From an uncultured candidate division Zixibacteria bacterium (GTDB taxonomy: Bacteria; Zixibacteria; MSB-5A5; UBA10806), in NCBI GenBank assembly GCA_963817915.1, contig CAWFQL010000017.1:1-64000 (forward strand): a stretch of 64,000 bases of DNA, read 5' to 3'. Made by a program: the position numbers and the translations under genes. The notes beneath the pieces were generated by a model. The model had not been told where the DNA came from. It did not search any database and saw only the letters and a list, made by a program, of their open reading frames with translations. This document shows, piece by piece, positions 1 through 64,000 of this stretch (position 1 is its first letter; each line of letters begins with the position of its first letter).

Positions 1-2
1 TT

Positions 3-335
3 GCCCTGCGCTACATTAATAATAATAATGAATTGGTGTATGAGCACGTTATGGCCACGGCAGCATATTTGATGCTAATGATTATGGCCCAGTACAATGG
101 CGTTGCCGGCGTATTGATCAATCAGCGAATAACCCATGATTGGGGCGAGCATTTGCAGTGGGGTCCGTTTAAGAATCTATGCACGGCGGTACAGCAACGA
201 CTTCATGATGACCCTCTTTATGGAGTGAATGATGGTTTAAAATGGGGCAATGGTAAGCCAACCCGAGAAAACGTGTTGTCCGCTGTCGATGAAATAGTTA
301 GACGTGGGAACTTGCGGACAGCGATATGGTTGTAA
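3..335 (+). CDS. Hypothetical protein, 5'-truncated by the window edge (cargo of the integrative element)
   Basis: Frame 3 is open from base 3 to the stop at 333-335; no recognisable motif. Confidence 0.5.
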   Translation, partial: ALRYINNNNELVYEHVMATAAYLMLMIMAQYNGVAGVLINQRITHDWGEHLQWGPFKNLCTAVQQRLHDDPLYGVNDGLKWGNGKPTRENVLSAVDEIVRRGNLRTAIWL

Positions 336-492
336 TTGATTATTACAGCGACGCGCCTTGTTCTTGCACGTTTTGCCAGGGACAAGCGCCCTATGCGTCG
401 CTTAACGCTGGCGCAGCCAATCCCAACAAGTTTAAGGATCTTTGGGATGGCGTGAATTAAACGGGGAAGCACTAGATGACCAGGAGGATATT

Positions 493-1850
493 ATGTGGAT
501 TATTGGAATAGTATTTTTATTGGCCATAGGTGTTGGGGCACAATTTCTGTGGGAAAAACTTACCGGAGTTCAGCGGCCGGTTACTACATTGCCGGTGAAT
601 GACGTAATACCTTCAGGTTCCCCTCCCCCACCATCACTATAACACCAACCGCCGCCCCAATACTTTGCGAATCTTCACTGTCGCCTCCGCCTCCCCCGCC
701 ACCGCGCTTGTTGCCGGCCAGCGGTTATCCTTCTATCAAGGATGCTTTGCTCGACACGGTAGGGTTGCCTGCCACGACCATAGAGGCTATTGAAAACGGT
801 CGGTATGACGCTGTGCTGCCTATCATCGAGAAAATATCACGGGAACATAAGGCCCTTACAATCATGGAAATATTACCGTTAGCACAGGTAGAAGTTGATG
901 CTCTTGTAGCCACAAAGAAAACAGAACTTATTCAGACTACAGAGATACTGATGATCATATGCTTATTTATGGGTTGCCTGGTACCGGCAAGACGACATTG
1001 GCGCGCATCATGCAGACTGAACTAACTCCTAAATTACGGTTTCAAGCCGAAACTGATCGAGTTGACGCCGCTTCAATTGCAAAACGAAGATAATGTATAC
1101 GACCTCGTTGACCAGATAACTTTCGGGTCGTTGATCTTTATCGATGAGGTGCACTCGATCCCGAAATCTTCTTCTGAGGCCTTATATAATTTGCTCGAGT
1201 ACCAAAAATTTGAAGGCAAGACTGTTCCTAAGCATACTATGATCGGGTGCACGACGGAGGCGGGGACATTGCAAGAAGCCTTTCGCGAAAGATTTCAAAT
1301 AGAAATTGAACTAATGCCATTAAATGAACCCGCCATGTTCAAGGTTGTAAACGATCATGCAAAAGGTGTTAAAGTGGCCGGCTACATTTGAAGAATATGC
1401 GGGACAGACAGATGCCAAAACTTGGTGTCTGCACCTTTGTGCTTTAATAAACCTGATCAAATTTAAGCGGAAGCTATTCAACATGAAGTGGCGCGACGTG
1501 CCGTAGGGATTCCTCGCGTTGGGAAGAATATTATCAAGCATTTGAATGCATTGGCTAAATCATTGGGGCGAGTTTTAACGACGACGATGCGACGAGATGT
1601 TTCGATTTACTCGGTATTGATAACAATGGTTTGCACCGGGCCGATAGAAGAGTAATCAAGACATTATTATTAAGGGATAATAGACCAATGGGAGTCTGCG
1701 GCTTTGGCATCGGCAACAGGCGTGGCCAAAACTGATATCGAGAATATGATTGAGGGCCGATTGGTGCGACTCGGATATATTGAAAGAACCCCCAAGGGCC
1801 GTATTCTAAGTTCAAAATGTATCGGAGCTTATAAATATTTAATGGCATAA
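493..1850 (+). pseudogene. RuvB-like AAA+ ATPase with predicted N-terminal transmembrane helix and Pro-rich linker, broken by several frameshifts (sequence error or decay)
   Basis: AGGAGG then ATG at 493 gives MWIIGIVFLLAIGVGAQFLW. Joining frames by eye gives DHMLIYGLPGTGKTTLARIM (Walker A, ~953-1012), LIFIDEVH (Walker B), IGCTTEAG..FRERF, EVARRAVGIPR, LLGIDNNGL, and LVRLGYIERTPKGR ending at TAA 1848-1850, collinear with RuvB motifs. Confidence 0.75.
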
Positions 1851-1885
1851 TTATATAATTGCCATTGATGCACAATTTTAGTGCG

Positions 1886-2039
1886 TTGAATCCAAATCGG
1901 TAGTTCAACTGTTTACAAGTATGTAGACAGATAGTTTAGCGTTTTTGCGAATTGAACCATTTTGGCCTTCTCAATCGTTTACATAGACGGTTTAGCGCAT
2001 TTACGAATTGAATTATTTGGGCCTGTCCGGTTGTTTACA
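1886..2039. repeat. Three copies of TTGAA-N20-GTTTACA; copies 2 and 3 lie in an imperfect 56-bp tandem repeat
   Basis: Copies at 1886-1917, 1952-1983 and 2008-2039; GTTTAGCG recurs at 1934 and 1990. Confidence 0.7.
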
Positions 2040-2408
2040 TATTAGCAATTCATAAAAAAGCGCAATTCGAATGAATAGCGTCTTTATTCTTGGCTGAATC
2101 ATTTAGCAAAGCACATATTAATTTTCGGAGTTCACCGGATTGCTGATGAACTACTAGCATGAAATTATATCCATTTTTAAAAACAATTAAAGGAAAGGAA
2201 TATAGATATGCAATACCCTTACTGCTGAGCGACTTGATTTCCGCCTTCGCGAATTCGGTTTGTGGAAACGGAAATTTAATTTATGAGGTAAAGAAGAATC
2301 GCAATTAAAACATTACTTAATATTAGTAAATAGGGAAGGATTTTTTTGATTTCATTATTTTGAATTTTACATCCAAAATAAAATTAATTATAGGGTAAAT
2401 TTTATAAT

Positions 2409-2609
2409 ATGAATAATGTTGACGAAAAACCGTTTTTATCTAAAAAAGAGTTGGCTTTGATATTGGGTATAAGCATATATACATTAGATTCGTGGGTTTC
2501 AGAAAGGCGAGAAATCCCATTTGTCAAAATGGGAAAACGCGTGTTGTTCGATTTGAATGACATTATGGAATGGATTAAGATTAATAAGATTCACCCTAGG
2601 AAGGAATAA
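2409..2609 (+). CDS. Excisionase-like helix-turn-helix DNA-binding protein
   Basis: 66 aa, LSKKELALILGISIYTLDSWV...IPFVKMGKRVLF; directly upstream of the integrase. Confidence 0.85.
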   Translation: MNNVDEKPFLSKKELALILGISIYTLDSWVSERREIPFVKMGKRVLFDLNDIMEWIKINKIHPRKE

Positions 2610-2638
2610 TTACTGCATTGAGGAATCTTCTTTGATTC

Positions 2639-2666
2639 TTGACAACTCTTGAGGATTGATTAAATT
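2639..2666 (+). promoter_or_regulatory. Putative sigma70 promoter of the integrase
   Basis: TTGACA (2639-2644), 16 nt, TAAATT (2661-2666); GAGGAG ahead of the start codon. Confidence 0.45.
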
Positions 2667-2692
2667 ACCCCGAGTAAGTTTGAGGAGTATGA

Positions 2693-3748
2693 ATGGCGCT
2701 ATTTAAAAAAGGTGAAAACTGGTACATCGACTACTATCTTGATGGTAGAAGAAGGCGTGAGGCTGTCGGGCCTAATCGTAAAGTAGCCGAACGAGCCTTA
2801 GCTAAGAGGCAGGTTCAAGTAGCCGAGAATCGATTTCTTGATATCGTTCAAAAATCAAAAATCACGTTTGAACGCCTAACTGAAAGCTATCTGAAATACG
2901 CCAGAACCAACAAGATTTCATGGCAGCGTGATTGCCACAGCCTAAAAGCAATGAAATCTACGTTCGAAGGTAAGCTGCTTTATCAGATAACTCCTCTTGT
3001 TATTGAGGGCTATAAAAATGCACGGAGTCAAGTGGTTGCTTCCGCGACAGTGAATAGGGAACTAGCCTGTCTAAAGCATATGTTTACTAAAGCGATTCAA
3101 TGGCAAATGACATCCTCGAATCCTGTCAAAATGGTCAAAATGCTAAAAGAAAACAATGAGCGCCTTAGATATCTGAAAATAGATGAAATCCCCAAATTAA
3201 TGGCTCAGCTGCCTGAACGCCTCAAGCCGATAGTCAATTTTGCGCTTTATACAGGGATGCGTAAAGGAGAGATATTAAATCTTAAATGGGAAGATTTGGA
3301 CTTCGATCAAAAAATCATCTTTGTTAAGAATACGAAAAACGGAGAGATGAGAGAAATTCCCATGGCCGAAGCAGTCTTCAATGAACTTAGATCCTGGCAG
3401 CATCGATCGGCGTATGTCTTTTGCGATTCGGACGGAACGCACATTGTCAGCATCAAGGGTGCTTACAGTAATGCGGTGAAGAGGGCTGGAATTAGTGATT
3501 TTACATTTCACGATTTGAGGCATACTTTCGCCAGTCATTTGGCTATGTCTGGTGTCGATCTTTTGACCATAAAGGAGCTTCTTGGTCATAAGTCGATAAA
3601 CATGACATTGAGGTATGCACATCTAAGTCCGAATCATAAGCGTAAAGCAATTGAATCTCTGAAGTATCTGGATAGACACTTTTTGGACACCAGGCCAAAG
3701 GGTGCCTCCGCGGTGAATACCGTAACATGTTGTGGAGTAAACAATTAG
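2693..3748 (+). CDS. Phage-type tyrosine recombinase/integrase
   Basis: TGMRKGE, KNTKNG, FHDLRHTFAS, LLGH, TLRYAH catalytic motifs; N-terminal arm-binding-like WYIDYY..GRRRR. Confidence 0.95.
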   Translation: MALFKKGENWYIDYYLDGRRRREAVGPNRKVAERALAKRQVQVAENRFLDIVQKSKITFERLTESYLKYARTNKISWQRDCHSLKAMKSTFEGKLLYQITPLVIEGYKNARSQVVASATVNRELACLKHMFTKAIQWQMTSSNPVKMVKMLKENNERLRYLKIDEIPKLMAQLPERLKPIVNFALYTGMRKGEILNLKWEDLDFDQKIIFVKNTKNGEMREIPMAEAVFNELRSWQHRSAYVFCDSDGTHIVSIKGAYSNAVKRAGISDFTFHDLRHTFASHLAMSGVDLLTIKELLGHKSINMTLRYAHLSPNHKRKAIESLKYLDRHFLDTRPKGASAVNTVTCCGVNN

Positions 3749-3754
3749 AGTGCT

Positions 3755-3836
3755 GCGAAAGTGGCGGAACTGGCAGACGCGCTGGACTTAGGATCCAGTC
3801 CCGCAAGGGGTGGGGGTTCAACTCCCCCCTTTCGCA
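3755..3836 (+). tRNA. tRNA-Leu (anticodon TAG), CCA not encoded
   Basis: Acceptor stem GCGAAAG/CTTTCGC+A, D arm GTGGCGGAACTGGCAGACGC, anticodon arm CTGGA-CTTAGGA-TCCAG, variable arm CCCGCAAGGG, T loop GGTTCAACTCC. Confidence 0.95.
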
Positions 3837-3866
3837 TTGAAATCTATAAAGTGTAAAGGATAAAAA

Positions 3867-5189
3867 ATGAGCCCCGATAACGAAATGACAAATACCACCG
3901 ACGAAACCTCGCAGTCATCCACCGATGGCAAAAAGCTTAAGGTCTCGATTCGCGAAGGACAATCCTGGACCCGATTCCTCGAAATAGAAGTGCCGGTCGA
4001 GGACATAAACTCGCAATTCGAAACCACTTACCAAACTTACCGCAAAAAGGCCAAAATACCAGGTTTTCGGCCCGGTAAGGCTCCTATGGGTATCGTAAAA
4101 CAACATTTCGCCGATGCCGTCAAAGCTGATGTTTTCGAAGACGCAGTTTCAAAAGCTTATGAGCAAGCCTTGGTACAAGAAAAATTAGCGCCGCTCGATA
4201 TGCCGAAACTTTCCGATATCGAATTCGATGAAGGCAAGCCGTTGAAGTTCAAAGCCGAAATCGAAATCAGGCCAACTGTTACTCTCGGCAAATACAAGGG
4301 ATATCGCATAGAAAAAAAGGTACCGGAGATCGGCGAAAAAGATCTAAATGAATCGCTTGATTACCTGCGAGAACGAATGGCGGAATTCGAACCTGTCCAG
4401 AGACCAGCCGAGAATGGTGATATGATAATTGCCGATCTCGTAAAAAAACACGATAAGCTCGGCAAATTGAAAGAAGAAAAGCTCGAGAATGTCGAAATCG
4501 AACTCGGTTCCAATCGCATTCTCGATGAATTTCAACGTGGACTGATGGGAATGCGCATTGGCGAAATGAAGGATATCTCCGTAAAATACCCGGATAACTA
4601 TTTCGATACCAACCTTGCCGGTAATCAGATATTATTCCTCGCGGTCGTTAAGGAAATTAAAAAGAAAAATCTCCCTGACCTCAACGACGAATTCGCCGCC
4701 AAAGTCTCCAATCTAAAAACGCTCGAAGAGCTTAAGACCCGAGTCAAAGATAATCTCCAGAGACAGGCCCAGGATGACGCTACCAAAAATCTGCGCAACG
4801 AAATCCTGAAACGTGTTATCGACGATAATCGATTCGATGTTCCATCATCGCTGGTTAAAAAATATCTCGATCATGTAGTCGAAGATTTCAAGAAACGGGG
4901 CGAAACTGTCGATGAAAATCAGGTAAGAAGCGAATATCGAAATATGGCCGAAGATTATATTCGCTGGAGCTACCTTTATTATGAGATAGCTCATGCCGAA
5001 AATATAAAGGTGGCTGCTGAGGATCGGCAGAGATGGGTACAGGCATTCGCCAAGACGTACAATCTAAGCGAGGAAGCGGCCAGGCAGGCGCTGGGCAAAT
5101 CGAAAAAGAAAGAAGATATCGATGATTCCATACTGGAATCAAAGGTAGTCGAATACATCATTAGTAATTCCGAAGTGATAACAGCTTAA
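3867..5189 (+). CDS. tig: Trigger factor
   Basis: [10 protein letters not shown] ribosome-binding signature; tRNA-Leu-tig-clpP-clpX order. Confidence 0.95.
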
Positions 5190-5206
5190 ATAAAGAGGGG
5201 ATACAG

Positions 5207-5794
5207 ATGACATTAGTACCGATAGTAATCGAACAAACAGGACGCGGAGAGCGGGCGTATGATATTTATTCCCGTCTGCTGAAGGATCGAATCGTCTTTG
5301 TTGGCACACCTATCGATGATATGATCGCCAACTTGATTATAGCCCAGCTTTTGTTTTTGGAAGCTGAAGACCCCGAGAAAGATATTTTTCTCTATGTCAA
5401 TTCGCCGGGCGGTTCGGTGACTGCCGGATTGGCTATCTACGATACAATGCAGTACATCAAGCCCGATGTCAATACGACCTGTGTCGGCATGGCCGCCTCT
5501 ATGGGCGCGGTGCTTCTGGCCGCAGGGGCGCATGGCAAACGGGCGGCGTTAAAAAATTCCAAGATAATGATTCATCAACCCTGGGGCGGATATCAGGGTA
5601 CAGCGTCAGATATAGAAATTCACGCCAAAGAAATTATCAAAACCAAAAAGCAGATGAATGAAATTCTTTCCAAGCACACCGGCCAGCCATTCGAAAAGGT
5701 TGAGCAGGATACCGATCGCGATTTCTTCATGACCGCCGATGATGCCAAGGCATACGGTCTGGTCGATGAAGTTTACGAAAGAAAGACAAAGTAG
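5207..5794 (+). CDS. clpP: ATP-dependent Clp protease proteolytic subunit
   Basis: [34 protein letters not shown] motifs. Confidence 0.97.
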
Positions 5795-5805
5795 GTAATT
5801 AATTA

Positions 5806-7074
5806 ATGGCAACCAAAGGAAGCGGCCGCCAAAAGGGGACCGCTCAAAATAATTGCAGTTTCTGCGGCCGTCCCGCCGAGATGACCGGCAGATTGTATGC
5901 CGGACGTTCAGGCATGATCTGCGAAGATTGCATTAAAATTTGTTTTGATGCGCTCAAAGACGATGAACGAAAAAATACTCCAGCCATTAAGGCCGCATTC
6001 ACTCCGCCAAGGCCTGATGAAATAAAATCATTTCTGGATAAATATGTTATCGGGCAGGATAGAGCCAAGAAGATTATCTCTGTGGCGGTTTATAATCATT
6101 ACAAACGAATTGCCAATCCAACTGTGCCCGGCGATGACGAAGCCGAGCTCGAAAAATCCAATATCCTTCTTGCCGGTCCGACCGGCACAGGAAAAACTTT
6201 ACTCGCTCAGACATTGGCCAAAATGCTTCATGTGCCGTTCTGTATCGCCGATGCCACGGTATTGACCGAGGCCGGATATGTCGGCGAGGATGTCGAAAAT
6301 ATTCTCGTGCGTCTGCTTCAGGCGGCTGATTATAATGTTGAATTGTGCCAGCGCGGAATTGTCTATATCGATGAAATCGATAAAATCGCCCGCAAATCGG
6401 CCAACGCGTCGATCACTCGCGATGTCTCCGGCGAGGGTGTCCAGCAGGGGCTTTTGAAAATTCTCGAAGGAACAATTTCGTCAGTCCCGCCCAAAGGCGG
6501 ACGGAAACATCCCGAGCAGGCGTTGATCAATATCGATACGCGCAATATTCTTTTCATTTGCGGCGGCGCCTTCGATGGTCTCGATAAAATAATCGCCCGC
6601 AGAATAGGCAGGAAAGTCGTCGGTTTCAAGGCCGACAGCATTACGGTCGGTTATAAAATCGGCGAGCTAATGGCGCATGTCGAGGATGAAGACCTTCTCG
6701 AATATGGCCTCATTCCGGAAATTATCGGCCGATTGCCGGTAGTTTGTACCTTGCACGAACTAGATAAAGAAGCCTTGATGCGAATCCTTATCGAACCCAA
6801 GAACGCGCTTACCCGCCAGTATAAACGATTTTTCAAACTCGAAGATGTAGAATTGGAATTCCAACCCGAAGCTCTCACCGCTATTGTCGATGCCGCCATG
6901 AAACGAGGCACTGGTGCCCGGGCATTGCGCTCAATAATGGAAACAGCCATGACCGACATCATGTATCAGACGCCATCGCTTAAAGGTTTGAAAAAATGCA
7001 TTATTACTTCCGAAGTAATTCAAAATGGCGCCGAACCTGATTTGATTTATAAGGCCCATCAAAAATCAGCGTAA
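5806..7074 (+). CDS. clpX: ATP-dependent Clp protease ATP-binding subunit
   Basis: C4 zinc finger CSFC...[34 protein letters not shown]. Confidence 0.97.
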
Positions 7075-7097
7075 CACAATTAAGAAAATAAATTATC

Positions 7098-7128
7098 AAT
7101 ACCGCCTTTTTTCCAATGGCGGTATTTC
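7098..7128 (+). terminator. Putative intrinsic terminator after clpX
   Basis: AATACCGCC / GGCGGTATT inverted repeat. Confidence 0.5.
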
Positions 7129-7178
7129 ATATCTTTTCTGGCGACACGATTTCGATCCACGTCCGATATGATTTTTCC

Positions 7179-7314
7179 TGTCATTCCGCACTTGATGCGG
7201 AATCTATCCTGCTCTTCGATGTTAGGAATCCCTTCTTGACGAAATCTCAAGTTACTAGGTCATTTCCCCTGGGAAATGGCGTTCCCGCGTCGTCAGGAAT
7301 CCATTTCTGACGAC
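7179..7314. repeat. Cluster of REP-like palindromes
   Basis: GTCATTCCGCACTTGATGCGGAAT; GTTAGGAATCCCTTCTTGAC; GTCGTCAGGAATCCATTTCTGACGAC (relatives at ~56350 and 58347). Confidence 0.65.
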
Positions 7315-7341
7315 AACTCAAGCCATTAATTCGCCATTAAT

Positions 7342-7375
7342 AAAAAACTCCCGAGCTTTCTAAAAACCCGGGAGT
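7342..7375 (-). terminator. Putative intrinsic terminator of the 7399-8226 gene
   Basis: ACTCCCG / CGGGAGT stem preceded by an A-run on + (U-tract on -). Confidence 0.55.
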
Positions 7376-7398
7376 CACAATCAGATTATAAATAAATC

Positions 7399-8226
7399 TT
7401 AGCGGCCGAAGCTCCAATTAAGGCGGGCCCATAAATCAATAGACTGCGGCGTATTCTTGCCGAAAGCGTTGTACAAGGCCTTAACCTTGAAACCAAGATT
7501 CGGCGTTGCTTGATATTGAACCGCCGGACCGACCTTGAACCAACTCTCTTTGGAATCGGTAATTGTCGCGCTACTAAGTTTGCTATCCTGGCCAAAACCG
7601 GATTCAATTTCAGCCGAGCCCAATAGGTTAGGATTGAATCCATAACCTAACGCCCAATTAAACCAGATTTCATCGCCTGGCTTAACGTTGGTCGTGCTAT
7701 TTTCCAAACGGACATTGTAATAAAGCGATGTCTGCATCTGAATCGGAAGTTTATCCCAGCTGAATGCTATACCAGGGCGAACATTCAATTGCCCGGTGCC
7801 AAGACCCTTGGTATCATCACCGGTAGGCACATCAGCCCAAACCCATGCCGAAAGAAAGTAAGACTTTTCATAATTATCCAGCAGCCAATAGGCAGCCGAA
7901 AGCTGCATGTCGCCAATGCCGGATTCTGAAAGTCCGGAACCCAAATCATAGGACGTGTACGGAACTGCCGCACCTACGCTCCAATGATGATTATTGAGCG
8001 TTCCATAGTAGCTGGGGCGGATCGCAAAACCAAAAGCAGTCCAATTGTTGGGCAAATCGGCACTCGTGCCGTCCTGGTCATATACCTTGGAAGCGGTCAT
8101 ATAGGCCGGGTATCCCTGAAGATAGAAACCCGGTGTCCAGGGCACGCTCTCAAAGTCATTGATTCCCGCAGCGGCCAAACTCACAAGAGCAAAGCCGATT
8201 AAAATTGTCAAAGTGAATTTTTTCAT
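7399..8226 (-). CDS. Outer-membrane beta-barrel transporter (MetA-pathway-of-phenol-degradation / SphA-like)
   Basis: Signal peptide; SGIGDMQL, PTGDD..GLGTG and KPGDE motifs; aromatic C-terminal beta strand. Confidence 0.7.
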   Translation of the reverse strand: MKKFTLTILIGFALVSLAAAGINDFESVPWTPGFYLQGYPAYMTASKVYDQDGTSADLPNNWTAFGFAIRPSYYGTLNNHHWSVGAAVPYTSYDLGSGLSESGIGDMQLSAAYWLLDNYEKSYFLSAWVWADVPTGDDTKGLGTGQLNVRPGIAFSWDKLPIQMQTSLYYNVRLENSTTNVKPGDEIWFNWALGYGFNPNLLGSAEIESGFGQDSKLSSATITDSKESWFKVGPAVQYQATPNLGFKVKALYNAFGKNTPQSIDLWARLNWSFGR

Positions 8227-8552
8227 AGTTCCCTCCTTGAATTATTCATTCTTGTGAATATTGAAACCCAAACCAACGTCTTGCTCTAATAGCGCCTCCT
8301 TGATTTCGGTGGTTTATACTGATTCAGCCAGACTGTCTTATGTAGATATTGTCGGATGTTTTGTCTGTACTTTAATTGATCAAAGTTATTATTATGATAT
8401 CTTTAATGGATGAAATTCCCAAGCCCGATCGATAACATTAAGGCCATTGCCCCTCGTTATTCGTCTCGCTGCCTGAAAAAATGGCCTACTTCACGCGTTG
8501 CCAGAAATCTTTTCCTGATGACAACATGTGCTTTTTCCAGCGTAAATACTCC

Positions 8553-8580
8553 TTGACAATAACTCAATATGACTTAAATT
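8553..8580 (+). promoter_or_regulatory. Putative sigma70 promoter
   Basis: TTGACA, 16 nt, TAAATT, followed by AGGAGA ahead of the 8600 ORF. Confidence 0.45.
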
Positions 8581-8599
8581 TAGATAACAGGAGATTCGT

Positions 8600-10805
8600 T
8601 TGGTGAAGTTTTTAAGAAATCTTATCTGCTTGTCATTTATAGTCTTAGCTTTTTGCGGTTTTGACGCCAAAGCGTTAGGCTTCGCAGATTCTCAGTCAAA
8701 ATCGACAATTCCAGCTTCCATTCTTCGCAGCCATGGCCCAGATGCCTTCGGATACTATTATTACGATTCCGATGACAGCGCCGCCAACGCCCCCGCATAC
8801 CAATGGATCGAAATATCATCCAGCGGCATCGAAATCGACAGTATGTCCGATGATCATTCAAGGGGACCTTATCCAATCGGATTTAATTTTTCCTATTACG
8901 GCTCGTTAAATTCTAATTTCAGAGTCTGCTCCAACGGTTTTCTGAGTTTCACTTCGGCATCCACCGAATATTTCAATTCGGGGCTTCCTTCAACTCTCGA
9001 TCCCAATAATACTCTGGCTGTTTTCTGGGATGATCTCACTCCTGACTCTTTAAGCCATCTTTACTATTTTTCCAATAACCTTGATACATTGATTGTAGCC
9101 TGGCATAATTATCATCGCTCTGTTCGTGAAGGAAGGTACACATTTGAAGTGATACTGACCGCCAATGGAAATATTACCTACCAATATCAATCGCTTAACG
9201 GCACACTCGATTCCCATACAATTGGTATTGAGAATGTAAACGGCACTATTGGACTCGAATATATTTACAATTTCCAGTCAAATGAAACCGGAAGAGCCAT
9301 ACTGTTCAGCCGCACACCTCCTGATTATGGCCAGCATAATATTCTAATTGTTGCCGCCGATTCGGCTTCGCATTACATCAACGCTATGAGAGCATTTTCC
9401 GATATGGGCAATATTGATTTCTTCGACGCCCATATTGCCACGCCGACCTTATCTCAATTGCAGACTTATGATGCAGTTGTGGTTTGGTCCAATATGCAAT
9501 TTTTCGACGCGACTGCTCTTGGCAATGTCCTGGCCGATTACCTTGACGCCGACGGCGCTGTCGTCCTTCACCAATTCTGCTTCGGAATCGGATGGGCGCT
9601 TAGCGGCAGATTGATGTCGCAATATTCGCCATTCACGACGGGCGAAATATCTACCCATCGAAGGTATCTCGGATCTTACGACCCCGGCCACCCATTGATG
9701 GCGGGTGTCGATTCGCTTTCCGATGTGCTAACCGCATCGGTGCAATTGCGGAATTCACCGATACTGGTAGCATCCTATATCGATGGCACACCCCTGATCG
9801 CATATAATCCGATAAAAAAGTTGGTCGCCATCAATGGTTACGCTGGCGACACCCAGCAATTCACCGGCGATATGTTCAGGCTTTCACATAACGCCATCAA
9901 TTTCGCGATCGATGGCGCGCCACAAATACTAATAGTCGCTTCCGATGATGCCCAAATGGCGCGGCGCGAATTATCGACATTTCCCGATATTCATTCTGTC
10001 CATATATACGATGCCCGTCTATCCACTCCTACCATTCAACTTCTTTCGACCTATAAGGCCGTAGTGGTTTGGGGAAATGAAGCCTTCAGCGATCCGATTG
10101 CGCTCGGAAATAACCTGGCCGATTTTCTCGATGGCGGCACGCGCAGGGGAGTGGTCCTGATGCAATTTTGTTTCGGCCATACGGGCAGCTTGCAGGGTAG
10201 AATCATGAATTCGTATTCGCCATTCACGACTGGAAATATCCCGTATATCACTCGTACATTGGGCTGGTATAATGATGGCAATCCCCTGATGAATAACGTC
10301 AATAATGTCACAGATTATTTTGCGTCCAATGTATCTTTACAGAATGATCGCAGAGGTTGTCGCTATATGGGACGACAATACTCCCTTCGTGGCTTTTAAC
10401 TCCGTCAATAATCTGGTAGCCATTAATGGCTATATCGGCGATAATCGCCAATTCACCGGCGATATGATCACATTGACATACAATGCGATTCTATTCTCCC
10501 AGGATAGATTAAGCTCCGTCGATGAAAGCCCCGCCATCCCATCAGCCTTCGAGCTATATCAAAATTACCCAAATCCGTTCAATCCATCCACAACTATCGC
10601 GTTTGATCTGCCGTCAAAATCCGATGTCTCTATCGAGATACTCAATATCCTCGGCCAAAAGATCGCTGTCATGCCGCAGGGCATACTTGAATCCGGCCAT
10701 CATACGATCACTCTTGATGCCGCATCATTGTCATCCGGTCTCTATTTCTATAAATTATCCTCCGGCAATTATTCCAAAATCAAAAAAATGACCTTGTTGA
10801 AATAA
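8600..10805 (+). CDS. Secreted protein with a duplicated ~200-aa domain and T9SS-type/FlgD-like C-terminal sorting domain; one frameshift near 10345
   Basis: Signal peptide; GPDAFGY..DS start; repeated ILIVA.D...PT...L.TY.AVVVW.N...ALGN.LAD.LD; ORF 10305-10805 completes the second repeat and ends QNYPNPFNP...KKMTLLK. Confidence 0.75.
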
Positions 10806-10815
10806 TAATCGGATT

Positions 10816-10862
10816 CCGTCAGATCGTAGTCCCGAAATCCTATGTCGGGCGTGACCCGACGG
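10816..10862. repeat. ~47-bp imperfect palindrome, family B copy 1
   Basis: CCGTCAGATCGTAGTCCCGAAATCCTATGTCGGGCGTGACCCGACGG; related to 12503 and 14042. Confidence 0.75.
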
Positions 10863-10922
10863 CATTTTCTTTCCGGGTGGCATGCTTTTTCGTCGCAGGC
10901 GGATAAGCATGTAAAATTTTCT

Positions 10923-12494
10923 TTATCGCACCCCATACAAAAACCATTGATGGCGCCACGACATAAAACCCTCGATTTTCTTTAACTTCACGATCATATC
11001 CCGCTCGTATTTCTCCGAACGCCATTGAATATATTTATTGCTGTTTTCCCAGCCGATTATGTACTCAATTTTGGCTTCCTTTATGTAATCAATATTCCTC
11101 ATCTGCTCTAACGATTCGTAGCATTTCTTGTTTACCACGCCATCTAAATTAATCACCTTGAGATTTTCCGCGAAATAACCCAGCGCCCCGGTCTGCGAGC
11201 TTCCCACTATCGAGCCATCAGCAATATTATCTTTGGCCCAAATTCCGATATTCATATATCCGAGAGACGTCGAATCTTTCGAAAAATAAAGCGATCTAAA
11301 CGACGGCTGCACTCCAAATGCGCAAATTATGAAAACAATCAGCGAGATAAATATGCTCTTATTAATTATAGGTCGTCTACTGATTGAAATAAAAGAATCC
11401 ACCAATAATGAAAAATAAAGAATGATTACCAGAGTAATCGGATATAAGTAACGTTCAAAATACCATTCCCCGAAAACAAAAAAATTGTAAGCGCAAAATA
11501 ACAATATACCAAAAATCAATATCGTATTGTAAGCTCTAAACTTTTTCAATAAATTGGAAATCGTCTGCCTCTGTTTGGATACCATTAGAAATAAACCAAA
11601 AGCGAAAATCAGCGAAAGGTATACCCAATTATTTACGAGAATGGCCTTTAAACCTCGTTTTAATATGATAATGGGCCAGTTGGCAAATTCAGGATCATTT
11701 GCAAAGACTGTCAATGACATCAAGCGGATCGCCTTGCCGCTCAACGGCAAAATATCGCCAGTATAATAAAACGAATACAACAACCACGGCGAATATGCCA
11801 ATAATGCGCCCGTCGAAAGCAGTACAATTGCTCTAATCGATTGCACAATTGGAGTCTTATTTGATACTGTAGTAATCATCAATGATATTACAATTGCCGG
11901 AGCCAATAGAAAATTATCGATCCTCGCCAGCGCGGCTATCCCGATAATTATCCCTATTTTAAATGGCAATTTTGAATTATGACTTTCAAGAAGCTTCGAC
12001 TGCCATTTCTGAAAATAGTAAATTGTTAAGACGATGAAGAAGGTCGATATCGAGGTTTCAAGGCCATTGCAGGTGGTGGCGATTATATAGGGATTTACAA
12101 TCCAGGCCAACGCAACAATATATTTCGTCCTCTGCGATTCGCAGTGCTGGTTTATTATTTTGATTATCAGCCATAGCGATAAGGTATCAAAAATAGCCAG
12201 CAGAGCCAACGCCAGATGCACCGGTGTTATCAGATCGTTCGGGAATATTTTCCATAATGGGGCAATCAGGAAAACATAAAGCGGCTGAAACCCGTTGGAA
12301 TAATCCAAACCATAAAGAGGCCCTAATCCCTTCGCAATATTCTTTGCGAATGTAAACGAGATATAAGCGTCATCGGGGATCGTCAAACCATCGATAAATT
12401 TCAATGGCCTGATAGCTACCAGGAAGCGCAGAAGGAAATTTAAAGATAATATGAAAAATAACAATCCTGATTTGAATCTTTTGCTTTTATGCAT
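10923..12494 (-). CDS. Polytopic membrane protein, probable GT-C-fold glycosyltransferase
   Basis: DDAYISF.FAKNI.KG.G, NGFQPLY, GLET, ARID, GALGYF...NLDGVVN; many hydrophobic segments. Confidence 0.7.
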   Translation of the reverse strand: MHKSKRFKSGLLFFILSLNFLLRFLVAIRPLKFIDGLTIPDDAYISFTFAKNIAKGLGPLYGLDYSNGFQPLYVFLIAPLWKIFPNDLITPVHLALALLAIFDTLSLWLIIKIINQHCESQRTKYIVALAWIVNPYIIATTCNGLETSISTFFIVLTIYYFQKWQSKLLESHNSKLPFKIGIIIGIAALARIDNFLLAPAIVISLMITTVSNKTPIVQSIRAIVLLSTGALLAYSPWLLYSFYYTGDILPLSGKAIRLMSLTVFANDPEFANWPIIILKRGLKAILVNNWVYLSLIFAFGLFLMVSKQRQTISNLLKKFRAYNTILIFGILLFCAYNFFVFGEWYFERYLYPITLVIILYFSLLVDSFISISRRPIINKSIFISLIVFIICAFGVQPSFRSLYFSKDSTSLGYMNIGIWAKDNIADGSIVGSSQTGALGYFAENLKVINLDGVVNKKCYESLEQMRNIDYIKEAKIEYIIGWENSNKYIQWRSEKYERDMIVKLKKIEGFMSWRHQWFLYGVR

Positions 12495-12502
12495 TTTTTA
12501 TT

Positions 12503-12549
12503 CCGTCGAGTCATAGCCCCGACATCCTATGTCGGGGCGTGACCTGACG
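12503..12549. repeat. ~47-bp imperfect palindrome, family B copy 2
   Basis: CCGTCGAGTCATAGCCCCGACATCCTATGTCGGGGCGTGACCTGACGG. Confidence 0.75.
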
Positions 12550-12566
12550 GTAAGCAAATTTTCCAA

Positions 12567-13310
12567 CTATTCCAGCTCATAGCTCACTGTTACGCTTGCC
12601 GTGACACTGACTTTGCGTGGCGTGGTATTATCGGGCGAAGTAATAAAATCTGGGCTAACTGTCGTAGAGGCGTTGAACGGATTGGGATATTGCGATGTTT
12701 GCTGCCAGGGGTAACGATTATATCCCGTATCATTTTTCGATGGATTCTCCACTACGCTGACGGCTTTACCGATTTTTGCGCCGACCTGTTGGGCCATATC
12801 GGATGCTTTACTCGTCGCCGCCTTGACCGCCATTATCCTGGCTTCATCCTTATATTTTCTCAATTCTATTACTCGGTATTCTGTATTGTTTAGAGTACTA
12901 AATCCCGCATACACAAGATCGGAAACGAATTCCTCATATTTTGACAAATCCTTGAACGAGATATTTATCTTTTTGGATAGATGAAAGTATTCCTGGTCCG
13001 AGCCGCCTCTATTTGATCGCGAAACTTCCATAAAATCGCTCTGTACATCATCGGAATTTACGCCATACCTACCTGTAATTCCTGATAACTCCCCCATCTT
13101 ATCGGCCAATTTCCTCTTGGCGTCATCCAATGAAGGTTCTGTAATCTGAATAGCGATTCTGATTAGCGCCAAATTGGCGTCGACCTTAATTTCCGAATCC
13201 CCGTTGACCGTTATTGTTCGTTTTGCGGCAGTCTCTTGTGATAAGGCTACCGAATAAAATGCCATCAATAAACCTAAAACCACTGTCACGATACCCATTG
13301 TTTTCTTCAT
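12567..13310 (-). CDS. SIMPL (DUF541) domain periplasmic protein
   Basis: Signal peptide; RTITVNGDSE, AVKAATSKA..MA...G.KIG, C-terminal V.ASV.VSYEL. Confidence 0.85.
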   Translation of the reverse strand: MKKTMGIVTVVLGLLMAFYSVALSQETAAKRTITVNGDSEIKVDANLALIRIAIQITEPSLDDAKRKLADKMGELSGITGRYGVNSDDVQSDFMEVSRSNRGGSDQEYFHLSKKINISFKDLSKYEEFVSDLVYAGFSTLNNTEYRVIELRKYKDEARIMAVKAATSKASDMAQQVGAKIGKAVSVVENPSKNDTGYNRYPWQQTSQYPNPFNASTTVSPDFITSPDNTTPRKVSVTASVTVSYELE

Positions 13311-13393
13311 GGCAAACCGCTCCTTTGATTTAATAGTTATTATCCTATCAATTATATTTTAGATAATGCTATAAGTTCCGTCGTGTTGTAGTT

Positions 13394-13441
13394 GTAGGTC
13401 GGCGTTGCGAGTCCGGCAGCTGCCGGACGAGAACGCGACAT
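13394..13441 (+). repeat. GTAG-headed REP-like palindrome
   Basis: GTAGGTCGGCGTT..TCCGGCAGCTGCCGGA..AACGCGACAT; related to 33912-33956. Confidence 0.65.
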
Positions 13442-13446
13442 CAATG

Positions 13447-13998
13447 CTACAGCAACCATGACACGCTTGCCAATATGATCCCGAAGAGTGTGCCATATAT
13501 TATTGTCACAGGATCGGCCACAGGAATAATTTCACGTAACCAGTAATAATAAACAGAATTCCAGCAACCGCGATTTCAAATTTTGATGTGCCCGGCATGG
13601 GAGTTCTAATAAGAAGCCTATGAACGAATAAAAAATGCAAACAGCATCGAATGGCCGCTAATCGGTAACCTGACTGACAGCCTGAACGACGGATAGCCGA
13701 AGAAAAGTATCGCTATCTGAATTCCAAACAGCAAAACCTTGAACTTGAAATTATTGATTGCAAAATATGCTATAGAATCCGCGACCAGCATCCCTAAAAT
13801 TGGAAACGCTGTTATCATATACCAGAACGGCACATGTTTCGGGCAGGTGTCGCGACTTTGGCATTGGCCCTTGCGGACAAGCCATATCGACGCCGATCAA
13901 GGTCATGAAAATAATTATGGCCCATCTGGTCAGCGGCGAAGTCAATATTTTAGCTAATGGTTTGTTGAATTCGAAAAGCATCTTAGTGTAATTTTCAT
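13447..13998 (-). CDS. Hypothetical membrane protein, frameshifted
   Basis: Overlapping hydrophobic ORF fragments (13751-13981, 13618-13833, then to TAG at 13447) in successive frames. Confidence 0.45.
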
Positions 13999-14041
13999 AT
14001 CAGCCGAGGTGGCATACTTGCCCGCCGTAGGCGGATTTAGG

Positions 14042-14138
14042 TTCCGTCAGGTCGTAGTCCCGACATTTTGTCGAAGCATGATTCAGCGGAAAATTAATTT
14101 AAATCCGTGAGGTCGGGTGACCCGATACCACGACGCAA
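14042..14138. repeat. REP-like palindromes downstream of RAYT (family B copy 3 and GGTCGGGTGACCCGATACC)
   Basis: TTCCGTCAGGTCGTAGTCCCGACATTTTGTCGAAGCATGATTCAGCGGAA; second element repeated directly at 14829-14858. Confidence 0.7.
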
Positions 14139-14182
14139 TGAATAACATAGACGATTTATTAATTTGCTGAATTATGTTTTCC

Positions 14183-14785
14183 TTAGACTGGGACAAATTC
14201 TTTATCCTGCTTCCAATTGAGAGGATTTAGTTGAATGTAATTCCTTGTCGCATTGAGCTCCTTTTCATTCCTGATTACATGTTCGTAATAATTCCTCTGC
14301 CAAATTGATATTCCGGGCCGCCCGTACATTTTATTTATTTTGTTTGATACGGCAGATTTATAAGATCCAACAATCGCTGACAACGATCCTGCCGTAGGGG
14401 CGCGGCCTGCCGCGCCCGCCTGGGATTTTACATCGATTTGGGCATAATGTGGAGCCGCGCTCGCCCGAGATATCGAGTCATTTTGGGCACAGCATGCTGT
14501 GCCCCTACGAATATCTTTATTGATTATAACTATAAAATGAATATGATTAGGCATAATCGAAATCTCATTTAATTCAATATTGGGAAAATGATTCGGAAGA
14601 TCATTCCAACATTCGTTAGCAATAATGCCAGCCTCACTTAAGCCCATGATGCCATTTCTTATATCACCGAATATGAATTTCTTTCCTGATGAACATATTG
14701 TGACAAAATACGGGCCGCTCTGCGAATAATCATATTCCTTCAGACGAATCGATCGTCTATCGTTTTTGTATTCTGCTGATAACAT
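14183..14785 (-). CDS. REP-associated tyrosine transposase (RAYT / TnpA-REP, HUH Y1 family)
   Basis: RRSIRLKEYDYSQSGPYFVTIC, MPNHIH (HUH), WQRNYYEHVIRNE, YIQLNP; flanked by palindromes. Confidence 0.9.
   Translation of the reverse strand: MLSAEYKNDRRSIRLKEYDYSQSGPYFVTICSSGKKFIFGDIRNGIMGLSEAGIIANECWNDLPNHFPNIELNEISIMPNHIHFIVIINKDIRRGTACCAQNDSISRASAAPHYAQIDVKSQAGAAGRAPTAGSLSAIVGSYKSAVSNKINKMYGRPGISIWQRNYYEHVIRNEKELNATRNYIQLNPLNWKQDKEFVPV
14394..14508. repeat. Inverted pair of GTAG-REP elements inside the RAYT coding sequence
   Basis: GTAGGGGCGCGGCCTGCCGCGCCC (14394-14417, +) and GGGCACAGCATGCTGTGCCCCTAC (14485-14508, GTAG on -). Confidence 0.85.
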
Positions 14786-14828
14786 TTTTCGCGCGAAAGG
14801 GTGGCTTCACTCGAACGTTGTTTTGAGT

Positions 14829-14858
14829 TGGGTCGGGTGACCCGACACCACAACGCAC
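14829..14858. repeat. REP-like palindrome upstream of RAYT
   Basis: GGGTCGGGTGACCCGACACCACAACGCAC, direct repeat of 14109-14138. Confidence 0.75.
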
Positions 14859-14875
14859 TCTATTATTCCGACCCC

Positions 14876-16199
14876 CTATTTCTTCTTCCCCTCCCGTTCC
14901 TTCTTCATCTTCTCCAGCCACCATTCGAGCTTTTCCTTGAGCTTGGCCTTCCATCGCCGCGCTCGGTCGGAATATAAAAACGACTGCCGATCAGCTCATC
15001 CGGCAAACATTCCATATAGGCGAACGCGTCCTCGAATTCGATGGGCATACTTGTATCCTTCGCCATAGCCCCATTCCTTCATATACGATGTTACCGCGTT
15101 GCGGATATTCATCGGCACCGGATAGGCGGGCTTATTCGCAACAGTATCGCGACCTTTTCTAAGGCGCTCATAAGATGGAATTCGATTTGGGCGCGAGCGC
15201 CATATATATCACCGCCTCGGCAATGGCCAATTCACCCTCGGGCGAGCCGAGAAAATGGTATGCGTCTTTGGCGCTGCCAATGATACCTGCAAGGCTCGCG
15301 GATCGGCTAAGCCCGACATCCTCAGCCGCAAACCGGATCACCCGCCGCACGATATATAAGCGGGTCCTCGCCGCCGTCCAGCATCCTCGCCAGCCAGTAC
15401 AGTGACGCGTCGACATCGGATGCCCTCATCGATTTGTGCAACGCCGAAATCAGATTGATAATGCTCCTCGCCGGCCTTATCATAGAGCAATGTCTTCCGC
15501 TGTGCCGCATCGGTGACCAGAGTGAGATCGATATTCTTCTTGCCGATTTGGTCACGCTCTCGGCGCAGAATTCGAGCAGGTTCAAGCTGTTGCGGGCATC
15601 GCCGCCGGAAAGCTGCACGATCTGCGTTAGGGCGTCATCATCCAATGACAGATTAGTCTCGCCCAGCCCGCGCTCTTTGTCCTCAAGCCCGCGCTACACG
15701 ATTGTCTTGAGATGTCAATCGAGAGCGGCTCCAAGAATAAACCCGGCACCGCGACAAGCAGCGCCCCGATCACCTCGAACGATGGATTCTCGGTCGTCGC
15801 GCCGATCAATCGAACAGTCCCATCCTCCACATGCGGCAGGAATGCGTCCTGCTGGGCCTTGTTGAAACGATGAATTTCATCGATAAAAAGAAATGTCCCT
15901 TTCTGACCATATCCTTTGGCCTCGGCGATAATCTGCTTGATCTCCTTGACCCCGATGTTACCGCCGAGAATGGCACAAAACGCGCCTTGGATTTCAGTCG
16001 CGATAATCCGCGCGATCGTAGTCTTGCCGGTGCCCGGCGGACCCCAGAGGATTATCGAGCCAACCCGATCTTCTTCGATAGCCCGACGCAGGGGAGGGCT
16101 TTGCCCCAACAGCTTTTCCTGCCCGACAAATTCATCGAGAGTCTGCGGACGCATCCTATCGGCTAATGGCGATTTGGCGTCGCTTTGAAATAATTCCAT
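14876..16199 (-). CDS. rarA: Replication-associated recombination protein A (MgsA/RarA), multiply frameshifted
   Basis: PLADRMRPQTLDEFVGQ, WGPPGTGKTT, FIDEIHRFNKAQQD, ATTENPSFEV, ISALHKSMR, AEDVGL, G.PEGE, APKSN across consecutive fragments. Confidence 0.85.
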
Positions 16200-16255
16200 A
16201 ATATAAAAATAGCTCTGCGCGATTATTATGTCAATGAAACTATAATAAGCCCCAA

Positions 16256-16321
16256 GTGCGGTCGAGTCTCCGCACCCGACCGATATTCATCTGGGCGGCA
16301 GGCGTCCCACCTGCCCCTTCC
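16256..16321. repeat. REP-like family A copy plus GGCAGGCGTCCCACCTGCC palindrome
   Basis: GTGCGGTCGAGTCTCCGCACCCGACCGA; near-identical copies at 33875, 34020, 56382, 56999. Confidence 0.85.
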
Positions 16322-16335
16322 CCAATGCCATGCCA

Positions 16336-17487
16336 TCACAAGAGCTTCAAAATTATCTCATCCGAGATAAAAAGCGCCTTGTCGGTCAATTTGATAATAT
16401 TATCTTCAAGAGTTATATACCCTTCGGCCAAGAGCCCGCCGATTTCCAACTCTTTATCGTCGAGAAGATCAAAATGATATTGGTTGTATATCAAATCCAG
16501 CGGCAACCCCTCGCTCAGCCTCAGACGCATCATGATAGTCTCTTCAAACATCTTGTGGTCATCGAGAGTCTCCTGCTCTGATGGCGGGGCCTGGCTCCGT
16601 TGAGCCGAAATAATATAGGCCTTTAGATCGGGTAGATTTCTAATGCGATCACGATTATTGAATGATACCGCCGCCGGCCCCATGCCTAAATATGGTCTTC
16701 CGTACCAATACTTTAGATTGTGATGACATTCGCGGCCCGGCTTCGCAAAATTGGATATTTCATATCGAGAATAACCGGCATCTGATAATTTTGCATTTAA
16801 TAAATAATACATCTTGCTTTGAATCTCTTCCGATGGCAATTCCAGTTTGCCCTGAGCGTGCAATTTCCCAAATGATGTCTCTGGCTCGATTATCAAATTG
16901 TAGGCTGAAATATGCTCGGGCGAAAGCTCAATCGCCTGCTTTAAATCATTCTCCCATTCTTTCAGGGTCTGGCCGGGAATTCCAAAAATAAGATCGATAC
17001 TTATATTGTCGAATCTCGATTTACGCGCTTGCTCGAATGATTCAATAGCGGTTCGGGCATCATGCAGACGTCCCAATCGCTCCAAATGCTTATCATTGAA
17101 GCTCTGAACTCCGATCGAGATTCTATTGATGCCGGAATTCCGATAATTTTCGAATTTGTTTTTGTCCACCGATGATGGATTGCATTCGATAGTAACTTCC
17201 GACTTTGGGGATATATTGAAGCTCAGCTTGAGTATGTCAAAAATCGCCTTGATCTGCTTTTCTTCTAATATAGATGGTGTTCCGCCGCCGATGAATATCG
17301 AATCGTAATGCAGACTACCATAGTCTGTATCCGACCTTAGCTTCGATTCAGCCCCGAACGCCTCGATAAATTCATCGATTTCGCCGTTTCCGGGAATCTT
17401 CGAATAAAAATCGCAATAGAGGCATAACTTCCGGCAGAATGGTATATGCACATAGATTCCGCCAAATGACGTAATCACGCTGCTCAT
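16336..17487 (-). CDS. hemW: Radical SAM heme chaperone HemW (HemN-like)
   Basis: YVHIPFCRKLCLYCDF, GGGTPS, RISIGVQSF, YEISNFA, HNLKYW. Confidence 0.9.
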   Translation of the reverse strand: MSSVITSFGGIYVHIPFCRKLCLYCDFYSKIPGNGEIDEFIEAFGAESKLRSDTDYGSLHYDSIFIGGGTPSILEEKQIKAIFDILKLSFNISPKSEVTIECNPSSVDKNKFENYRNSGINRISIGVQSFNDKHLERLGRLHDARTAIESFEQARKSRFDNISIDLIFGIPGQTLKEWENDLKQAIELSPEHISAYNLIIEPETSFGKLHAQGKLELPSEEIQSKMYYLLNAKLSDAGYSRYEISNFAKPGRECHHNLKYWYGRPYLGMGPAAVSFNNRDRIRNLPDLKAYIISAQRSQAPPSEQETLDDHKMFEETIMMRLRLSEGLPLDLIYNQYHFDLLDDKELEIGGLLAEGYITLEDNIIKLTDKALFISDEIILKLL

Positions 17488-17526
17488 ACCAAAAGAATAT
17501 GGAAAAATTTTCCTTACCGCAAGTGA

Positions 17527-18207
17527 TTATGAAGAAGTAAAGAGCCTGTCCCAACGAATCCGCTGGGAAAAGTGAATAAGATTATAGAAAAATATCTGTA
17601 ATGCCGGCGTAATATAAGGGGATTCCATCTTGGGAGCATTGGGATCCGGCGCCCATGAGAAATATACAAACAGAGCTTTGCCCTTGATAGATTCATTTTT
17701 TACAAACCCGAACTGCCGCGAATCTTCGGCAGAATCCCGATTGTCACCAAGTACGAATATATGGCCGGGCGGTACCAGTTGCGTCTGCATATAATCTCTA
17801 TTGGAAAAGTCTGCAGGTAATATCCTGTAATCGGAAAAGCTCACGGTCGGTTTTTCTTTTAACTGTTCACCATTAACCAGTACCGTCTTTCCGGAAATCT
17901 GCACTATCTGGCCTTCAGTCGCGATAATTCTACTTACCAGATCAACACCCGTATGGAATGGATGCTCAAACTGCACCAAGTCTCCAGGGCTCGGTTTTGA
18001 ATTCCAGTACGATATCTTGGAAATAAGAAGATAGTCGCCGGTATATAAAGACTTATTCATTGAATCGCCGGAGACCTTGAATGGTCCAACTAAAAATATC
18101 CTTAAAATCACTGCAATCAAAATGAAGATTGCCAGGCCCTTAAGTAATTCCGCCGTTTTCGATACCGAACGACGGGCCTTATTTTTGATTCTCGGTCTTT
18201 CTATCAT
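17527..18207 (-). CDS. Signal peptidase I family (S26) protein; catalytic Lys position is Ser
   Basis: Single TM helix, GDSM, GDYLLISK, LVSRII (normally xKRxx), GDNRDSAEDSRQFG. Confidence 0.85.
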   Translation of the reverse strand: MIERPRIKNKARRSVSKTAELLKGLAIFILIAVILRIFLVGPFKVSGDSMNKSLYTGDYLLISKISYWNSKPSPGDLVQFEHPFHTGVDLVSRIIATEGQIVQISGKTVLVNGEQLKEKPTVSFSDYRILPADFSNRDYMQTQLVPPGHIFVLGDNRDSAEDSRQFGFVKNESIKGKALFVYFSWAPDPNAPKMESPYITPALQIFFYNLIHFSQRIRWDRLFTSS

Positions 18208-18365
18208 GCTTTTCTCTTTTTTACAGAAGGCTTTATCTATATTCCATTATCGGCAAATACGATTGAAAATTGACATAATAATATTGAATCAATCTTCTAA
18301 TCTTGACGGTATGTATTCACCCATGATAGTTGACATAATCCGTCCGGCTTCGATATTATGTAAAC

Positions 18366-19097
18366 ATGGCCACACAGCAGTTCGCAAATTTGAAATTGGC
18401 ATTTTTTGATATCGATGGCACATTGATCAGGCGCGATTTCGATGGTACCCTCAGCCTCAAATCGAGATCGTTTAATTACGGTATTAAAAAGGCTTACGAT
18501 CTTGATATCGATTATACCAAAATTCTGGGGAAGCGAATTTTCGGGCTTACCGATAGGTCAATTATCAAAAAGACTCTCGCCGAAATCGGCATCGATTCCA
18601 AAAGATATTACGACGGCGAGGACAGGCTCTTCGATGCCATCGATGAATACTTCGAGAAAAATTATCCGCATGAAAATAATGGCGGCTATCATCAGCTCCC
18701 GGGAATCCGAAATTTCCTTCAAATTCTCATAGCCAATGGTACCCGACTTGGACTGGTTACCGGCAATATTAAAAAGCATTCCGACTGGAAATTAGATATC
18801 GCCGGCCTCAACGATTTATTCACGACCGGCGGATATGGCGAGGATGCGGAAGAGCGTTGGGAGATAATGTCCTGCGCCATTAAGAGGAATTCCGATATCG
18901 ATCAACATAATATATGTCATTTCGGAGATTCGCCGCCGGACCTCGAAGCCGCTCAGAAATGCAGCATCAAAGCGGTTGCTATCACTGACAAGGGTGGCGG
19001 CACTCATTCAAGGGATGAGCTGCAATCGGTCGGTTACGGATTACTTATTGATTCATGGAATCAGATTGATCAAATCCGCGATTATCTAAATCAATAG
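18366..19097 (+). CDS. HAD-superfamily hydrolase
   Basis: FDIDGTL, LVTGN, GDSPPD motifs. Confidence 0.9.
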   Translation: MATQQFANLKLAFFDIDGTLIRRDFDGTLSLKSRSFNYGIKKAYDLDIDYTKILGKRIFGLTDRSIIKKTLAEIGIDSKRYYDGEDRLFDAIDEYFEKNYPHENNGGYHQLPGIRNFLQILIANGTRLGLVTGNIKKHSDWKLDIAGLNDLFTTGGYGEDAEERWEIMSCAIKRNSDIDQHNICHFGDSPPDLEAAQKCSIKAVAITDKGGGTHSRDELQSVGYGLLIDSWNQIDQIRDYLNQ

Positions 19098-19110
19098 CTC
19101 AAACAAGGCC

Positions 19111-19141
19111 AAAAAAAAGGCGATTATCCGAATCGCCTTTC
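19111..19141. terminator. Probable bidirectional intrinsic terminator
   Basis: AAAAAAAAGGCGATT-ATCCG-AATCGCCTTT between convergent genes. Confidence 0.7.
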
Positions 19142-19148
19142 TATCTTT

Positions 19149-19177
19149 AGCTGACCAAACTGGTCAAATCAGCTTCC
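19149..19177 (-). promoter_or_regulatory. Candidate bacterial SECIS element
   Basis: Minus strand reads TGA-GGAAGCTGATTTGACC-AGTTT-GGTCAGCT: hairpin whose AG-initial loop starts 16 nt after the in-frame TGA. Confidence 0.6.
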
Positions 19178-19372
19178 TCACCTGAATCTGCCTGAGCCGC
19201 CGCAACCTGAAGAGTTGCTTCCGGTTCCAGGTATAGATGAAGAACAGCATGACATTAGCTTTTCCGGATTTTCCGACCCGCATTTAGGGCAAATTATCTT
19301 CTCGGAATTCGAAAAAACCAATTGCTCAAATTTCTCATTGCACTTTACGCATTTGTATTCAAATATTGGCAT
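19169..19372 (-). CDS. FmdB-family zinc-ribbon protein, probable selenoprotein (ends ...CGGSGRFR-U-GS)
   Basis: MPIFEYKCVKC...CPKCGS; TGA at 19180-19178 followed by GGA AGC TGA and a SECIS-like hairpin. Confidence 0.8.
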
Positions 19373-19378
19373 TATAAT

Positions 19379-19576
19379 CTATCTCCATGCGATTAATAAG
19401 CCTACGACCGCAAAATATGGAATGGCAATTGACTGATTGCATAAAATTGTGCATTGCGACCCTGCCATCCCGGCTACCGATGACGCCGCAAATCCAGCCG
19501 CAGCGCCTACAATCAGACCGACAAGCAGTCTGAGAACTTTTCTGTTTTTGTGTTTTGTACTACTACTTAGATTCAT
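19379..19576 (-). CDS. Small two-helix membrane protein with CxxxC loop
   Basis: Two hydrophobic segments around SQCTILCN; sits between DUF302 and FmdB genes. Confidence 0.6.
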   Translation of the reverse strand: MNLSSSTKHKNRKVLRLLVGLIVGAAAGFAASSVAGMAGSQCTILCNQSIAIPYFAVVGLLIAWR

Positions 19577-19946
19577 CTACAATCGACCTTATAGTCTTTT
19601 CGACCTCGTCCGCTAACTCTTTAAGTTGCGGGGCTTTAAAAAATTCACTAATTAACGATGGTTTCATGGCTGAGATCACCGTCTTGCTTCCTTTAATATA
19701 TACATTTATCTTGCACGGTATAAAAAGCCCTATTTCTGGAGATATCTCCAACGCTTTATAGGCAAATCCGGCGTTGCAAATTTCTATTATCTTGTAGGAT
19801 GACCGCTTAAATCCTTTTCCTTCTAATGTATTTTGAACATCATGAATATGCAGTACCCGAAATTTTTTTTCCGGCGCAGCCTTTTCTATTGCCGCAACTA
19901 CCTCGTCAAATTCTTTGTCTGTCTCGACCGTATAACTTAATTCCAT
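19563..19946 (-). CDS. DUF302 domain protein
   Basis: F.VLHIHDV..TL, YKIIEICN...A..AL, IGLFIPCKI.VY. Confidence 0.9.
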   Translation of the reverse strand: MELSYTVETDKEFDEVVAAIEKAAPEKKFRVLHIHDVQNTLEGKGFKRSSYKIIEICNAGFAYKALEISPEIGLFIPCKINVYIKGSKTVISAMKPSLISEFFKAPQLKELADEVEKTIRSIVDESK

Positions 19947-20092
19947 AAAACCAAGTTCCTCCCAAAAAGATCCACATTATTCAACCTGTAACCCTCCTTG
20001 ATCCCGCGAAAAATAGGGTATTTTTCAAAAAAAACAAGACAAATGTTTATTTAGGACTAACATGCTGGCAAAATCTGACGATATTTTAAACT

Positions 20093-21730
20093 ATGAACCA
20101 CGAAACTATAAAATTACTCAAAGAGACGCCAATCTTTGCCGGTCTTTCCGTGACTGGTATAGAAAGATTGGCGGATTTATTTCAGGACATAGATTGTCCG
20201 CCCGGATCGACCATATTTGAAGAAGGAAAACCGGGTGAATGCCTTCTCTTGATTAAATCGGGCAATGTCGAAATCACCAAGAATGGACCCGGTTCCGAAC
20301 GGCCGATTCATCTCGCCTTGCGCGGGCCGGGGGAAATAATTGGCGAAATGGCTATTATTGAAGACTCCACCAGATTCGCGACCGCCAGAGCTATCGATGC
20401 GGTTAAATTGCTGTCTGTTTCCAAAGACAATTTCAAAAAACTACTAAAGGAAAATCCTATTATTGCCTATGAAATTATGAGCACATTGTCCTCAAGACTC
20501 AGGCAATCCGATCTCCAGATGATAGCCGATTTGGAACGGGTCAATAATGAATTGAAAACCGCCAATCACGAACTGAATATCATCACCGAGGAATTGAAAA
20601 AATCCAATCTGGATCTCCAGAAAGCGAAAACATTCAGGGAAAAAATAATTTTCAACTCGCCGTTTTTTATCTTGGCCACAGATCCGTCCGGATCGATCGT
20701 CTTGATGAACGGTTCCGCCGAGAAGGTTTTCGGATGCGAATCAGAAAAATATATCGGGCGTCACATTTCAGAAGTCATCAATATTGCCAAAGGGCAGGGT
20801 TTATTTAGCGATATAATCGGAGTTCTGGAAAGCGGAAATGTCTGGAAACGGAATCTGATAACCCTGACGTCCGACAATAGTCAAATTATTATCGAATTGA
20901 CCGCGCTCAGGGTTGAAGGTGTCGGACACAGCGGAGTCGAAAATATCGCCGACCTATATATGGGCCGCGATATCACCGAAGAAAAAAATATGGAACGTCA
21001 GGCATTCCAGCTTGAGCGAATGGCGACGAGGGGCGAAATGGCGGCGGAAGTTGCCCACGAACTCAATAATTATCTTTCTATCGTGTCCGGCAACCTGGAA
21101 TTGCTTGATATGGCTATGAGCCGCGGGCAGCATGATCAGGTACCCAAGAGATCCTCCTCGATGAGGGAAGGGCTGACGAAAATTACGCTCTTTGTCGAAG
21201 GCTTGATGGGTATCGCCAGACCGGAAGCCAAAATAGAAATCTTCGATCTGCATCAGTTTATCGATAGTGAACTGTTTTTCCTTAAGCCGCAGCCTCGATT
21301 CCGGGATATCGAATTCGCGCTCAGGCTCGGCAATGATATCCCTCTGATAGAGGCCGACCGCAGTCAGCTTCAGCAGGTATTATTTAATCTATTCCTAAAC
21401 GCTTCTGATGCTTTGGCGGAAATTCCACCCGGGAAAAGGCGAATTACGATTTATACCACGTATTCAAAAGATGATGATATGGTAAAGGTCTCGGTCGGAG
21501 ATAATGGCTGCGGCATGTCGGATATCGATTACCAAAGGGCCTTCAGACAGCATTTCACCACCAAAAAAGCCGGAAAAGGTTTCGGTCTTTTGGCTGTCAA
21601 ACGGGCTATCCGTTCTCACGGCGGACGGGTATCGGTCGCGCGTGGCCCTGAAGGCGGTGCCAGCTTCTCATTCGAAATCCCGAGACGTCAATCTGCCGGT
21701 CAACCAAAGCCTTCGCAAGTTCCGGCCTAA
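20093..21730 (+). CDS. Cytoplasmic sensor histidine kinase with cNMP-binding and PAS domains
   Basis: IFEEG..G, IGEMAII...RFATA; coiled coil; PAS ending GRDITE; AHELNNYL, QVLFNLFLNA, DNGCGM, FTTK..GKGFGL. Confidence 0.9.
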   Translation: MNHETIKLLKETPIFAGLSVTGIERLADLFQDIDCPPGSTIFEEGKPGECLLLIKSGNVEITKNGPGSERPIHLALRGPGEIIGEMAIIEDSTRFATARAIDAVKLLSVSKDNFKKLLKENPIIAYEIMSTLSSRLRQSDLQMIADLERVNNELKTANHELNIITEELKKSNLDLQKAKTFREKIIFNSPFFILATDPSGSIVLMNGSAEKVFGCESEKYIGRHISEVINIAKGQGLFSDIIGVLESGNVWKRNLITLTSDNSQIIIELTALRVEGVGHSGVENIADLYMGRDITEEKNMERQAFQLERMATRGEMAAEVAHELNNYLSIVSGNLELLDMAMSRGQHDQVPKRSSSMREGLTKITLFVEGLMGIARPEAKIEIFDLHQFIDSELFFLKPQPRFRDIEFALRLGNDIPLIEADRSQLQQVLFNLFLNASDALAEIPPGKRRITIYTTYSKDDDMVKVSVGDNGCGMSDIDYQRAFRQHFTTKKAGKGFGLLAVKRAIRSHGGRVSVARGPEGGASFSFEIPRRQSAGQPKPSQVPA

Positions 21731-21744
21731 ATCCTGGAGCGCCT

Positions 21745-22086
21745 GTGGATTCTCTCTTTTTTCTCTTTCTCGGGCATTTCGCCGGAGATTACTCATTTCA
21801 ATCTGACGCGCTTGCCAAAAATAAGTCAATTTCCCGACTATCGCTTTTTGTCCACGTCATCATTTATTCGATTTGTATCGCCGGAGCGATCTTGCTTCAC
21901 GACATTTTTTATAATCCTGATTTGATTGATGCCGCTTTGAAATGGATGCCGGCTGTTTTTGTGCTTCATTATGCTCAGGATTTCGTAAAATCAAGATTTT
22001 TCAATGGTTCTAAACAGTTTTATTATATAGATCAATTTATTCACGTTACAGTGCTCTACGCGCTAAGAATAATTATTGGGGCATAA
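21745..22086 (+). CDS. DUF3307 family membrane protein
   Basis: GHFAGDYSFQ, L..HV.IY, HYAQDFVK, DQFIH. Confidence 0.85.
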   Translation: MDSLFFLFLGHFAGDYSFQSDALAKNKSISRLSLFVHVIIYSICIAGAILLHDIFYNPDLIDAALKWMPAVFVLHYAQDFVKSRFFNGSKQFYYIDQFIHVTVLYALRIIIGA

Positions 22087-25000
22087 CTTGAAAAAGCAAC
22101 GCAGTAAAACAACAACCCCCTCGAACCTTTTCGGATATTTTTCCAGGCTTGAATTAAAGCAGGCATTCGATCCCGCTGGAAAGAAGGCCTTGAAAACTAT
22201 CAAAGGTACCTATCTATTCGCTGATCTTTCGGGATTCACAGCAATGTCAGATCGATTGAGCGTTCTGGGGAGAAAAGGCGCGGAAGAGCTCGCCGCAATT
22301 ATAAATAAGATTTTCGATCCGCTTCTTGATATCGTTTTTTCATATAAAGGTGATGTCGTGAAATTCGGCGGAGATGCTATCCTGGTGGTCTTCAATGGAA
22401 AACTACACACCCCCCGTGCCCTGGAATGCGCCGTGCAGCTCATAAAATACATAGAAAAGCATCGTCAAGTGAAGATCGATGCCGGAATATTTCCGATAGA
22501 TATCCATGTTGGCATTTCCCGCGGTACCGCTCTGTCCGCGATTATAGGAAATAAATCGGATCGCTACGATCATCTCTTTTGTGGGACCGATATTTCCCGA
22601 TCATATCTTGCTTCCGAAATGGCGCAAGCAGGTGAAATTTACGTATCCAAGGATTGTATTCCCCATCTTCCCAGGAAGCTTATTATTGATTCCTCGAATA
22701 AATTGTATTCGAAAATAAATATCCCAAATTGCAGACTAAAATTGATAAGTCATAAAACGCCCCCAAAATCCGGCCTGAAAGCATCACGGCTGAAAACGCT
22801 GATAAGTGATAGCCTGTGGGATAAATTAATAAATTCATCCGATGGCAAAATAGAAGGCGAGCATCGGCATCTGACCACCATGTTCATCGGCATCGAAGGC
22901 TTGTACAAAAATTTGAGCAAAGCCGGGTCAAAAAAGACCGCCGTGCTAAAGAAGCTTAATGCCTATATAGATAAGATGATGGAAATTGCCAATTATCATG
23001 GTGGGAATATTGTCAGATTTGACTTAACCGGTTCCGGCGAGAGGATGCTGGCATTCTTTGGTGCGCCTGTTATGAGAGAGAGTGCCCCTTATGACGCGTT
23101 AGATGCCAGCCTGAAGATGATCTTGGTAACCAACGAAATAGCCGCGAAATTCAAATATCCTATTAAAATCAAAATTGGCGTAAACTCAGGTGTCAGCTAT
23201 GTCGGGGATGTCGGCGGGAGTTTTAGGCGAGAATACTCCGCCATGGGAAAAGAAGTAAATCTCGCAGCTCGTTTGATGACCGAAGCGGACTGGAGCGAAA
23301 TTATAATCGGGCCCGGCACGACTGCCATAGTAGACGCCGCGTTCGAAATGTCTTTAAAAGACACAGTCAATCTCAAAGGTATTTCAAGGCCGATACCCCT
23401 GATGAGATTAGAACGACGAACACCGAAAGTAATAACCCCGCCCGCGTTTCAAAATCTTGTCGGTCGAGAAAATGAAATCAAATATATCGATAGTTTTGCG
23501 GAAAGTTTAATTTCAGGCGACGGCCCGATCATGCAGCTTCTAGGTGATGCTGGTTCAGGTAAGACGATGCTGATGGAAAATGCCTGCAGCGTCATCGCCA
23601 AAAATAATATTCCAATTGTTGCCTCGGCCTGTTTCGAAAATACCGCCAATATACCCTATGCCCCCATCGCCTTAATCTTGCGAGCCTCATTAAATATCGA
23701 TGAAGACGATGAAATCTTCGCGAGAAAAGAAAAACTCCAATATGCGTTAAGGCAGATTGACGCCCTTGAGTGGGAATGCCTGATTTCTCCGCTCGCCGGC
23801 TATTCGATCGGACCCAGCAGGGAAATCAAAAACCTTTCAGAAGCTGTTCGGCGCAATAGGGTATTTCAACTTATCGGCGCCCTGATTCTATATTCGTTTG
23901 AAGATAAGCCCGGTTGCATTGCCATAGATGATCTTCATTGGTCGGACGCCACAACCCTTGAATTCTTAAGGCTGTACCTCAAATGGTTTTCTCAAAATAA
24001 AATCGGCGTTATTCTGGTATCGAGATTTTCGGAATCGGTTCCGGAATATGAAAATGCCAAAGTTATCAAATTGGGCGCTCTCGATGATGACACCTGTTTC
24101 AGATTTTTGAAAACCATCATTAAAGAAGAGTTGCCCGAGGAATTATTAAAAGAAATAGTAAAAGCCTCGGGCGGAAATCCTTTCTATCTGGAGGAAATTG
24201 GCAAATCCATCAGGGAATCCGGAGTCGTTAATTGGTCCGATGGCGGGGGAATTCCCGCCAGCGTAGAACGTGTTATCACCGCGCGATTCGATAGACTTGA
24301 TGAAATGGTTCGAACAACAATCCGAACAGCGAGCGTTATCGGCAGAATTTTCGGATTGGAAGATCTAAAAACTATTTTCCAGCAGAAAGATAAAATACTA
24401 AAGCTGCCATCGTACCTGGCTAAATCCGCCGAAATGGATATAACCCCGCTGGAGCAAATTAAGCCGACTGTAGAATACAAATTCAAACATGTTCTAACCC
24501 GTGAAGTAGCTTACTCCGGCCTGTCATTCAAAACAAGGAATCAACTCCATTGTGAGCTTGCGTCTTATTATCATAAAATTCGATCCTCGCGCGGTATCAG
24601 TCATGGTCTAATAGGATATCATTTTGAACGGTCCGATAATCCAACTCTGGCAGTTCCGTATTATCTTTTGGCAGCCAGGGAAGCCCAGAGGACATATTCT
24701 AATTCAGAATCTATTCACTATTATTCCAAAATATTGAATCTGCTTGAAAAATCGTCCAATGTCGCGATTAAGTGCCGTGCCCATTTAGGACTTGGATCGA
24801 TCTATAAATTAATCGGAATGTATGATTTGGCCGAACAAAGCCTCCTGCAGGCCAAATTGATTTGTTCTGAAAGGAACGAATGTAAGATCGAGGCCCTGAA
24901 AATTCTATCCGAATTGTATCGTATTAAATCTGATTATCAAAAATCATCGGATGCTCTCGATGAATTGAAAAATATCGATGAAACCGATGGCAGATTGAAT

Positions 25001-26170
25001 ATTATTTATGAAAATGGTATGGGTGAAATTGCCCGTCGAACCGGTAATTTAAACGAGGCCATGAGACATTATTCATGCGCTTTAAGCCATACCGAGTATC
25101 ACGAATCCGATTTGGTCGCCCAGCTCTATAATAATCTGGGAATTTGTCTCTGGAAGATGAATCGTCTCGGAGAGGCAATTGAAAATTATGATAAGGCAAA
25201 AAACATATATATCAAAAATGAAGATCTTCAGGGGCAGGCCAAGATTGCCAATAATTCGGGAATCGTGCTGGAGCAAATAGGCGACCTCGCAAATGCGGCA
25301 AAAAACTATATCGAGGCCGGCAAAGTGTTTGAAAAAATCGGCGATATCAGGTCACTCGGATATTGTTATGGCAACCTGGCGACAAATTATATTGTCAGGG
25401 GATTGCCCGGTTCAGCACGAGATTATCTGGTAAAGGCGCTTGAGTTATTCGAAAAAATCGATGACAAAACTAGTATTTCCTTGACCGTCGGCAATTGGGC
25501 CGACTGGTATTTGCTTGTCGGTGATAGAGATATGGCACTCTCCAAGTGTGAGGATTCGACTAAATTGGCAGACGAAACCGATAACGATGAACTCATCTGC
25601 GAAAATCACATAAGAAAAGCTGTCATCACTATGGATTCGAATAAGACAATGGCCACGGAGCTTTTAAATAAAACCTTAAATGAATCCAAACAAAAAGGAT
25701 GGGAAGATCTCGGGACAAAGGCCGCGTTGGAGCTCATGAAAATTGAATTGAACTCACTTTCGGATATCGGCAAGATCACGATACTGCCAAGATTGAATCA
25801 AATTGAAAAAGAAGATATGTCGCCGATATCGAGATGCAGGCTAAGGCTCTTATTCGCGAAATTGTCGATAATGTCAAATGAAACAGCCTCTGCCCAAAAT
25901 AATATTTTATCCGCCTATAAAATCGCGCGCAAAAGCGATTTGGTATATTTCCAATGGATTGCGCTTAAACTTTATGCGGCGTTAAATGGCGATGATCAGA
26001 AAAAAATCTCTCTTCGAACCGAGATTCTCGAAGAAAGAATCTTCGAAGGACTCGATCAAGATGCCATTTCCGCGATCCGCGGCGGGCTGATAGCGAAACT
26101 TGATTATTATTCCAGGAAATCTGAATATCGCAAAACCGAAAATCCGCAAATATCCGCCCTTAGTAGCTAA
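22076..26170 (+). CDS. Tandem class III nucleotidyl cyclase + P-loop NTPase + TPR protein (soluble adenylate cyclase-like architecture)
   Basis: FADLSGFT...KFGGDA; second domain IGVNSG...EYSAMGKEVNLAARL; LVGRENE, GDAGSGKT, IDDLHWSD, SGGNPFYLEE; TPR-like C-terminus. Confidence 0.9.
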   Translation: MGHNLKKQRSKTTTPSNLFGYFSRLELKQAFDPAGKKALKTIKGTYLFADLSGFTAMSDRLSVLGRKGAEELAAIINKIFDPLLDIVFSYKGDVVKFGGDAILVVFNGKLHTPRALECAVQLIKYIEKHRQVKIDAGIFPIDIHVGISRGTALSAIIGNKSDRYDHLFCGTDISRSYLASEMAQAGEIYVSKDCIPHLPRKLIIDSSNKLYSKINIPNCRLKLISHKTPPKSGLKASRLKTLISDSLWDKLINSSDGKIEGEHRHLTTMFIGIEGLYKNLSKAGSKKTAVLKKLNAYIDKMMEIANYHGGNIVRFDLTGSGERMLAFFGAPVMRESAPYDALDASLKMILVTNEIAAKFKYPIKIKIGVNSGVSYVGDVGGSFRREYSAMGKEVNLAARLMTEADWSEIIIGPGTTAIVDAAFEMSLKDTVNLKGISRPIPLMRLERRTPKVITPPAFQNLVGRENEIKYIDSFAESLISGDGPIMQLLGDAGSGKTMLMENACSVIAKNNIPIVASACFENTANIPYAPIALILRASLNIDEDDEIFARKEKLQYALRQIDALEWECLISPLAGYSIGPSREIKNLSEAVRRNRVFQLIGALILYSFEDKPGCIAIDDLHWSDATTLEFLRLYLKWFSQNKIGVILVSRFSESVPEYENAKVIKLGALDDDTCFRFLKTIIKEELPEELLKEIVKASGGNPFYLEEIGKSIRESGVVNWSDGGGIPASVERVITARFDRLDEMVRTTIRTASVIGRIFGLEDLKTIFQQKDKILKLPSYLAKSAEMDITPLEQIKPTVEYKFKHVLTREVAYSGLSFKTRNQLHCELASYYHKIRSSRGISHGLIGYHFERSDNPTLAVPYYLLAAREAQRTYSNSESIHYYSKILNLLEKSSNVAIKCRAHLGLGSIYKLIGMYDLAEQSLLQAKLICSERNECKIEALKILSELYRIKSDYQKSSDALDELKNIDETDGRLNIIYENGMGEIARRTGNLNEAMRHYSCALSHTEYHESDLVAQLYNNLGICLWKMNRLGEAIENYDKAKNIYIKNEDLQGQAKIANNSGIVLEQIGDLANAAKNYIEAGKVFEKIGDIRSLGYCYGNLATNYIVRGLPGSARDYLVKALELFEKIDDKTSISLTVGNWADWYLLVGDRDMALSKCEDSTKLADETDNDELICENHIRKAVITMDSNKTMATELLNKTLNESKQKGWEDLGTKAALELMKIELNSLSDIGKITILPRLNQIEKEDMSPISRCRLRLLFAKLSIMSNETASAQNNILSAYKIARKSDLVYFQWIALKLYAALNGDDQKKISLRTEILEERIFEGLDQDAISAIRGGLIAKLDYYSRKSEYRKTENPQISALSS

Positions 26171-26217
26171 ACATTAATTTGACATTTACCCCATTAAAAA
26201 CTAATTACCATTAATAG

Positions 26218-26658
26218 TTGAACCTATTCAATCGGGAGATAGATTTGAAATCACATACATATTACCATTGGTTTAATACGAAGAACAATCGAGAATTTAT
26301 CCGGATCACCGATATTGTTGAATCGGAACTGTCGAAATCGGCCATCAAAGAGGGTCTCTGCCTGGTTTCCGCGATGCATATTACTGCAGGCGTCTATATC
26401 AATGACGCGGAAGACGGGCTGATTCAGGATATCGATGACTGGCTTCAGACCCTCGCGCCTGAAGGCCCCGACTACCGTCATCATCGAACCGGTGAAACCA
26501 ATGGCGACGCTCATTTGAAAAATCTCCTTATCGGGCATGAGGTCATTATTCCTGTGACCAATAGCAAACTCGATCTGGGACCATGGCAGCAGGTGTATTA
26601 TGCGGAATTCGATGGCAGAAGGAAGAAACGGTTAATAATAAAAATAATCGGAGAATAG
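26218..26658 (+). CDS. yjbQ: YjbQ/UPF0047 family protein
   Basis: [37 protein letters not shown]. Confidence 0.9.
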
Positions 26659-26820
26659 ATAATCGCAGCAGCGTACCCACAAAATTGTTCGACTAAATTA
26701 TATAATCATGCGTGGCGATATAGATTACAGGATTATCTTATCCTATTGTATCTTGACATCGATAACGATGTCTGATTTCTTATTAAGGATGTTTTGTATG
26801 TCGTCATTTCCGTTTAGGAG

Positions 26821-28014
26821 TTGCAAATGCGTGAAGTAGTCATTCTTGATGGTGCCAGGACCGCGTTCGGGGAATTTGGCGGCTCGTTGATCGATATCGG
26901 AGCCAATTATCTCGGCGCGATCGCGGCCAGAAAGGCTATCGAACGGTCAGGAATAAGGCCCGATCACATCGATCACGTCATCTTCGGCAACGCTCTGCAA
27001 ACTTCTCCCGATGCCGTCTATGGCGCAAGGCACGTTGGCTTAAAATCAGGAGTTCCGATGGCAGTACCGGCAGTCACTGTCAATCAGGTATGCGGCTCGG
27101 GGCTTCACGCGATTATTTATGGCATTCAGCTCATTCAACTCGGTGCCGCGGAAATTTGTCTTGTTGGCGGCATGGAAAATATGTCGCAGGCTCCCCATGT
27201 TGTCCGCGGAGCGCGCTGGAAATCATCTCTGGGCAGGGGAGAGATGGAGGATTCGTTGTGGACCGCTTTGATAGATTCTTACAACAATATGCCCTTGGGC
27301 CTGACTGCTGATAATCTCGGTCAAAAATACGGCGTAACCCGCGAGCAGCAGGATGAATATGCGCTCAGCTCGCAGATGTGTGCCTTAGGCGCGCGAGAAA
27401 AGGGATTGTTGGCCGAAGAAATCACTCCGGTAATGGTGCCCGATAAAAAAGACAATGAGATTGAATTCACCAATGATGAACATATTAGAAATATTTCAAT
27501 GGAAACCCTTGCCAAAATGAAGCCCGCTTTTCGCCCAGATGGCGGAGTCACTCCCGGAAATTCATCCGGCATAGGGGACGGTGCCGCGGCGCTTATCGTA
27601 GCATCGCGCAAAAAAGCAAAGGAACTTGGCCTTGTGCCCAGAGCGAAAATTTCCTCCTATGCCGTTTGCGGAGTCGATCCGGACGCCATGGGCATCGGGC
27701 CCGTGCCTGCGATGAAGATCGCTTCCAAAGATGCTTCCGTGGAAGTTCGTAATTTCGATTTGTATGAAGTCAATGAAGCCTACGCGGCGCAGTATCTTGT
27801 TTGTGAAAAGGAATTGGGCTTGGATCGTAGCCGTGTCAATGTCAATGGCGGCGCGATCGCAATCGGAAATCCTCTTGCAGCTACCGGAGCCCGGATAGTT
27901 TTGACATTAATGTATGAAATGAATCGGCGCCAAGCTCGGAATGGTATCGCCGCGTTATCTGTTGCCGGCGGCCAGGGCGACGCTCTCGCGATCGAGAAAT
28001 TTATCCCCAAATAA
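26821..28014 (+). CDS. Thiolase (acetyl-CoA C-acyltransferase) family protein with non-canonical active site
   Basis: RTAFG, NQVCGSG, GG.ENMS, T.GNSS...DGAAA, NEAYA; GNP and SVAGG replace GHP and CxGGG. Confidence 0.85.
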   Translation: MQMREVVILDGARTAFGEFGGSLIDIGANYLGAIAARKAIERSGIRPDHIDHVIFGNALQTSPDAVYGARHVGLKSGVPMAVPAVTVNQVCGSGLHAIIYGIQLIQLGAAEICLVGGMENMSQAPHVVRGARWKSSLGRGEMEDSLWTALIDSYNNMPLGLTADNLGQKYGVTREQQDEYALSSQMCALGAREKGLLAEEITPVMVPDKKDNEIEFTNDEHIRNISMETLAKMKPAFRPDGGVTPGNSSGIGDGAAALIVASRKKAKELGLVPRAKISSYAVCGVDPDAMGIGPVPAMKIASKDASVEVRNFDLYEVNEAYAAQYLVCEKELGLDRSRVNVNGGAIAIGNPLAATGARIVLTLMYEMNRRQARNGIAALSVAGGQGDALAIEKFIPK

Positions 28015-28026
28015 TATCGGGGCATT

Positions 28027-28746
28027 TTGAAATCAGTCGATAATGCCGTAAAATTCATTCGGGAAGGTCTCAAGAAGTATTACGGGACCAAAAAAATCCA
28101 GATGAATTGGTATTTCAATAATACCAGCCTCGAAATAAGAGGCGTTTCTTCAAAACAGCACAAAATTTTAAGCAAGGAATTTGTCGCTGAATTCGGCAAA
28201 GACCCGGGACAGGATTTCATTCATAAGGTCTCATTAAGCCTGTGGAAATCAACTATATTCGAAGAAAAAGGCAAGGCCATCGGGCTAATTTGCCTGTATC
28301 CCCGCTATTTCGACGACGCCACCTGGAAGATAGCGGAAAAATATCTGGCCGAGTTAGACAATTGGGCATTCCATGATGAAATTGCCACCGGCATTTTCGG
28401 CGAATTGATCTTGTTGGATATGGGTAGATTCAAGAGACTCTCCAAATGGACTAAGTCCGCGAATTTCTGGGAACGGCGCTCTTCGGCGGTAGCCACAATT
28501 CCATTGAATCAATCCGGCAATGTAAATCCCAAATTATCCTTTAAAATGTGCAAACCGCTAATGGTTGATGGCGAGATCATGGTTCAAAAAGGTGTCTCCT
28601 GGACAATTCGAACCGCTTCCAAGCATGATCCTGACGGAGCATTCGAATTATTGACCCAATCAAAAGGGAAAACCTCTCGATGGATTCTGCGTGACGGCTC
28701 CGGTAAATTGTCGGATTGGATGAGAAAAATCATCTTGGCCAAATAA
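28027..28746 (+). CDS. DNA alkylation repair protein (AlkD-like HEAT repeat)
   Basis: LDNWAFHD, W.KS.NFWERR, MVQKGVSWTIR. Confidence 0.8.
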   Translation: MKSVDNAVKFIREGLKKYYGTKKIQMNWYFNNTSLEIRGVSSKQHKILSKEFVAEFGKDPGQDFIHKVSLSLWKSTIFEEKGKAIGLICLYPRYFDDATWKIAEKYLAELDNWAFHDEIATGIFGELILLDMGRFKRLSKWTKSANFWERRSSAVATIPLNQSGNVNPKLSFKMCKPLMVDGEIMVQKGVSWTIRTASKHDPDGAFELLTQSKGKTSRWILRDGSGKLSDWMRKIILAK

Positions 28747-28861
28747 CCCCTGTCAACGTTTCAATTCTTTACAAAATTTCATATTTCATACAGTAACATT
28801 GAGGATTTCCATGCCGATAATATTAGCAATTAACTAAACTTACATCCTTTGGAGGGGAAAA

Positions 28862-30778
28862 ATGCAGAAGGCACGATTTGCTAATTCGGTCTATTTCAAG
28901 ATCATGGCGTTTGTCATGATGGCAAGCGTGATGTTTATTGCCGGTTGCGATAAGCTCGGCAATGGCACTACCGGCGGATATACCGTCACATTTAATCTCA
29001 CCGCGCCATCATGGTATAATGGCGGAAATCTTACAGCCGCGGGCCTATATTCAGCGATAGATAATAGCGCCGCTGTCAAATATGGCCAGGTCAATTTATC
29101 AGGCAACAAAACCGCGACCATTACCATGAATAATGTACCTGAAGGTACTTATGTCGTATTCGCTACCATAGACGCCGACCAAAGCGGTTTCAGCGCCAAT
29201 GGTCAGCCGAAAGTCGGAAACATGTTCTGGGGCGGTTTGAATGTGTCGATAACCGGAGATAAAGTCATCACGGTCACGCAATATCATTGGCAATATTATT
29301 CAACAAATTCCATCCTCCTCGAAATTACCGGGATACCTGCCGGAAATGAAGGCAGGCCGATGGGTGCTGGAATATTTGAAGATGGAACTGACGTCTTGGG
29401 CAATCTCAACAACATTCAGCCATTGATGGGCGGCAACGGTATCGTCTATAATGGCGCTGCCATTATCGCTGCGAATCCTAACGGCGGCCCCAATGATAGC
29501 ACGTTCAATAGCTATCAATTGCCTGCGGGTACTTATGATTTCTGGATGATAGTCGATGCCGACGGGACACCGGCCCAATGGAATGATTCAACCGGACATG
29601 GCGTGGACGCCTCCACAGGAGATTACATCGACAGCCTGAATTTTGTATATACCAATAATTCTTCTTGGCGTCAGATCGCCGGTACTTTCGATCAGCTGAC
29701 AGCCATGACTGCAACCATCAATGTCACCCTTCCCGCCGGATTAAATATAACCGGCAATCAAATAGGCGCGGTTTTATATAATAACTGGAATGATACTTTG
29801 CCGGTTGTTGAGAGCATTACGACTATCACAGGCGCCACGACAGCCTTAACATTCAATTTCTTCACGGAAAAAAATTATCAGATAGCAGTTATAGTTGATG
29901 TTACAGGAAATGGAATCAATTTCGCCGAAAATACTGTACAATCCGGGGATTTGATCTGGGGAGCGCTCGATGTTCCGACGACCGACAATCTCGTAATTGA
30001 TGTCCCCGCGGAAGCGATGCAGGAATACCGGAATTTCATATTCGGTCTTGGCGGAATTCCCTCAGGCCATGATGGGCAAATTGTAGCAGTCGGATTGTAT
30101 TATAACAATCAAGAGCCCCTCAGCCAATGGTCTCAGCGCCTTTTAAGCGGTAAAGGCTATATCTACAATAACTCAGCTTTGATAGCTTTGCGCGCCGACG
30201 ATAATTCCGCGGATACGCTTAATATCGATTATGTCAATGGCACCGATTATGATGTTTGGTCGCTTATTGATGTCGATGGTATTTATTCTGACTATCAGGA
30301 TTCCTTACATAATCCAATTACAGTCGGAGATTATATAAGCAAATTTGATTTCCATTGCCTTTCCAATCTAAATAATAATTTTGTACTGACTACAGGATCT
30401 TATTCACCGTTGGTAAGCATTTCGGGTACAGTCTCGTGCCCTGCTTACACTACCGGAGATATCTACCTGTTCCTTATGAGAACTAATCCTTTGGTCAATC
30501 AAAATTCACCCGAAGTAACCAATACGGTTCTCACCGCCCCGGGCGCTTTCACAATGCCGTTCTACTCCAATGATTCGATATTGGTAGTAGGTTTCTGGGA
30601 TGCTGATGGTACCGGTGGTTTAAATGGCCCTACACAGAATGATGTCATTGGCGCGTACGGCGTCACCCCCGGTGACACCCTCCTGCCAATGCAATATATC
30701 CATACAACCGATGTCAACTCCAGCGGCAAGGATTTCGAGCTTTGGCTCGCTTACGATAGCACCGCCTTTATGCCATGA
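28862..30778 (+). CDS. Lipoprotein with about five repeated beta-rich domains
   Basis: Lipobox FIAGC; recurring IDADQSG / VDADG / VDVTGNG / IDVDG / WDADG loops. Confidence 0.7.
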   Translation: MQKARFANSVYFKIMAFVMMASVMFIAGCDKLGNGTTGGYTVTFNLTAPSWYNGGNLTAAGLYSAIDNSAAVKYGQVNLSGNKTATITMNNVPEGTYVVFATIDADQSGFSANGQPKVGNMFWGGLNVSITGDKVITVTQYHWQYYSTNSILLEITGIPAGNEGRPMGAGIFEDGTDVLGNLNNIQPLMGGNGIVYNGAAIIAANPNGGPNDSTFNSYQLPAGTYDFWMIVDADGTPAQWNDSTGHGVDASTGDYIDSLNFVYTNNSSWRQIAGTFDQLTAMTATINVTLPAGLNITGNQIGAVLYNNWNDTLPVVESITTITGATTALTFNFFTEKNYQIAVIVDVTGNGINFAENTVQSGDLIWGALDVPTTDNLVIDVPAEAMQEYRNFIFGLGGIPSGHDGQIVAVGLYYNNQEPLSQWSQRLLSGKGYIYNNSALIALRADDNSADTLNIDYVNGTDYDVWSLIDVDGIYSDYQDSLHNPITVGDYISKFDFHCLSNLNNNFVLTTGSYSPLVSISGTVSCPAYTTGDIYLFLMRTNPLVNQNSPEVTNTVLTAPGAFTMPFYSNDSILVVGFWDADGTGGLNGPTQNDVIGAYGVTPGDTLLPMQYIHTTDVNSSGKDFELWLAYDSTAFMP

Positions 30779-30801
30779 TAATTTTTCAGCGATAATTACC
30801 T

Positions 30802-30828
30802 AAAGGCCGGATCGCTCCGGCCTTTTTT
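30802..30828 (+). terminator. Intrinsic terminator
   Basis: AAAGGCCGGA-TCGC-TCCGGCCTTTTTT. Confidence 0.8.
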
Positions 30829-30990
30829 ATTGCATAAAAGTCCAGTCAGTTCATATTCCCGAAATGATATGTCGGGGTGTGAGCTGGCTGTTCGACCATT
30901 TAACACGATAAAGTTGCTTTTCGCTTGCCCAATTTGCCATATATGCATAATTTCCAATCGGTGTGTAATTTGTTGTGATGGGAGAATGAA

Positions 30991-33108
30991 ATGAATAATC
31001 AACTTGATGCTATTTTTAAACCAAAATCAATCGCAGTCTTAGGAGCGTCATCAAAAAAAGGCACCATAGGCTACGCCATATTTAATAACCTTATCCGTTA
31101 TAATTTTAAAGGCAAATTATATCCGGTCAACCCGAAATCGGAAACTATCAACGGCCTCAAATGCTATCCTGCCATCCTCGATATACCCGATAAAATCGAT
31201 TTGGCCATAATAGTCGTGCCGCGCGATCTAATGGAACAAGCTGTTGACGAATGCGGCCAAAAAGGCGTGTCATGCGTAATCGCGATTACTTCGGGCTTTA
31301 AGGAGATCGGCAAAGAAGGAGCGGCCAAGGAACGGAAACTGGTAGAGCTGATTCGCAAATATGGCATGCGAATGATCGGACCTAATTGCTACGGTGTTCT
31401 TAATACCGACCCCGCCTATTTGATGAACGGCACATTTTCCAAGCTTAACCCGCTTCCAGGCAAGATGGCATTTCTTTCACAATCCGGTTCGCTCGGCGAA
31501 GTTGTCATTGATTATACCAATAAGCTCAATTTGGGCTTTTCCATGTTTGCCTCAATCGGTAATAAAGCCGACATCTCCGATATCGACATTCTCGAATATT
31601 GGAAGGATGACCCAGAATCTCAGGTCATATTGCTTTATCTGGAAAATATCGAAAATTCATCCGAATTCATAAAAATCACCCATGATATTACGCGCAATAA
31701 ACCGATTCTTGCGATAAAAGCCGGTAGAACCGAATCCGGCGCGAGGGCAATCAGCTCCCATACCGGCGTACTGGCCGGTGGCGATGTCGGTGTCGATGCC
31801 CTTTTCGAAAAATGCGGCATAATCAGGGTCGATGCCTTCGATGAGTTATTCGATATGGCCATGGCACTTTCCAGCCAGCCGCCTCTGAAGGGAGACCGAA
31901 TCGCGGTTATCACGAATGCCGGCGGTCCCGGAATTCTCGCGACCGATGCTATCGAGAAATTGGGCCTCAAAATGGCCAGGTTCGAGCAGCCCACCATCGA
32001 TTTTTTGCGAGCCCATCTCTCACCGATGGCCGCGGTAAATAACCCGATCGATGTCATCGCCTCAGGCGGCCCGGAATCCTACGCCGCCGCAGTCGAGGCC
32101 TCGCTGAAGGACCCCAATGTTGATGGTCTAATCGTAATCTATGTCCCCCCGATCCTTATTGACCATAAAGTCCTGATCGATTCCGTTATTGATAGGGTGA
32201 CGAAATATCAAAATGGCAAGCCGGTGCTGTCGTGCCTGATGGGCTCACCCGGCGGAATTCCCGGCGCGGATGACCTGATAAAAAAGAATATCCCGATATA
32301 TACATTCCCAGAGGGCGCTGCCAAAGGTATGGCCGCGATGATGCAATATCGAAAGATACGCCAAAGAATGAACGGCAATATTCGCCAGTTCAATGTCGAC
32401 AAAGCAAAGATAGAACGCTTCATCGAAAGTACGCGAAAAGCAAACAAAAATACTATTATCGGCGATGACGCCCTGGCAATTCTAAATGCTTACGGCGTCG
32501 GGATTGTAAAATCAATCAAAGCCAAAACCGAAAACGAGCTTTTCGAAGCTTTGAATATCCTCGCCTACCCAATAGCTATGAAAACAGATGACCCCACCAT
32601 TCTTCACAAGACCGAAGTTGGTGGCGTAATTTTGAATCTGAATAATAAAGATTCTGTAATTGAATCATTTAATAAAATGAAAGCCAAATTCAGCGGGCCA
32701 GACCGGGATTTCGCCGGTGTTGTTCTGCAGGAGATGGTCACCGATGGTGTCGAGACTATCATTGGAATGAACGGCGATCCCTTTTATGGGCCCCTCATAA
32801 TGTTTGGACTGGGGGGAGTGCAGGTAGAGCTGATGAAGGATGTCGCGTTCAGAGTTGGCCCGTTGAGTGATATCGAAGCCGATGAGCTTATTAGATCTAT
32901 AAAAAGTTTTCCTCTGTTGAATGGTTTCCGCGGATCAACTCCGGTGGATCTCAATCGTCTTAGCGAGACAATTCAACGGTTATCGCAATTGGCCTCGGAT
33001 TTTCACGATATCGAATCATTTGACCTAAATCCATTCCTGGCGTCGGCGAATCCCGAAAAATCGAAAGCTCTGGACGCTCGTTTTATCCTGAAAAATCTAA
33101 GGCGCTAA
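30991..33108 (+). CDS. ADP-forming acyl-CoA (acetate-CoA) ligase, fused alpha/beta
   Basis: PKSIAVLGAS, GPNCYG, SQSG, SHTG (phospho-His), TNAGGPG, HKTEVGGV, DLNP ATP-grasp. Confidence 0.9.
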   Translation: MNNQLDAIFKPKSIAVLGASSKKGTIGYAIFNNLIRYNFKGKLYPVNPKSETINGLKCYPAILDIPDKIDLAIIVVPRDLMEQAVDECGQKGVSCVIAITSGFKEIGKEGAAKERKLVELIRKYGMRMIGPNCYGVLNTDPAYLMNGTFSKLNPLPGKMAFLSQSGSLGEVVIDYTNKLNLGFSMFASIGNKADISDIDILEYWKDDPESQVILLYLENIENSSEFIKITHDITRNKPILAIKAGRTESGARAISSHTGVLAGGDVGVDALFEKCGIIRVDAFDELFDMAMALSSQPPLKGDRIAVITNAGGPGILATDAIEKLGLKMARFEQPTIDFLRAHLSPMAAVNNPIDVIASGGPESYAAAVEASLKDPNVDGLIVIYVPPILIDHKVLIDSVIDRVTKYQNGKPVLSCLMGSPGGIPGADDLIKKNIPIYTFPEGAAKGMAAMMQYRKIRQRMNGNIRQFNVDKAKIERFIESTRKANKNTIIGDDALAILNAYGVGIVKSIKAKTENELFEALNILAYPIAMKTDDPTILHKTEVGGVILNLNNKDSVIESFNKMKAKFSGPDRDFAGVVLQEMVTDGVETIIGMNGDPFYGPLIMFGLGGVQVELMKDVAFRVGPLSDIEADELIRSIKSFPLLNGFRGSTPVDLNRLSETIQRLSQLASDFHDIESFDLNPFLASANPEKSKALDARFILKNLRR

Positions 33109-33115
33109 GATAACC

Positions 33116-33776
33116 CTATTGCTCTTCAGCTTGTTTTCCAATTAGTATCTGAATACCAAGATAGATGCTCGTGAAATGCGAGTTGAATTTCGCGAACCGC
33201 CCCGCGCCAATATATTGCTCCAATCCGAATGTATTATCATATTTTAGATTCATGTCGAGGGCCCAGTCGTGCGCTCAGCCAGATTGCCAGCCCACCTGTA
33301 ATACTATATCCGCCCAATACTTGGGATTCTTTTGTTTTATGATCAATAGTTTCATCGTTGGAGTCTTTGAGCCACGATTCAATCATGAACCAGTAGAATC
33401 CCGTCGTCAATTCGCAATAAGGCCTCAAGATATCTCTATCCACCTGGAGCCTGACCCCGATCATGCCGTTGATCGAAAGATTAGCTGTCTCAAGTTTGGC
33501 ATTGCCGATAGATTCAATATTTCTATTTTCTGTTTTGTGGTCAAATCCGCTGCCTGTCAGCCCCAACACCAATCCGACGGTTTTTGTCTCGAATGGCGTA
33601 ATTACGAATTTGCAGTATGCTGAAGGTCCTGTCTTGCTATAATGATTGAATTTTCCCTCGGGAATTACCGGTCCTAATCCCGCTTCCACTGTACCCAACA
33701 TTTCCGCCGCCGCAATATTATTGCATGCCAAGACAGCCACGCTAATTATTAAAAATATCACTCTTGTTGTCCGCAT
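33116..33776 (-). CDS. Outer-membrane beta-barrel-like protein, frameshifted near the 3' end
   Basis: Signal peptide and alternating beta-strand pattern; continues in other frames to TAG at 33116. Confidence 0.55.
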
Positions 33777-33841
33777 ATATTTATATTATTATATTTGCGG
33801 CTGGCGGGGTGTCAATCGAAATCAACCATCGGATTCCCGTC

Positions 33842-34047
33842 GTAGGGGTTTGATTCATCAAACCCCATAGCATGGTGCGGTCGGGTCTTCGCACCCGACC
33901 GATAGGGAGCAGTAGGTCGCGGTTTGATCCGGCTACTGCCGGAGAAAACCCGACATCCTTTTACAGTGTATTTCCTGCGAGTCACGGCTTGCCGTGACCG
34001 CATATGGAAGTATTAGGTGGTGCGGTCGGGTCTCCGCACCCGACCGA
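33842..34047. repeat. Cluster of five REP-like palindromes
   Basis: GTAGGGGTTTGATTCATCAAACCCC; family A at 33875 and 34020; GTAGGTCG..TCCGGCTACTGCCGGA..CGAC at 33912; GTCACGGCTTGCCGTGACCGCA. Confidence 0.85.
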
Positions 34048-34073
34048 AATGACCGCAATTTAACGGAGCAATA

Positions 34074-34649
34074 ATGCGCCAAATGAAAATCAAAATCCCA
34101 ATCTTAATTCTCTTATCCGGAATTTTCCTATTCTCCTCCTGCGGTATCTTATACAAAAAGGAAAAATCTCCCCCGATAACTCCTGATAATCTGACTCAAT
34201 CAATACTCTGGGACATCCATCAGAATATCCGCTATACATATTTCTACTATGCCGATGGCAGCACCGCGTCGGGCTTGATGCTTCGCTGGCAGGGTGATTC
34301 AGTCCTGGTACAGCCGCGCGGCGAAGATAAGGCCAGAAAAATCTCGACATCCGGCGTCAGCAAAATTAAGGTAGTGCTCGGAAACCGGGCTTTTGAATCA
34401 ATGGCTATCGGGATCGCCGCGGCAACCGGTTACTGGCTGGCGGTCGAGGGCTGGCAATTGAAAGGTCTCAGCATCTGGTCGTCTATAAGCAAGATATTTG
34501 TGCCGTTCGGGATTGTAGTTGCGGGCAATCGGGTATGGTTCTTCGAACGAACGGACCCAGGAATTCCTTGTCCCGCCCGATTTCGTCTTCTACTACGACC
34601 GCGCCAAAAAAATCTACGAAGCGCCACAAGAATAAAAAAAATTAAATAA
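34074..34649 (+). CDS. Hypothetical lipoprotein / membrane protein, 3' end probably frameshifted
   Basis: Lipobox FSSC; two hydrophobic segments; implausible basic tail. Confidence 0.55.
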   Translation: MRQMKIKIPILILLSGIFLFSSCGILYKKEKSPPITPDNLTQSILWDIHQNIRYTYFYYADGSTASGLMLRWQGDSVLVQPRGEDKARKISTSGVSKIKVVLGNRAFESMAIGIAAATGYWLAVEGWQLKGLSIWSSISKIFVPFGIVVAGNRVWFFERTDPGIPCPARFRLLLRPRQKNLRSATRIKKIK

Positions 34650-34700
34650 CCCGAAAAAAGTACTTGACACAATTAATAGTCTTGAGTATCTATAATATGA

Positions 34701-37493
34701 ATGATTAAAAGATATTTGTTCTTGACGGCATTGGTCCTATTATTTTATAGGTCTTTTTCATTTGCTTGCATGGACTGCCCCGGTCATCAAAATTATGATT
34801 GGTGTACTGTTATCGTTTCGCAAGAGGATCCTCAGCAGGGCATATTAATTTTAGCTGTTTCCAGTTTTTGGACCTGCGCTGATGGCTGGGATGAGGGTGT
34901 TCAGGATATTCCGCCGATATTTTATGTCGAATTGTATAATAAATGTACTGACAAATATGAATTTGCCTGGGCCCAGGATCAGGGGAATTTTGATGGAAAA
35001 GAGTGGGGATGCGGCGTAATTTGTCTCCCTGGATGCTCATGTGAATGTGATTGGATACATATGCCACAATGCTGCGATAAAGAAACCCATTTTAGATCAG
35101 ATTACAGTGTAACTTTTGGCCATTTGACGGGCAAATTTAGAGTTTATGCCTTGTGGAAAGGTGGCCAAATCGTTTTTGACCGATATTTTGAATTTGGAAA
35201 CTTAATAATCCCTGGCGAAATTACGGAATTCAGCGGGATAGAAATTTGCGATTTGCGAGGAAATTCGGTGCCTAATTCCGCCACCTTCGATATTGATGAG
35301 CCTATTGGAATTAGGGCATCAGTGAACTGGAGCGACGATCCTTTTCCACTAGAGGATCTTTGGGGAATTGTAAAAACAAATGGGACTCTGGATTCTTTGA
35401 TTGTGCCTTTACAATATGTAAGAGGCGGACCTATCGGAGCTAGTTATTTCGGTACTATAGCAGCGGGAGCATTAAGTCAATTATATTCAAATCCCGAAGG
35501 TCATTTTAATGGTCACGTAAGAGACGTATTAACTGTTTATCCGACTAGAGCGGGATGCAAAATTTCCACACTGCCAGTCCCAAATGACCAAGTCTTTGTT
35601 TCTATTATAACAATCGATGTATTTCAAATTCAGTTTGATAATGATTATCCTATTTGTATTGACGGCGGTCCCTCGGGCCTAAATCCCTGTAAAAATGTGG
35701 GGAAGCCTCAATGGGTTGAAAATGATAAAAACGACCCGGTTTGCTATAAAAGATCGCATTATATTGATATGAAATTATCCTTGAATGCCAATTTTAATCC
35801 CCAACATAATTTTAGATTCCAGCTTGAAGGAGTCCCTGAGGTGACTGATTATTTGGATTATTTTGTCGCGGGATTTTTTGTGACGCTGAATGGGCAATCT
35901 ACAACCATCTCGGGAGTAAGACCCATAAACCCATTGCCCGACACATTATGCGGCTTTGACTTGAGTTACAGATGGCATATTCAAAAATCTCCAATAAAGC
36001 CCTATAAGGCCATGAATAATTCTGGCCCTCACAGAATATATGTGGTCTATGATCAGCCTTGCCAGAATCAATATTCATCTCCAGCGAATACTCTCGGGCT
36101 TGATCTTGTCTGCATAAGATATGCACATGGTTTAAATCAGCCTAATTCAATTTTGAGTGCCATAATGAGTGGTATTTACGGAGAAACAAATATTTATTAT
36201 GATCCAAACCAATCCCCTATTCTCTACATAGACCCTTATAATCTTTACAGGACGGGGATAGGCCAATGTAATTCATTCGCAAGGTTTTTCTTGGTTTTAG
36301 CTCATTCGGTGGGAATTCCCGCCAAAAAGGTTACCGTCTATAGTGGTCGGGAGGAGCTAGGATTAATATATTGGCATTATTGGTTTAATAATTGCAATCC
36401 TCCGGATCTTCGTTGGAGTTTATTATTTTGCCAGAACATTATTGATAGCCAAGGCCATAACGGCGGTTCGCATGGTAGCTTTTGCCCTCCTTACTGGATT
36501 TTTAATTATCATGTGGTAGCTGCATACAGCGACGGCGTAACAAACACAACTTATGATGCTGTTTATAATAAATCAGGTGATTTTAATACCCAATACGGTG
36601 AATGGCTACGATATTATTATACATTTCCCCCGGGTCAAATAGAGCCGCCCGGTGATCTGCCAGGTTTATATAATCACCCTGTCGGCGAAAATCCGTTACC
36701 ATTATGGGGAAATTTTACAGTACGAAAGATATACCATGATGACTTAATTCATCCGCCTTATCCTCTATTAACAGTGGGCGCTGGATCAATTTTATTAAAC
36801 GGTAATTTAGAATATTCTTCGGATGGTGCTGATTCCTTTAGAACTGTGGTAGCGCCTTGGGACCGGGACTATATGATGTTTCTAAAGATGTTTGCGAGCG
36901 AAAAATTGGGGAATCGTTATTTATATCCTGCTATTGATATTCCCGGCGAGAGTCTTGAGAGATCATCCAATAAAAAGGCTCCGGGTGATTATATGGTTGA
37001 AACATCTACTTTATCCCCAATTGTATCCTTGGATATGGCTGATAATAAATGGTTTGATAATTGTCTCAAGACGATATTGACTCCAAATTATTACGATAGA
37101 AATATCAGTGGCTTTATTAAAAAATATGATGATGTGTTAGGTGATTCTTCGAGACATGAGTTTTATGGCAAATACCAATTTAATGGTATTAAATTTTCTA
37201 CAGGCGGCTGGTTCGGGAAATTTACGGATATCGGTGTTTATTCTAATTATAGCAGCGTAGTTGAGTTTTTAAAGCTAGCTCGCCAATACTTTCAACTGCC
37301 CGAAATATCGCAGGACAAGGTCGATATCTATAATGAAGGTGATGATTTTTTCTATTCCGTTCTTGACCGAGATAATATGTTTTGGCTAAGAGGTTATAAT
37401 GTTGTGCTTGATAATCAAAACGATTTAAAAGATATGATTAAAACCAATATTATCCAACTGGCTAAATACTATGACAAGGATTTTGTGCCATGA
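34701..37493 (+). CDS. Large secreted Cys-rich protein with a transglutaminase-like domain
   Basis: Signal peptide; GQCNSFARFF..LAHSVGIPA, NYHVVA and TYDA give a candidate Cys-His-Asp triad. Confidence 0.65.
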   Translation: MIKRYLFLTALVLLFYRSFSFACMDCPGHQNYDWCTVIVSQEDPQQGILILAVSSFWTCADGWDEGVQDIPPIFYVELYNKCTDKYEFAWAQDQGNFDGKEWGCGVICLPGCSCECDWIHMPQCCDKETHFRSDYSVTFGHLTGKFRVYALWKGGQIVFDRYFEFGNLIIPGEITEFSGIEICDLRGNSVPNSATFDIDEPIGIRASVNWSDDPFPLEDLWGIVKTNGTLDSLIVPLQYVRGGPIGASYFGTIAAGALSQLYSNPEGHFNGHVRDVLTVYPTRAGCKISTLPVPNDQVFVSIITIDVFQIQFDNDYPICIDGGPSGLNPCKNVGKPQWVENDKNDPVCYKRSHYIDMKLSLNANFNPQHNFRFQLEGVPEVTDYLDYFVAGFFVTLNGQSTTISGVRPINPLPDTLCGFDLSYRWHIQKSPIKPYKAMNNSGPHRIYVVYDQPCQNQYSSPANTLGLDLVCIRYAHGLNQPNSILSAIMSGIYGETNIYYDPNQSPILYIDPYNLYRTGIGQCNSFARFFLVLAHSVGIPAKKVTVYSGREELGLIYWHYWFNNCNPPDLRWSLLFCQNIIDSQGHNGGSHGSFCPPYWIFNYHVVAAYSDGVTNTTYDAVYNKSGDFNTQYGEWLRYYYTFPPGQIEPPGDLPGLYNHPVGENPLPLWGNFTVRKIYHDDLIHPPYPLLTVGAGSILLNGNLEYSSDGADSFRTVVAPWDRDYMMFLKMFASEKLGNRYLYPAIDIPGESLERSSNKKAPGDYMVETSTLSPIVSLDMADNKWFDNCLKTILTPNYYDRNISGFIKKYDDVLGDSSRHEFYGKYQFNGIKFSTGGWFGKFTDIGVYSNYSSVVEFLKLARQYFQLPEISQDKVDIYNEGDDFFYSVLDRDNMFWLRGYNVVLDNQNDLKDMIKTNIIQLAKYYDKDFVP

Positions 37494-38230
37494 GATACTT
37501 ATTGGCACTGATTGCATTGCTGATATGCTTTAATATCGCTTCCGCTGAACGATTCGTTTATTGGCTTTCTCCGAACCTTCCTATCCCCCCTGATACTACG
37601 GTTGGAGTTAGAGACACGATGTTTATACCGGATAGCATCCTTATAGAGGATTTGAATGTTTATATAGGTATTGACGCTCAAGGTTGGGGCGATCTTCTTG
37701 TAATCCCCATAAAATCGCCTTGGCATCATCAAGTATTTTTGGCTAATAGAAATCTGGATCGCCCCTATTTTAATATCTGGTTTGACACGCAAACCGAGGA
37801 AGACGGCCCCGGTCAATTGGAAGATTATAATGGGCATTATTCTAACGGCAACTGGATTATTAATCCCTCCCAACCTATGGGCCATTTTGATTTTATCTTT
37901 TCGACATGGGCCATCGAGATTTATGGTCAGCTAATGACAGATGTCAAAGACGAAATAAATCAACCGCTCAAATTCGGCATATCGTCCGGCTATCCGAATC
38001 CATTCAATGACAAAACTCAAATCAAATTTTCCCTTAAAGATCCGGGTCAAACGACACTGAAAATCTATAATATTATCGGGCAGGAAGTTTGCACGCTATT
38101 AGATGGCCAACTTCAGCCAGGTACCCATTTCATTGATTGGGATGCCTCCGGGCTTGCTTCCGGCGTTTATCTGTGTGTCTTGAAATCATCTGATAAAGAT
38201 TCCCATCTCCGCCTAACCCTGCTGAAATAG
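37490..38230 (+). CDS. Secreted protein with proprotein-convertase P-like domain and C-terminal sorting domain
   Basis: PIPD-like start, IEDLNVYI, GDL.I.IKSP, G..S.GNW; YPNPFN...LASGVY...LTLLK. Confidence 0.75.
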   Translation: MRYLLALIALLICFNIASAERFVYWLSPNLPIPPDTTVGVRDTMFIPDSILIEDLNVYIGIDAQGWGDLLVIPIKSPWHHQVFLANRNLDRPYFNIWFDTQTEEDGPGQLEDYNGHYSNGNWIINPSQPMGHFDFIFSTWAIEIYGQLMTDVKDEINQPLKFGISSGYPNPFNDKTQIKFSLKDPGQTTLKIYNIIGQEVCTLLDGQLQPGTHFIDWDASGLASGVYLCVLKSSDKDSHLRLTLLK

Positions 38231-38257
38231 TAGGCCGGAACCCCCCGTGGTTCCGGC
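38230..38257 (+). repeat. GTAG-headed REP-like palindrome
   Basis: GTAGGCCGGAACCCCCCGTGGTTCCGGC. Confidence 0.6.
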
Positions 38258-38366
38258 GATATGCAGCCTCTTTATTATTGCTTTATAGTCCCGGCTTGCC
38301 TATATTCACCTCAGGAATGGCACATACTCATTTCAAATAAAATCACATTATACAGGGAGGTCCTAC

Positions 38367-38795
38367 ATGGACATCGAAGTGCGGCTGGCTAAAAAAGGAG
38401 ATATCGATATCATCCACGGTATCCTCGAAGAAATCCAGCCATGCGATATCAAACAGCGCGCCCGGCGGTTCGATCAGGCTATCGACTCCAATTTCTCGAC
38501 CTACCTCGTAGCCGTATCCGGCGAAAAGGTAATAGGTTTCGTCAATATCTGGCATATACCGGATATCGTCGATGGCGGCATTCTGGGTATTATCCTGGAT
38601 TGCTATGTCTCCAAGGAACATCGCCATCGCGGGGTCGGCAAGATGCTCATGAATTCCGCCAATGAAATCTGGAAGAAAATCGGAGTCAATAAAAGCTTCG
38701 GATGGATGAACCCCAATAATAAGAATGCCATCAGCCTGCTGAAAAAATTAGGTTATTCCACCGAAAGCCTGATGCTCGAAAAAAACATGGGCTGA
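38367..38795 (+). CDS. GNAT family N-acetyltransferase
   Basis: YVSKEHRHRGVGKMLM; N.NAI.L.KKLGY. Confidence 0.85.
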   Translation: MDIEVRLAKKGDIDIIHGILEEIQPCDIKQRARRFDQAIDSNFSTYLVAVSGEKVIGFVNIWHIPDIVDGGILGIILDCYVSKEHRHRGVGKMLMNSANEIWKKIGVNKSFGWMNPNNKNAISLLKKLGYSTESLMLEKNMG

Positions 38796-38950
38796 CGAAC
38801 AATATATGGATTGGTATATCCATTAAATAATAAAAAAATATTAGATTTTTCTGGCGCAGCGCATTTTCGATAATTATATTATTTACCAGATCAACATCTT
38901 GGCCGGAAACGGGAATTCCTTAATAACCTCAATGATGCGGGAGGTTTCTT

Positions 38951-39340
38951 ATGTACAATAATCTCCAGGGGAGATGCGGGCTATATTGCGGGCACTGCTC
39001 GATTTACATGGCATATTCGACCAGTAACCGAGAGGCCCTGCAAAAAATAGCCTCCGAAATTAATAAAACTCAAGACAAAATGATCAAACCGGAAGATGTC
39101 AAATGCCTTGGGTGCAAAAGCCCAGCTGTTTCCTGCTGGAATTCCACATGCGAAATACGCAATTGCGCCGACGAACGGGGAATCGAATTCTGCTATCAAT
39201 GCCGTGTTTATCCCTGCGATATAATTCAAAACCATCTCGAAAAACACCCTCAAGCCAGGGAAAATATGAGAACTATATCCAAAATCGGCCCATATGCCTG
39301 GCTTACCGAGATGATGACTAAAAGTGTCGAGGGTATGTAG
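38951..39340 (+). CDS. DUF3795 Cys-rich metal-binding protein
   Basis: CGLYCGHC, CLGC, CEIRNC, FCYQC..YPC. Confidence 0.85.
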   Translation: MYNNLQGRCGLYCGHCSIYMAYSTSNREALQKIASEINKTQDKMIKPEDVKCLGCKSPAVSCWNSTCEIRNCADERGIEFCYQCRVYPCDIIQNHLEKHPQARENMRTISKIGPYAWLTEMMTKSVEGM

Positions 39341-39521
39341 CGTTGATATTCCAGCTTATCCGCACTTGAGGCTATTAGTAACTATCTCGATGTAGCTTTA
39401 TAAATCATTATAATAATTTCTATAGACTTATCATGTCGAATATTTTAAATTTTCGAGTCATGATAGTAAATGTAAGAAATGGTAATTGGAATTTGATTTC
39501 CAGGTAAAACAGGTGGAGTCC

Positions 39522-40304
39522 ATGCAGTACAAAAATATCATATTCGAAAAAAATGAAAAAGTGGCAACAGTAACCATCAACCGTCCTCCGGTTCTGAATG
39601 CACTCAATACCGAGGTCATCCTGGAGCTTCTCGATTGCTTCAACCAGATTGCCGTCGATAGCTCAATCCTTTGCGTAATTATTACAGGCGGCGGCGAAAA
39701 ATCATTTGTTGCCGGAGCCGATATAGCGGAATTAAACAAGCTCGATATTGAAACCGGTCAGATTCTTTGCGATCGAGGCCACGCGCTCTGTGCCAAGATC
39801 GAAAATCTGCCTCAGCCGGTGATAGCGGCCATCAATGGGTTCGCTCTTGGAGGCGGCTGCGAGCTGGCGATTTCCTGCGATATCCGCCTGGCGTCCGATA
39901 AGGCTAAGATCGGCCAGCCGGAAATCAATCTCAGCATTTTGCCCGGGTTCGGCGGCACTCAAAGATTGCCGCGCCTCGTTGGCAAGGGTAAGGCCACCGA
40001 GATGATTCTTACCGGCGATCATATTTCCGCCGAGGAAGCCAAACGGATCGGACTTGTCGACCAAGTATATCCTCATGATGAATTACTGCCAAAAGCTAAG
40101 GAATTGGCGCAAAAAATAGCCTCTAAAGCGCCGCTCGCGGTTATCGCCGCAAAAAAATCCATCAATTATGGCCTCAATGTCGACTTGAAATCGGGCTGCG
40201 AGCATGAAGCGTTGCTCTTCGCCGCCAACTGCGCCACCGAAGATAAAAACGAAGGCACCGGCGCCTTCCTCGAAAAACGTAAACCCGTGTTCAAGGGGAA
40301 ATAG
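39522..40304 (+). CDS. crt: Enoyl-CoA hydratase (crotonase)
   Basis: NRPPVLNAL, FVAGADI, ALGGGCELA, GQPEI, PGFGGTQRL; GGAG precedes ATG at 39522. Confidence 0.85.
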   Translation: MQYKNIIFEKNEKVATVTINRPPVLNALNTEVILELLDCFNQIAVDSSILCVIITGGGEKSFVAGADIAELNKLDIETGQILCDRGHALCAKIENLPQPVIAAINGFALGGGCELAISCDIRLASDKAKIGQPEINLSILPGFGGTQRLPRLVGKGKATEMILTGDHISAEEAKRIGLVDQVYPHDELLPKAKELAQKIASKAPLAVIAAKKSINYGLNVDLKSGCEHEALLFAANCATEDKNEGTGAFLEKRKPVFKGK

Positions 40305-40350
40305 CCCTAGGCATTTTACAATATTGGGAAGTTTTCCCGAGGGGGATATC

Positions 40351-40587
40351 ATGGAAGAAATTCTCGGTCAAAACCGTTCGGTCGATCCACTGGCGCTCGG
40401 CGAGGCATACCTCGAATACTGCGTCAAGCAAGGATGGCTGGCCAAAGTGGGGGAGGGCGGAGCCGCTCAATACGAGCTGACTCCCGCGGGGCAAAAGAAA
40501 TTAGCCGATGTGCCATTCAATTTCGATCTTTCGAAACTGACCGGCAAAGGCGAGACTACAAAGAAAAAAAGACAACATCGAAAATAG
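40351..40587 (+). CDS. Small hypothetical protein
   Basis: GAGGGGG before ATG at 40351; compact ORF with wing-like GWL....YELTP.G. Confidence 0.6.
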   Translation: MEEILGQNRSVDPLALGEAYLEYCVKQGWLAKVGEGGAAQYELTPAGQKKLADVPFNFDLSKLTGKGETTKKKRQHRK

Positions 40588-40690
40588 CAGGACAAACGGC
40601 AATTTACTGATTTACGATTCTGGTCATAGCCATGCCCAAAATCTTTGTATCTCTTGCATTTTTAGAATAATTACTATTTAATAATCCATC

Positions 40691-41689
40691 ATGAAAGTTG
40701 CAGTTACAGGCGCCGGTGGATTTTTGGGGCAAGTCCTCGTCTCGCGCCTTAAACGATCGAACCACGAACCTCTGGCAATTGTCAGAAAAAACACCGATAT
40801 AAGCATTTTCAAAGAACGAGGCATCGCCTGGGTGCAGTGCGATCTCTCCGATCCCAATCCGAAGGAAGACGATCTCAAGGGATGCGACGCTCTTGTTCAC
40901 TGCGCCGCCTATACCCGCCAGCATGGCCGATGGGAAGATTTCAAACGAATCAATATAGACCTTACTCATAATATCATGGATTTCTCGCTCAGAGCCGGTC
41001 TCAAAAAAGTTATTCATATTTCGACTACCTCGGTTTGCGGCAATGAAAGAAATCATTACGGCACTGACGAAGAAGTCGAGTATGGCGAACGAATAGTCGA
41101 TCATTATACTCGTTCGAAAATCGAGGCCGAAAAGGTGGTTGCCAATTTTATCGATCGCTATGATCTGCCCGCGATAATTCTCAGGCCGGGATATATCTGG
41201 GGCCCCGGAGATCAGACGTTAATACCGTTTATCGTTAACGGCCTTAAATCAAACCGGCTGCGGCTTGTCGATGATGGCGATAACATACTCTCCCTTACTT
41301 TCATCTACAACGTTATCGAGGCCATAATGAAATCACTCGCGCTGGTGGATGTACCCGGAAGAATCTATACAATTACCGATGGCTCCAAAATTAAATCTAA
41401 AAGATTCATAGGCGATATTATTAATTTGCTTGGAATAGATTACAAGCTGACCAATATCCGCTATCCGCTTCTATATACCAGCGCCTATTTCAAGGAGCTA
41501 TTCCAGAGTATCATGCCGGGACAAAGACCGGTTCTCACAAGATTCGCCGCCCGATTCCTGAAATACAACGCCATATTCGATATTTCCAAGGCGATCTACG
41601 AACTGGGATATCAGCCAAAAGTCAATTATCAGCAGGGCATGGCTATGATTACTCCGTATATACGTTCATTATACTATGGATTCAGATAA
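40691..41689 (+). CDS. NAD-dependent epimerase/dehydratase (extended SDR)
   Basis: VTGAGGFLG, VHCAA, YTRSK, RPGYIWGPGD. Confidence 0.9.
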   Translation: MKVAVTGAGGFLGQVLVSRLKRSNHEPLAIVRKNTDISIFKERGIAWVQCDLSDPNPKEDDLKGCDALVHCAAYTRQHGRWEDFKRINIDLTHNIMDFSLRAGLKKVIHISTTSVCGNERNHYGTDEEVEYGERIVDHYTRSKIEAEKVVANFIDRYDLPAIILRPGYIWGPGDQTLIPFIVNGLKSNRLRLVDDGDNILSLTFIYNVIEAIMKSLALVDVPGRIYTITDGSKIKSKRFIGDIINLLGIDYKLTNIRYPLLYTSAYFKELFQSIMPGQRPVLTRFAARFLKYNAIFDISKAIYELGYQPKVNYQQGMAMITPYIRSLYYGFR

Positions 41690-41702
41690 TACCAATTCCT
41701 CG

Positions 41703-42050
41703 CTATTGCTTCGGCCCTAATTCCTCCAAAAATTCCACAGCACGTCTCAAATGCGGTATGATTATCGATCCGCCTATTGTTAATGCCACGCTGAATATCT
41801 CGTAAAATTCCTCTTTAGTGACATTGTTCTCATGGCATTTCAGGATATGGTATTTAACGCAATCGTCGCACCGCAAAACCATCGATGTCGCCAGGCCCAG
41901 CATCTCCTTTGTCTTTACCGGCAAGGCTCCTTTTTCATAAGTCAAAGTATCCACTGAATAAAACCGTTTGATAGCCCGGTTATCAGCGTCCAGTATTATC
42001 TTATTCATTCTCGAACGATAATCATTGAAATCATCAACCATTTTTCCCAT
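41703..42050 (-). CDS. Carboxymuconolactone decarboxylase / AhpD family protein
   Basis: GAL..KTKEMLGL..S.VLRCDDCVKYH. Confidence 0.9.
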   Translation of the reverse strand: MGKMVDDFNDYRSRMNKIILDADNRAIKRFYSVDTLTYEKGALPVKTKEMLGLATSMVLRCDDCVKYHILKCHENNVTKEEFYEIFSVALTIGGSIIIPHLRRAVEFLEELGPKQ

Positions 42051-42310
42051 AAATTTGCCTCCGTTCTTTTTCTTTTGTCAATAAAATCATTGGACTAATC
42101 TAATCATCAGATTTTCCAAATTACAAATATTAAAATTATTTGCTTAATCCAATATAATGCTTGCTCTAATCGACTGGTTTATTATAAATGAAATCAAAAT
42201 CGGCGCTATTGCTTGCTAATAGCACAAAGATCAAAATTTGCGCCAATTAAGGAACAAAATTATCAGATTGATAGCTTACTAAGAAAAATTTGAATGGTTT
42301 GCGGGGGCGC

Positions 42311-42959
42311 GTGACACAAATCTTTCCTGAATGGACAAATAACTTACCTAAAATCGTAATATTCGGCATTATCTTAATTGCATTCGCGATCGTAGGCTTC
42401 TTTTGGTATTTCGGATCTCCCAAATATACCGATGTCGGCTACCGTCCCTTACAGCCAGTCGCCTATAGTCATAAATTGCATCCCGGCGATTTGGGGATTG
42501 ACTGCCGCTATTGCCATTACGACGTAGAATATTCCGCGGTAGCCAATATCCCGCCTACCCAGGTCTGCATGAATTGCCATAAAATAATCGGCACCGACAA
42601 TACCAAGCTCCTGCCCGTCCGCGAAAGCTTTTCATCGGGCATACCTATCAAATGGGTCCGTGTCCACAAATTACCCGATTATGTCTATTTCAATCACAGT
42701 ATTCATTTATACGCAGGCGTCGGATGTTCGACTTGCCACGGCAATGTTGCTCAGATGGATGTTGTCCAGCAGATGGAGCCGTTAAGCATGTCCTGGTGTC
42801 TGGATTGTCATCGAAATCCGGATATGTTTCTGCGTCCCCATGATCAAATCACGAATATGGATTGGACACCGCCGGAAAATCAGCTCGAATTGGCAGCGAC
42901 ATTGAAAGAAAGATAAAAACATTACTCCACCCGTGGATTGCTCGGGATGTCATAGATGA
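42311..42959 (+). CDS. actA: Alternative complex III pentaheme cytochrome c, frameshift near 42915
   Basis: CRYCH, CMNCH, CSTCH, CLDCH and, in the shifted frame, CSGCHR ending TGA that overlaps the actB ATG. Confidence 0.9.
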
Positions 42960-45931
42960 AAAACGATTCCAAAAAATCAGGCAAAAAATACTGGCAAAGC
43001 CTCGAGGAATTGACCTCGAAGCAAGATTCTGCGGAATCTGTTCCAGAAGAATCCAGCTCGCCTTTGCTTGATTTCGATGACGGCCTTTCTCGTCGGAAAT
43101 TTCTGACCCTGATGAGCGCCTCCCTCGCGTTCGGAGGCCTGGCCGGATGCAGACGACCGGTCGAAAAAATAATACCGTATGTTATCGCTCCCGAAGAAAT
43201 CATCCCCGGCGTGGCACAGCATTATGCTACTTCAATGCCATTTGGGCTCAACGCCTATGGCCTGATTGTCGAAAGCCATGAAGGTCATCCCACCAAGATT
43301 GAGGGAAACAAAGATCATCCGACTACATTGGGTATGTCCAATCACCTCATTCAGGCGTCGATTTTGGGTCTATATGACCCTGACCGCTCGAAAGCTGTTA
43401 CTCAAAAAGGCGCCGAGTCCGATTGGGCTGATTTTGTCGCATTCTGGCAATCACCGCTCCCCAAGTTTGTCGAAACAGGCGGCGAAGGACTTGCGATATT
43501 GTCCGAATCATTTTCATCGCCTACATTGGCCAGGCTGAAAGCTGAATACATAAAGGCATTTCCTAAAGCCCATTGGGCGACATACGAACCGGTTAGCGAC
43601 GAAAATATTTACGAAGGCGTCAAAGCCGCTACCGGGAATTATTATCATCAAACATATGCCTTCGAAAAAGCCAAGACCATACTTTCGCTCGATTCCGATT
43701 TCATCTTCTCGGAAAGTAATAGCATAGTCAACGCCAGAGGCTTTACCGATGGCAGGCGGGTGAAATCCGAAAATGATTCAATGAATAGGTTATATGTTGT
43801 CGAGAGCATATTCTCTCTGACCGGTTCGATGGCAGATCACAGGCTGAGACTTCAAAGCGGGCAGATCGGCGCCTTCACTGCCGCGTTGGCATTGGAGCTT
43901 ATCTCACAGGGACTTGATATCCCTCTTTCGGACAATTTGATATCTTATCAAAATCACACCTTCGATAAGAAATGGATTAGCGCTGTCGCCAAAGAACTGA
44001 TTCAGAATAAGGGCCAATCGATTATAATTGCGGGTAGACGGCAGCCGGCCGAAGTCCACGCGCTTGTATATGCGATCAACGAGGCTCTTGGCAATATAGG
44101 CAAGACAGTTTTGCTATACGAACCACTGGATTCCTCGCTTCCCAATCGATCAGAATTAGCTGATCTCGTAAAAAATATTACAGACGGTAAAATATCGACT
44201 CTGATAATTCTCGGAGGCAATCCGAGTTATAATTCACCCTCAGATATAGATTTTTCGTCACTGCTTAAAAAGATCGATCATACAATTCAAATAAGCCCTT
44301 ATGACGATGAAACATCAAGCTTAGTTGAATGGCATCTGCCCGAATCTCATTATCTCGAATCATGGGGCGATGTCCGCGCAATCGATGGTACAATGAGCGT
44401 AGTACAGCCGCTGATTCAGCCATTATTTGGCGGGCACAGCAAATTCGAGGCTCTAAATTTGATTGTTACCGGTAGGGATTTGAATGGCCACGAAATAGTC
44501 CGTCAGAACTGGATGAGCATCATAAAAGAAAAAGATTTTGAAACGGAATGGCGACAAATACTTCATGACGGCCTGCTAAAAAATAGCCAAACTCAATCGG
44601 TAATTCCGATTGAAGATAATCAATTGTTCACTTATTTGGCCAATCATAGACTATCGCCTTCAATTGAAAAAACTCAAAATCTCGAAATCGTATTTTGCGC
44701 CTCGCCTAATATCTTCGATGGCCGTTACTCCAACAACGGCTGGTTGCAGGAATTGCCCGATCCGATTACAAAATTAACTTGGGATAACCCGATTCTGCTC
44801 AGCCCCAAAACTGCCGAAAATCTTAGCCTGCAAAATCAGGACATGACGAATCTACAATATAAAAACCAGAGCCTCGAAATGCCTGTCTGGATTGTCCCCG
44901 GAATCGCCGATAATTCGGCTGTAGTCTATCTTGGCTACAGCAGAAAATCATCCGGCCGGGTAGGCAATGATGTCGGCTTCGATACCTATCGTTTACGTAA
45001 TTCATCCGCGCCCGATTTCGATAGCGGATTGACCATTAAAAAAACAGGATCAACCTATTTATTGGCATCCGCGCAAAATCATGATTCGATGGAAGGCCGT
45101 CCGATAATTCGCGAGGCCACATTGGATTATTATCGCGATAATCCTAATTTCGCGCCCGAAATGGTCGAGACCCCGCCATTGCAATCATTGTGGAAAGAAC
45201 ATGAATATAAAGAAGGGTATCAATGGGGCATGGCTATCGATCTTAATATCTGCATTGGTTGCAACGCCTGCACCACCGCCTGCCAGAGCGAAAATAATAT
45301 CCCGATTGTCGGCAAAGAGCAAATATCGCGCAATAGAAAAATGCACTGGATCAGAATCGACCGATATTTCTCCGGCGATCCCGAAAGTCCCGAAATGCTT
45401 CATCAACCCGTTCCGTGTCAGCATTGCGAAAATGCTCCCTGCGAAGAGGTCTGCCCGGTTGCGGCGACTACTCATGACAAAGAAGGTCTGAATGTCATGG
45501 TGTATAATCGCTGTGTCGGCACTCGTTATTGCTCGAACAATTGCCCGTATAAAGTTAGACGTTTTAATTTCTTCAATTTCACCAAGTCGATGCCCGAAAT
45601 CGAAAAGATGGCGCAGAATCCCGATGTCACAGTCCGTTCGCGCGGGATTATGGAAAAATGCACTTATTGTATTCAAAGAATAAGCCGGGCCAAGATTGAC
45701 GCCAAAAAGGAAGAACGAGTAATTGCTGATGGCGAAATAGTTACCGCCTGCCAACAGGCCTGCCCGACACAGGCGATAATATTCGGCAATATCAATGATC
45801 CCGCAAGTGGCGTTCTCGCGCTGAAAAAGCAAAATCGAAATTATGGAATGCTAGAGGAATTCAATACGCGGCCGCGAACATCATACCTTGCAAAATTGCG
45901 CAATCCCAATCCGGAGTTGGAGAAAAGCTAA
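42956..45931 (+). CDS. actB: Alternative complex III subunit B (TAT molybdopterin-oxidoreductase-like + Fe-S domain)
   Basis: YWQSLEEL, SRRKFL, LAGC, KIEGN..HP, LYDPDR, CIGCNAC...C, CQHCENAPC..VCP, MEKCTYC. Confidence 0.95.
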   Translation: MKNDSKKSGKKYWQSLEELTSKQDSAESVPEESSSPLLDFDDGLSRRKFLTLMSASLAFGGLAGCRRPVEKIIPYVIAPEEIIPGVAQHYATSMPFGLNAYGLIVESHEGHPTKIEGNKDHPTTLGMSNHLIQASILGLYDPDRSKAVTQKGAESDWADFVAFWQSPLPKFVETGGEGLAILSESFSSPTLARLKAEYIKAFPKAHWATYEPVSDENIYEGVKAATGNYYHQTYAFEKAKTILSLDSDFIFSESNSIVNARGFTDGRRVKSENDSMNRLYVVESIFSLTGSMADHRLRLQSGQIGAFTAALALELISQGLDIPLSDNLISYQNHTFDKKWISAVAKELIQNKGQSIIIAGRRQPAEVHALVYAINEALGNIGKTVLLYEPLDSSLPNRSELADLVKNITDGKISTLIILGGNPSYNSPSDIDFSSLLKKIDHTIQISPYDDETSSLVEWHLPESHYLESWGDVRAIDGTMSVVQPLIQPLFGGHSKFEALNLIVTGRDLNGHEIVRQNWMSIIKEKDFETEWRQILHDGLLKNSQTQSVIPIEDNQLFTYLANHRLSPSIEKTQNLEIVFCASPNIFDGRYSNNGWLQELPDPITKLTWDNPILLSPKTAENLSLQNQDMTNLQYKNQSLEMPVWIVPGIADNSAVVYLGYSRKSSGRVGNDVGFDTYRLRNSSAPDFDSGLTIKKTGSTYLLASAQNHDSMEGRPIIREATLDYYRDNPNFAPEMVETPPLQSLWKEHEYKEGYQWGMAIDLNICIGCNACTTACQSENNIPIVGKEQISRNRKMHWIRIDRYFSGDPESPEMLHQPVPCQHCENAPCEEVCPVAATTHDKEGLNVMVYNRCVGTRYCSNNCPYKVRRFNFFNFTKSMPEIEKMAQNPDVTVRSRGIMEKCTYCIQRISRAKIDAKKEERVIADGEIVTACQQACPTQAIIFGNINDPASGVLALKKQNRNYGMLEEFNTRPRTSYLAKLRNPNPELEKS

Positions 45932-45951
45932 TGAGGATTTGATTTAAAGTC

Positions 45952-47346
45952 ATGACAGATCCCAAAGAAAAATCTCTGGTCTTCGAACCGCCTCTTGTCG
46001 ATGGCAACCCGTCATTCGCCGCTATTACGGAGAAGATCAGTCGAATCACCGAAGGCAAGCCTCCATCAGGATGGTTGATCGCCTTTGGCTTTGCGGTATC
46101 GTTGGCGCTGATGTTTCTCGGCGTTATTGCGTATCTGATTTCCAAAGGCATAGGAATATGGGGTCTTCAAATCCCCGTGGCCTGGGGCTGGGATATCACT
46201 AATTTCGTATTTTGGGTCGGTATAGGACATGCCGGGACATTGATATCGGCAATTCTCTTTTTGCTCCGCCAGCGCTGGCGCACTTCGATAAATCGTTTTT
46301 CCGAGGCCATGACATTATTCGCGATTATCTGCGCTTTGATCTTTCCTACAGTGCATGTCGGGCGAATATGGGTCATATATTTCTTCGCGCCTGTGCCCAA
46401 TCAAATGGGAATGTGGCCTAATTTCCGAAGCCCCCTGCTCTGGGACTTTTTTGCGGTCGGCACCTATTTTACCTGCTCGTTGCTATTCTGGTATGTCGGT
46501 CTGATTCCTGATCTGGCAACATTTCGTGATAGAGCAAAAAGCAGAATCAAAAAAATCATCTTCGGTATTCTGGCTATCGGCTGGCGCAATGGTAATCGTC
46601 AATGGAAACATTACGAACTTGCCTATCTGATTCTGGCCGGCATTTCCACGCCGTTGGTTTTGTCGGTTCATAGTATTGTCAGCACCGATTTTGCGGTCAG
46701 CATCTTGCCCGGCTGGCATTCGACTATCTTCCCGCCATATTTTGTCGCCGGAGCGATTTTTTCCGGATTCGCGATGGTCGTGACTCTCTCTATCCTCGCC
46801 AGAAAAGTATTCGGTTTGGAAGATTTAATTACAATTCGTCATTTTGATAAAATGAATAAAATAATATTGGTCACCGGCTCCATGGTGGCCTACTCCTACG
46901 CCACAGAAATATTTATCGCCTGGTATAGCGGCAATCTATATGAACGATACATGACTATGAATCGTATGGTCGGCCCTTATGCCTGGGCATTCTGGACTAT
47001 GATAACCTGCAATGTAGTTGTCCCTCAATTTTTCTGGTTCAAAAAATTCCGCACCAGCATTCCGGCCATGCTGATTATCTGCATTTTAGTCAATGTTGGC
47101 ATGTGGTTCGAACGATTCGTGATCATTGTCACTTCTCTTTCACGCGATTTCATTCCCTCGAGCTGGGCCTATTTTACGCCCACCATTTTCGATATCGCCA
47201 TGCTCGTGGGATCATTTGGACTTTTCTTTTCGCTATTTTTGCTTTTCGTGCGATACCTGCCGTTGATAGCCATGTCCGAGGTCAAGGGCGTCCTGCCTCA
47301 AGCCAATCCTCATATCAGTCATCATGAAAAGGTTTCTAATGGCTAA
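45952..47346 (+). CDS. actC: Alternative complex III quinol-binding NrfD-family subunit
   Basis: [56 protein letters not shown]. Confidence 0.95.
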
Positions 47347-47880
47347 AAAAAGAATAAAAGAGATTATACTGCTGGCCGAATTCGATACCCCCGCGTCCTT
47401 AATGCAGGCGGCTGAGAAGACGCGTGATGCTGGATACAAAAAATTCGATTGCCATTCGCCGTTCCCGATTCATGGTATGGATGATGCCATGGGAGTCAAA
47501 CGATCGCCGCTTGGATACATTGTCGGTATATTCGCGTTCATTGGGCTTTCTGGCGGCATTCTCCTGCAATGGTGGACAAGCACAGTGGATTATCCTCTCG
47601 TGATCTCCGGCAAGCCGTTTTTCAGCTATCAGGCGTACCTGCCGGTAACATTCGCCTTCGCTGTGCTTTTTTCGGCGATTGCTTCGTTCTATGCATGATG
47701 GCATTAAATAAGCTTCCCCGTTATAATCATCCTCTCTTTAATTCGGAACGTTTCAAAAAAGCGACCGACGATCGGTTCTTCATAAGTATCGAGGCCGACT
47801 CTGCTAATTTTGACATCAATAAGGCCATGTCATTCATGGAATCAATCGGTGGAAAAAATATCGAGGTGCTGGAGGGATGA
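47339..47880 (+). CDS. actD: Alternative complex III subunit D (DUF3341), frameshift near 47690
   Basis: [24 protein letters not shown]; continues LPRYNHPLF...ATDDRFF. Confidence 0.9.
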
Positions 47881-48500
47881 TGGTTAAGGGTTATAGATTC
47901 ATTATTCTACCTGCGGTTTCTTCGATTGTTATTTTGATATCAAGCTGCTACCGTGGACGGCCCTCCGAAGACCCGCCGATTCATCCAAATCAGGATATGA
48001 TGTACCAGCCAAAATATATGCCGCAATCCCAAAGCAATTTCTTCGCGGATAGCGCCACTATGCGGCCATCGGTGCCGGGTACAGTTGCCAGGGAAGAGCT
48101 TCGAGCCGATGATGCCTATTATCGCGGAATGAATAAAGACAGCAGTTTTGTCAAAATTTCCCCGGTGCCCGTAACTTTATTGGTTCTGAAAAGGGGACAG
48201 GAACGATACAATATATACTGCTCTGTTTGTCATGGACGAGTCGGCGATGGCAAAGGGATAATGGTCGATCGCGGATATATACCTCCGCCAAGCTATCATA
48301 CCGATCGTTTAAGGAATATGCCCGATGGCCAGATATTCGATGATATCTCCAACGGTGTCCGCAATATGCCCGCCTATCGCAATCAGATTCCGGTTTCAGA
48401 TCGCTGGGCAATAGTCGCCTATCTGAGGGCCCTGCAGAGAAGCCAGAACGCGGGTGAAAATGATGTCCCCCTGGAGCAAAGGCAGCAGCTAAGGCAGTAA
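47877..48500 (+). CDS. actE: Alternative complex III monoheme cytochrome c lipoprotein
   Basis: Lipobox SSC, DM.YQPKY, GTVAR, YCSVCHG, MPAY, DRWAIVAY. Confidence 0.9.
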   Translation: MMVKGYRFIILPAVSSIVILISSCYRGRPSEDPPIHPNQDMMYQPKYMPQSQSNFFADSATMRPSVPGTVAREELRADDAYYRGMNKDSSFVKISPVPVTLLVLKRGQERYNIYCSVCHGRVGDGKGIMVDRGYIPPPSYHTDRLRNMPDGQIFDDISNGVRNMPAYRNQIPVSDRWAIVAYLRALQRSQNAGENDVPLEQRQQLRQ

Positions 48501-48502
48501 TA

Positions 48503-49693
48503 ATGGCGATGAATATAGATAATAAGACATATCGAATAACCGACAGTAGCAGTCTCGAAAAGAAATTTCTGATAGTTGGTATTATCGGTCTTGCTTTGAG
48601 CGCCATCGGGCTATTTACCGACAGCAAACAATTCTACTTTTCATATTTGGTTTCATTCATCTTCTGGCTGACAATCGGCCTCGGCGCTTTATTCCTCGTA
48701 ATGATGCATCACCTTACCAATTCCACTTGGAGCATTGTCTTGCGCCGCATCATGGAAAATGTCACGATGGTTTTACCTTACGGTGCATATATTTTTCTTC
48801 CCGATTATTTTGGGAGTTACGAGCATGTATCATTGGAGCCACGCTGATATAGTCGCGGGAGACAACGTGCTGAAGGCAAAGTCAGGTTACTTCAGTCAAT
48901 TGTTTTTTATTATGCGGACATTATTCTATCTTGAAACCTGGGCGTATTTATCGAAAGCACTTTTCAAGGTCTCAATCAAACAGGATAGCGGTCATGACGA
49001 TTCTCAAATCAAGAGAATGAGAAGAACCAGTGCCATCGGCATGGTGTTATTCGCTTTAACTCTCACCTTCGCTTCATTCGATTGGATCATGTCGCTCGAT
49101 GCTCATTGGTACTCGACCATATTCGGGGTCTATATCTTCTCCGGCGCGACATCTGTCAGTACTGGCATTTCTAATTCTTGCAGGTTATCTATCTCCAAAA
49201 TAATAATATTCTGAAGAATGAAATCACGGTCGAACATTATCACGATCTCGGAAAACTGACTTTCACATTCGTGATATTCTGGACCTATATCGCGTTCTCG
49301 CAGTATTTTCTTATCTGGTACGGCAATATTCCCGAAGAGACAGTCTGGTATCATCAGCGATGGGACAATTCATTCAAGTATCTCAGCCTGTTGCTTGTAT
49401 TCGGCAATTTCGTAATACCATTTGTGGTGATGATCGCTCGCGGCGGCAAACGGAATCTGACTACCTTGAAAATAATGGCCGTCTGGCTTCTTTTCATGCA
49501 TTGGGTCGATATCTTTTGGCTTATTATGCCGGCATTCAAGCAAAACGGCATCCTTATTTCCTGGATGGATTTCACTACCATGATGGGCACCGGCGGGCTG
49601 TTTTTGTGGTTTTTCTGGAGGAAGATGAAATCCAATCCGATTGTCCCTGTGAACGATCCCAGGCTGGACGATTCGATAAAAATAATCAGCTGA
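48503..49693 (+). CDS. actF: Alternative complex III subunit F, two frameshifts
   Basis: Three consecutive fragments with W..VLRR, FDWIMSLD.HWYSTIFG, HDLGKL, QYFLIWYGNIPEET. Confidence 0.85.
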
Positions 49694-49699
49694 GCCCAA

Positions 49700-50053
49700 A
49701 TGATGACTGAAGAGAAAGACAATAAAAAAGCGCTTTACGAAAAAGAAGAACTGAATGTCGCCAGAATTATTGGAATCGGTCTTCTTAGCGTCGTATTGCT
49801 GGCCGCATCCGTCTTTTCTCTCAATGAATTCTTCTTTGCCGAAAAAGAACAGCAGATCAGCGATGTTGTCCTGAAACCCGAATCCACTCCTTTCAGGGAA
49901 ATGCGCGCCCGTGAGGATGAAATCCTGAATTCCTACAAAATTATAGACTCGGATAAAAAAATCTATCAGATTCCCATCGAACAAGCCATGAAGCTGATGG
50001 CCGATGAGGCTTATCAGGCGAAATTGAAATCATCAGAAACCAAAAAACAGTAG
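49700..50053 (+). CDS. Single-TM protein, probable ActG-like subunit
   Basis: One TM helix, L.SY...D......IPIEQAM; position between actF and SCO. Confidence 0.6.
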   Translation: MMTEEKDNKKALYEKEELNVARIIGIGLLSVVLLAASVFSLNEFFFAEKEQQISDVVLKPESTPFREMRAREDEILNSYKIIDSDKKIYQIPIEQAMKLMADEAYQAKLKSSETKKQ

Positions 50054-50071
50054 GATAATTGATATACACTA

Positions 50072-50962
50072 TTGATTCAGACTCCCTTTAATATGAATAA
50101 TAATAGATTCCAATTCTTTTTTAAATTCCTCCATCCGAGATTTATCGGAATTCACTTCGCAATGCTGATTATTGTATTAAGTTCAACAGCTTTTTCGCAA
50201 GTCGTAAAGGACAGCGACCCTGAGCTGAAAGGTATCGATGTTATCGAACACCTCGGCAAGAAAATCCCGCTCGACCTATATTTCACTAATGATTCCGGCC
50301 AAAGAGTCCAATTGGGTCAGTACTTCAATCATGGTAAACCGGTCATCATGGTTTTGGCCTACTACACATGCCCCATGCTTTGCACTCTGGTTTTGAATAA
50401 CATCGCCCAAGATATTACTCACTTGCCATTCACTCCTGGCAAGGAATACCAAATACTTACACTGAGTATCGATCCCCGCGATACTCCCGATATCGCCTCT
50501 GCCAAGAAGAAAAACCTGCTGAATAGTATCAACAAACCTGAATATGCCGATGGCTGGACATTATTCACCAGCGAAGAAAGCCAGATCAAACCGCTGGCGG
50601 AATCTCTCGGCTTTCAATATTATTTTGACAGCAAAACTTCGCAATACGCCCACCCGACCGTGATTTTCATTCTAATGCCAGATGGCGAAATATCGCGTTA
50701 TCTCTACGGAGTCGATTTCAATCCGCGCGATCTGCGGGTCGCCCTTTTAGAAGCTGCTGATGGCAAAATAGGCACTACCATAGATAGGATTATTCTGTAT
50801 TGCTATCATTATGATCCGCTGGCCAAAGGGTATGTCCTTTTCGCAACAAATATCATGAAGCTCGGCGGTCTGATTACCCTTATAATCTTCGGGATCATCC
50901 TTGGGTTCTATTGGCGAGCCGAAAAAAGAAAAAAATTAATTAAAACAACGGATATGAAATAG
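50072..50962 (+). CDS. SCO family copper chaperone
   Basis: YYTCPMLC, YAHP, ISRYLYG, CYHYDP, C-terminal TM. Confidence 0.9.
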   Translation: MIQTPFNMNNNRFQFFFKFLHPRFIGIHFAMLIIVLSSTAFSQVVKDSDPELKGIDVIEHLGKKIPLDLYFTNDSGQRVQLGQYFNHGKPVIMVLAYYTCPMLCTLVLNNIAQDITHLPFTPGKEYQILTLSIDPRDTPDIASAKKKNLLNSINKPEYADGWTLFTSEESQIKPLAESLGFQYYFDSKTSQYAHPTVIFILMPDGEISRYLYGVDFNPRDLRVALLEAADGKIGTTIDRIILYCYHYDPLAKGYVLFATNIMKLGGLITLIIFGIILGFYWRAEKRKKLIKTTDMK

Positions 50963-50975
50963 AGAGAAATTTCTG

Positions 50976-51923
50976 ATGGATACTACCGGCACATTATTCC
51001 TACCGCCCAGCAGCTCGACAATTTCGGGTCATGTCGATGCCCTATTCTATTTCATCTTGTATGTCTCGATTTTTTTCTTTGCCATTGTAGTAGGATTGGC
51101 CATCTATTTCATGATAAAATATCGCAGGAAAGGCGCCGCCGAAGCGACTTCCGGACCAGATCACAGCCTAAAATTGGAAATAATCTGGACTGTAATACCA
51201 ATCATAATTGTCCTGATTATTTTTTTCTGGGGCTTTAAAATCTATCTGGATCAGGTAGTTGTCCCGAAAGACGCAATGGAAATCAAGGTCACCGGCAAGA
51301 AATGGATGTGGGTATTCGATTATCCCAACGGCGTAAACAGCGTCAATGATCTCTATGTCCCGGCCGGTAAGCCCGTGAAGCTCTTGATGTCTTCCACCGA
51401 TGTCATCCACGGTTTCTATGTCCCCGATTTTAGAATTAAGATGGATGTCCTTCCCAATCGCTACAGCATAGTCTGGTTTAACGCTCCGTCGCCCGGACAG
51501 CATCAAATCTTTTGCACGCAATATTGCGGCAAGGGCCATTCTGAGATGTGGGGAACCGTTCACGTCTTGAGCGAACGTGAATATGCCGAATGGCTCGAGC
51601 AATCATCGATGGCCGGAGGCGCAGGTATGAAGCCCGAGGATTTCGGCAAAAATCTCTATCAAACCAAGCGATGTATCACCTGCCATAGTATCGATGGCAC
51701 TGCCAATGTCGGACCCAGTTTCTTGGGGATTTTCGGAAATCCTGTCCCACTCGAAGGCGGAAATAAGGTTATTGTCGATGAAAATTATATAAGAGAATCA
51801 ATCCTCGATCCTCAGGCGAAAATCGCGCTTGGCTATCAGCCTGTAATGCCTACTTATCAGGGAATTCTAAAAGACAAAGACATCGACGGCCTGATTGCAT
51901 ATATTAAATCATTGCATAAATAA
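50976..51923 (+). CDS. coxB: Cytochrome c oxidase subunit II with fused cytochrome c (caa3 type)
   Basis: DVIHGF, CTQYCGKGHSEM (CuA), CITCH. Confidence 0.95.
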   Translation: MDTTGTLFLPPSSSTISGHVDALFYFILYVSIFFFAIVVGLAIYFMIKYRRKGAAEATSGPDHSLKLEIIWTVIPIIIVLIIFFWGFKIYLDQVVVPKDAMEIKVTGKKWMWVFDYPNGVNSVNDLYVPAGKPVKLLMSSTDVIHGFYVPDFRIKMDVLPNRYSIVWFNAPSPGQHQIFCTQYCGKGHSEMWGTVHVLSEREYAEWLEQSSMAGGAGMKPEDFGKNLYQTKRCITCHSIDGTANVGPSFLGIFGNPVPLEGGNKVIVDENYIRESILDPQAKIALGYQPVMPTYQGILKDKDIDGLIAYIKSLHK

Positions 51924-51926
51924 GAG

Positions 51927-53549
51927 GTGATGATGGAAACGCTGCCGGAACGAAATTATCTGAATCAGACCAAAGGATGGAAATCCTGGCTGCTGACTCT
52001 GGATCATAAACGAATCGCGATTCTATATATGATTTCAGTATCGGCCTCGTTTATTCTCGGCGGGTTGCTGGCTATGTTGATTCGCCTCGAATTGCTTCAC
52101 CCGTTCGGTCAGCATATAATGAAGGCTCAAACCTACAATGAAGTTTTTACGCTTCACGGCGCCGTGATGATCTTCCTCTTTATCATCCCCGGAATTCCAG
52201 CGATCCTCGGCAATTTTCTTCTGCCGTTGATGATTGGCTCAAAGGATGTCGCGTTTCCTCGGCTGAATCTGGCAAGCTGGTATATATATATGGTTGGCGC
52301 ATTGATGGCCATCTACGCCATGTTTTCAGGATCGGTCGATACCGGATGGACATTCTATACGCCCTATAGCACTACCACCGCCGGTGCGGTCATCCCGATG
52401 ACAGTTGCGGTATTCATACTCGGTTTCTCATCGATCTTCACCGGTCTGAATTTCATAGTGACTATCCACAAGCTTCGCGCTCCCGGAATGGCCTGGTTCA
52501 ATTTGCCGTTATTCGTCTGGGGATTATATGCTACTGCCATTATCCAAGTCCTTGCGACACCGGTATTGGGGATAACATTGATACTACTGATTCTCGAACG
52601 ACTGGCATCAATCGGCATATTCGATCCGGCAATGGGGGGAGACCCGGTGCTATTTCAGCATTTCTTCTGGTTCTATTCGCATCCGGCAGTCTATATCATG
52701 ATTCTCCCCGGCATGGGTATTATCAGCGAATTGATCCCGGTATTTTCCCACAAAAAAATATTCGGCTATAAAGCAATCGCCTATTCGAGTTTCGGAATTG
52801 CCTTCATCAGCTTTCTTGTCTGGGGACATCACATGTTCGTGGCCGGACAATCCGAGCTCGCCGATCTGATTTTCTCATTCCTGACATTCATAGTAGCCAT
52901 ACCTTCGGGCATCAAAGTCTTCAACTGGATTTCTACAATGTATAAGGGCTCCATCAGCCTCCAGACTCCAATGCTTTATGCCTTCGCCTTTCTATTTCTT
53001 TTTTCGATTGGTGGATTGACTGGAATGTTTCTCGGCGCGCTGGCTACCGATATTCATCTGCACGATACCTACTTCGTCGTGGCACATTTCCATTATGTGA
53101 TGATGGGTGGGACTGTCATGGCGATGATTGGAGGTATTCATTACTGGTGGCCCAAAATCTGGGGACGAATGTACAGCGAATACTGGGCGAGGATTTCCTG
53201 GGCTCTGGTGTTTGTCGGTTTCAATATTACATTTTTCACTCAATTTATTTTGGGTTCAAAGGGAATGCCGCGCCGGTCATATAATTATCTTCAACAATAT
53301 CACCCGTTGCATGCCTTTTCGTCATTCGGCTCCTGGATACTCGGACTTGGTTTCCTGATAATGTTCATATATCTGATTTATGCGATCTATAAAGGCAAAC
53401 CGGCGGGCAATAATCCCTGGGGCGGAATGACCCTCGAATGGACAACCACATCTCCGCCGCCGACCGAGAATTTCGCTGAAATTCCGACAATCACTCACGG
53501 CCCCTATGATTTCGATGCCGCACCAAATCCAAACAAACGGGAATCATAA
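51927..53549 (+). CDS. coxA: Cytochrome c oxidase subunit I, A2 type
   Basis: [39 protein letters not shown]. Confidence 0.97.
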
Positions 53550-54200
53550 TTGACTAACCTTAGCGAAAATCATCCCGATCATCTGGCGCATCATTTCGGC
53601 GATATGCCCCAGCAGCGCGATGCCGCCAAGATGGGTATGTGGATATTTATCGTAACCGAGATTCTGCTTTTCGGCGGTTTGTTTGTCGCCTATGCGATCT
53701 ATCGCGCTTGGAATCCCGATATGTTCTACAATGCCCACAAACAATTGAATCTCACTTTAGGCACAATTAATACCATAGTCCTGATTACAAGCTCACTGAC
53801 AATGGCGCTTGCTATTCGATCCATGCAATTGAATCGAAAAAAACAGACGATTTGGTTTCTGATCACCACTCTATCGTTGGCAGCAGTGTTTTTGGTAATA
53901 AAATACTTTGAATACGAACATAAATTCCATCTGGGGCAGCTGCCAGGCAAATTTTATACATTCACGGGAGTCGCGGGGAATAATCCCCATATCTTCTTCA
54001 CAATATATTTCGCCATGACCGGCCTGCATGCGATTCATATTATCGGCGGCATGTCGGTTATCGGATGGATTCTTAGGCGGACTATTCGCAATGATTTTTC
54101 GGATCAATATTATACGCCGATCGAATTAACCGGTCTGTATTGGCATCTTGTCGATCTTATCTGGATTTATCTATTTCCGCTTTTATATCTGGTAGGTTAA
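53550..54200 (+). CDS. coxC: Cytochrome c oxidase subunit III
   Basis: GMWIFIVTE..LFGGLF, TGLHAIH, YWHLVDLIW. Confidence 0.95.
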   Translation: MTNLSENHPDHLAHHFGDMPQQRDAAKMGMWIFIVTEILLFGGLFVAYAIYRAWNPDMFYNAHKQLNLTLGTINTIVLITSSLTMALAIRSMQLNRKKQTIWFLITTLSLAAVFLVIKYFEYEHKFHLGQLPGKFYTFTGVAGNNPHIFFTIYFAMTGLHAIHIIGGMSVIGWILRRTIRNDFSDQYYTPIELTGLYWHLVDLIWIYLFPLLYLVG

Positions 54201-54204
54201 TGAT

Positions 54205-54588
54205 ATGGAAAATACTGCAAATAAATCTCAAATTCACATAACTCCTCTTAAGACATATATCATTGTCGCCTGCGCCTTATTTGTATTTACAGGAATAACT
54301 GTTGGCGTATCGCTGATACCTCTCGGAGGCTGGAATGCCGTTGTCGCCGTTCTAATTGCGAGTATTAAGGCAACACTCGTCGGCCTTTTCTTTATGCATC
54401 TGCTCTATGATAAGAAAATATACCTGGTAATCGTGATGGTCGCGGTTGTCATATTATTTATATTCCTGACTCTTACCATGTTCGATACGGTGCGCCGCGG
54501 CGATCTCTATCAAATCAAATCCGCCCCCATAGAACAACAATCGAAAATGTATAATAAATCTGTTCAGGACACGGCCAGGCGCTACTGA
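54205..54588 (+). CDS. coxD: Cytochrome c oxidase subunit IV (prokaryotic)
   Basis: IA.IKA.LV..FFMHL.YD. Confidence 0.85.
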   Translation: MENTANKSQIHITPLKTYIIVACALFVFTGITVGVSLIPLGGWNAVVAVLIASIKATLVGLFFMHLLYDKKIYLVIVMVAVVILFIFLTLTMFDTVRRGDLYQIKSAPIEQQSKMYNKSVQDTARRY

Positions 54589-54623
54589 GCAAAAATAATC
54601 TTAATCATATATAGGGGATTGTA

Positions 54624-55582
54624 ATGGAGATAAAAAATGAATGTATAGTGCGTTTTCGGCGAATCGCGTTGATAACCACTATTTCGACCTATATTCTGAT
54701 ATTCCTTGGTGGTCTCGTCAGAGTCTCAGGGGCCGGACTCGGATGTCCTGACTGGCCTAAATGCTTCGGCCGTTGGTTCCCGCCCACCAATGTCAGTCAG
54801 CTGCCGCCCGATATGGACCCGACATTATTCAATTTCACTTAGCCTGGATCGAATATGTGAATCGGCTTGCGGGCATTATCGTCGGGCTGATGATCTTGTT
54901 TGTTGCCATTATCGCGATAGTAAGATTTCGCAAAATAAAGGCTATCATGTGGCCATCTATCGGGGCCGCTATACTGGTCGCTGTCCAGGGATGGCAGGGC
55001 GGTCAACTCGTGTCATCGAAATTAGCTCCTATAATAGTCTCGCTCCACGCCGGATTGGCATTGATTATAGTCAGCCTTCTGGTCTTTGTTACTCGAAACG
55101 CCTACGCCCTTGAAAATCGTGCCAACGAGCAGAAAGATTCATTCCCGGCCGGCTTTGGTTTCAAGATATCGATACTCTGGCTGTTCAGCATTGTTCAGAT
55201 AGTACTTGGCACTAATGTCCGTTCAACTCTCGAAGAGCTGGCAGCGAAATTCCCATTACTCGATGGCCTCCAGCTTTTGCGGATGGTCGGTGTCGCCGAT
55301 TATCTGCACATGGTTTTGGGACTATTAATAGTAGGTTACGCGGGGCATATCGGACATACTATATTGAAAAACCGCAAATCGCTCTCACGGCATACCGCGC
55401 AGGTCGCGTTGGGCTTGGATATTGTTGCCGCCGCGCAATTAATAGTGGGTCTCTTGCTGGTCCTTGTCGGCATCCCGGAATTGACTCAGGTGTTCCATCT
55501 CTGGCTCGCAAGTTTATTTGTCGGAATATTGCTGATTATTTACGCCAAAACCAGACAGACCGAAGGGGGGATCAATGCGTAA
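54624..55582 (+). CDS. ctaA: Heme A synthase (COX15/CtaA), frameshift near 54835
   Basis: [19 protein letters not shown] then WIEYVNR, QG.QG, V.LH. Confidence 0.85.
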
Positions 55583-56180
55583 TAATGGCGGATTCATAAA
55601 GCTGATTATTCTCTTTGCCCTGATGGCATTAGTCCTGGCAGTCGTGGCGGTCTTCGTAATAAGGCAGGCCGACGCTTCCCGTTCAAATATACCTGAATTG
55701 GGTAATATAACTCAATTCACGTTCACTGATCAGAACGGTCAGCCATTCGGATCGGACACAATGAAGGGCAAAATAAATATTGTCGATTTCTTTTTCACCA
55801 CCTGTCCCAATGTCTGTCCGGTCATGACCCGGCGAATGGCAGACCTCTATGAAAAATTCGCGGACTCCGATAAAATTCATTTTGTTTCTGTGACCACCGA
55901 CCCAACCAACGATTCCCTGAAGGCATTGCGCAATTACGCTTCAGCTTATGGGGCCAATGATGGCCGTTGGTCGTTTATTCGAGGCACGACAGAGGAAACC
56001 GCCTCGCTATCGGAGACCTGCTTCAAATTATCAGCAGATCAATTGCCGTTAGTGCATAGTGTCATGTTTGTCTTAGTCGATCAAAATGGTGTCATTCGTG
56101 GGTACTATGACAGCAACGACGAAGCCAGCCTCGAGCTTCTGAGCAAACATATTGTGATCTTGGCCAAGAAGCTTTCATGA
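55575..56180 (+). CDS. SCO family protein (second copy)
   Basis: FFFTTCPNVCP, DP.ND, HS..FVLVD..G.IRGYY. Confidence 0.9.
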   Translation: MRNNGGFIKLIILFALMALVLAVVAVFVIRQADASRSNIPELGNITQFTFTDQNGQPFGSDTMKGKINIVDFFFTTCPNVCPVMTRRMADLYEKFADSDKIHFVSVTTDPTNDSLKALRNYASAYGANDGRWSFIRGTTEETASLSETCFKLSADQLPLVHSVMFVLVDQNGVIRGYYDSNDEASLELLSKHIVILAKKLS

Positions 56181-56192
56181 CATTTATTCTAA

Positions 56193-56443
56193 TGCGGTCG
56201 GGGGCCGTCAGGCCGGCGACCGAATGAGCCGAAGTCGGGTCAGACGCCCGACATCACTGATAATATTAGCTAAGAGACTAGCCATGCCATCCATGACATG
56301 CCCTCAATCAATGCCACGGTCAATTTCGAGTCAGCGGCGACCTGCCCGCGTCGTCAGGCAATCCTGTCCGGACGCATTCCCGTGCGGTCAGGTCTCCGCA
56401 CCCGACCGAAAACCGATGTCGGGTCAGGCGACCCGACATCACA
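56193..56443. repeat. REP cluster containing a degenerate duplicate of the DUF420 gene start
   Basis: ~56193-56344 resembles ~56383-56527 (REP doublet + TTAGCTAAGAGA + ATCCATGACATGCCCTCAATCAA). Confidence 0.8.
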
Positions 56444-56467
56444 GACAAAATTAGCTAAGAGATTTTC

Positions 56468-56881
56468 ATGACAATCCATGACATGCCCTCAATCAACGCC
56501 ACGCTGAATTTCATCAGCGGTGTCCTGATATTCCTCGGCCGAATGCAGATCAAGCGCGGCCTCCAGCAACGGCACAAACGATTCATGCTCTCGGCGTTGG
56601 CCATCACAGTTTTATTTCTAATCAGCTATACCATCTATCACAGCCAGGTCGGCTCGGTGCCATATCCGCGTCACGATTGGACTCGCCCGCTCTATTTCGC
56701 GATTCTGATTCCGCACGTAATCTTCGCGGCTCTAAATGTGCCATTCGCCATCTGGGCGGTCTATTTCGCCTTGAAGGGCAAATTCGACCGGCACAAACGA
56801 CTGGTTCGCTGGGTCTGGCCGGTATGGATGTTTGTCTCTATCAGTGGAATCGCAGTCTATATAATGCTCTATCGATTGTAG
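56468..56881 (+). CDS. DUF420 (CtaM-like) membrane protein
   Basis: P.INA.LN, HK.FM, FL.SY..YH, Y..IL..H, HKR..R..WP.W..VS..G. Confidence 0.85.
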   Translation: MTIHDMPSINATLNFISGVLIFLGRMQIKRGLQQRHKRFMLSALAITVLFLISYTIYHSQVGSVPYPRHDWTRPLYFAILIPHVIFAALNVPFAIWAVYFALKGKFDRHKRLVRWVWPVWMFVSISGIAVYIMLYRL

Positions 56882-56897
56882 AATTTTCCTGCGAATC

Positions 56898-57060
56898 GTA
56901 GGGCAGGAGTCGATAGACTCCTGCCATCATATTCCCCTTCATCGGTCATTGCGAATCCGCCGCAGGCGGATTAGGCAATCTGAAGGCTGATTTTTCCCGT
57001 GCGGTCGGGTCTCCGCACCCGACCGATACGCGATGTCGGGTCGGGGGACCCGACATCACA
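56898..57060. repeat. Cluster of REP-like palindromes
   Basis: GTAGGGCAGGAGTCGATAGACTCCTGCC; GTCATTGCGAATCCGCCGCAGGCGGATTAGGCAATC; family A at 56999; GATGTCGGGTCGGGGGACCCGACATC. Confidence 0.85.
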
Positions 57061-57068
57061 AATAATAT

Positions 57069-58247
57069 CTACCTCAGCAGCGTCACCTTCGAGGTTACTC
57101 TATGATTCGTCCCATTTGCAACCACGAAATACAAGCCCGATGCCGCTTCATTCCCCCGCACATCAGTGCCATCCCACAAAATCTCCGCTGCGGGCGCAAA
57201 TGATTTCACCTTCTGCCCTGTGATACTGTAAATCGCAATATCCTTTAATTCGCTAATATCGCCAGCATAGACAATCCTCGTCTGAGCATTGAATGGATTC
57301 GGATAAGCAGAGAGGGAGATACTTGACGGAGTCAAGGGATTTTCATTTTCAATGCCGGTTATCAAATCGGACACACAAACGAAATTTGCTGGTTCGCACC
57401 ACTGCCCATAAGCCTCAAAATGCGTGAAGTACATTTTTTCTCCATTTAGTGAAAATGATGGAGAAAAGCTTTGGCCGATATGTAAATCGCAGTAGGGGTC
57501 GGGGGAAGAAAAATTAATGTTTCCATTCAAATGAATGGGCGCTTGCCACAATCCATTGACAAAATTACAGACAACCATCGGGGCAGGAACATAGGGAGCC
57601 CCACCCTCACTAAAATACAATCTCAAACCATCGGGTGAAATTTGAGGGATTGGATTTCTATTGTCCGGATCATTTATTATGTCTGGCAAAACGGCTGGCG
57701 TTGTGAATTCACCATTAATAACGTCCGATGCCATTATTACGCTATTTCGTAAAAAAAATAATTTTGTGCCGTCTCGCGTCATTGATGGTGAGGATTCACT
57801 TTCCGATGAATTTATTTCCGGACCTAAATTCCATGGATCCGACCATTCACTATTACTTAGATTAGGTCTAGCGGCCCAGATGTCACTTCCGCCATAACCA
57901 CCATCCATAGCAGATGAAAAATAAATTATCGTATCAACTGCATCGTAGAGAAAAAGTGTTCCAACATCCATATTTTGTATGTAGTACGGTAATGGAACTG
58001 GACATTGCCATTCATTATCAGTGAATGTCGAGTAATAAATGTTGGTTTCGCCCGTAGACTTCACGAACATCAATGAATCATTTGAACCGATGGTCAAGAT
58101 TGAATATCCATAGAGTGCTTGGTTGTCGCAATTTTCTGGATTAAAATCAATGCCTGCCGCCGGCCCCCAATCATCCTGCGCCATCGTGATTAATGGAGCA
58201 TAGACTATCGCAATAACAATCAATGCCGAAATAATCAATCTTTTCAT
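57069..58247 (-). CDS. Secreted PD40-type beta-propeller protein with C-terminal sorting domain
   Basis: Signal peptide from MKRLII; GGYGGSDIW, NLGPEINS, P.ISPDG..LYF; YPNPFN...WDG.D..G...ASGLY. Confidence 0.75.
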   Translation of the reverse strand: MKRLIISALIVIAIVYAPLITMAQDDWGPAAGIDFNPENCDNQALYGYSILTIGSNDSLMFVKSTGETNIYYSTFTDNEWQCPVPLPYYIQNMDVGTLFLYDAVDTIIYFSSAMDGGYGGSDIWAARPNLSNSEWSDPWNLGPEINSSESESSPSMTRDGTKLFFLRNSVIMASDVINGEFTTPAVLPDIINDPDNRNPIPQISPDGLRLYFSEGGAPYVPAPMVVCNFVNGLWQAPIHLNGNINFSSPDPYCDLHIGQSFSPSFSLNGEKMYFTHFEAYGQWCEPANFVCVSDLITGIENENPLTPSSISLSAYPNPFNAQTRIVYAGDISELKDIAIYSITGQKVKSFAPAAEILWDGTDVRGNEAASGLYFVVANGTNHRVTSKVTLLR

Positions 58248-58342
58248 GTCAAACCCCCGTCTAAAGAGTCTATTTGATGCATATAATATATGACTATGGA
58301 TATTATTATCCAAGAAAAAAATGCTCAATTTCGAGAAATTCA

Positions 58343-58372
58343 GTGCGTCGTCAGGAACCCCTTCCTGACGAC
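58343..58372 (+). repeat. REP-like palindrome
   Basis: GTGCGTCGTCAGGAACCCCTTCCTGACGAC. Confidence 0.7.
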
Positions 58373-58398
58373 TAGATGGATAATTTATGGAATTGGCT

Positions 58399-59547
58399 TT
58401 ATCGTCCCGGAGGATAATCAGGGCAAAATCGAAGCGCGTCTCCGCCCCTGAAAAAATTCACCATGAATGTAACATCAAGGCCGTTCGCGTGGCAATCGCC
58501 GTTGGCATCGGCCGCCACTAAAAACGGTCCATTGCCTATATCGCATGTATCCGGCGGTGCGGCCCCGCCTTTGAGATAATTGACAAAATAAGTAACATCG
58601 AGGCCGTTGGCGGAACCGTTCCCGTTGACATCCCCCGGCACATAAGGGCAGGAATAAGTCGGAAATAGCTCGCTCATAATTCGCCCCGTGCTCAATGGCG
58701 ATGAGAATCCCAAAAGCTCGCCGGTCGTGCGTGTAATATCGGTTATCGAGGCCCTTGGCGTATTGACATGAATTCCTTGAGCGATATCCGGCCCGATCGC
58801 GAGCATCATTACGTGACGGCATCCAAAACAATTTCCCCCATGATTGGCAAATCCGCCGTGGGCGTCATCGTGACGGCCATGATCATTGGTAACAAACATC
58901 GTTGTCTTACCGGCCATAATCGTATCGGTCTGAATAACATTCCAAATATTATTCACCAATGAATCCGCCTGCCTGATTTTGGCGATATAATCCGCCCAAA
59001 TTCCCAGATGTCCCGCGTGATCGGTATCCGGCAGATATATATAGCAAACCACCGGATGATCACGTCTCAACACCACAACTGCCGAATCATAATCCGCCTG
59101 ATTGTTGTCACTCGATGTCGGCGGCTGAACCATCATCGGCCAGTAATCAGGACCATAGCCGGGATAGAATGACGGCAGCCAGGTGTTGTTGCCATAATCC
59201 GGCGTGATATATATTGCTTTATTTGCCGGGATGCCGAAATCGTGACGAGCGTACTCCCATGATGTCGGGTAACGGCAGAATTGGACGGGGTTGCCTTGAT
59301 AGGTCGTATCCTGCAGGACATTGAAACGGCCCATCCAGGTCGCCGGTATTCCGAATGCGGTAACCGTTACGCTGTCATTGAACGCCGAATCCTGCACCGC
59401 CCCCTGATGCGACAATTCCGTCATTCGCGGACAATAGGTACCTGTAGTATCTCCCAGGCTTTCTGTATAGCGGACACCATCGATCAGGACTACTACAACA
59501 TGCTGAGTCTGGTAGGCAAAGTTCGATACCGAAAGTGCGAAAAACAA
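58399..59547 (-). CDS. Alkaline-phosphatase-superfamily hydrolase with C-terminal dockerin type I domain; start uncertain (frameshift)
   Basis: IDGVR, DTDHAGH, TNDHG; two Ca-binding repeats GDVNGNGSANGLDVTY / ADANGDCHANGLDVTF. Confidence 0.8.
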   Translation of the reverse strand: MFFALSVSNFAYQTQHVVVVLIDGVRYTESLGDTTGTYCPRMTELSHQGAVQDSAFNDSVTVTAFGIPATWMGRFNVLQDTTYQGNPVQFCRYPTSWEYARHDFGIPANKAIYITPDYGNNTWLPSFYPGYGPDYWPMMVQPPTSSDNNQADYDSAVVVLRRDHPVVCYIYLPDTDHAGHLGIWADYIAKIRQADSLVNNIWNVIQTDTIMAGKTTMFVTNDHGRHDDAHGGFANHGGNCFGCRHVMMLAIGPDIAQGIHVNTPRASITDITRTTGELLGFSSPLSTGRIMSELFPTYSCPYVPGDVNGNGSANGLDVTYFVNYLKGGAAPPDTCDIGNGPFLVAADANGDCHANGLDVTFMVNFFRGGDALRFCPDYPPGR

Positions 59548-60132
59548 TCCCTAAGGCCAGGGCCATTCGCCGTAAGAATTTAATCTTAATTAAATTCAAG
59601 AAGCCAGCCTTTCGCTTGGTTAAGCCAAAAATCAAGACTCTATTAAATATAGTGCTAATTGGGTTATTGACAAGACAATATTTCCTGCGATTCTCAATTT
59701 AATCGTCTGAAGCGGGCTCGCCGTGACCATATCTTTCCTGAATTTGAAAGTCATTTCCTCTGTGAAATGACATCCTCATTTTAGCTAAGCGAAATAACTT
59801 GTCTCCGTTTTATCATATATTATTGTAACATTCGCTTCAACGGCTTGCATTAATGCTTGACAAATCGAATACGATTTTATTTTATTGATTTTAGCTAATG
59901 TAAACTATCATTCTTGAAAAGTAGGATGATGCTCAAAACGAAATTCAATACTGATTTTCGCCAAACTACTGAAGTGAACAAGAAACATCTTTTATATCGT
60001 AGCTTTAAAAAACATAATAATCTAAAAATCAATAGCCCGGATAGCCGGCCCCAATTCCCAAAATCGCATGAAATCAGGCGGAATTATTATTGACAGGCCA
60101 TTTGGTTGAATAACCCAAAAAGGAGATCGTTT

Positions 60133-61233
60133 ATGAGATGCAGCAAATGTCTAATGCCATCGTTTTTGCCGAATAGCGATTTCAACTCCGAAAAAGAGTG
60201 TTCCTGGTGCCAATCTGGTTATCCTAATTATTCCCCTAAGGGGGCCGACAAATTCCTCAATCAGATTAATCAGTTTAAGAGAAACAACAATAGCGCCGAT
60301 TGTTTGGTTGGGCTTAGCGGTGGCAAAGACAGCTCATATGTATTATTAAAATTGAAGACAGAATTGAATCTTAATATCGAAGCATTCACTTATAATCATT
60401 TTGGTTTAACTGAATTTGCTCTTAACAATGCCAAAACTGTTTGTCAGGATTTAGGTGTGAAGCATCATCTGGTATCTCTGCCAAATGACGAACACCTTAA
60501 ATCTTTTCAGAAGTTCTTTGAAGTATGGATTAATTCGGAAAAGCCCATACCGGCGGCCATGACATGTGTTGCCTGCAAGCATCTTCATACATTAGGTTCT
60601 GAATTGGCTGCGAAACGCAAGATCCCCATGGTTGTCTGGGCAGCGTGTCCGCTGGAAATACCCCCGATATTGCCATTAAAATTACAGTCAAACAAAGAAA
60701 ATCAATTTAAACGGCAGGGAATGATCAAGAGTGCAGTTCAATTGGCAAATGAGACAATTTCTACACCCGGATTTTCGTCAAGTATCATCAAACATTTTCG
60801 GACTAGTCTAATTGGATGTTTAGGTGTCACTCCAACAGCGAAATATCTAAAACTTCGATATCCCTCAGTTAGCCAAATTTTGTATTTTGATTTCTTTGCA
60901 TGGAGTGCCAAACAAATTAGAAAGGATCTAAAAGAAAATACAAATTGGAAATCGCCGGCTGATTTTCCCGATGATTGGCATTCTGACTGCCTGTTCAATA
61001 TATTTAAAGAATATATGTTCCAAAAAATGTACGGGATATCTTATACGGACGCTTTCCTAAGCAATCAGATTCGTTATGGCCTTTTATCCAGAGAAGAATC
61101 GTGGGATATTTTGGTTAATACTAAGAAATTTTATGCTGCCAATATTTTTAAAGTGCTCGACAAAGTGGGACTGGCGCATCTGTCGGATAAAATCGACTCA
61201 TCCTGTTTTGATATGAACGAAGGAATAAATTGA
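60133..61233 (+). CDS. PP-loop N-type ATP pyrophosphatase (N-acetyl-sugar amidotransferase-like)
   Basis: MRCSKC.M..., CSWC, GLSGGKDSS, HSDC, LSNQIR.G.LSREE; AGGAG precedes ATG at 60133. Confidence 0.75.
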   Translation: MRCSKCLMPSFLPNSDFNSEKECSWCQSGYPNYSPKGADKFLNQINQFKRNNNSADCLVGLSGGKDSSYVLLKLKTELNLNIEAFTYNHFGLTEFALNNAKTVCQDLGVKHHLVSLPNDEHLKSFQKFFEVWINSEKPIPAAMTCVACKHLHTLGSELAAKRKIPMVVWAACPLEIPPILPLKLQSNKENQFKRQGMIKSAVQLANETISTPGFSSSIIKHFRTSLIGCLGVTPTAKYLKLRYPSVSQILYFDFFAWSAKQIRKDLKENTNWKSPADFPDDWHSDCLFNIFKEYMFQKMYGISYTDAFLSNQIRYGLLSREESWDILVNTKKFYAANIFKVLDKVGLAHLSDKIDSSCFDMNEGIN

Positions 61234-63042
61234 ATATTTTGGGTGTAAATGCATTCGGCTATAACCCTTCCGCATGTCTGGTTAGAGACGGCAAACTGGT
61301 GGCTTTCTGCCAGGAAGAGCGATTAACAAGATTAAAAGGTTCACACGGATTATTCCCTTCATTGGCGGTGTCATGGTGTTTAAGCAGTCAAAAAATAAAT
61401 CTGCAGGATATAAATAATATCGCCGTCAGTTGGGGATGTGACAAGCATCCCTGGAAAATGATAAGGCATTTAACTAAAGAAAGAATAAAACTATTAAAGT
61501 ACGGCTCATATTATTCGCCATCTTCCATAAATCACAAGGATAGCTTTATTTCTGCTCTGACACATATACGCACTTTCACGCCCAGAAATATAATCAAAAA
61601 TATCCGGGACAATCTTAGGATTTCAGGGCACAAAGGACCAATCCCTCCCATTGAATTCGTTGAGCATCATTTATGCCATGCATTCCAAAGCTTTTATCAA
61701 TCAGGCTTTGATAAAGCATCTGTTCTTGTGGCTGATGGCAGCGGGGAGGAAAATTGTGTTAGCGGCTTCTTGTTCGATAATTACAATCATCAGAGGATAT
61801 TCAATATCGATATTCCGCATTCTCTTGGATGGTTTTACAGCGGTTTTACTTCATATTTGGGATTTAAGCCGATCAGGGACGAAGGTAAAATGATGGGGTT
61901 GGCCGCGTATGGCGAAAAAAGAAAAGAAAATAATATATGGCTGGATAAGCTTGACAATGTACTGAAAATCGGAAAAGAGGGGTTCGAATTAGATCCAACA
62001 TTTTTCAAATTTGGCGGAAATGAATATCATCCTCGATTTACGGATAAAATGGTGAAATTTATAACTTCGAACGAAGCCGAATCTTGAGCCTATTTCATTG
62101 AATGAAAATGTCAGCCAGAATGGGAGCAGTCTCAATAAATATCTTCTTGATGATTATATAGATTTGGCCTATGCCGTACAGTCTCGTCTGGAAGTTGCAG
62201 TCGTAACGTTGGTAAATACGCTGATTAGAAAAACCAAATGTAATGACCTGTGCCTTGCAGGCGGTATATTCATGAATTGCAAGGCTAACGACGTAATTCT
62301 GAATAAAACCGGCATCGATAATATATTTATTCATCCGGCTTCTTCAGACGATGGCTCGTGTATCGGCGCCGCCTTCTATCTTTCCAAGGCGATGGGTTAT
62401 GATCCGCGAAATAAATTGAAAAATACACAGCTCGGACCTTCATTTAGTAATTCAGAAATCGAGAAAGTGCTTAGTACATGCGGGCTGCCTTTTTCGGCCC
62501 CAGACGATATCTGCGCGGAAGTATCAAAACTATTAGCTTCAGGTAAAATGGTCGCGTGGTTTCAAGGCGGATGCGAGATGGGAGCCAGAGCGTTAGGTGG
62601 AAGAAGCATAATTGCATCACCGCTGAATAATGGGATAAAGGCCAAAATTAACGAATATGCCAAAAGGAGAGAACATTGGCGCCCATATTGTCCCTCTATT
62701 ATTCTTGAACAAGCTGAAAAATATATAGATAAGCCGGCAAATACGCCCTTTATGATTTTAGCGAGACAGTCTACAGACCTATTGCGAAAAGCGGCTCCGG
62801 ACGTTGTTCATGTCGATAATTCGGTTCGTCCTCAGATGGTCCAAAAATCAACACTGCCGCGATGGCATAAGTTAATAGAGGATTTTGGAGTTCTCACAGG
62901 GCATCCAGTAATTTTAAATACATCGTTGAATGTCCGAGGTGAACCAATGGCCTGCCGACCCCATGACGCGATTAACTATTTATATTCGACAGGATTAGAC
63001 GCCCTGGCCATAGAAGATTTTCTGGTCATCAAGAATCGTTAA
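61230..63042 (+). CDS. Carbamoyltransferase (NodU/CmcH family), frameshift near 62085
   Basis: QEERLTR.K, EHHLCHA, DGSGE, EGKMMGLAAYG; then LAGG..MNCKAN, E.G.RALG.RSI, RE.WRP, NTSLNVRGEP. Confidence 0.9.
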
Positions 63043-63075
63043 CCTGCCAAAATTTATTGCGGATAAAAAGAATAA

Positions 63076-63762
63076 TTGATTTATACAATTAGAAAATTCG
63101 CGACTCTATTTTTAGATAGAGTCATAAGAAGATCAAAAATGCTTACCCGCATTCTATTTGGAATCAAGATTGTTTATAGCGATAAGGCTCATTGGGATTT
63201 CACGACTTTAGTTTTCAAGTATGCTTTGGTTGACACAACCAAGCCGAAAGATGATATACTGGAAATAGGGACTGGTCCTCATGCTATTTTATCTATATAC
63301 CTGGCAAAAAGAATAAAATGCAACATTACGGCCAGCGACATTAACTCGGAATATGTTGAAAATGCCATTAATACCGCGAATAGGAACGATGTAGATATAA
63401 AAATTATCAAAAGTGACCTGTTTGAAAATATCAAGAGTCAATTCGACATGATATTTTGGAATTCCATTTATATTCCGCGAGCTGTCGGAGAAAAAATTGA
63501 TATTGATAAAATTTGCAAATATAAAACAGACTGGTGCGGTGGCGAAACAGGCCTTGAGGGCATCGAAAAGCTGCTGAATAACTCGAAAAGTCATTTAAAA
63601 AATAACGGGCTATTGCTCATTGGATTCAGCAGGGTCTATCTTAATGAAGATGCGGTGATCGAAAAATGCCGAAATTCGGGATATTCCGTTGAGAAGATCA
63701 TCAAACGACCGCTGAATCCCAGTCGAGTGTTTATAGTCAAAAATAAGATTCACCAAGAATAA
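63076..63762 (+). CDS. Class I SAM-dependent methyltransferase (HemK-like)
   Basis: LEIGTG, SDIN, SDLF, FDMIFWNSIY, GGETG. Confidence 0.85.
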   Translation: MIYTIRKFATLFLDRVIRRSKMLTRILFGIKIVYSDKAHWDFTTLVFKYALVDTTKPKDDILEIGTGPHAILSIYLAKRIKCNITASDINSEYVENAINTANRNDVDIKIIKSDLFENIKSQFDMIFWNSIYIPRAVGEKIDIDKICKYKTDWCGGETGLEGIEKLLNNSKSHLKNNGLLLIGFSRVYLNEDAVIEKCRNSGYSVEKIIKRPLNPSRVFIVKNKIHQE

Positions 63763-63957
63763 AGCCGCATTTATAAGCAAGACCATTATATCCATACTAG
63801 TATGAAATACGGAGCATTCTGAAGATGCCAGTATAAGTGTATTGATAAAGTGCGTTTACCCCAAAATCCCCCTAAAAACCATTGACTTTCAACCCCAAAA
63901 TCATATTTTTAATTTTCTATGGTGAAAAAAGAACGATTAAGATAAAGAGGTCATTTA

Positions 63958-64000
63958 ATGAAAAATATGAAACCGGAAGATATTAAGGTAATTCTGGCCA
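63958..64000 (+). CDS. Start of a CDS running off the window
   Basis: AGAGG then ATG; MKNMKPEDIKVILA open to the edge. Confidence 0.45.
   Translation, partial: MKNMKPEDIKVILA

Follow-up and report, generated by a model that had tools for sequence, protein, structure and literature searches.

A RuvB-derived ATPase family with its N-terminal segment relocated into the lid and, in most members, a membrane helix: a candidate RuvA-independent DNA motor in an integrative island

Introduction

Whether a RuvB-like ATPase that is encoded in pieces behind a membrane helix, on an integrative element, can act as a membrane-tethered DNA motor without RuvA is the question raised by this locus. According to excerpts of two papers (PMC9477746, PMC10272136), RuvB pulls DNA only because RuvA, acting as the fulcrum, holds it via the PS1 hairpin; the arginines of the RuvB head grip the DNA, as an excerpt of the first describes (PMC9477746). 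The window (the whole stretch analyzed here, 64,000 nucleotides) is the start of contig C17 of an uncultured Zixibacteria genome, which comprises 3.33 Mb in 22 contigs.

A frameshifted RuvB-derived gene in a tRNA-Leu island

Positions 493-1850 of the window make up one RuvB-derived gene with at least seven frame changes in total. The features of the locus are as follows (position, strand, description).

3-453, +: two unexplained island ORFs, 3-335 (open at the contig end) and about 326-453
482-487, +: ribosome-binding site AGGAGG, the sole good start for the focal gene
493-642, +: N-terminal piece, frame 1, with one TM helix (~499-549) and the start of a Pro-rich linker
603-950, +: linker, frame 3, Pro-rich and then helical
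953-1028, +: Walker A piece, frame 2, not preceded by the RuvB N-terminal segment
971-994, +: Walker A, GLPGTGKT, frame 2
1035-1373, +: ATPase core, frame 3, including lid helix 1
1137-1154, +: Walker B, FIDEVH, frame 3
about 1200-1232, +: shortened PS1 loop, frame 3
1251-1295, +: TTEAG..RERF, with sensor 1 at 1251-1256 and the arginine finger at 1290-1292
1375-1446, +: moved segment, frame 1, with the RuvB N-terminal 'P..F.EY.GQ' motif and helix alpha0, in pre-sensor-2 position
1467-1580, +: remainder of the lid, frame 3, with the sensor-2 arginine at 1515-1517
1494-1517, +: RRAVGIPR, within the lid remainder
1586-1693, +: lid end and start of the winged-helix head, frame 2
1698-1850, +: winged-helix head, frame 3, with DNA-binding arginines (E.R.L, RTPKGR) and a stop at 1848-1850
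1785-1802, +: RTPKGR, frame 3
2409-2609, +: excisionase-like HTH_17 gene (xis), intact, E 1.5e-8
2693-3748, +: tyrosine integrase gene (int), intact, 351 aa, E 1.6e-39
3676-3794, +: right attachment site, a 79-base arm and a 40-base core (the 5' half of tRNA-Leu)
3754-3837, +: tRNA-Leu(TAG), the integration target, followed by host tig-clpP-clpX

The original prediction had rebuilt a RuvB-type protein from these fragments, and all of its motifs were found in place. Pieces of the gene matched RuvB_N (E 5.5e-7 and 3.2e-9) and RuvB_C (E 3.2e-10), and the RuvB lid weakly (E 0.072). The frameshift-aware alignment that had been proposed as a check gave 53-57% identity to four intact relatives over ~293 residues. 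Between 956 and 1841 the frame changes at least five times, and the joined reading meets no stop; two further frame changes were required upstream, near 620-640 and near 950. Joined over the indel near 950, the end of the linker gave the 'E-[IV]-L-x-H' lead-in to Walker A of the family, while the linker itself (603-950) had no family or locus match. The TM ORF (493-642) had a peak hydropathy of 2.49 in a 17-residue window, and its layout of TM helix and linker matched that of the intact relatives P0004 and P0154, which suggests that the TM helix is fused to the ATPase in the window copy as well.

The predicted integrative element was recovered as a tRNA-Leu island with integrase, xis and attachment repeats. 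An identical copy of 3676-3794 lies 3.7 kb from the C18 end, at C18:111117-111235, and a further copy of just the 40-base core lies at C18:92465-92504. Since the attachment repeats recur on C18, the island spans the C18 end, an unassembled gap and the window up to 3794. The C18 part of the island is low in GC (0.35-0.37). Its left end (C18:111546-114853; L009:16547-19833) holds four low-GC ORFs, encoding a DpdC-like protein (PADLOC E 2.5e-29), a TPR protein and two proteins without a family match. In the window part, the ORF at 3-335 had no match in Pfam, PHROG or PADLOC, and the small ORF at about 326-453 had none in PHROGs. A second, integrase-less island (C18:92465-111235; L009, L010) lies in tandem at the same tRNA-Leu site and carries host-like genes, including two Ser/Thr kinase-TPR paralogues, a sigma54 activator and secreted repeat proteins; both C18 sites have a near-identical arm after the 40-base core.

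Considering the number of frame changes, the family could be real while the window copy is a degenerating pseudogene, left over from a phage and riding in a defence-type island as dead cargo. The focal gene has ~5 frame changes per kb (at least seven in 1.35 kb), ~50 times the background of 3 per 30.7 kb (~0.1 per kb) in conserved genes elsewhere in the genome, a background taken from 27 rows that include repeats of ruvB and two antisense frames. The adjoining xis and int are intact, and a DNA search detected the focal DNA in none of 40 related genomes. On the other hand, the joined frame has no stop and keeps all motifs, and the end branch of the copy measures 0.42 compared with 0.30 for the intact sister P0153. 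The gene also lies within the first 2 kb of the contig, and frameshift patches occur in the core genes yebC and rarA and in a host-like gene near the island (C18:106.9-108.2 kb; at least three frame changes). Two indicators carried no weight: ORF coverage at the contig end (0.63 versus 0.78) was too noisy to use, and a promoter scan was at chance level (9 versus 8.1). On balance, we find it considerably more probable that the cell has an intact gene, disrupted in the assembled sequence by long-read indels, and regard decay into a pseudogene as unlikely, if by no means negligible. Elsewhere in the window, rarA/mgsA (15311-16286) is spread over several frames and a secreted protein gene (8600-10805) seems split near 10300-10400, both probably by assembly indels.

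The N-terminal segment of RuvB has moved into the lid

The fragments had been described as collinear with RuvB. This description was wrong, because the protein is internally permuted: the N-terminal nucleotide-binding segment of RuvB is now in the lid, before sensor 2, a conclusion for which the sequence evidence is firm. In the closest relatives, the 'RP..L.EY.GQ' motif and helix alpha0 are not before Walker A, and the matching segment is found ~30 residues past the arginine finger, after the first lid helix and ahead of the sensor-2 helix. The relocated stretch is ~30 residues long.

A profile of the N-terminal segment was built from 143 unpermuted proteins (232 candidates, with near-identical canonical ones thinned). 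It matched at the lid position in 26 of the 27 family entries, 22 of them at E<0.01 and four weakly, the single miss being an incomplete entry, and before Walker A in none (0/27), where canonical RuvB has RP..EY.GQ and alpha0. The 27 entries include two duplicates, leaving 25 distinct ones, with P0017 and L101 close. In the window, the profile matched at 1378-1422 (E 6.9e-5), with no match before Walker A. Among 152 search matches, the segment was N-terminal in 121, in the lid in 17 and undetected in 14; none had both copies, and a duplication as the source of the lid insert was therefore rejected. When the family profile was aligned to host RuvB, it matched in three out-of-order pieces, with the insert on residues 23-52. 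Between the moved GQ and sensor 2 lie 39-44 residues in all 24 full entries (24/24), too regular a spacing for a loose insertion. One other candidate for the N-terminal motif, 'IRPLQSWKYY' near 850, was rejected, as the profile had no match there.

Membrane helix, PS1 hairpin and active site

The original prediction of a TM helix and linker fused to a RuvB-like ATPase is matched by intact homologues, namely P0004, P0154 and 13 more. When a 17-residue hydropathy of at least 2.0 was required, a TM helix opened 15 of the 23 distinct entries that contain Walker A; one was borderline and seven had none, so family members can do without the tether. The five-member clade of the window copy (support 100/99) contains both forms: P0004 and P0154 have the TM helix and Pro-rich linker, and P0003 and P0153 do not show this layout, P0153 lying on a 1,174-base contig. 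Several members have short uncharged N-ends and basic residues after the TM helix.

The stretch before sensor 1 had been predicted to be about 12 residues shorter than in RuvB. In the window, the interval from Walker B to sensor 1 is 30 residues, compared with 42 in host RuvB, and because it sits in one unbroken frame, the 12-residue shortening is real. As a hallmark or definition of the family it was rejected: the interval ranges from 30 to 54 residues in the 25 family entries, and many unpermuted RuvB-like proteins of the phage type have a short hairpin too. Within the family, the RuvA-binding hairpin is free in length and has lost the sequence of RuvB.

Like RuvB (PF05496, PF05491, TIGR00635; 1hqc, 7pbl), the family has an AAA+ core, lid helices and a winged-helix head with DNA-binding arginines, and Walker A/B, sensor 1, arginine finger, sensor 2 and head arginines are all kept. 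Among the rows of the 25 entries that cover each site, the Walker A K was conserved in 23/23, the Walker B DE in 24/24, the arginine finger in 25/25 and the sensor-2 R in 23/24, and the three head arginines were kept in 20/23, 19/23 and 19/23. Most members have lost the cis arginine of RuvB ('RP') where the segment now sits, and in 20/24 Gln replaces the trans signature Glu; with these changes, hydrolysis may be altered.

RuvB was the best match of the family in Pfam, NCBIfam, Foldseek and VIA. However, P0004 and P0152 scored 177.5 and 167.2 against the curated RuvB equivalog cut-off of 282, which host RuvB passed with 465.6. The N-terminal segment in the lid, the mostly present TM helix, the free-length PS1 hairpin and the lack of ruvA or ruvC in the flanks searched (see below) further set the family apart from RuvB. 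It is thus a RuvB variant, RuvB-derived and not a RuvB ortholog by the features tested.

The predicted fold displaces the lid

The permuted member P0004 was folded by AlphaFold2 with 21 family rows (pLDDT 89.6, pTM 0.78). In Foldseek, RuvB was top-ranked at an rmsd of 14-15 A, and in VIA the model aligned to RuvB 1hqc with Z 17.9 and 12.0 A over 255 residues. Most other AAA+ rows in VIA aligned just 114-149 residues, and core plus lid were matched at 3.4-4.9 A over 196-221 residues by five MCM chains, RavA and BchI (MCM 6xtx 4.0 A/212, RavA 3nbx 4.2 A/221, BchI 1g8p 3.6 A/213). The unpermuted protein P0066, which has a TM helix and the core signature of the family, was used as the control. Folded by the same method, it aligned to 1hqc with Z 29.2 and an rmsd of 2.4 A across 306 residues; its top 50 contained no row for MCM, RavA or BchI. 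The contrast is between one permuted monomer model and one unpermuted model.

In the P0004 model, the lid does not lie on its own core (12 A from 1hqc, compared with 2.4 A in the control). The moved helix likely acts as a pre-sensor-2 insert that swings lid and head off their own core, as far as the models can tell. Helix 136-145 is continuous in the P0004 model and has no inserted hairpin, so there is no helix-2 insert. A search of BFVD gave no low-rmsd full-length match in the top 50, and a three-copy complex prediction scored 0.28, with the mark at 0.42, and weighs neither for nor against a ring.

According to an excerpt of a review of AAA+ inserts (PMC7973254), MCM, RavA and BchI carry a pre-sensor-2 insert and form domain-swapped rings in which sensor 2 acts in trans. 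The model likewise places a helix between the first two lid helices, where it repositions the lid, resembling clade 7 (MCM, RavA/MoxR, BchI). But identity to clade 7 is just 12-18%, the family has no helix-2 insert and keeps a RuvB head, and its inserted helix is the relocated alpha0 of RuvB itself; the family is not a clade 7 member. Because it nests among RuvB-like proteins, the clade-7-like architecture would be convergent.

Relatives, distribution and origin

When the longest focal piece was compared with 1.84 billion representatives, relatives of 38-46% identity came out on top. A word-index protein search with a 121-aa core piece gave no match, and a search with the region of P0003 returned three known members only. 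An intact member was present in three of 285 genomes of the phylum. Pattern scans of metagenomes and genomes gave a family member in four of 238 loci among the matches listed, the rest being mostly chance.

Many uncultured phages in IMG/VR encode unpermuted short-hairpin RuvB-like ATPases (L013-L037, L336; contigs mostly of 26-298 kb), and three of these loci (L018-L020) have an N-terminal TM helix. Their neighbours include tyrosine recombinases, rIIA/rIIB, DNA ligase, a UvsX-like gene and an actin-like partition protein. Short or variable hairpins are shared by the permuted family and the unpermuted phage-type proteins (L013-L037, ESM Atlas viral clusters, P0066, P0043), and so is an N-terminal TM helix in some of them (L018-L020, P0066, P0043). 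Neighbours common to both are a phrog_388 nucleotidyltransferase, a 3D-domain protein and a tyrosine recombinase. Unlike the permuted family, the unpermuted proteins retain the order and fold of RuvB.

In a 112-row FastTree, calculated with the moved segment cut out and with P0034, fragments and duplicates excluded, the 22 permuted rows and P0066 formed one group (SH 95) among short-hairpin phage-type RuvB-like proteins. A 41-row IQ-TREE supported the group with P0066 and P0043 at 89/86, with an open base, and no bootstrap tree had the permuted rows alone. The AU test did not reject a single permuted clade (p 0.178). A single origin of the permutation is therefore compatible with the AU test and lacks bootstrap support, being neither shown nor rejected. 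P0066 plausibly represents the ancestral, pre-permutation state, with a reversal as the alternative.

The viral company of the family bears on another reading, in which the tethered ring is an import motor that draws DNA from the membrane into the cytoplasm, for example during second-stage genome entry of a large phage. The viral share of the nearest ESM Atlas clusters is 67-100%, the contigs of three members (P0005, P0152 and P0010) are 63, 99 and 120 kb long, and the unpermuted TM relatives lie on viral contigs of 26-102 kb. The short uncharged N-ends and the basic residues after the helix fit a cytoplasmic motor, and RuvB pulls DNA off its RuvA-facing side, the side where the tether sits (excerpt of PMC9477746). 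But the linker is long and flexible, and therefore the orientation of the ring need not be fixed. Moreover, no recognizable channel or virion gene is a neighbour, and no permuted member was found among IMG/VR contigs in profile scans, cultured phages or plasmids (records listed); the best 30 of 34 matches in cultured phage records and the best 30 of 61 in plasmid records appear unpermuted, as judged from match length, with identity at most 33%. We consider an import motor improbable.

Searches of the main texts of the open full-text literature turned up no account of a RuvB family that is permuted, TM-fused or encoded by phages, and PHROGs had no RuvB-named family for P0004 or L018. The family is apparently undescribed.

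Gene neighbourhoods and the missing RuvA

The absence of ruvA and ruvC beside the gene had been noted in the original prediction. It extends to the members with readable flanks: with one host query each (E 0.01 for RuvA), neither RuvA nor RuvC turned up at the 22 viral loci or at the 10 family or own loci, a search that remote partners could escape. No ruvA was found within 10 kb of the IMG/VR phage RuvB-like genes, and neither ruvA nor ruvC was found at the members in G243, G056 and G045, the only three besides the window copy with long flanks, or in the assembled parts of the island. A ruvA could lie in the assembly gap that the island spans, because the contig end cuts off its left part. 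TIGR00084 found the host ruvA; Pfam RuvA_N missed even this gene, so its silence elsewhere proves little. The host has a normal yebC-ruvC-ruvA-ruvB run on contig C11, separate from the focal gene; a canonical ruvAB elsewhere in the genome had been proposed as a check. A frameshifted second canonical ruvB and valS lie at the high-GC end of C10 (about 96900-103481), which, with the first 3 kb of C6, has a GC content of 0.69 and 0.63, respectively, versus 0.45, and probably is chimeric contamination.

These results bear on the view that the protein is an ordinary branch-migration motor working with host RuvA or with an unrecognized junction-binding partner, the permutation being neutral and the displaced lid a modelling artefact. 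RuvB is still the best match in sequence and structure, the other hosts checked also carry canonical ruvB (G041 and G042 shown), and the RuvA search used the one host query. Against this, the RuvA-binding hairpin has lost the RuvB sequence at 30-54 residues, the unpermuted control folds canonically by the same method, and the GQ-to-sensor-2 spacing is constant in 24/24. We give an ordinary motor a small chance of being right.

The G243 member lies in a tRNA-Ser island with an integrase, two HTH genes, a primase-like gene and many small ORFs, which also carries two further tyrosine recombinases and a defence block. This block (G243:C54, about 46000-62500; L315) encodes PLD, helicase, PC4, a MORC-type ATPase, a nucleoside deoxyribosyltransferase-like protein, PAPS reductase, AAA, DUF4007 and a CBASS-type SAVED-SMODS-ThiF-JAB run. 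The G056 member adjoins a nucleotidyltransferase fragment, a primase-like gene and a type III restriction system, with a DUF262-like gene nearby. The G045 member (G045:C3:448163-449089; L317:158-1309, minus strand) stands alone among host genes, next to lepA, and is possibly domesticated; instead of a TM helix it has a Cys-rich N-terminus with two CxxC pairs, a region uncalled by Pfam.

Such neighbours invite a defence or exclusion role, in which a membrane ring would grab incoming phage DNA or disturb host RuvAB as cargo of defence islands. The G243 member lies beside CBASS-type, DUF4007 and MORC-type genes, the G056 member beside the restriction system and DUF262-like gene, and the DpdC-like gene sits at the other end of the island in the window genome. 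However, the G243 member sits amid a series of small phage-like genes that use the other strand from the defence block, no partner gene is constant, and PADLOC 2.0 gave no full-length defence match for the focal family, with partial P-loop matches that were weak (best E 6.4e-8). A defence role thus appears quite unlikely.

Tyrosine recombinases were found within 10 kb at 7 of 23 phage RuvB-like loci compared with 2 of 43 other phage loci, counts in which three of the seven positives had been used in profile building, three loci are kin and the controls were unmatched. A tyrosine recombinase is beside the gene in the window and at G243, and absent at G056 and G045. The association is weak.

Discussion

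Taken together, we lean slightly towards a RuvA-independent, membrane-tethered dsDNA translocase that derives from phage-type RuvB-like proteins, has an FtsK-like job and is encoded by an intact gene here. In the ring, each lid would sit on the ATP site of the neighbouring subunit, a domain swap that would place sensor 2 in trans, as extrapolated from the monomer model. Such a swap would lock neighbouring subunits together, and the ring could assemble without loading by RuvA. It would pull duplex DNA by the lever mechanism of RuvB, with the membrane tether supplying the fulcrum that RuvA provides for RuvB. The membrane would be the simplest fulcrum, because grip and active site are kept, the hairpin is freed and a membrane helix is gained.

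The likeliest job would be FtsK-like, with the motor shifting the DNA of the element itself relative to the membrane, to unite recombination sites or to drive junctions made by the tyrosine recombinases of the element. The movement could serve excision, multimer resolution or segregation. FtsK acts with Xer tyrosine recombinases, and FtsK, SpoIIIE and TraB combine a RecA-fold motor with multi-pass membrane domains. The family resembles them in its layout of anchor, long linker, ring motor and winged helix, a likeness that would be a functional analogy only: it has the AAA+ fold of RuvB and one membrane helix, and no RecA-fold translocase domain.

As to its history, a phage-derived RuvB may have swapped RuvA for an anchor and then re-invented the MCM-type domain-swapped ring by moving its N-terminal helix, a scenario to which we assign somewhat less than an even chance. 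If true, it would be a second, traceable origin of the pre-sensor-2 architecture, with P0066 and the permuted members as a natural before-and-after pair, and the family would represent a new class of dsDNA pump in mobile elements, membrane-tethered and encoded by one gene, an AAA+ counterpart of FtsK.

An excerpt of the review of AAA+ inserts calls the effects of lid repositioning by a pre-sensor-2 insert 'not well-explored' (PMC7973254). The family offers relatives with and without this repositioning, separated by one traceable move of ~30 residues, and cis and trans wiring of sensor 2 would become comparable within one motor. It also tests the claim, made in an excerpt of PMC9477746, that RuvB needs a fulcrum, since a membrane helix appears to stand in for RuvA. 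Uncultured phages and islands seem to hold a large pool of such RuvA-less RuvB-like motors, which pipelines label simply 'RuvB'.

As a separate observation on the hairpin, the permuted members P0036, P0089 and P0148 carry a PS1 loop of 51-54 residues, compared with 42 in RuvB, and may bind a new partner.
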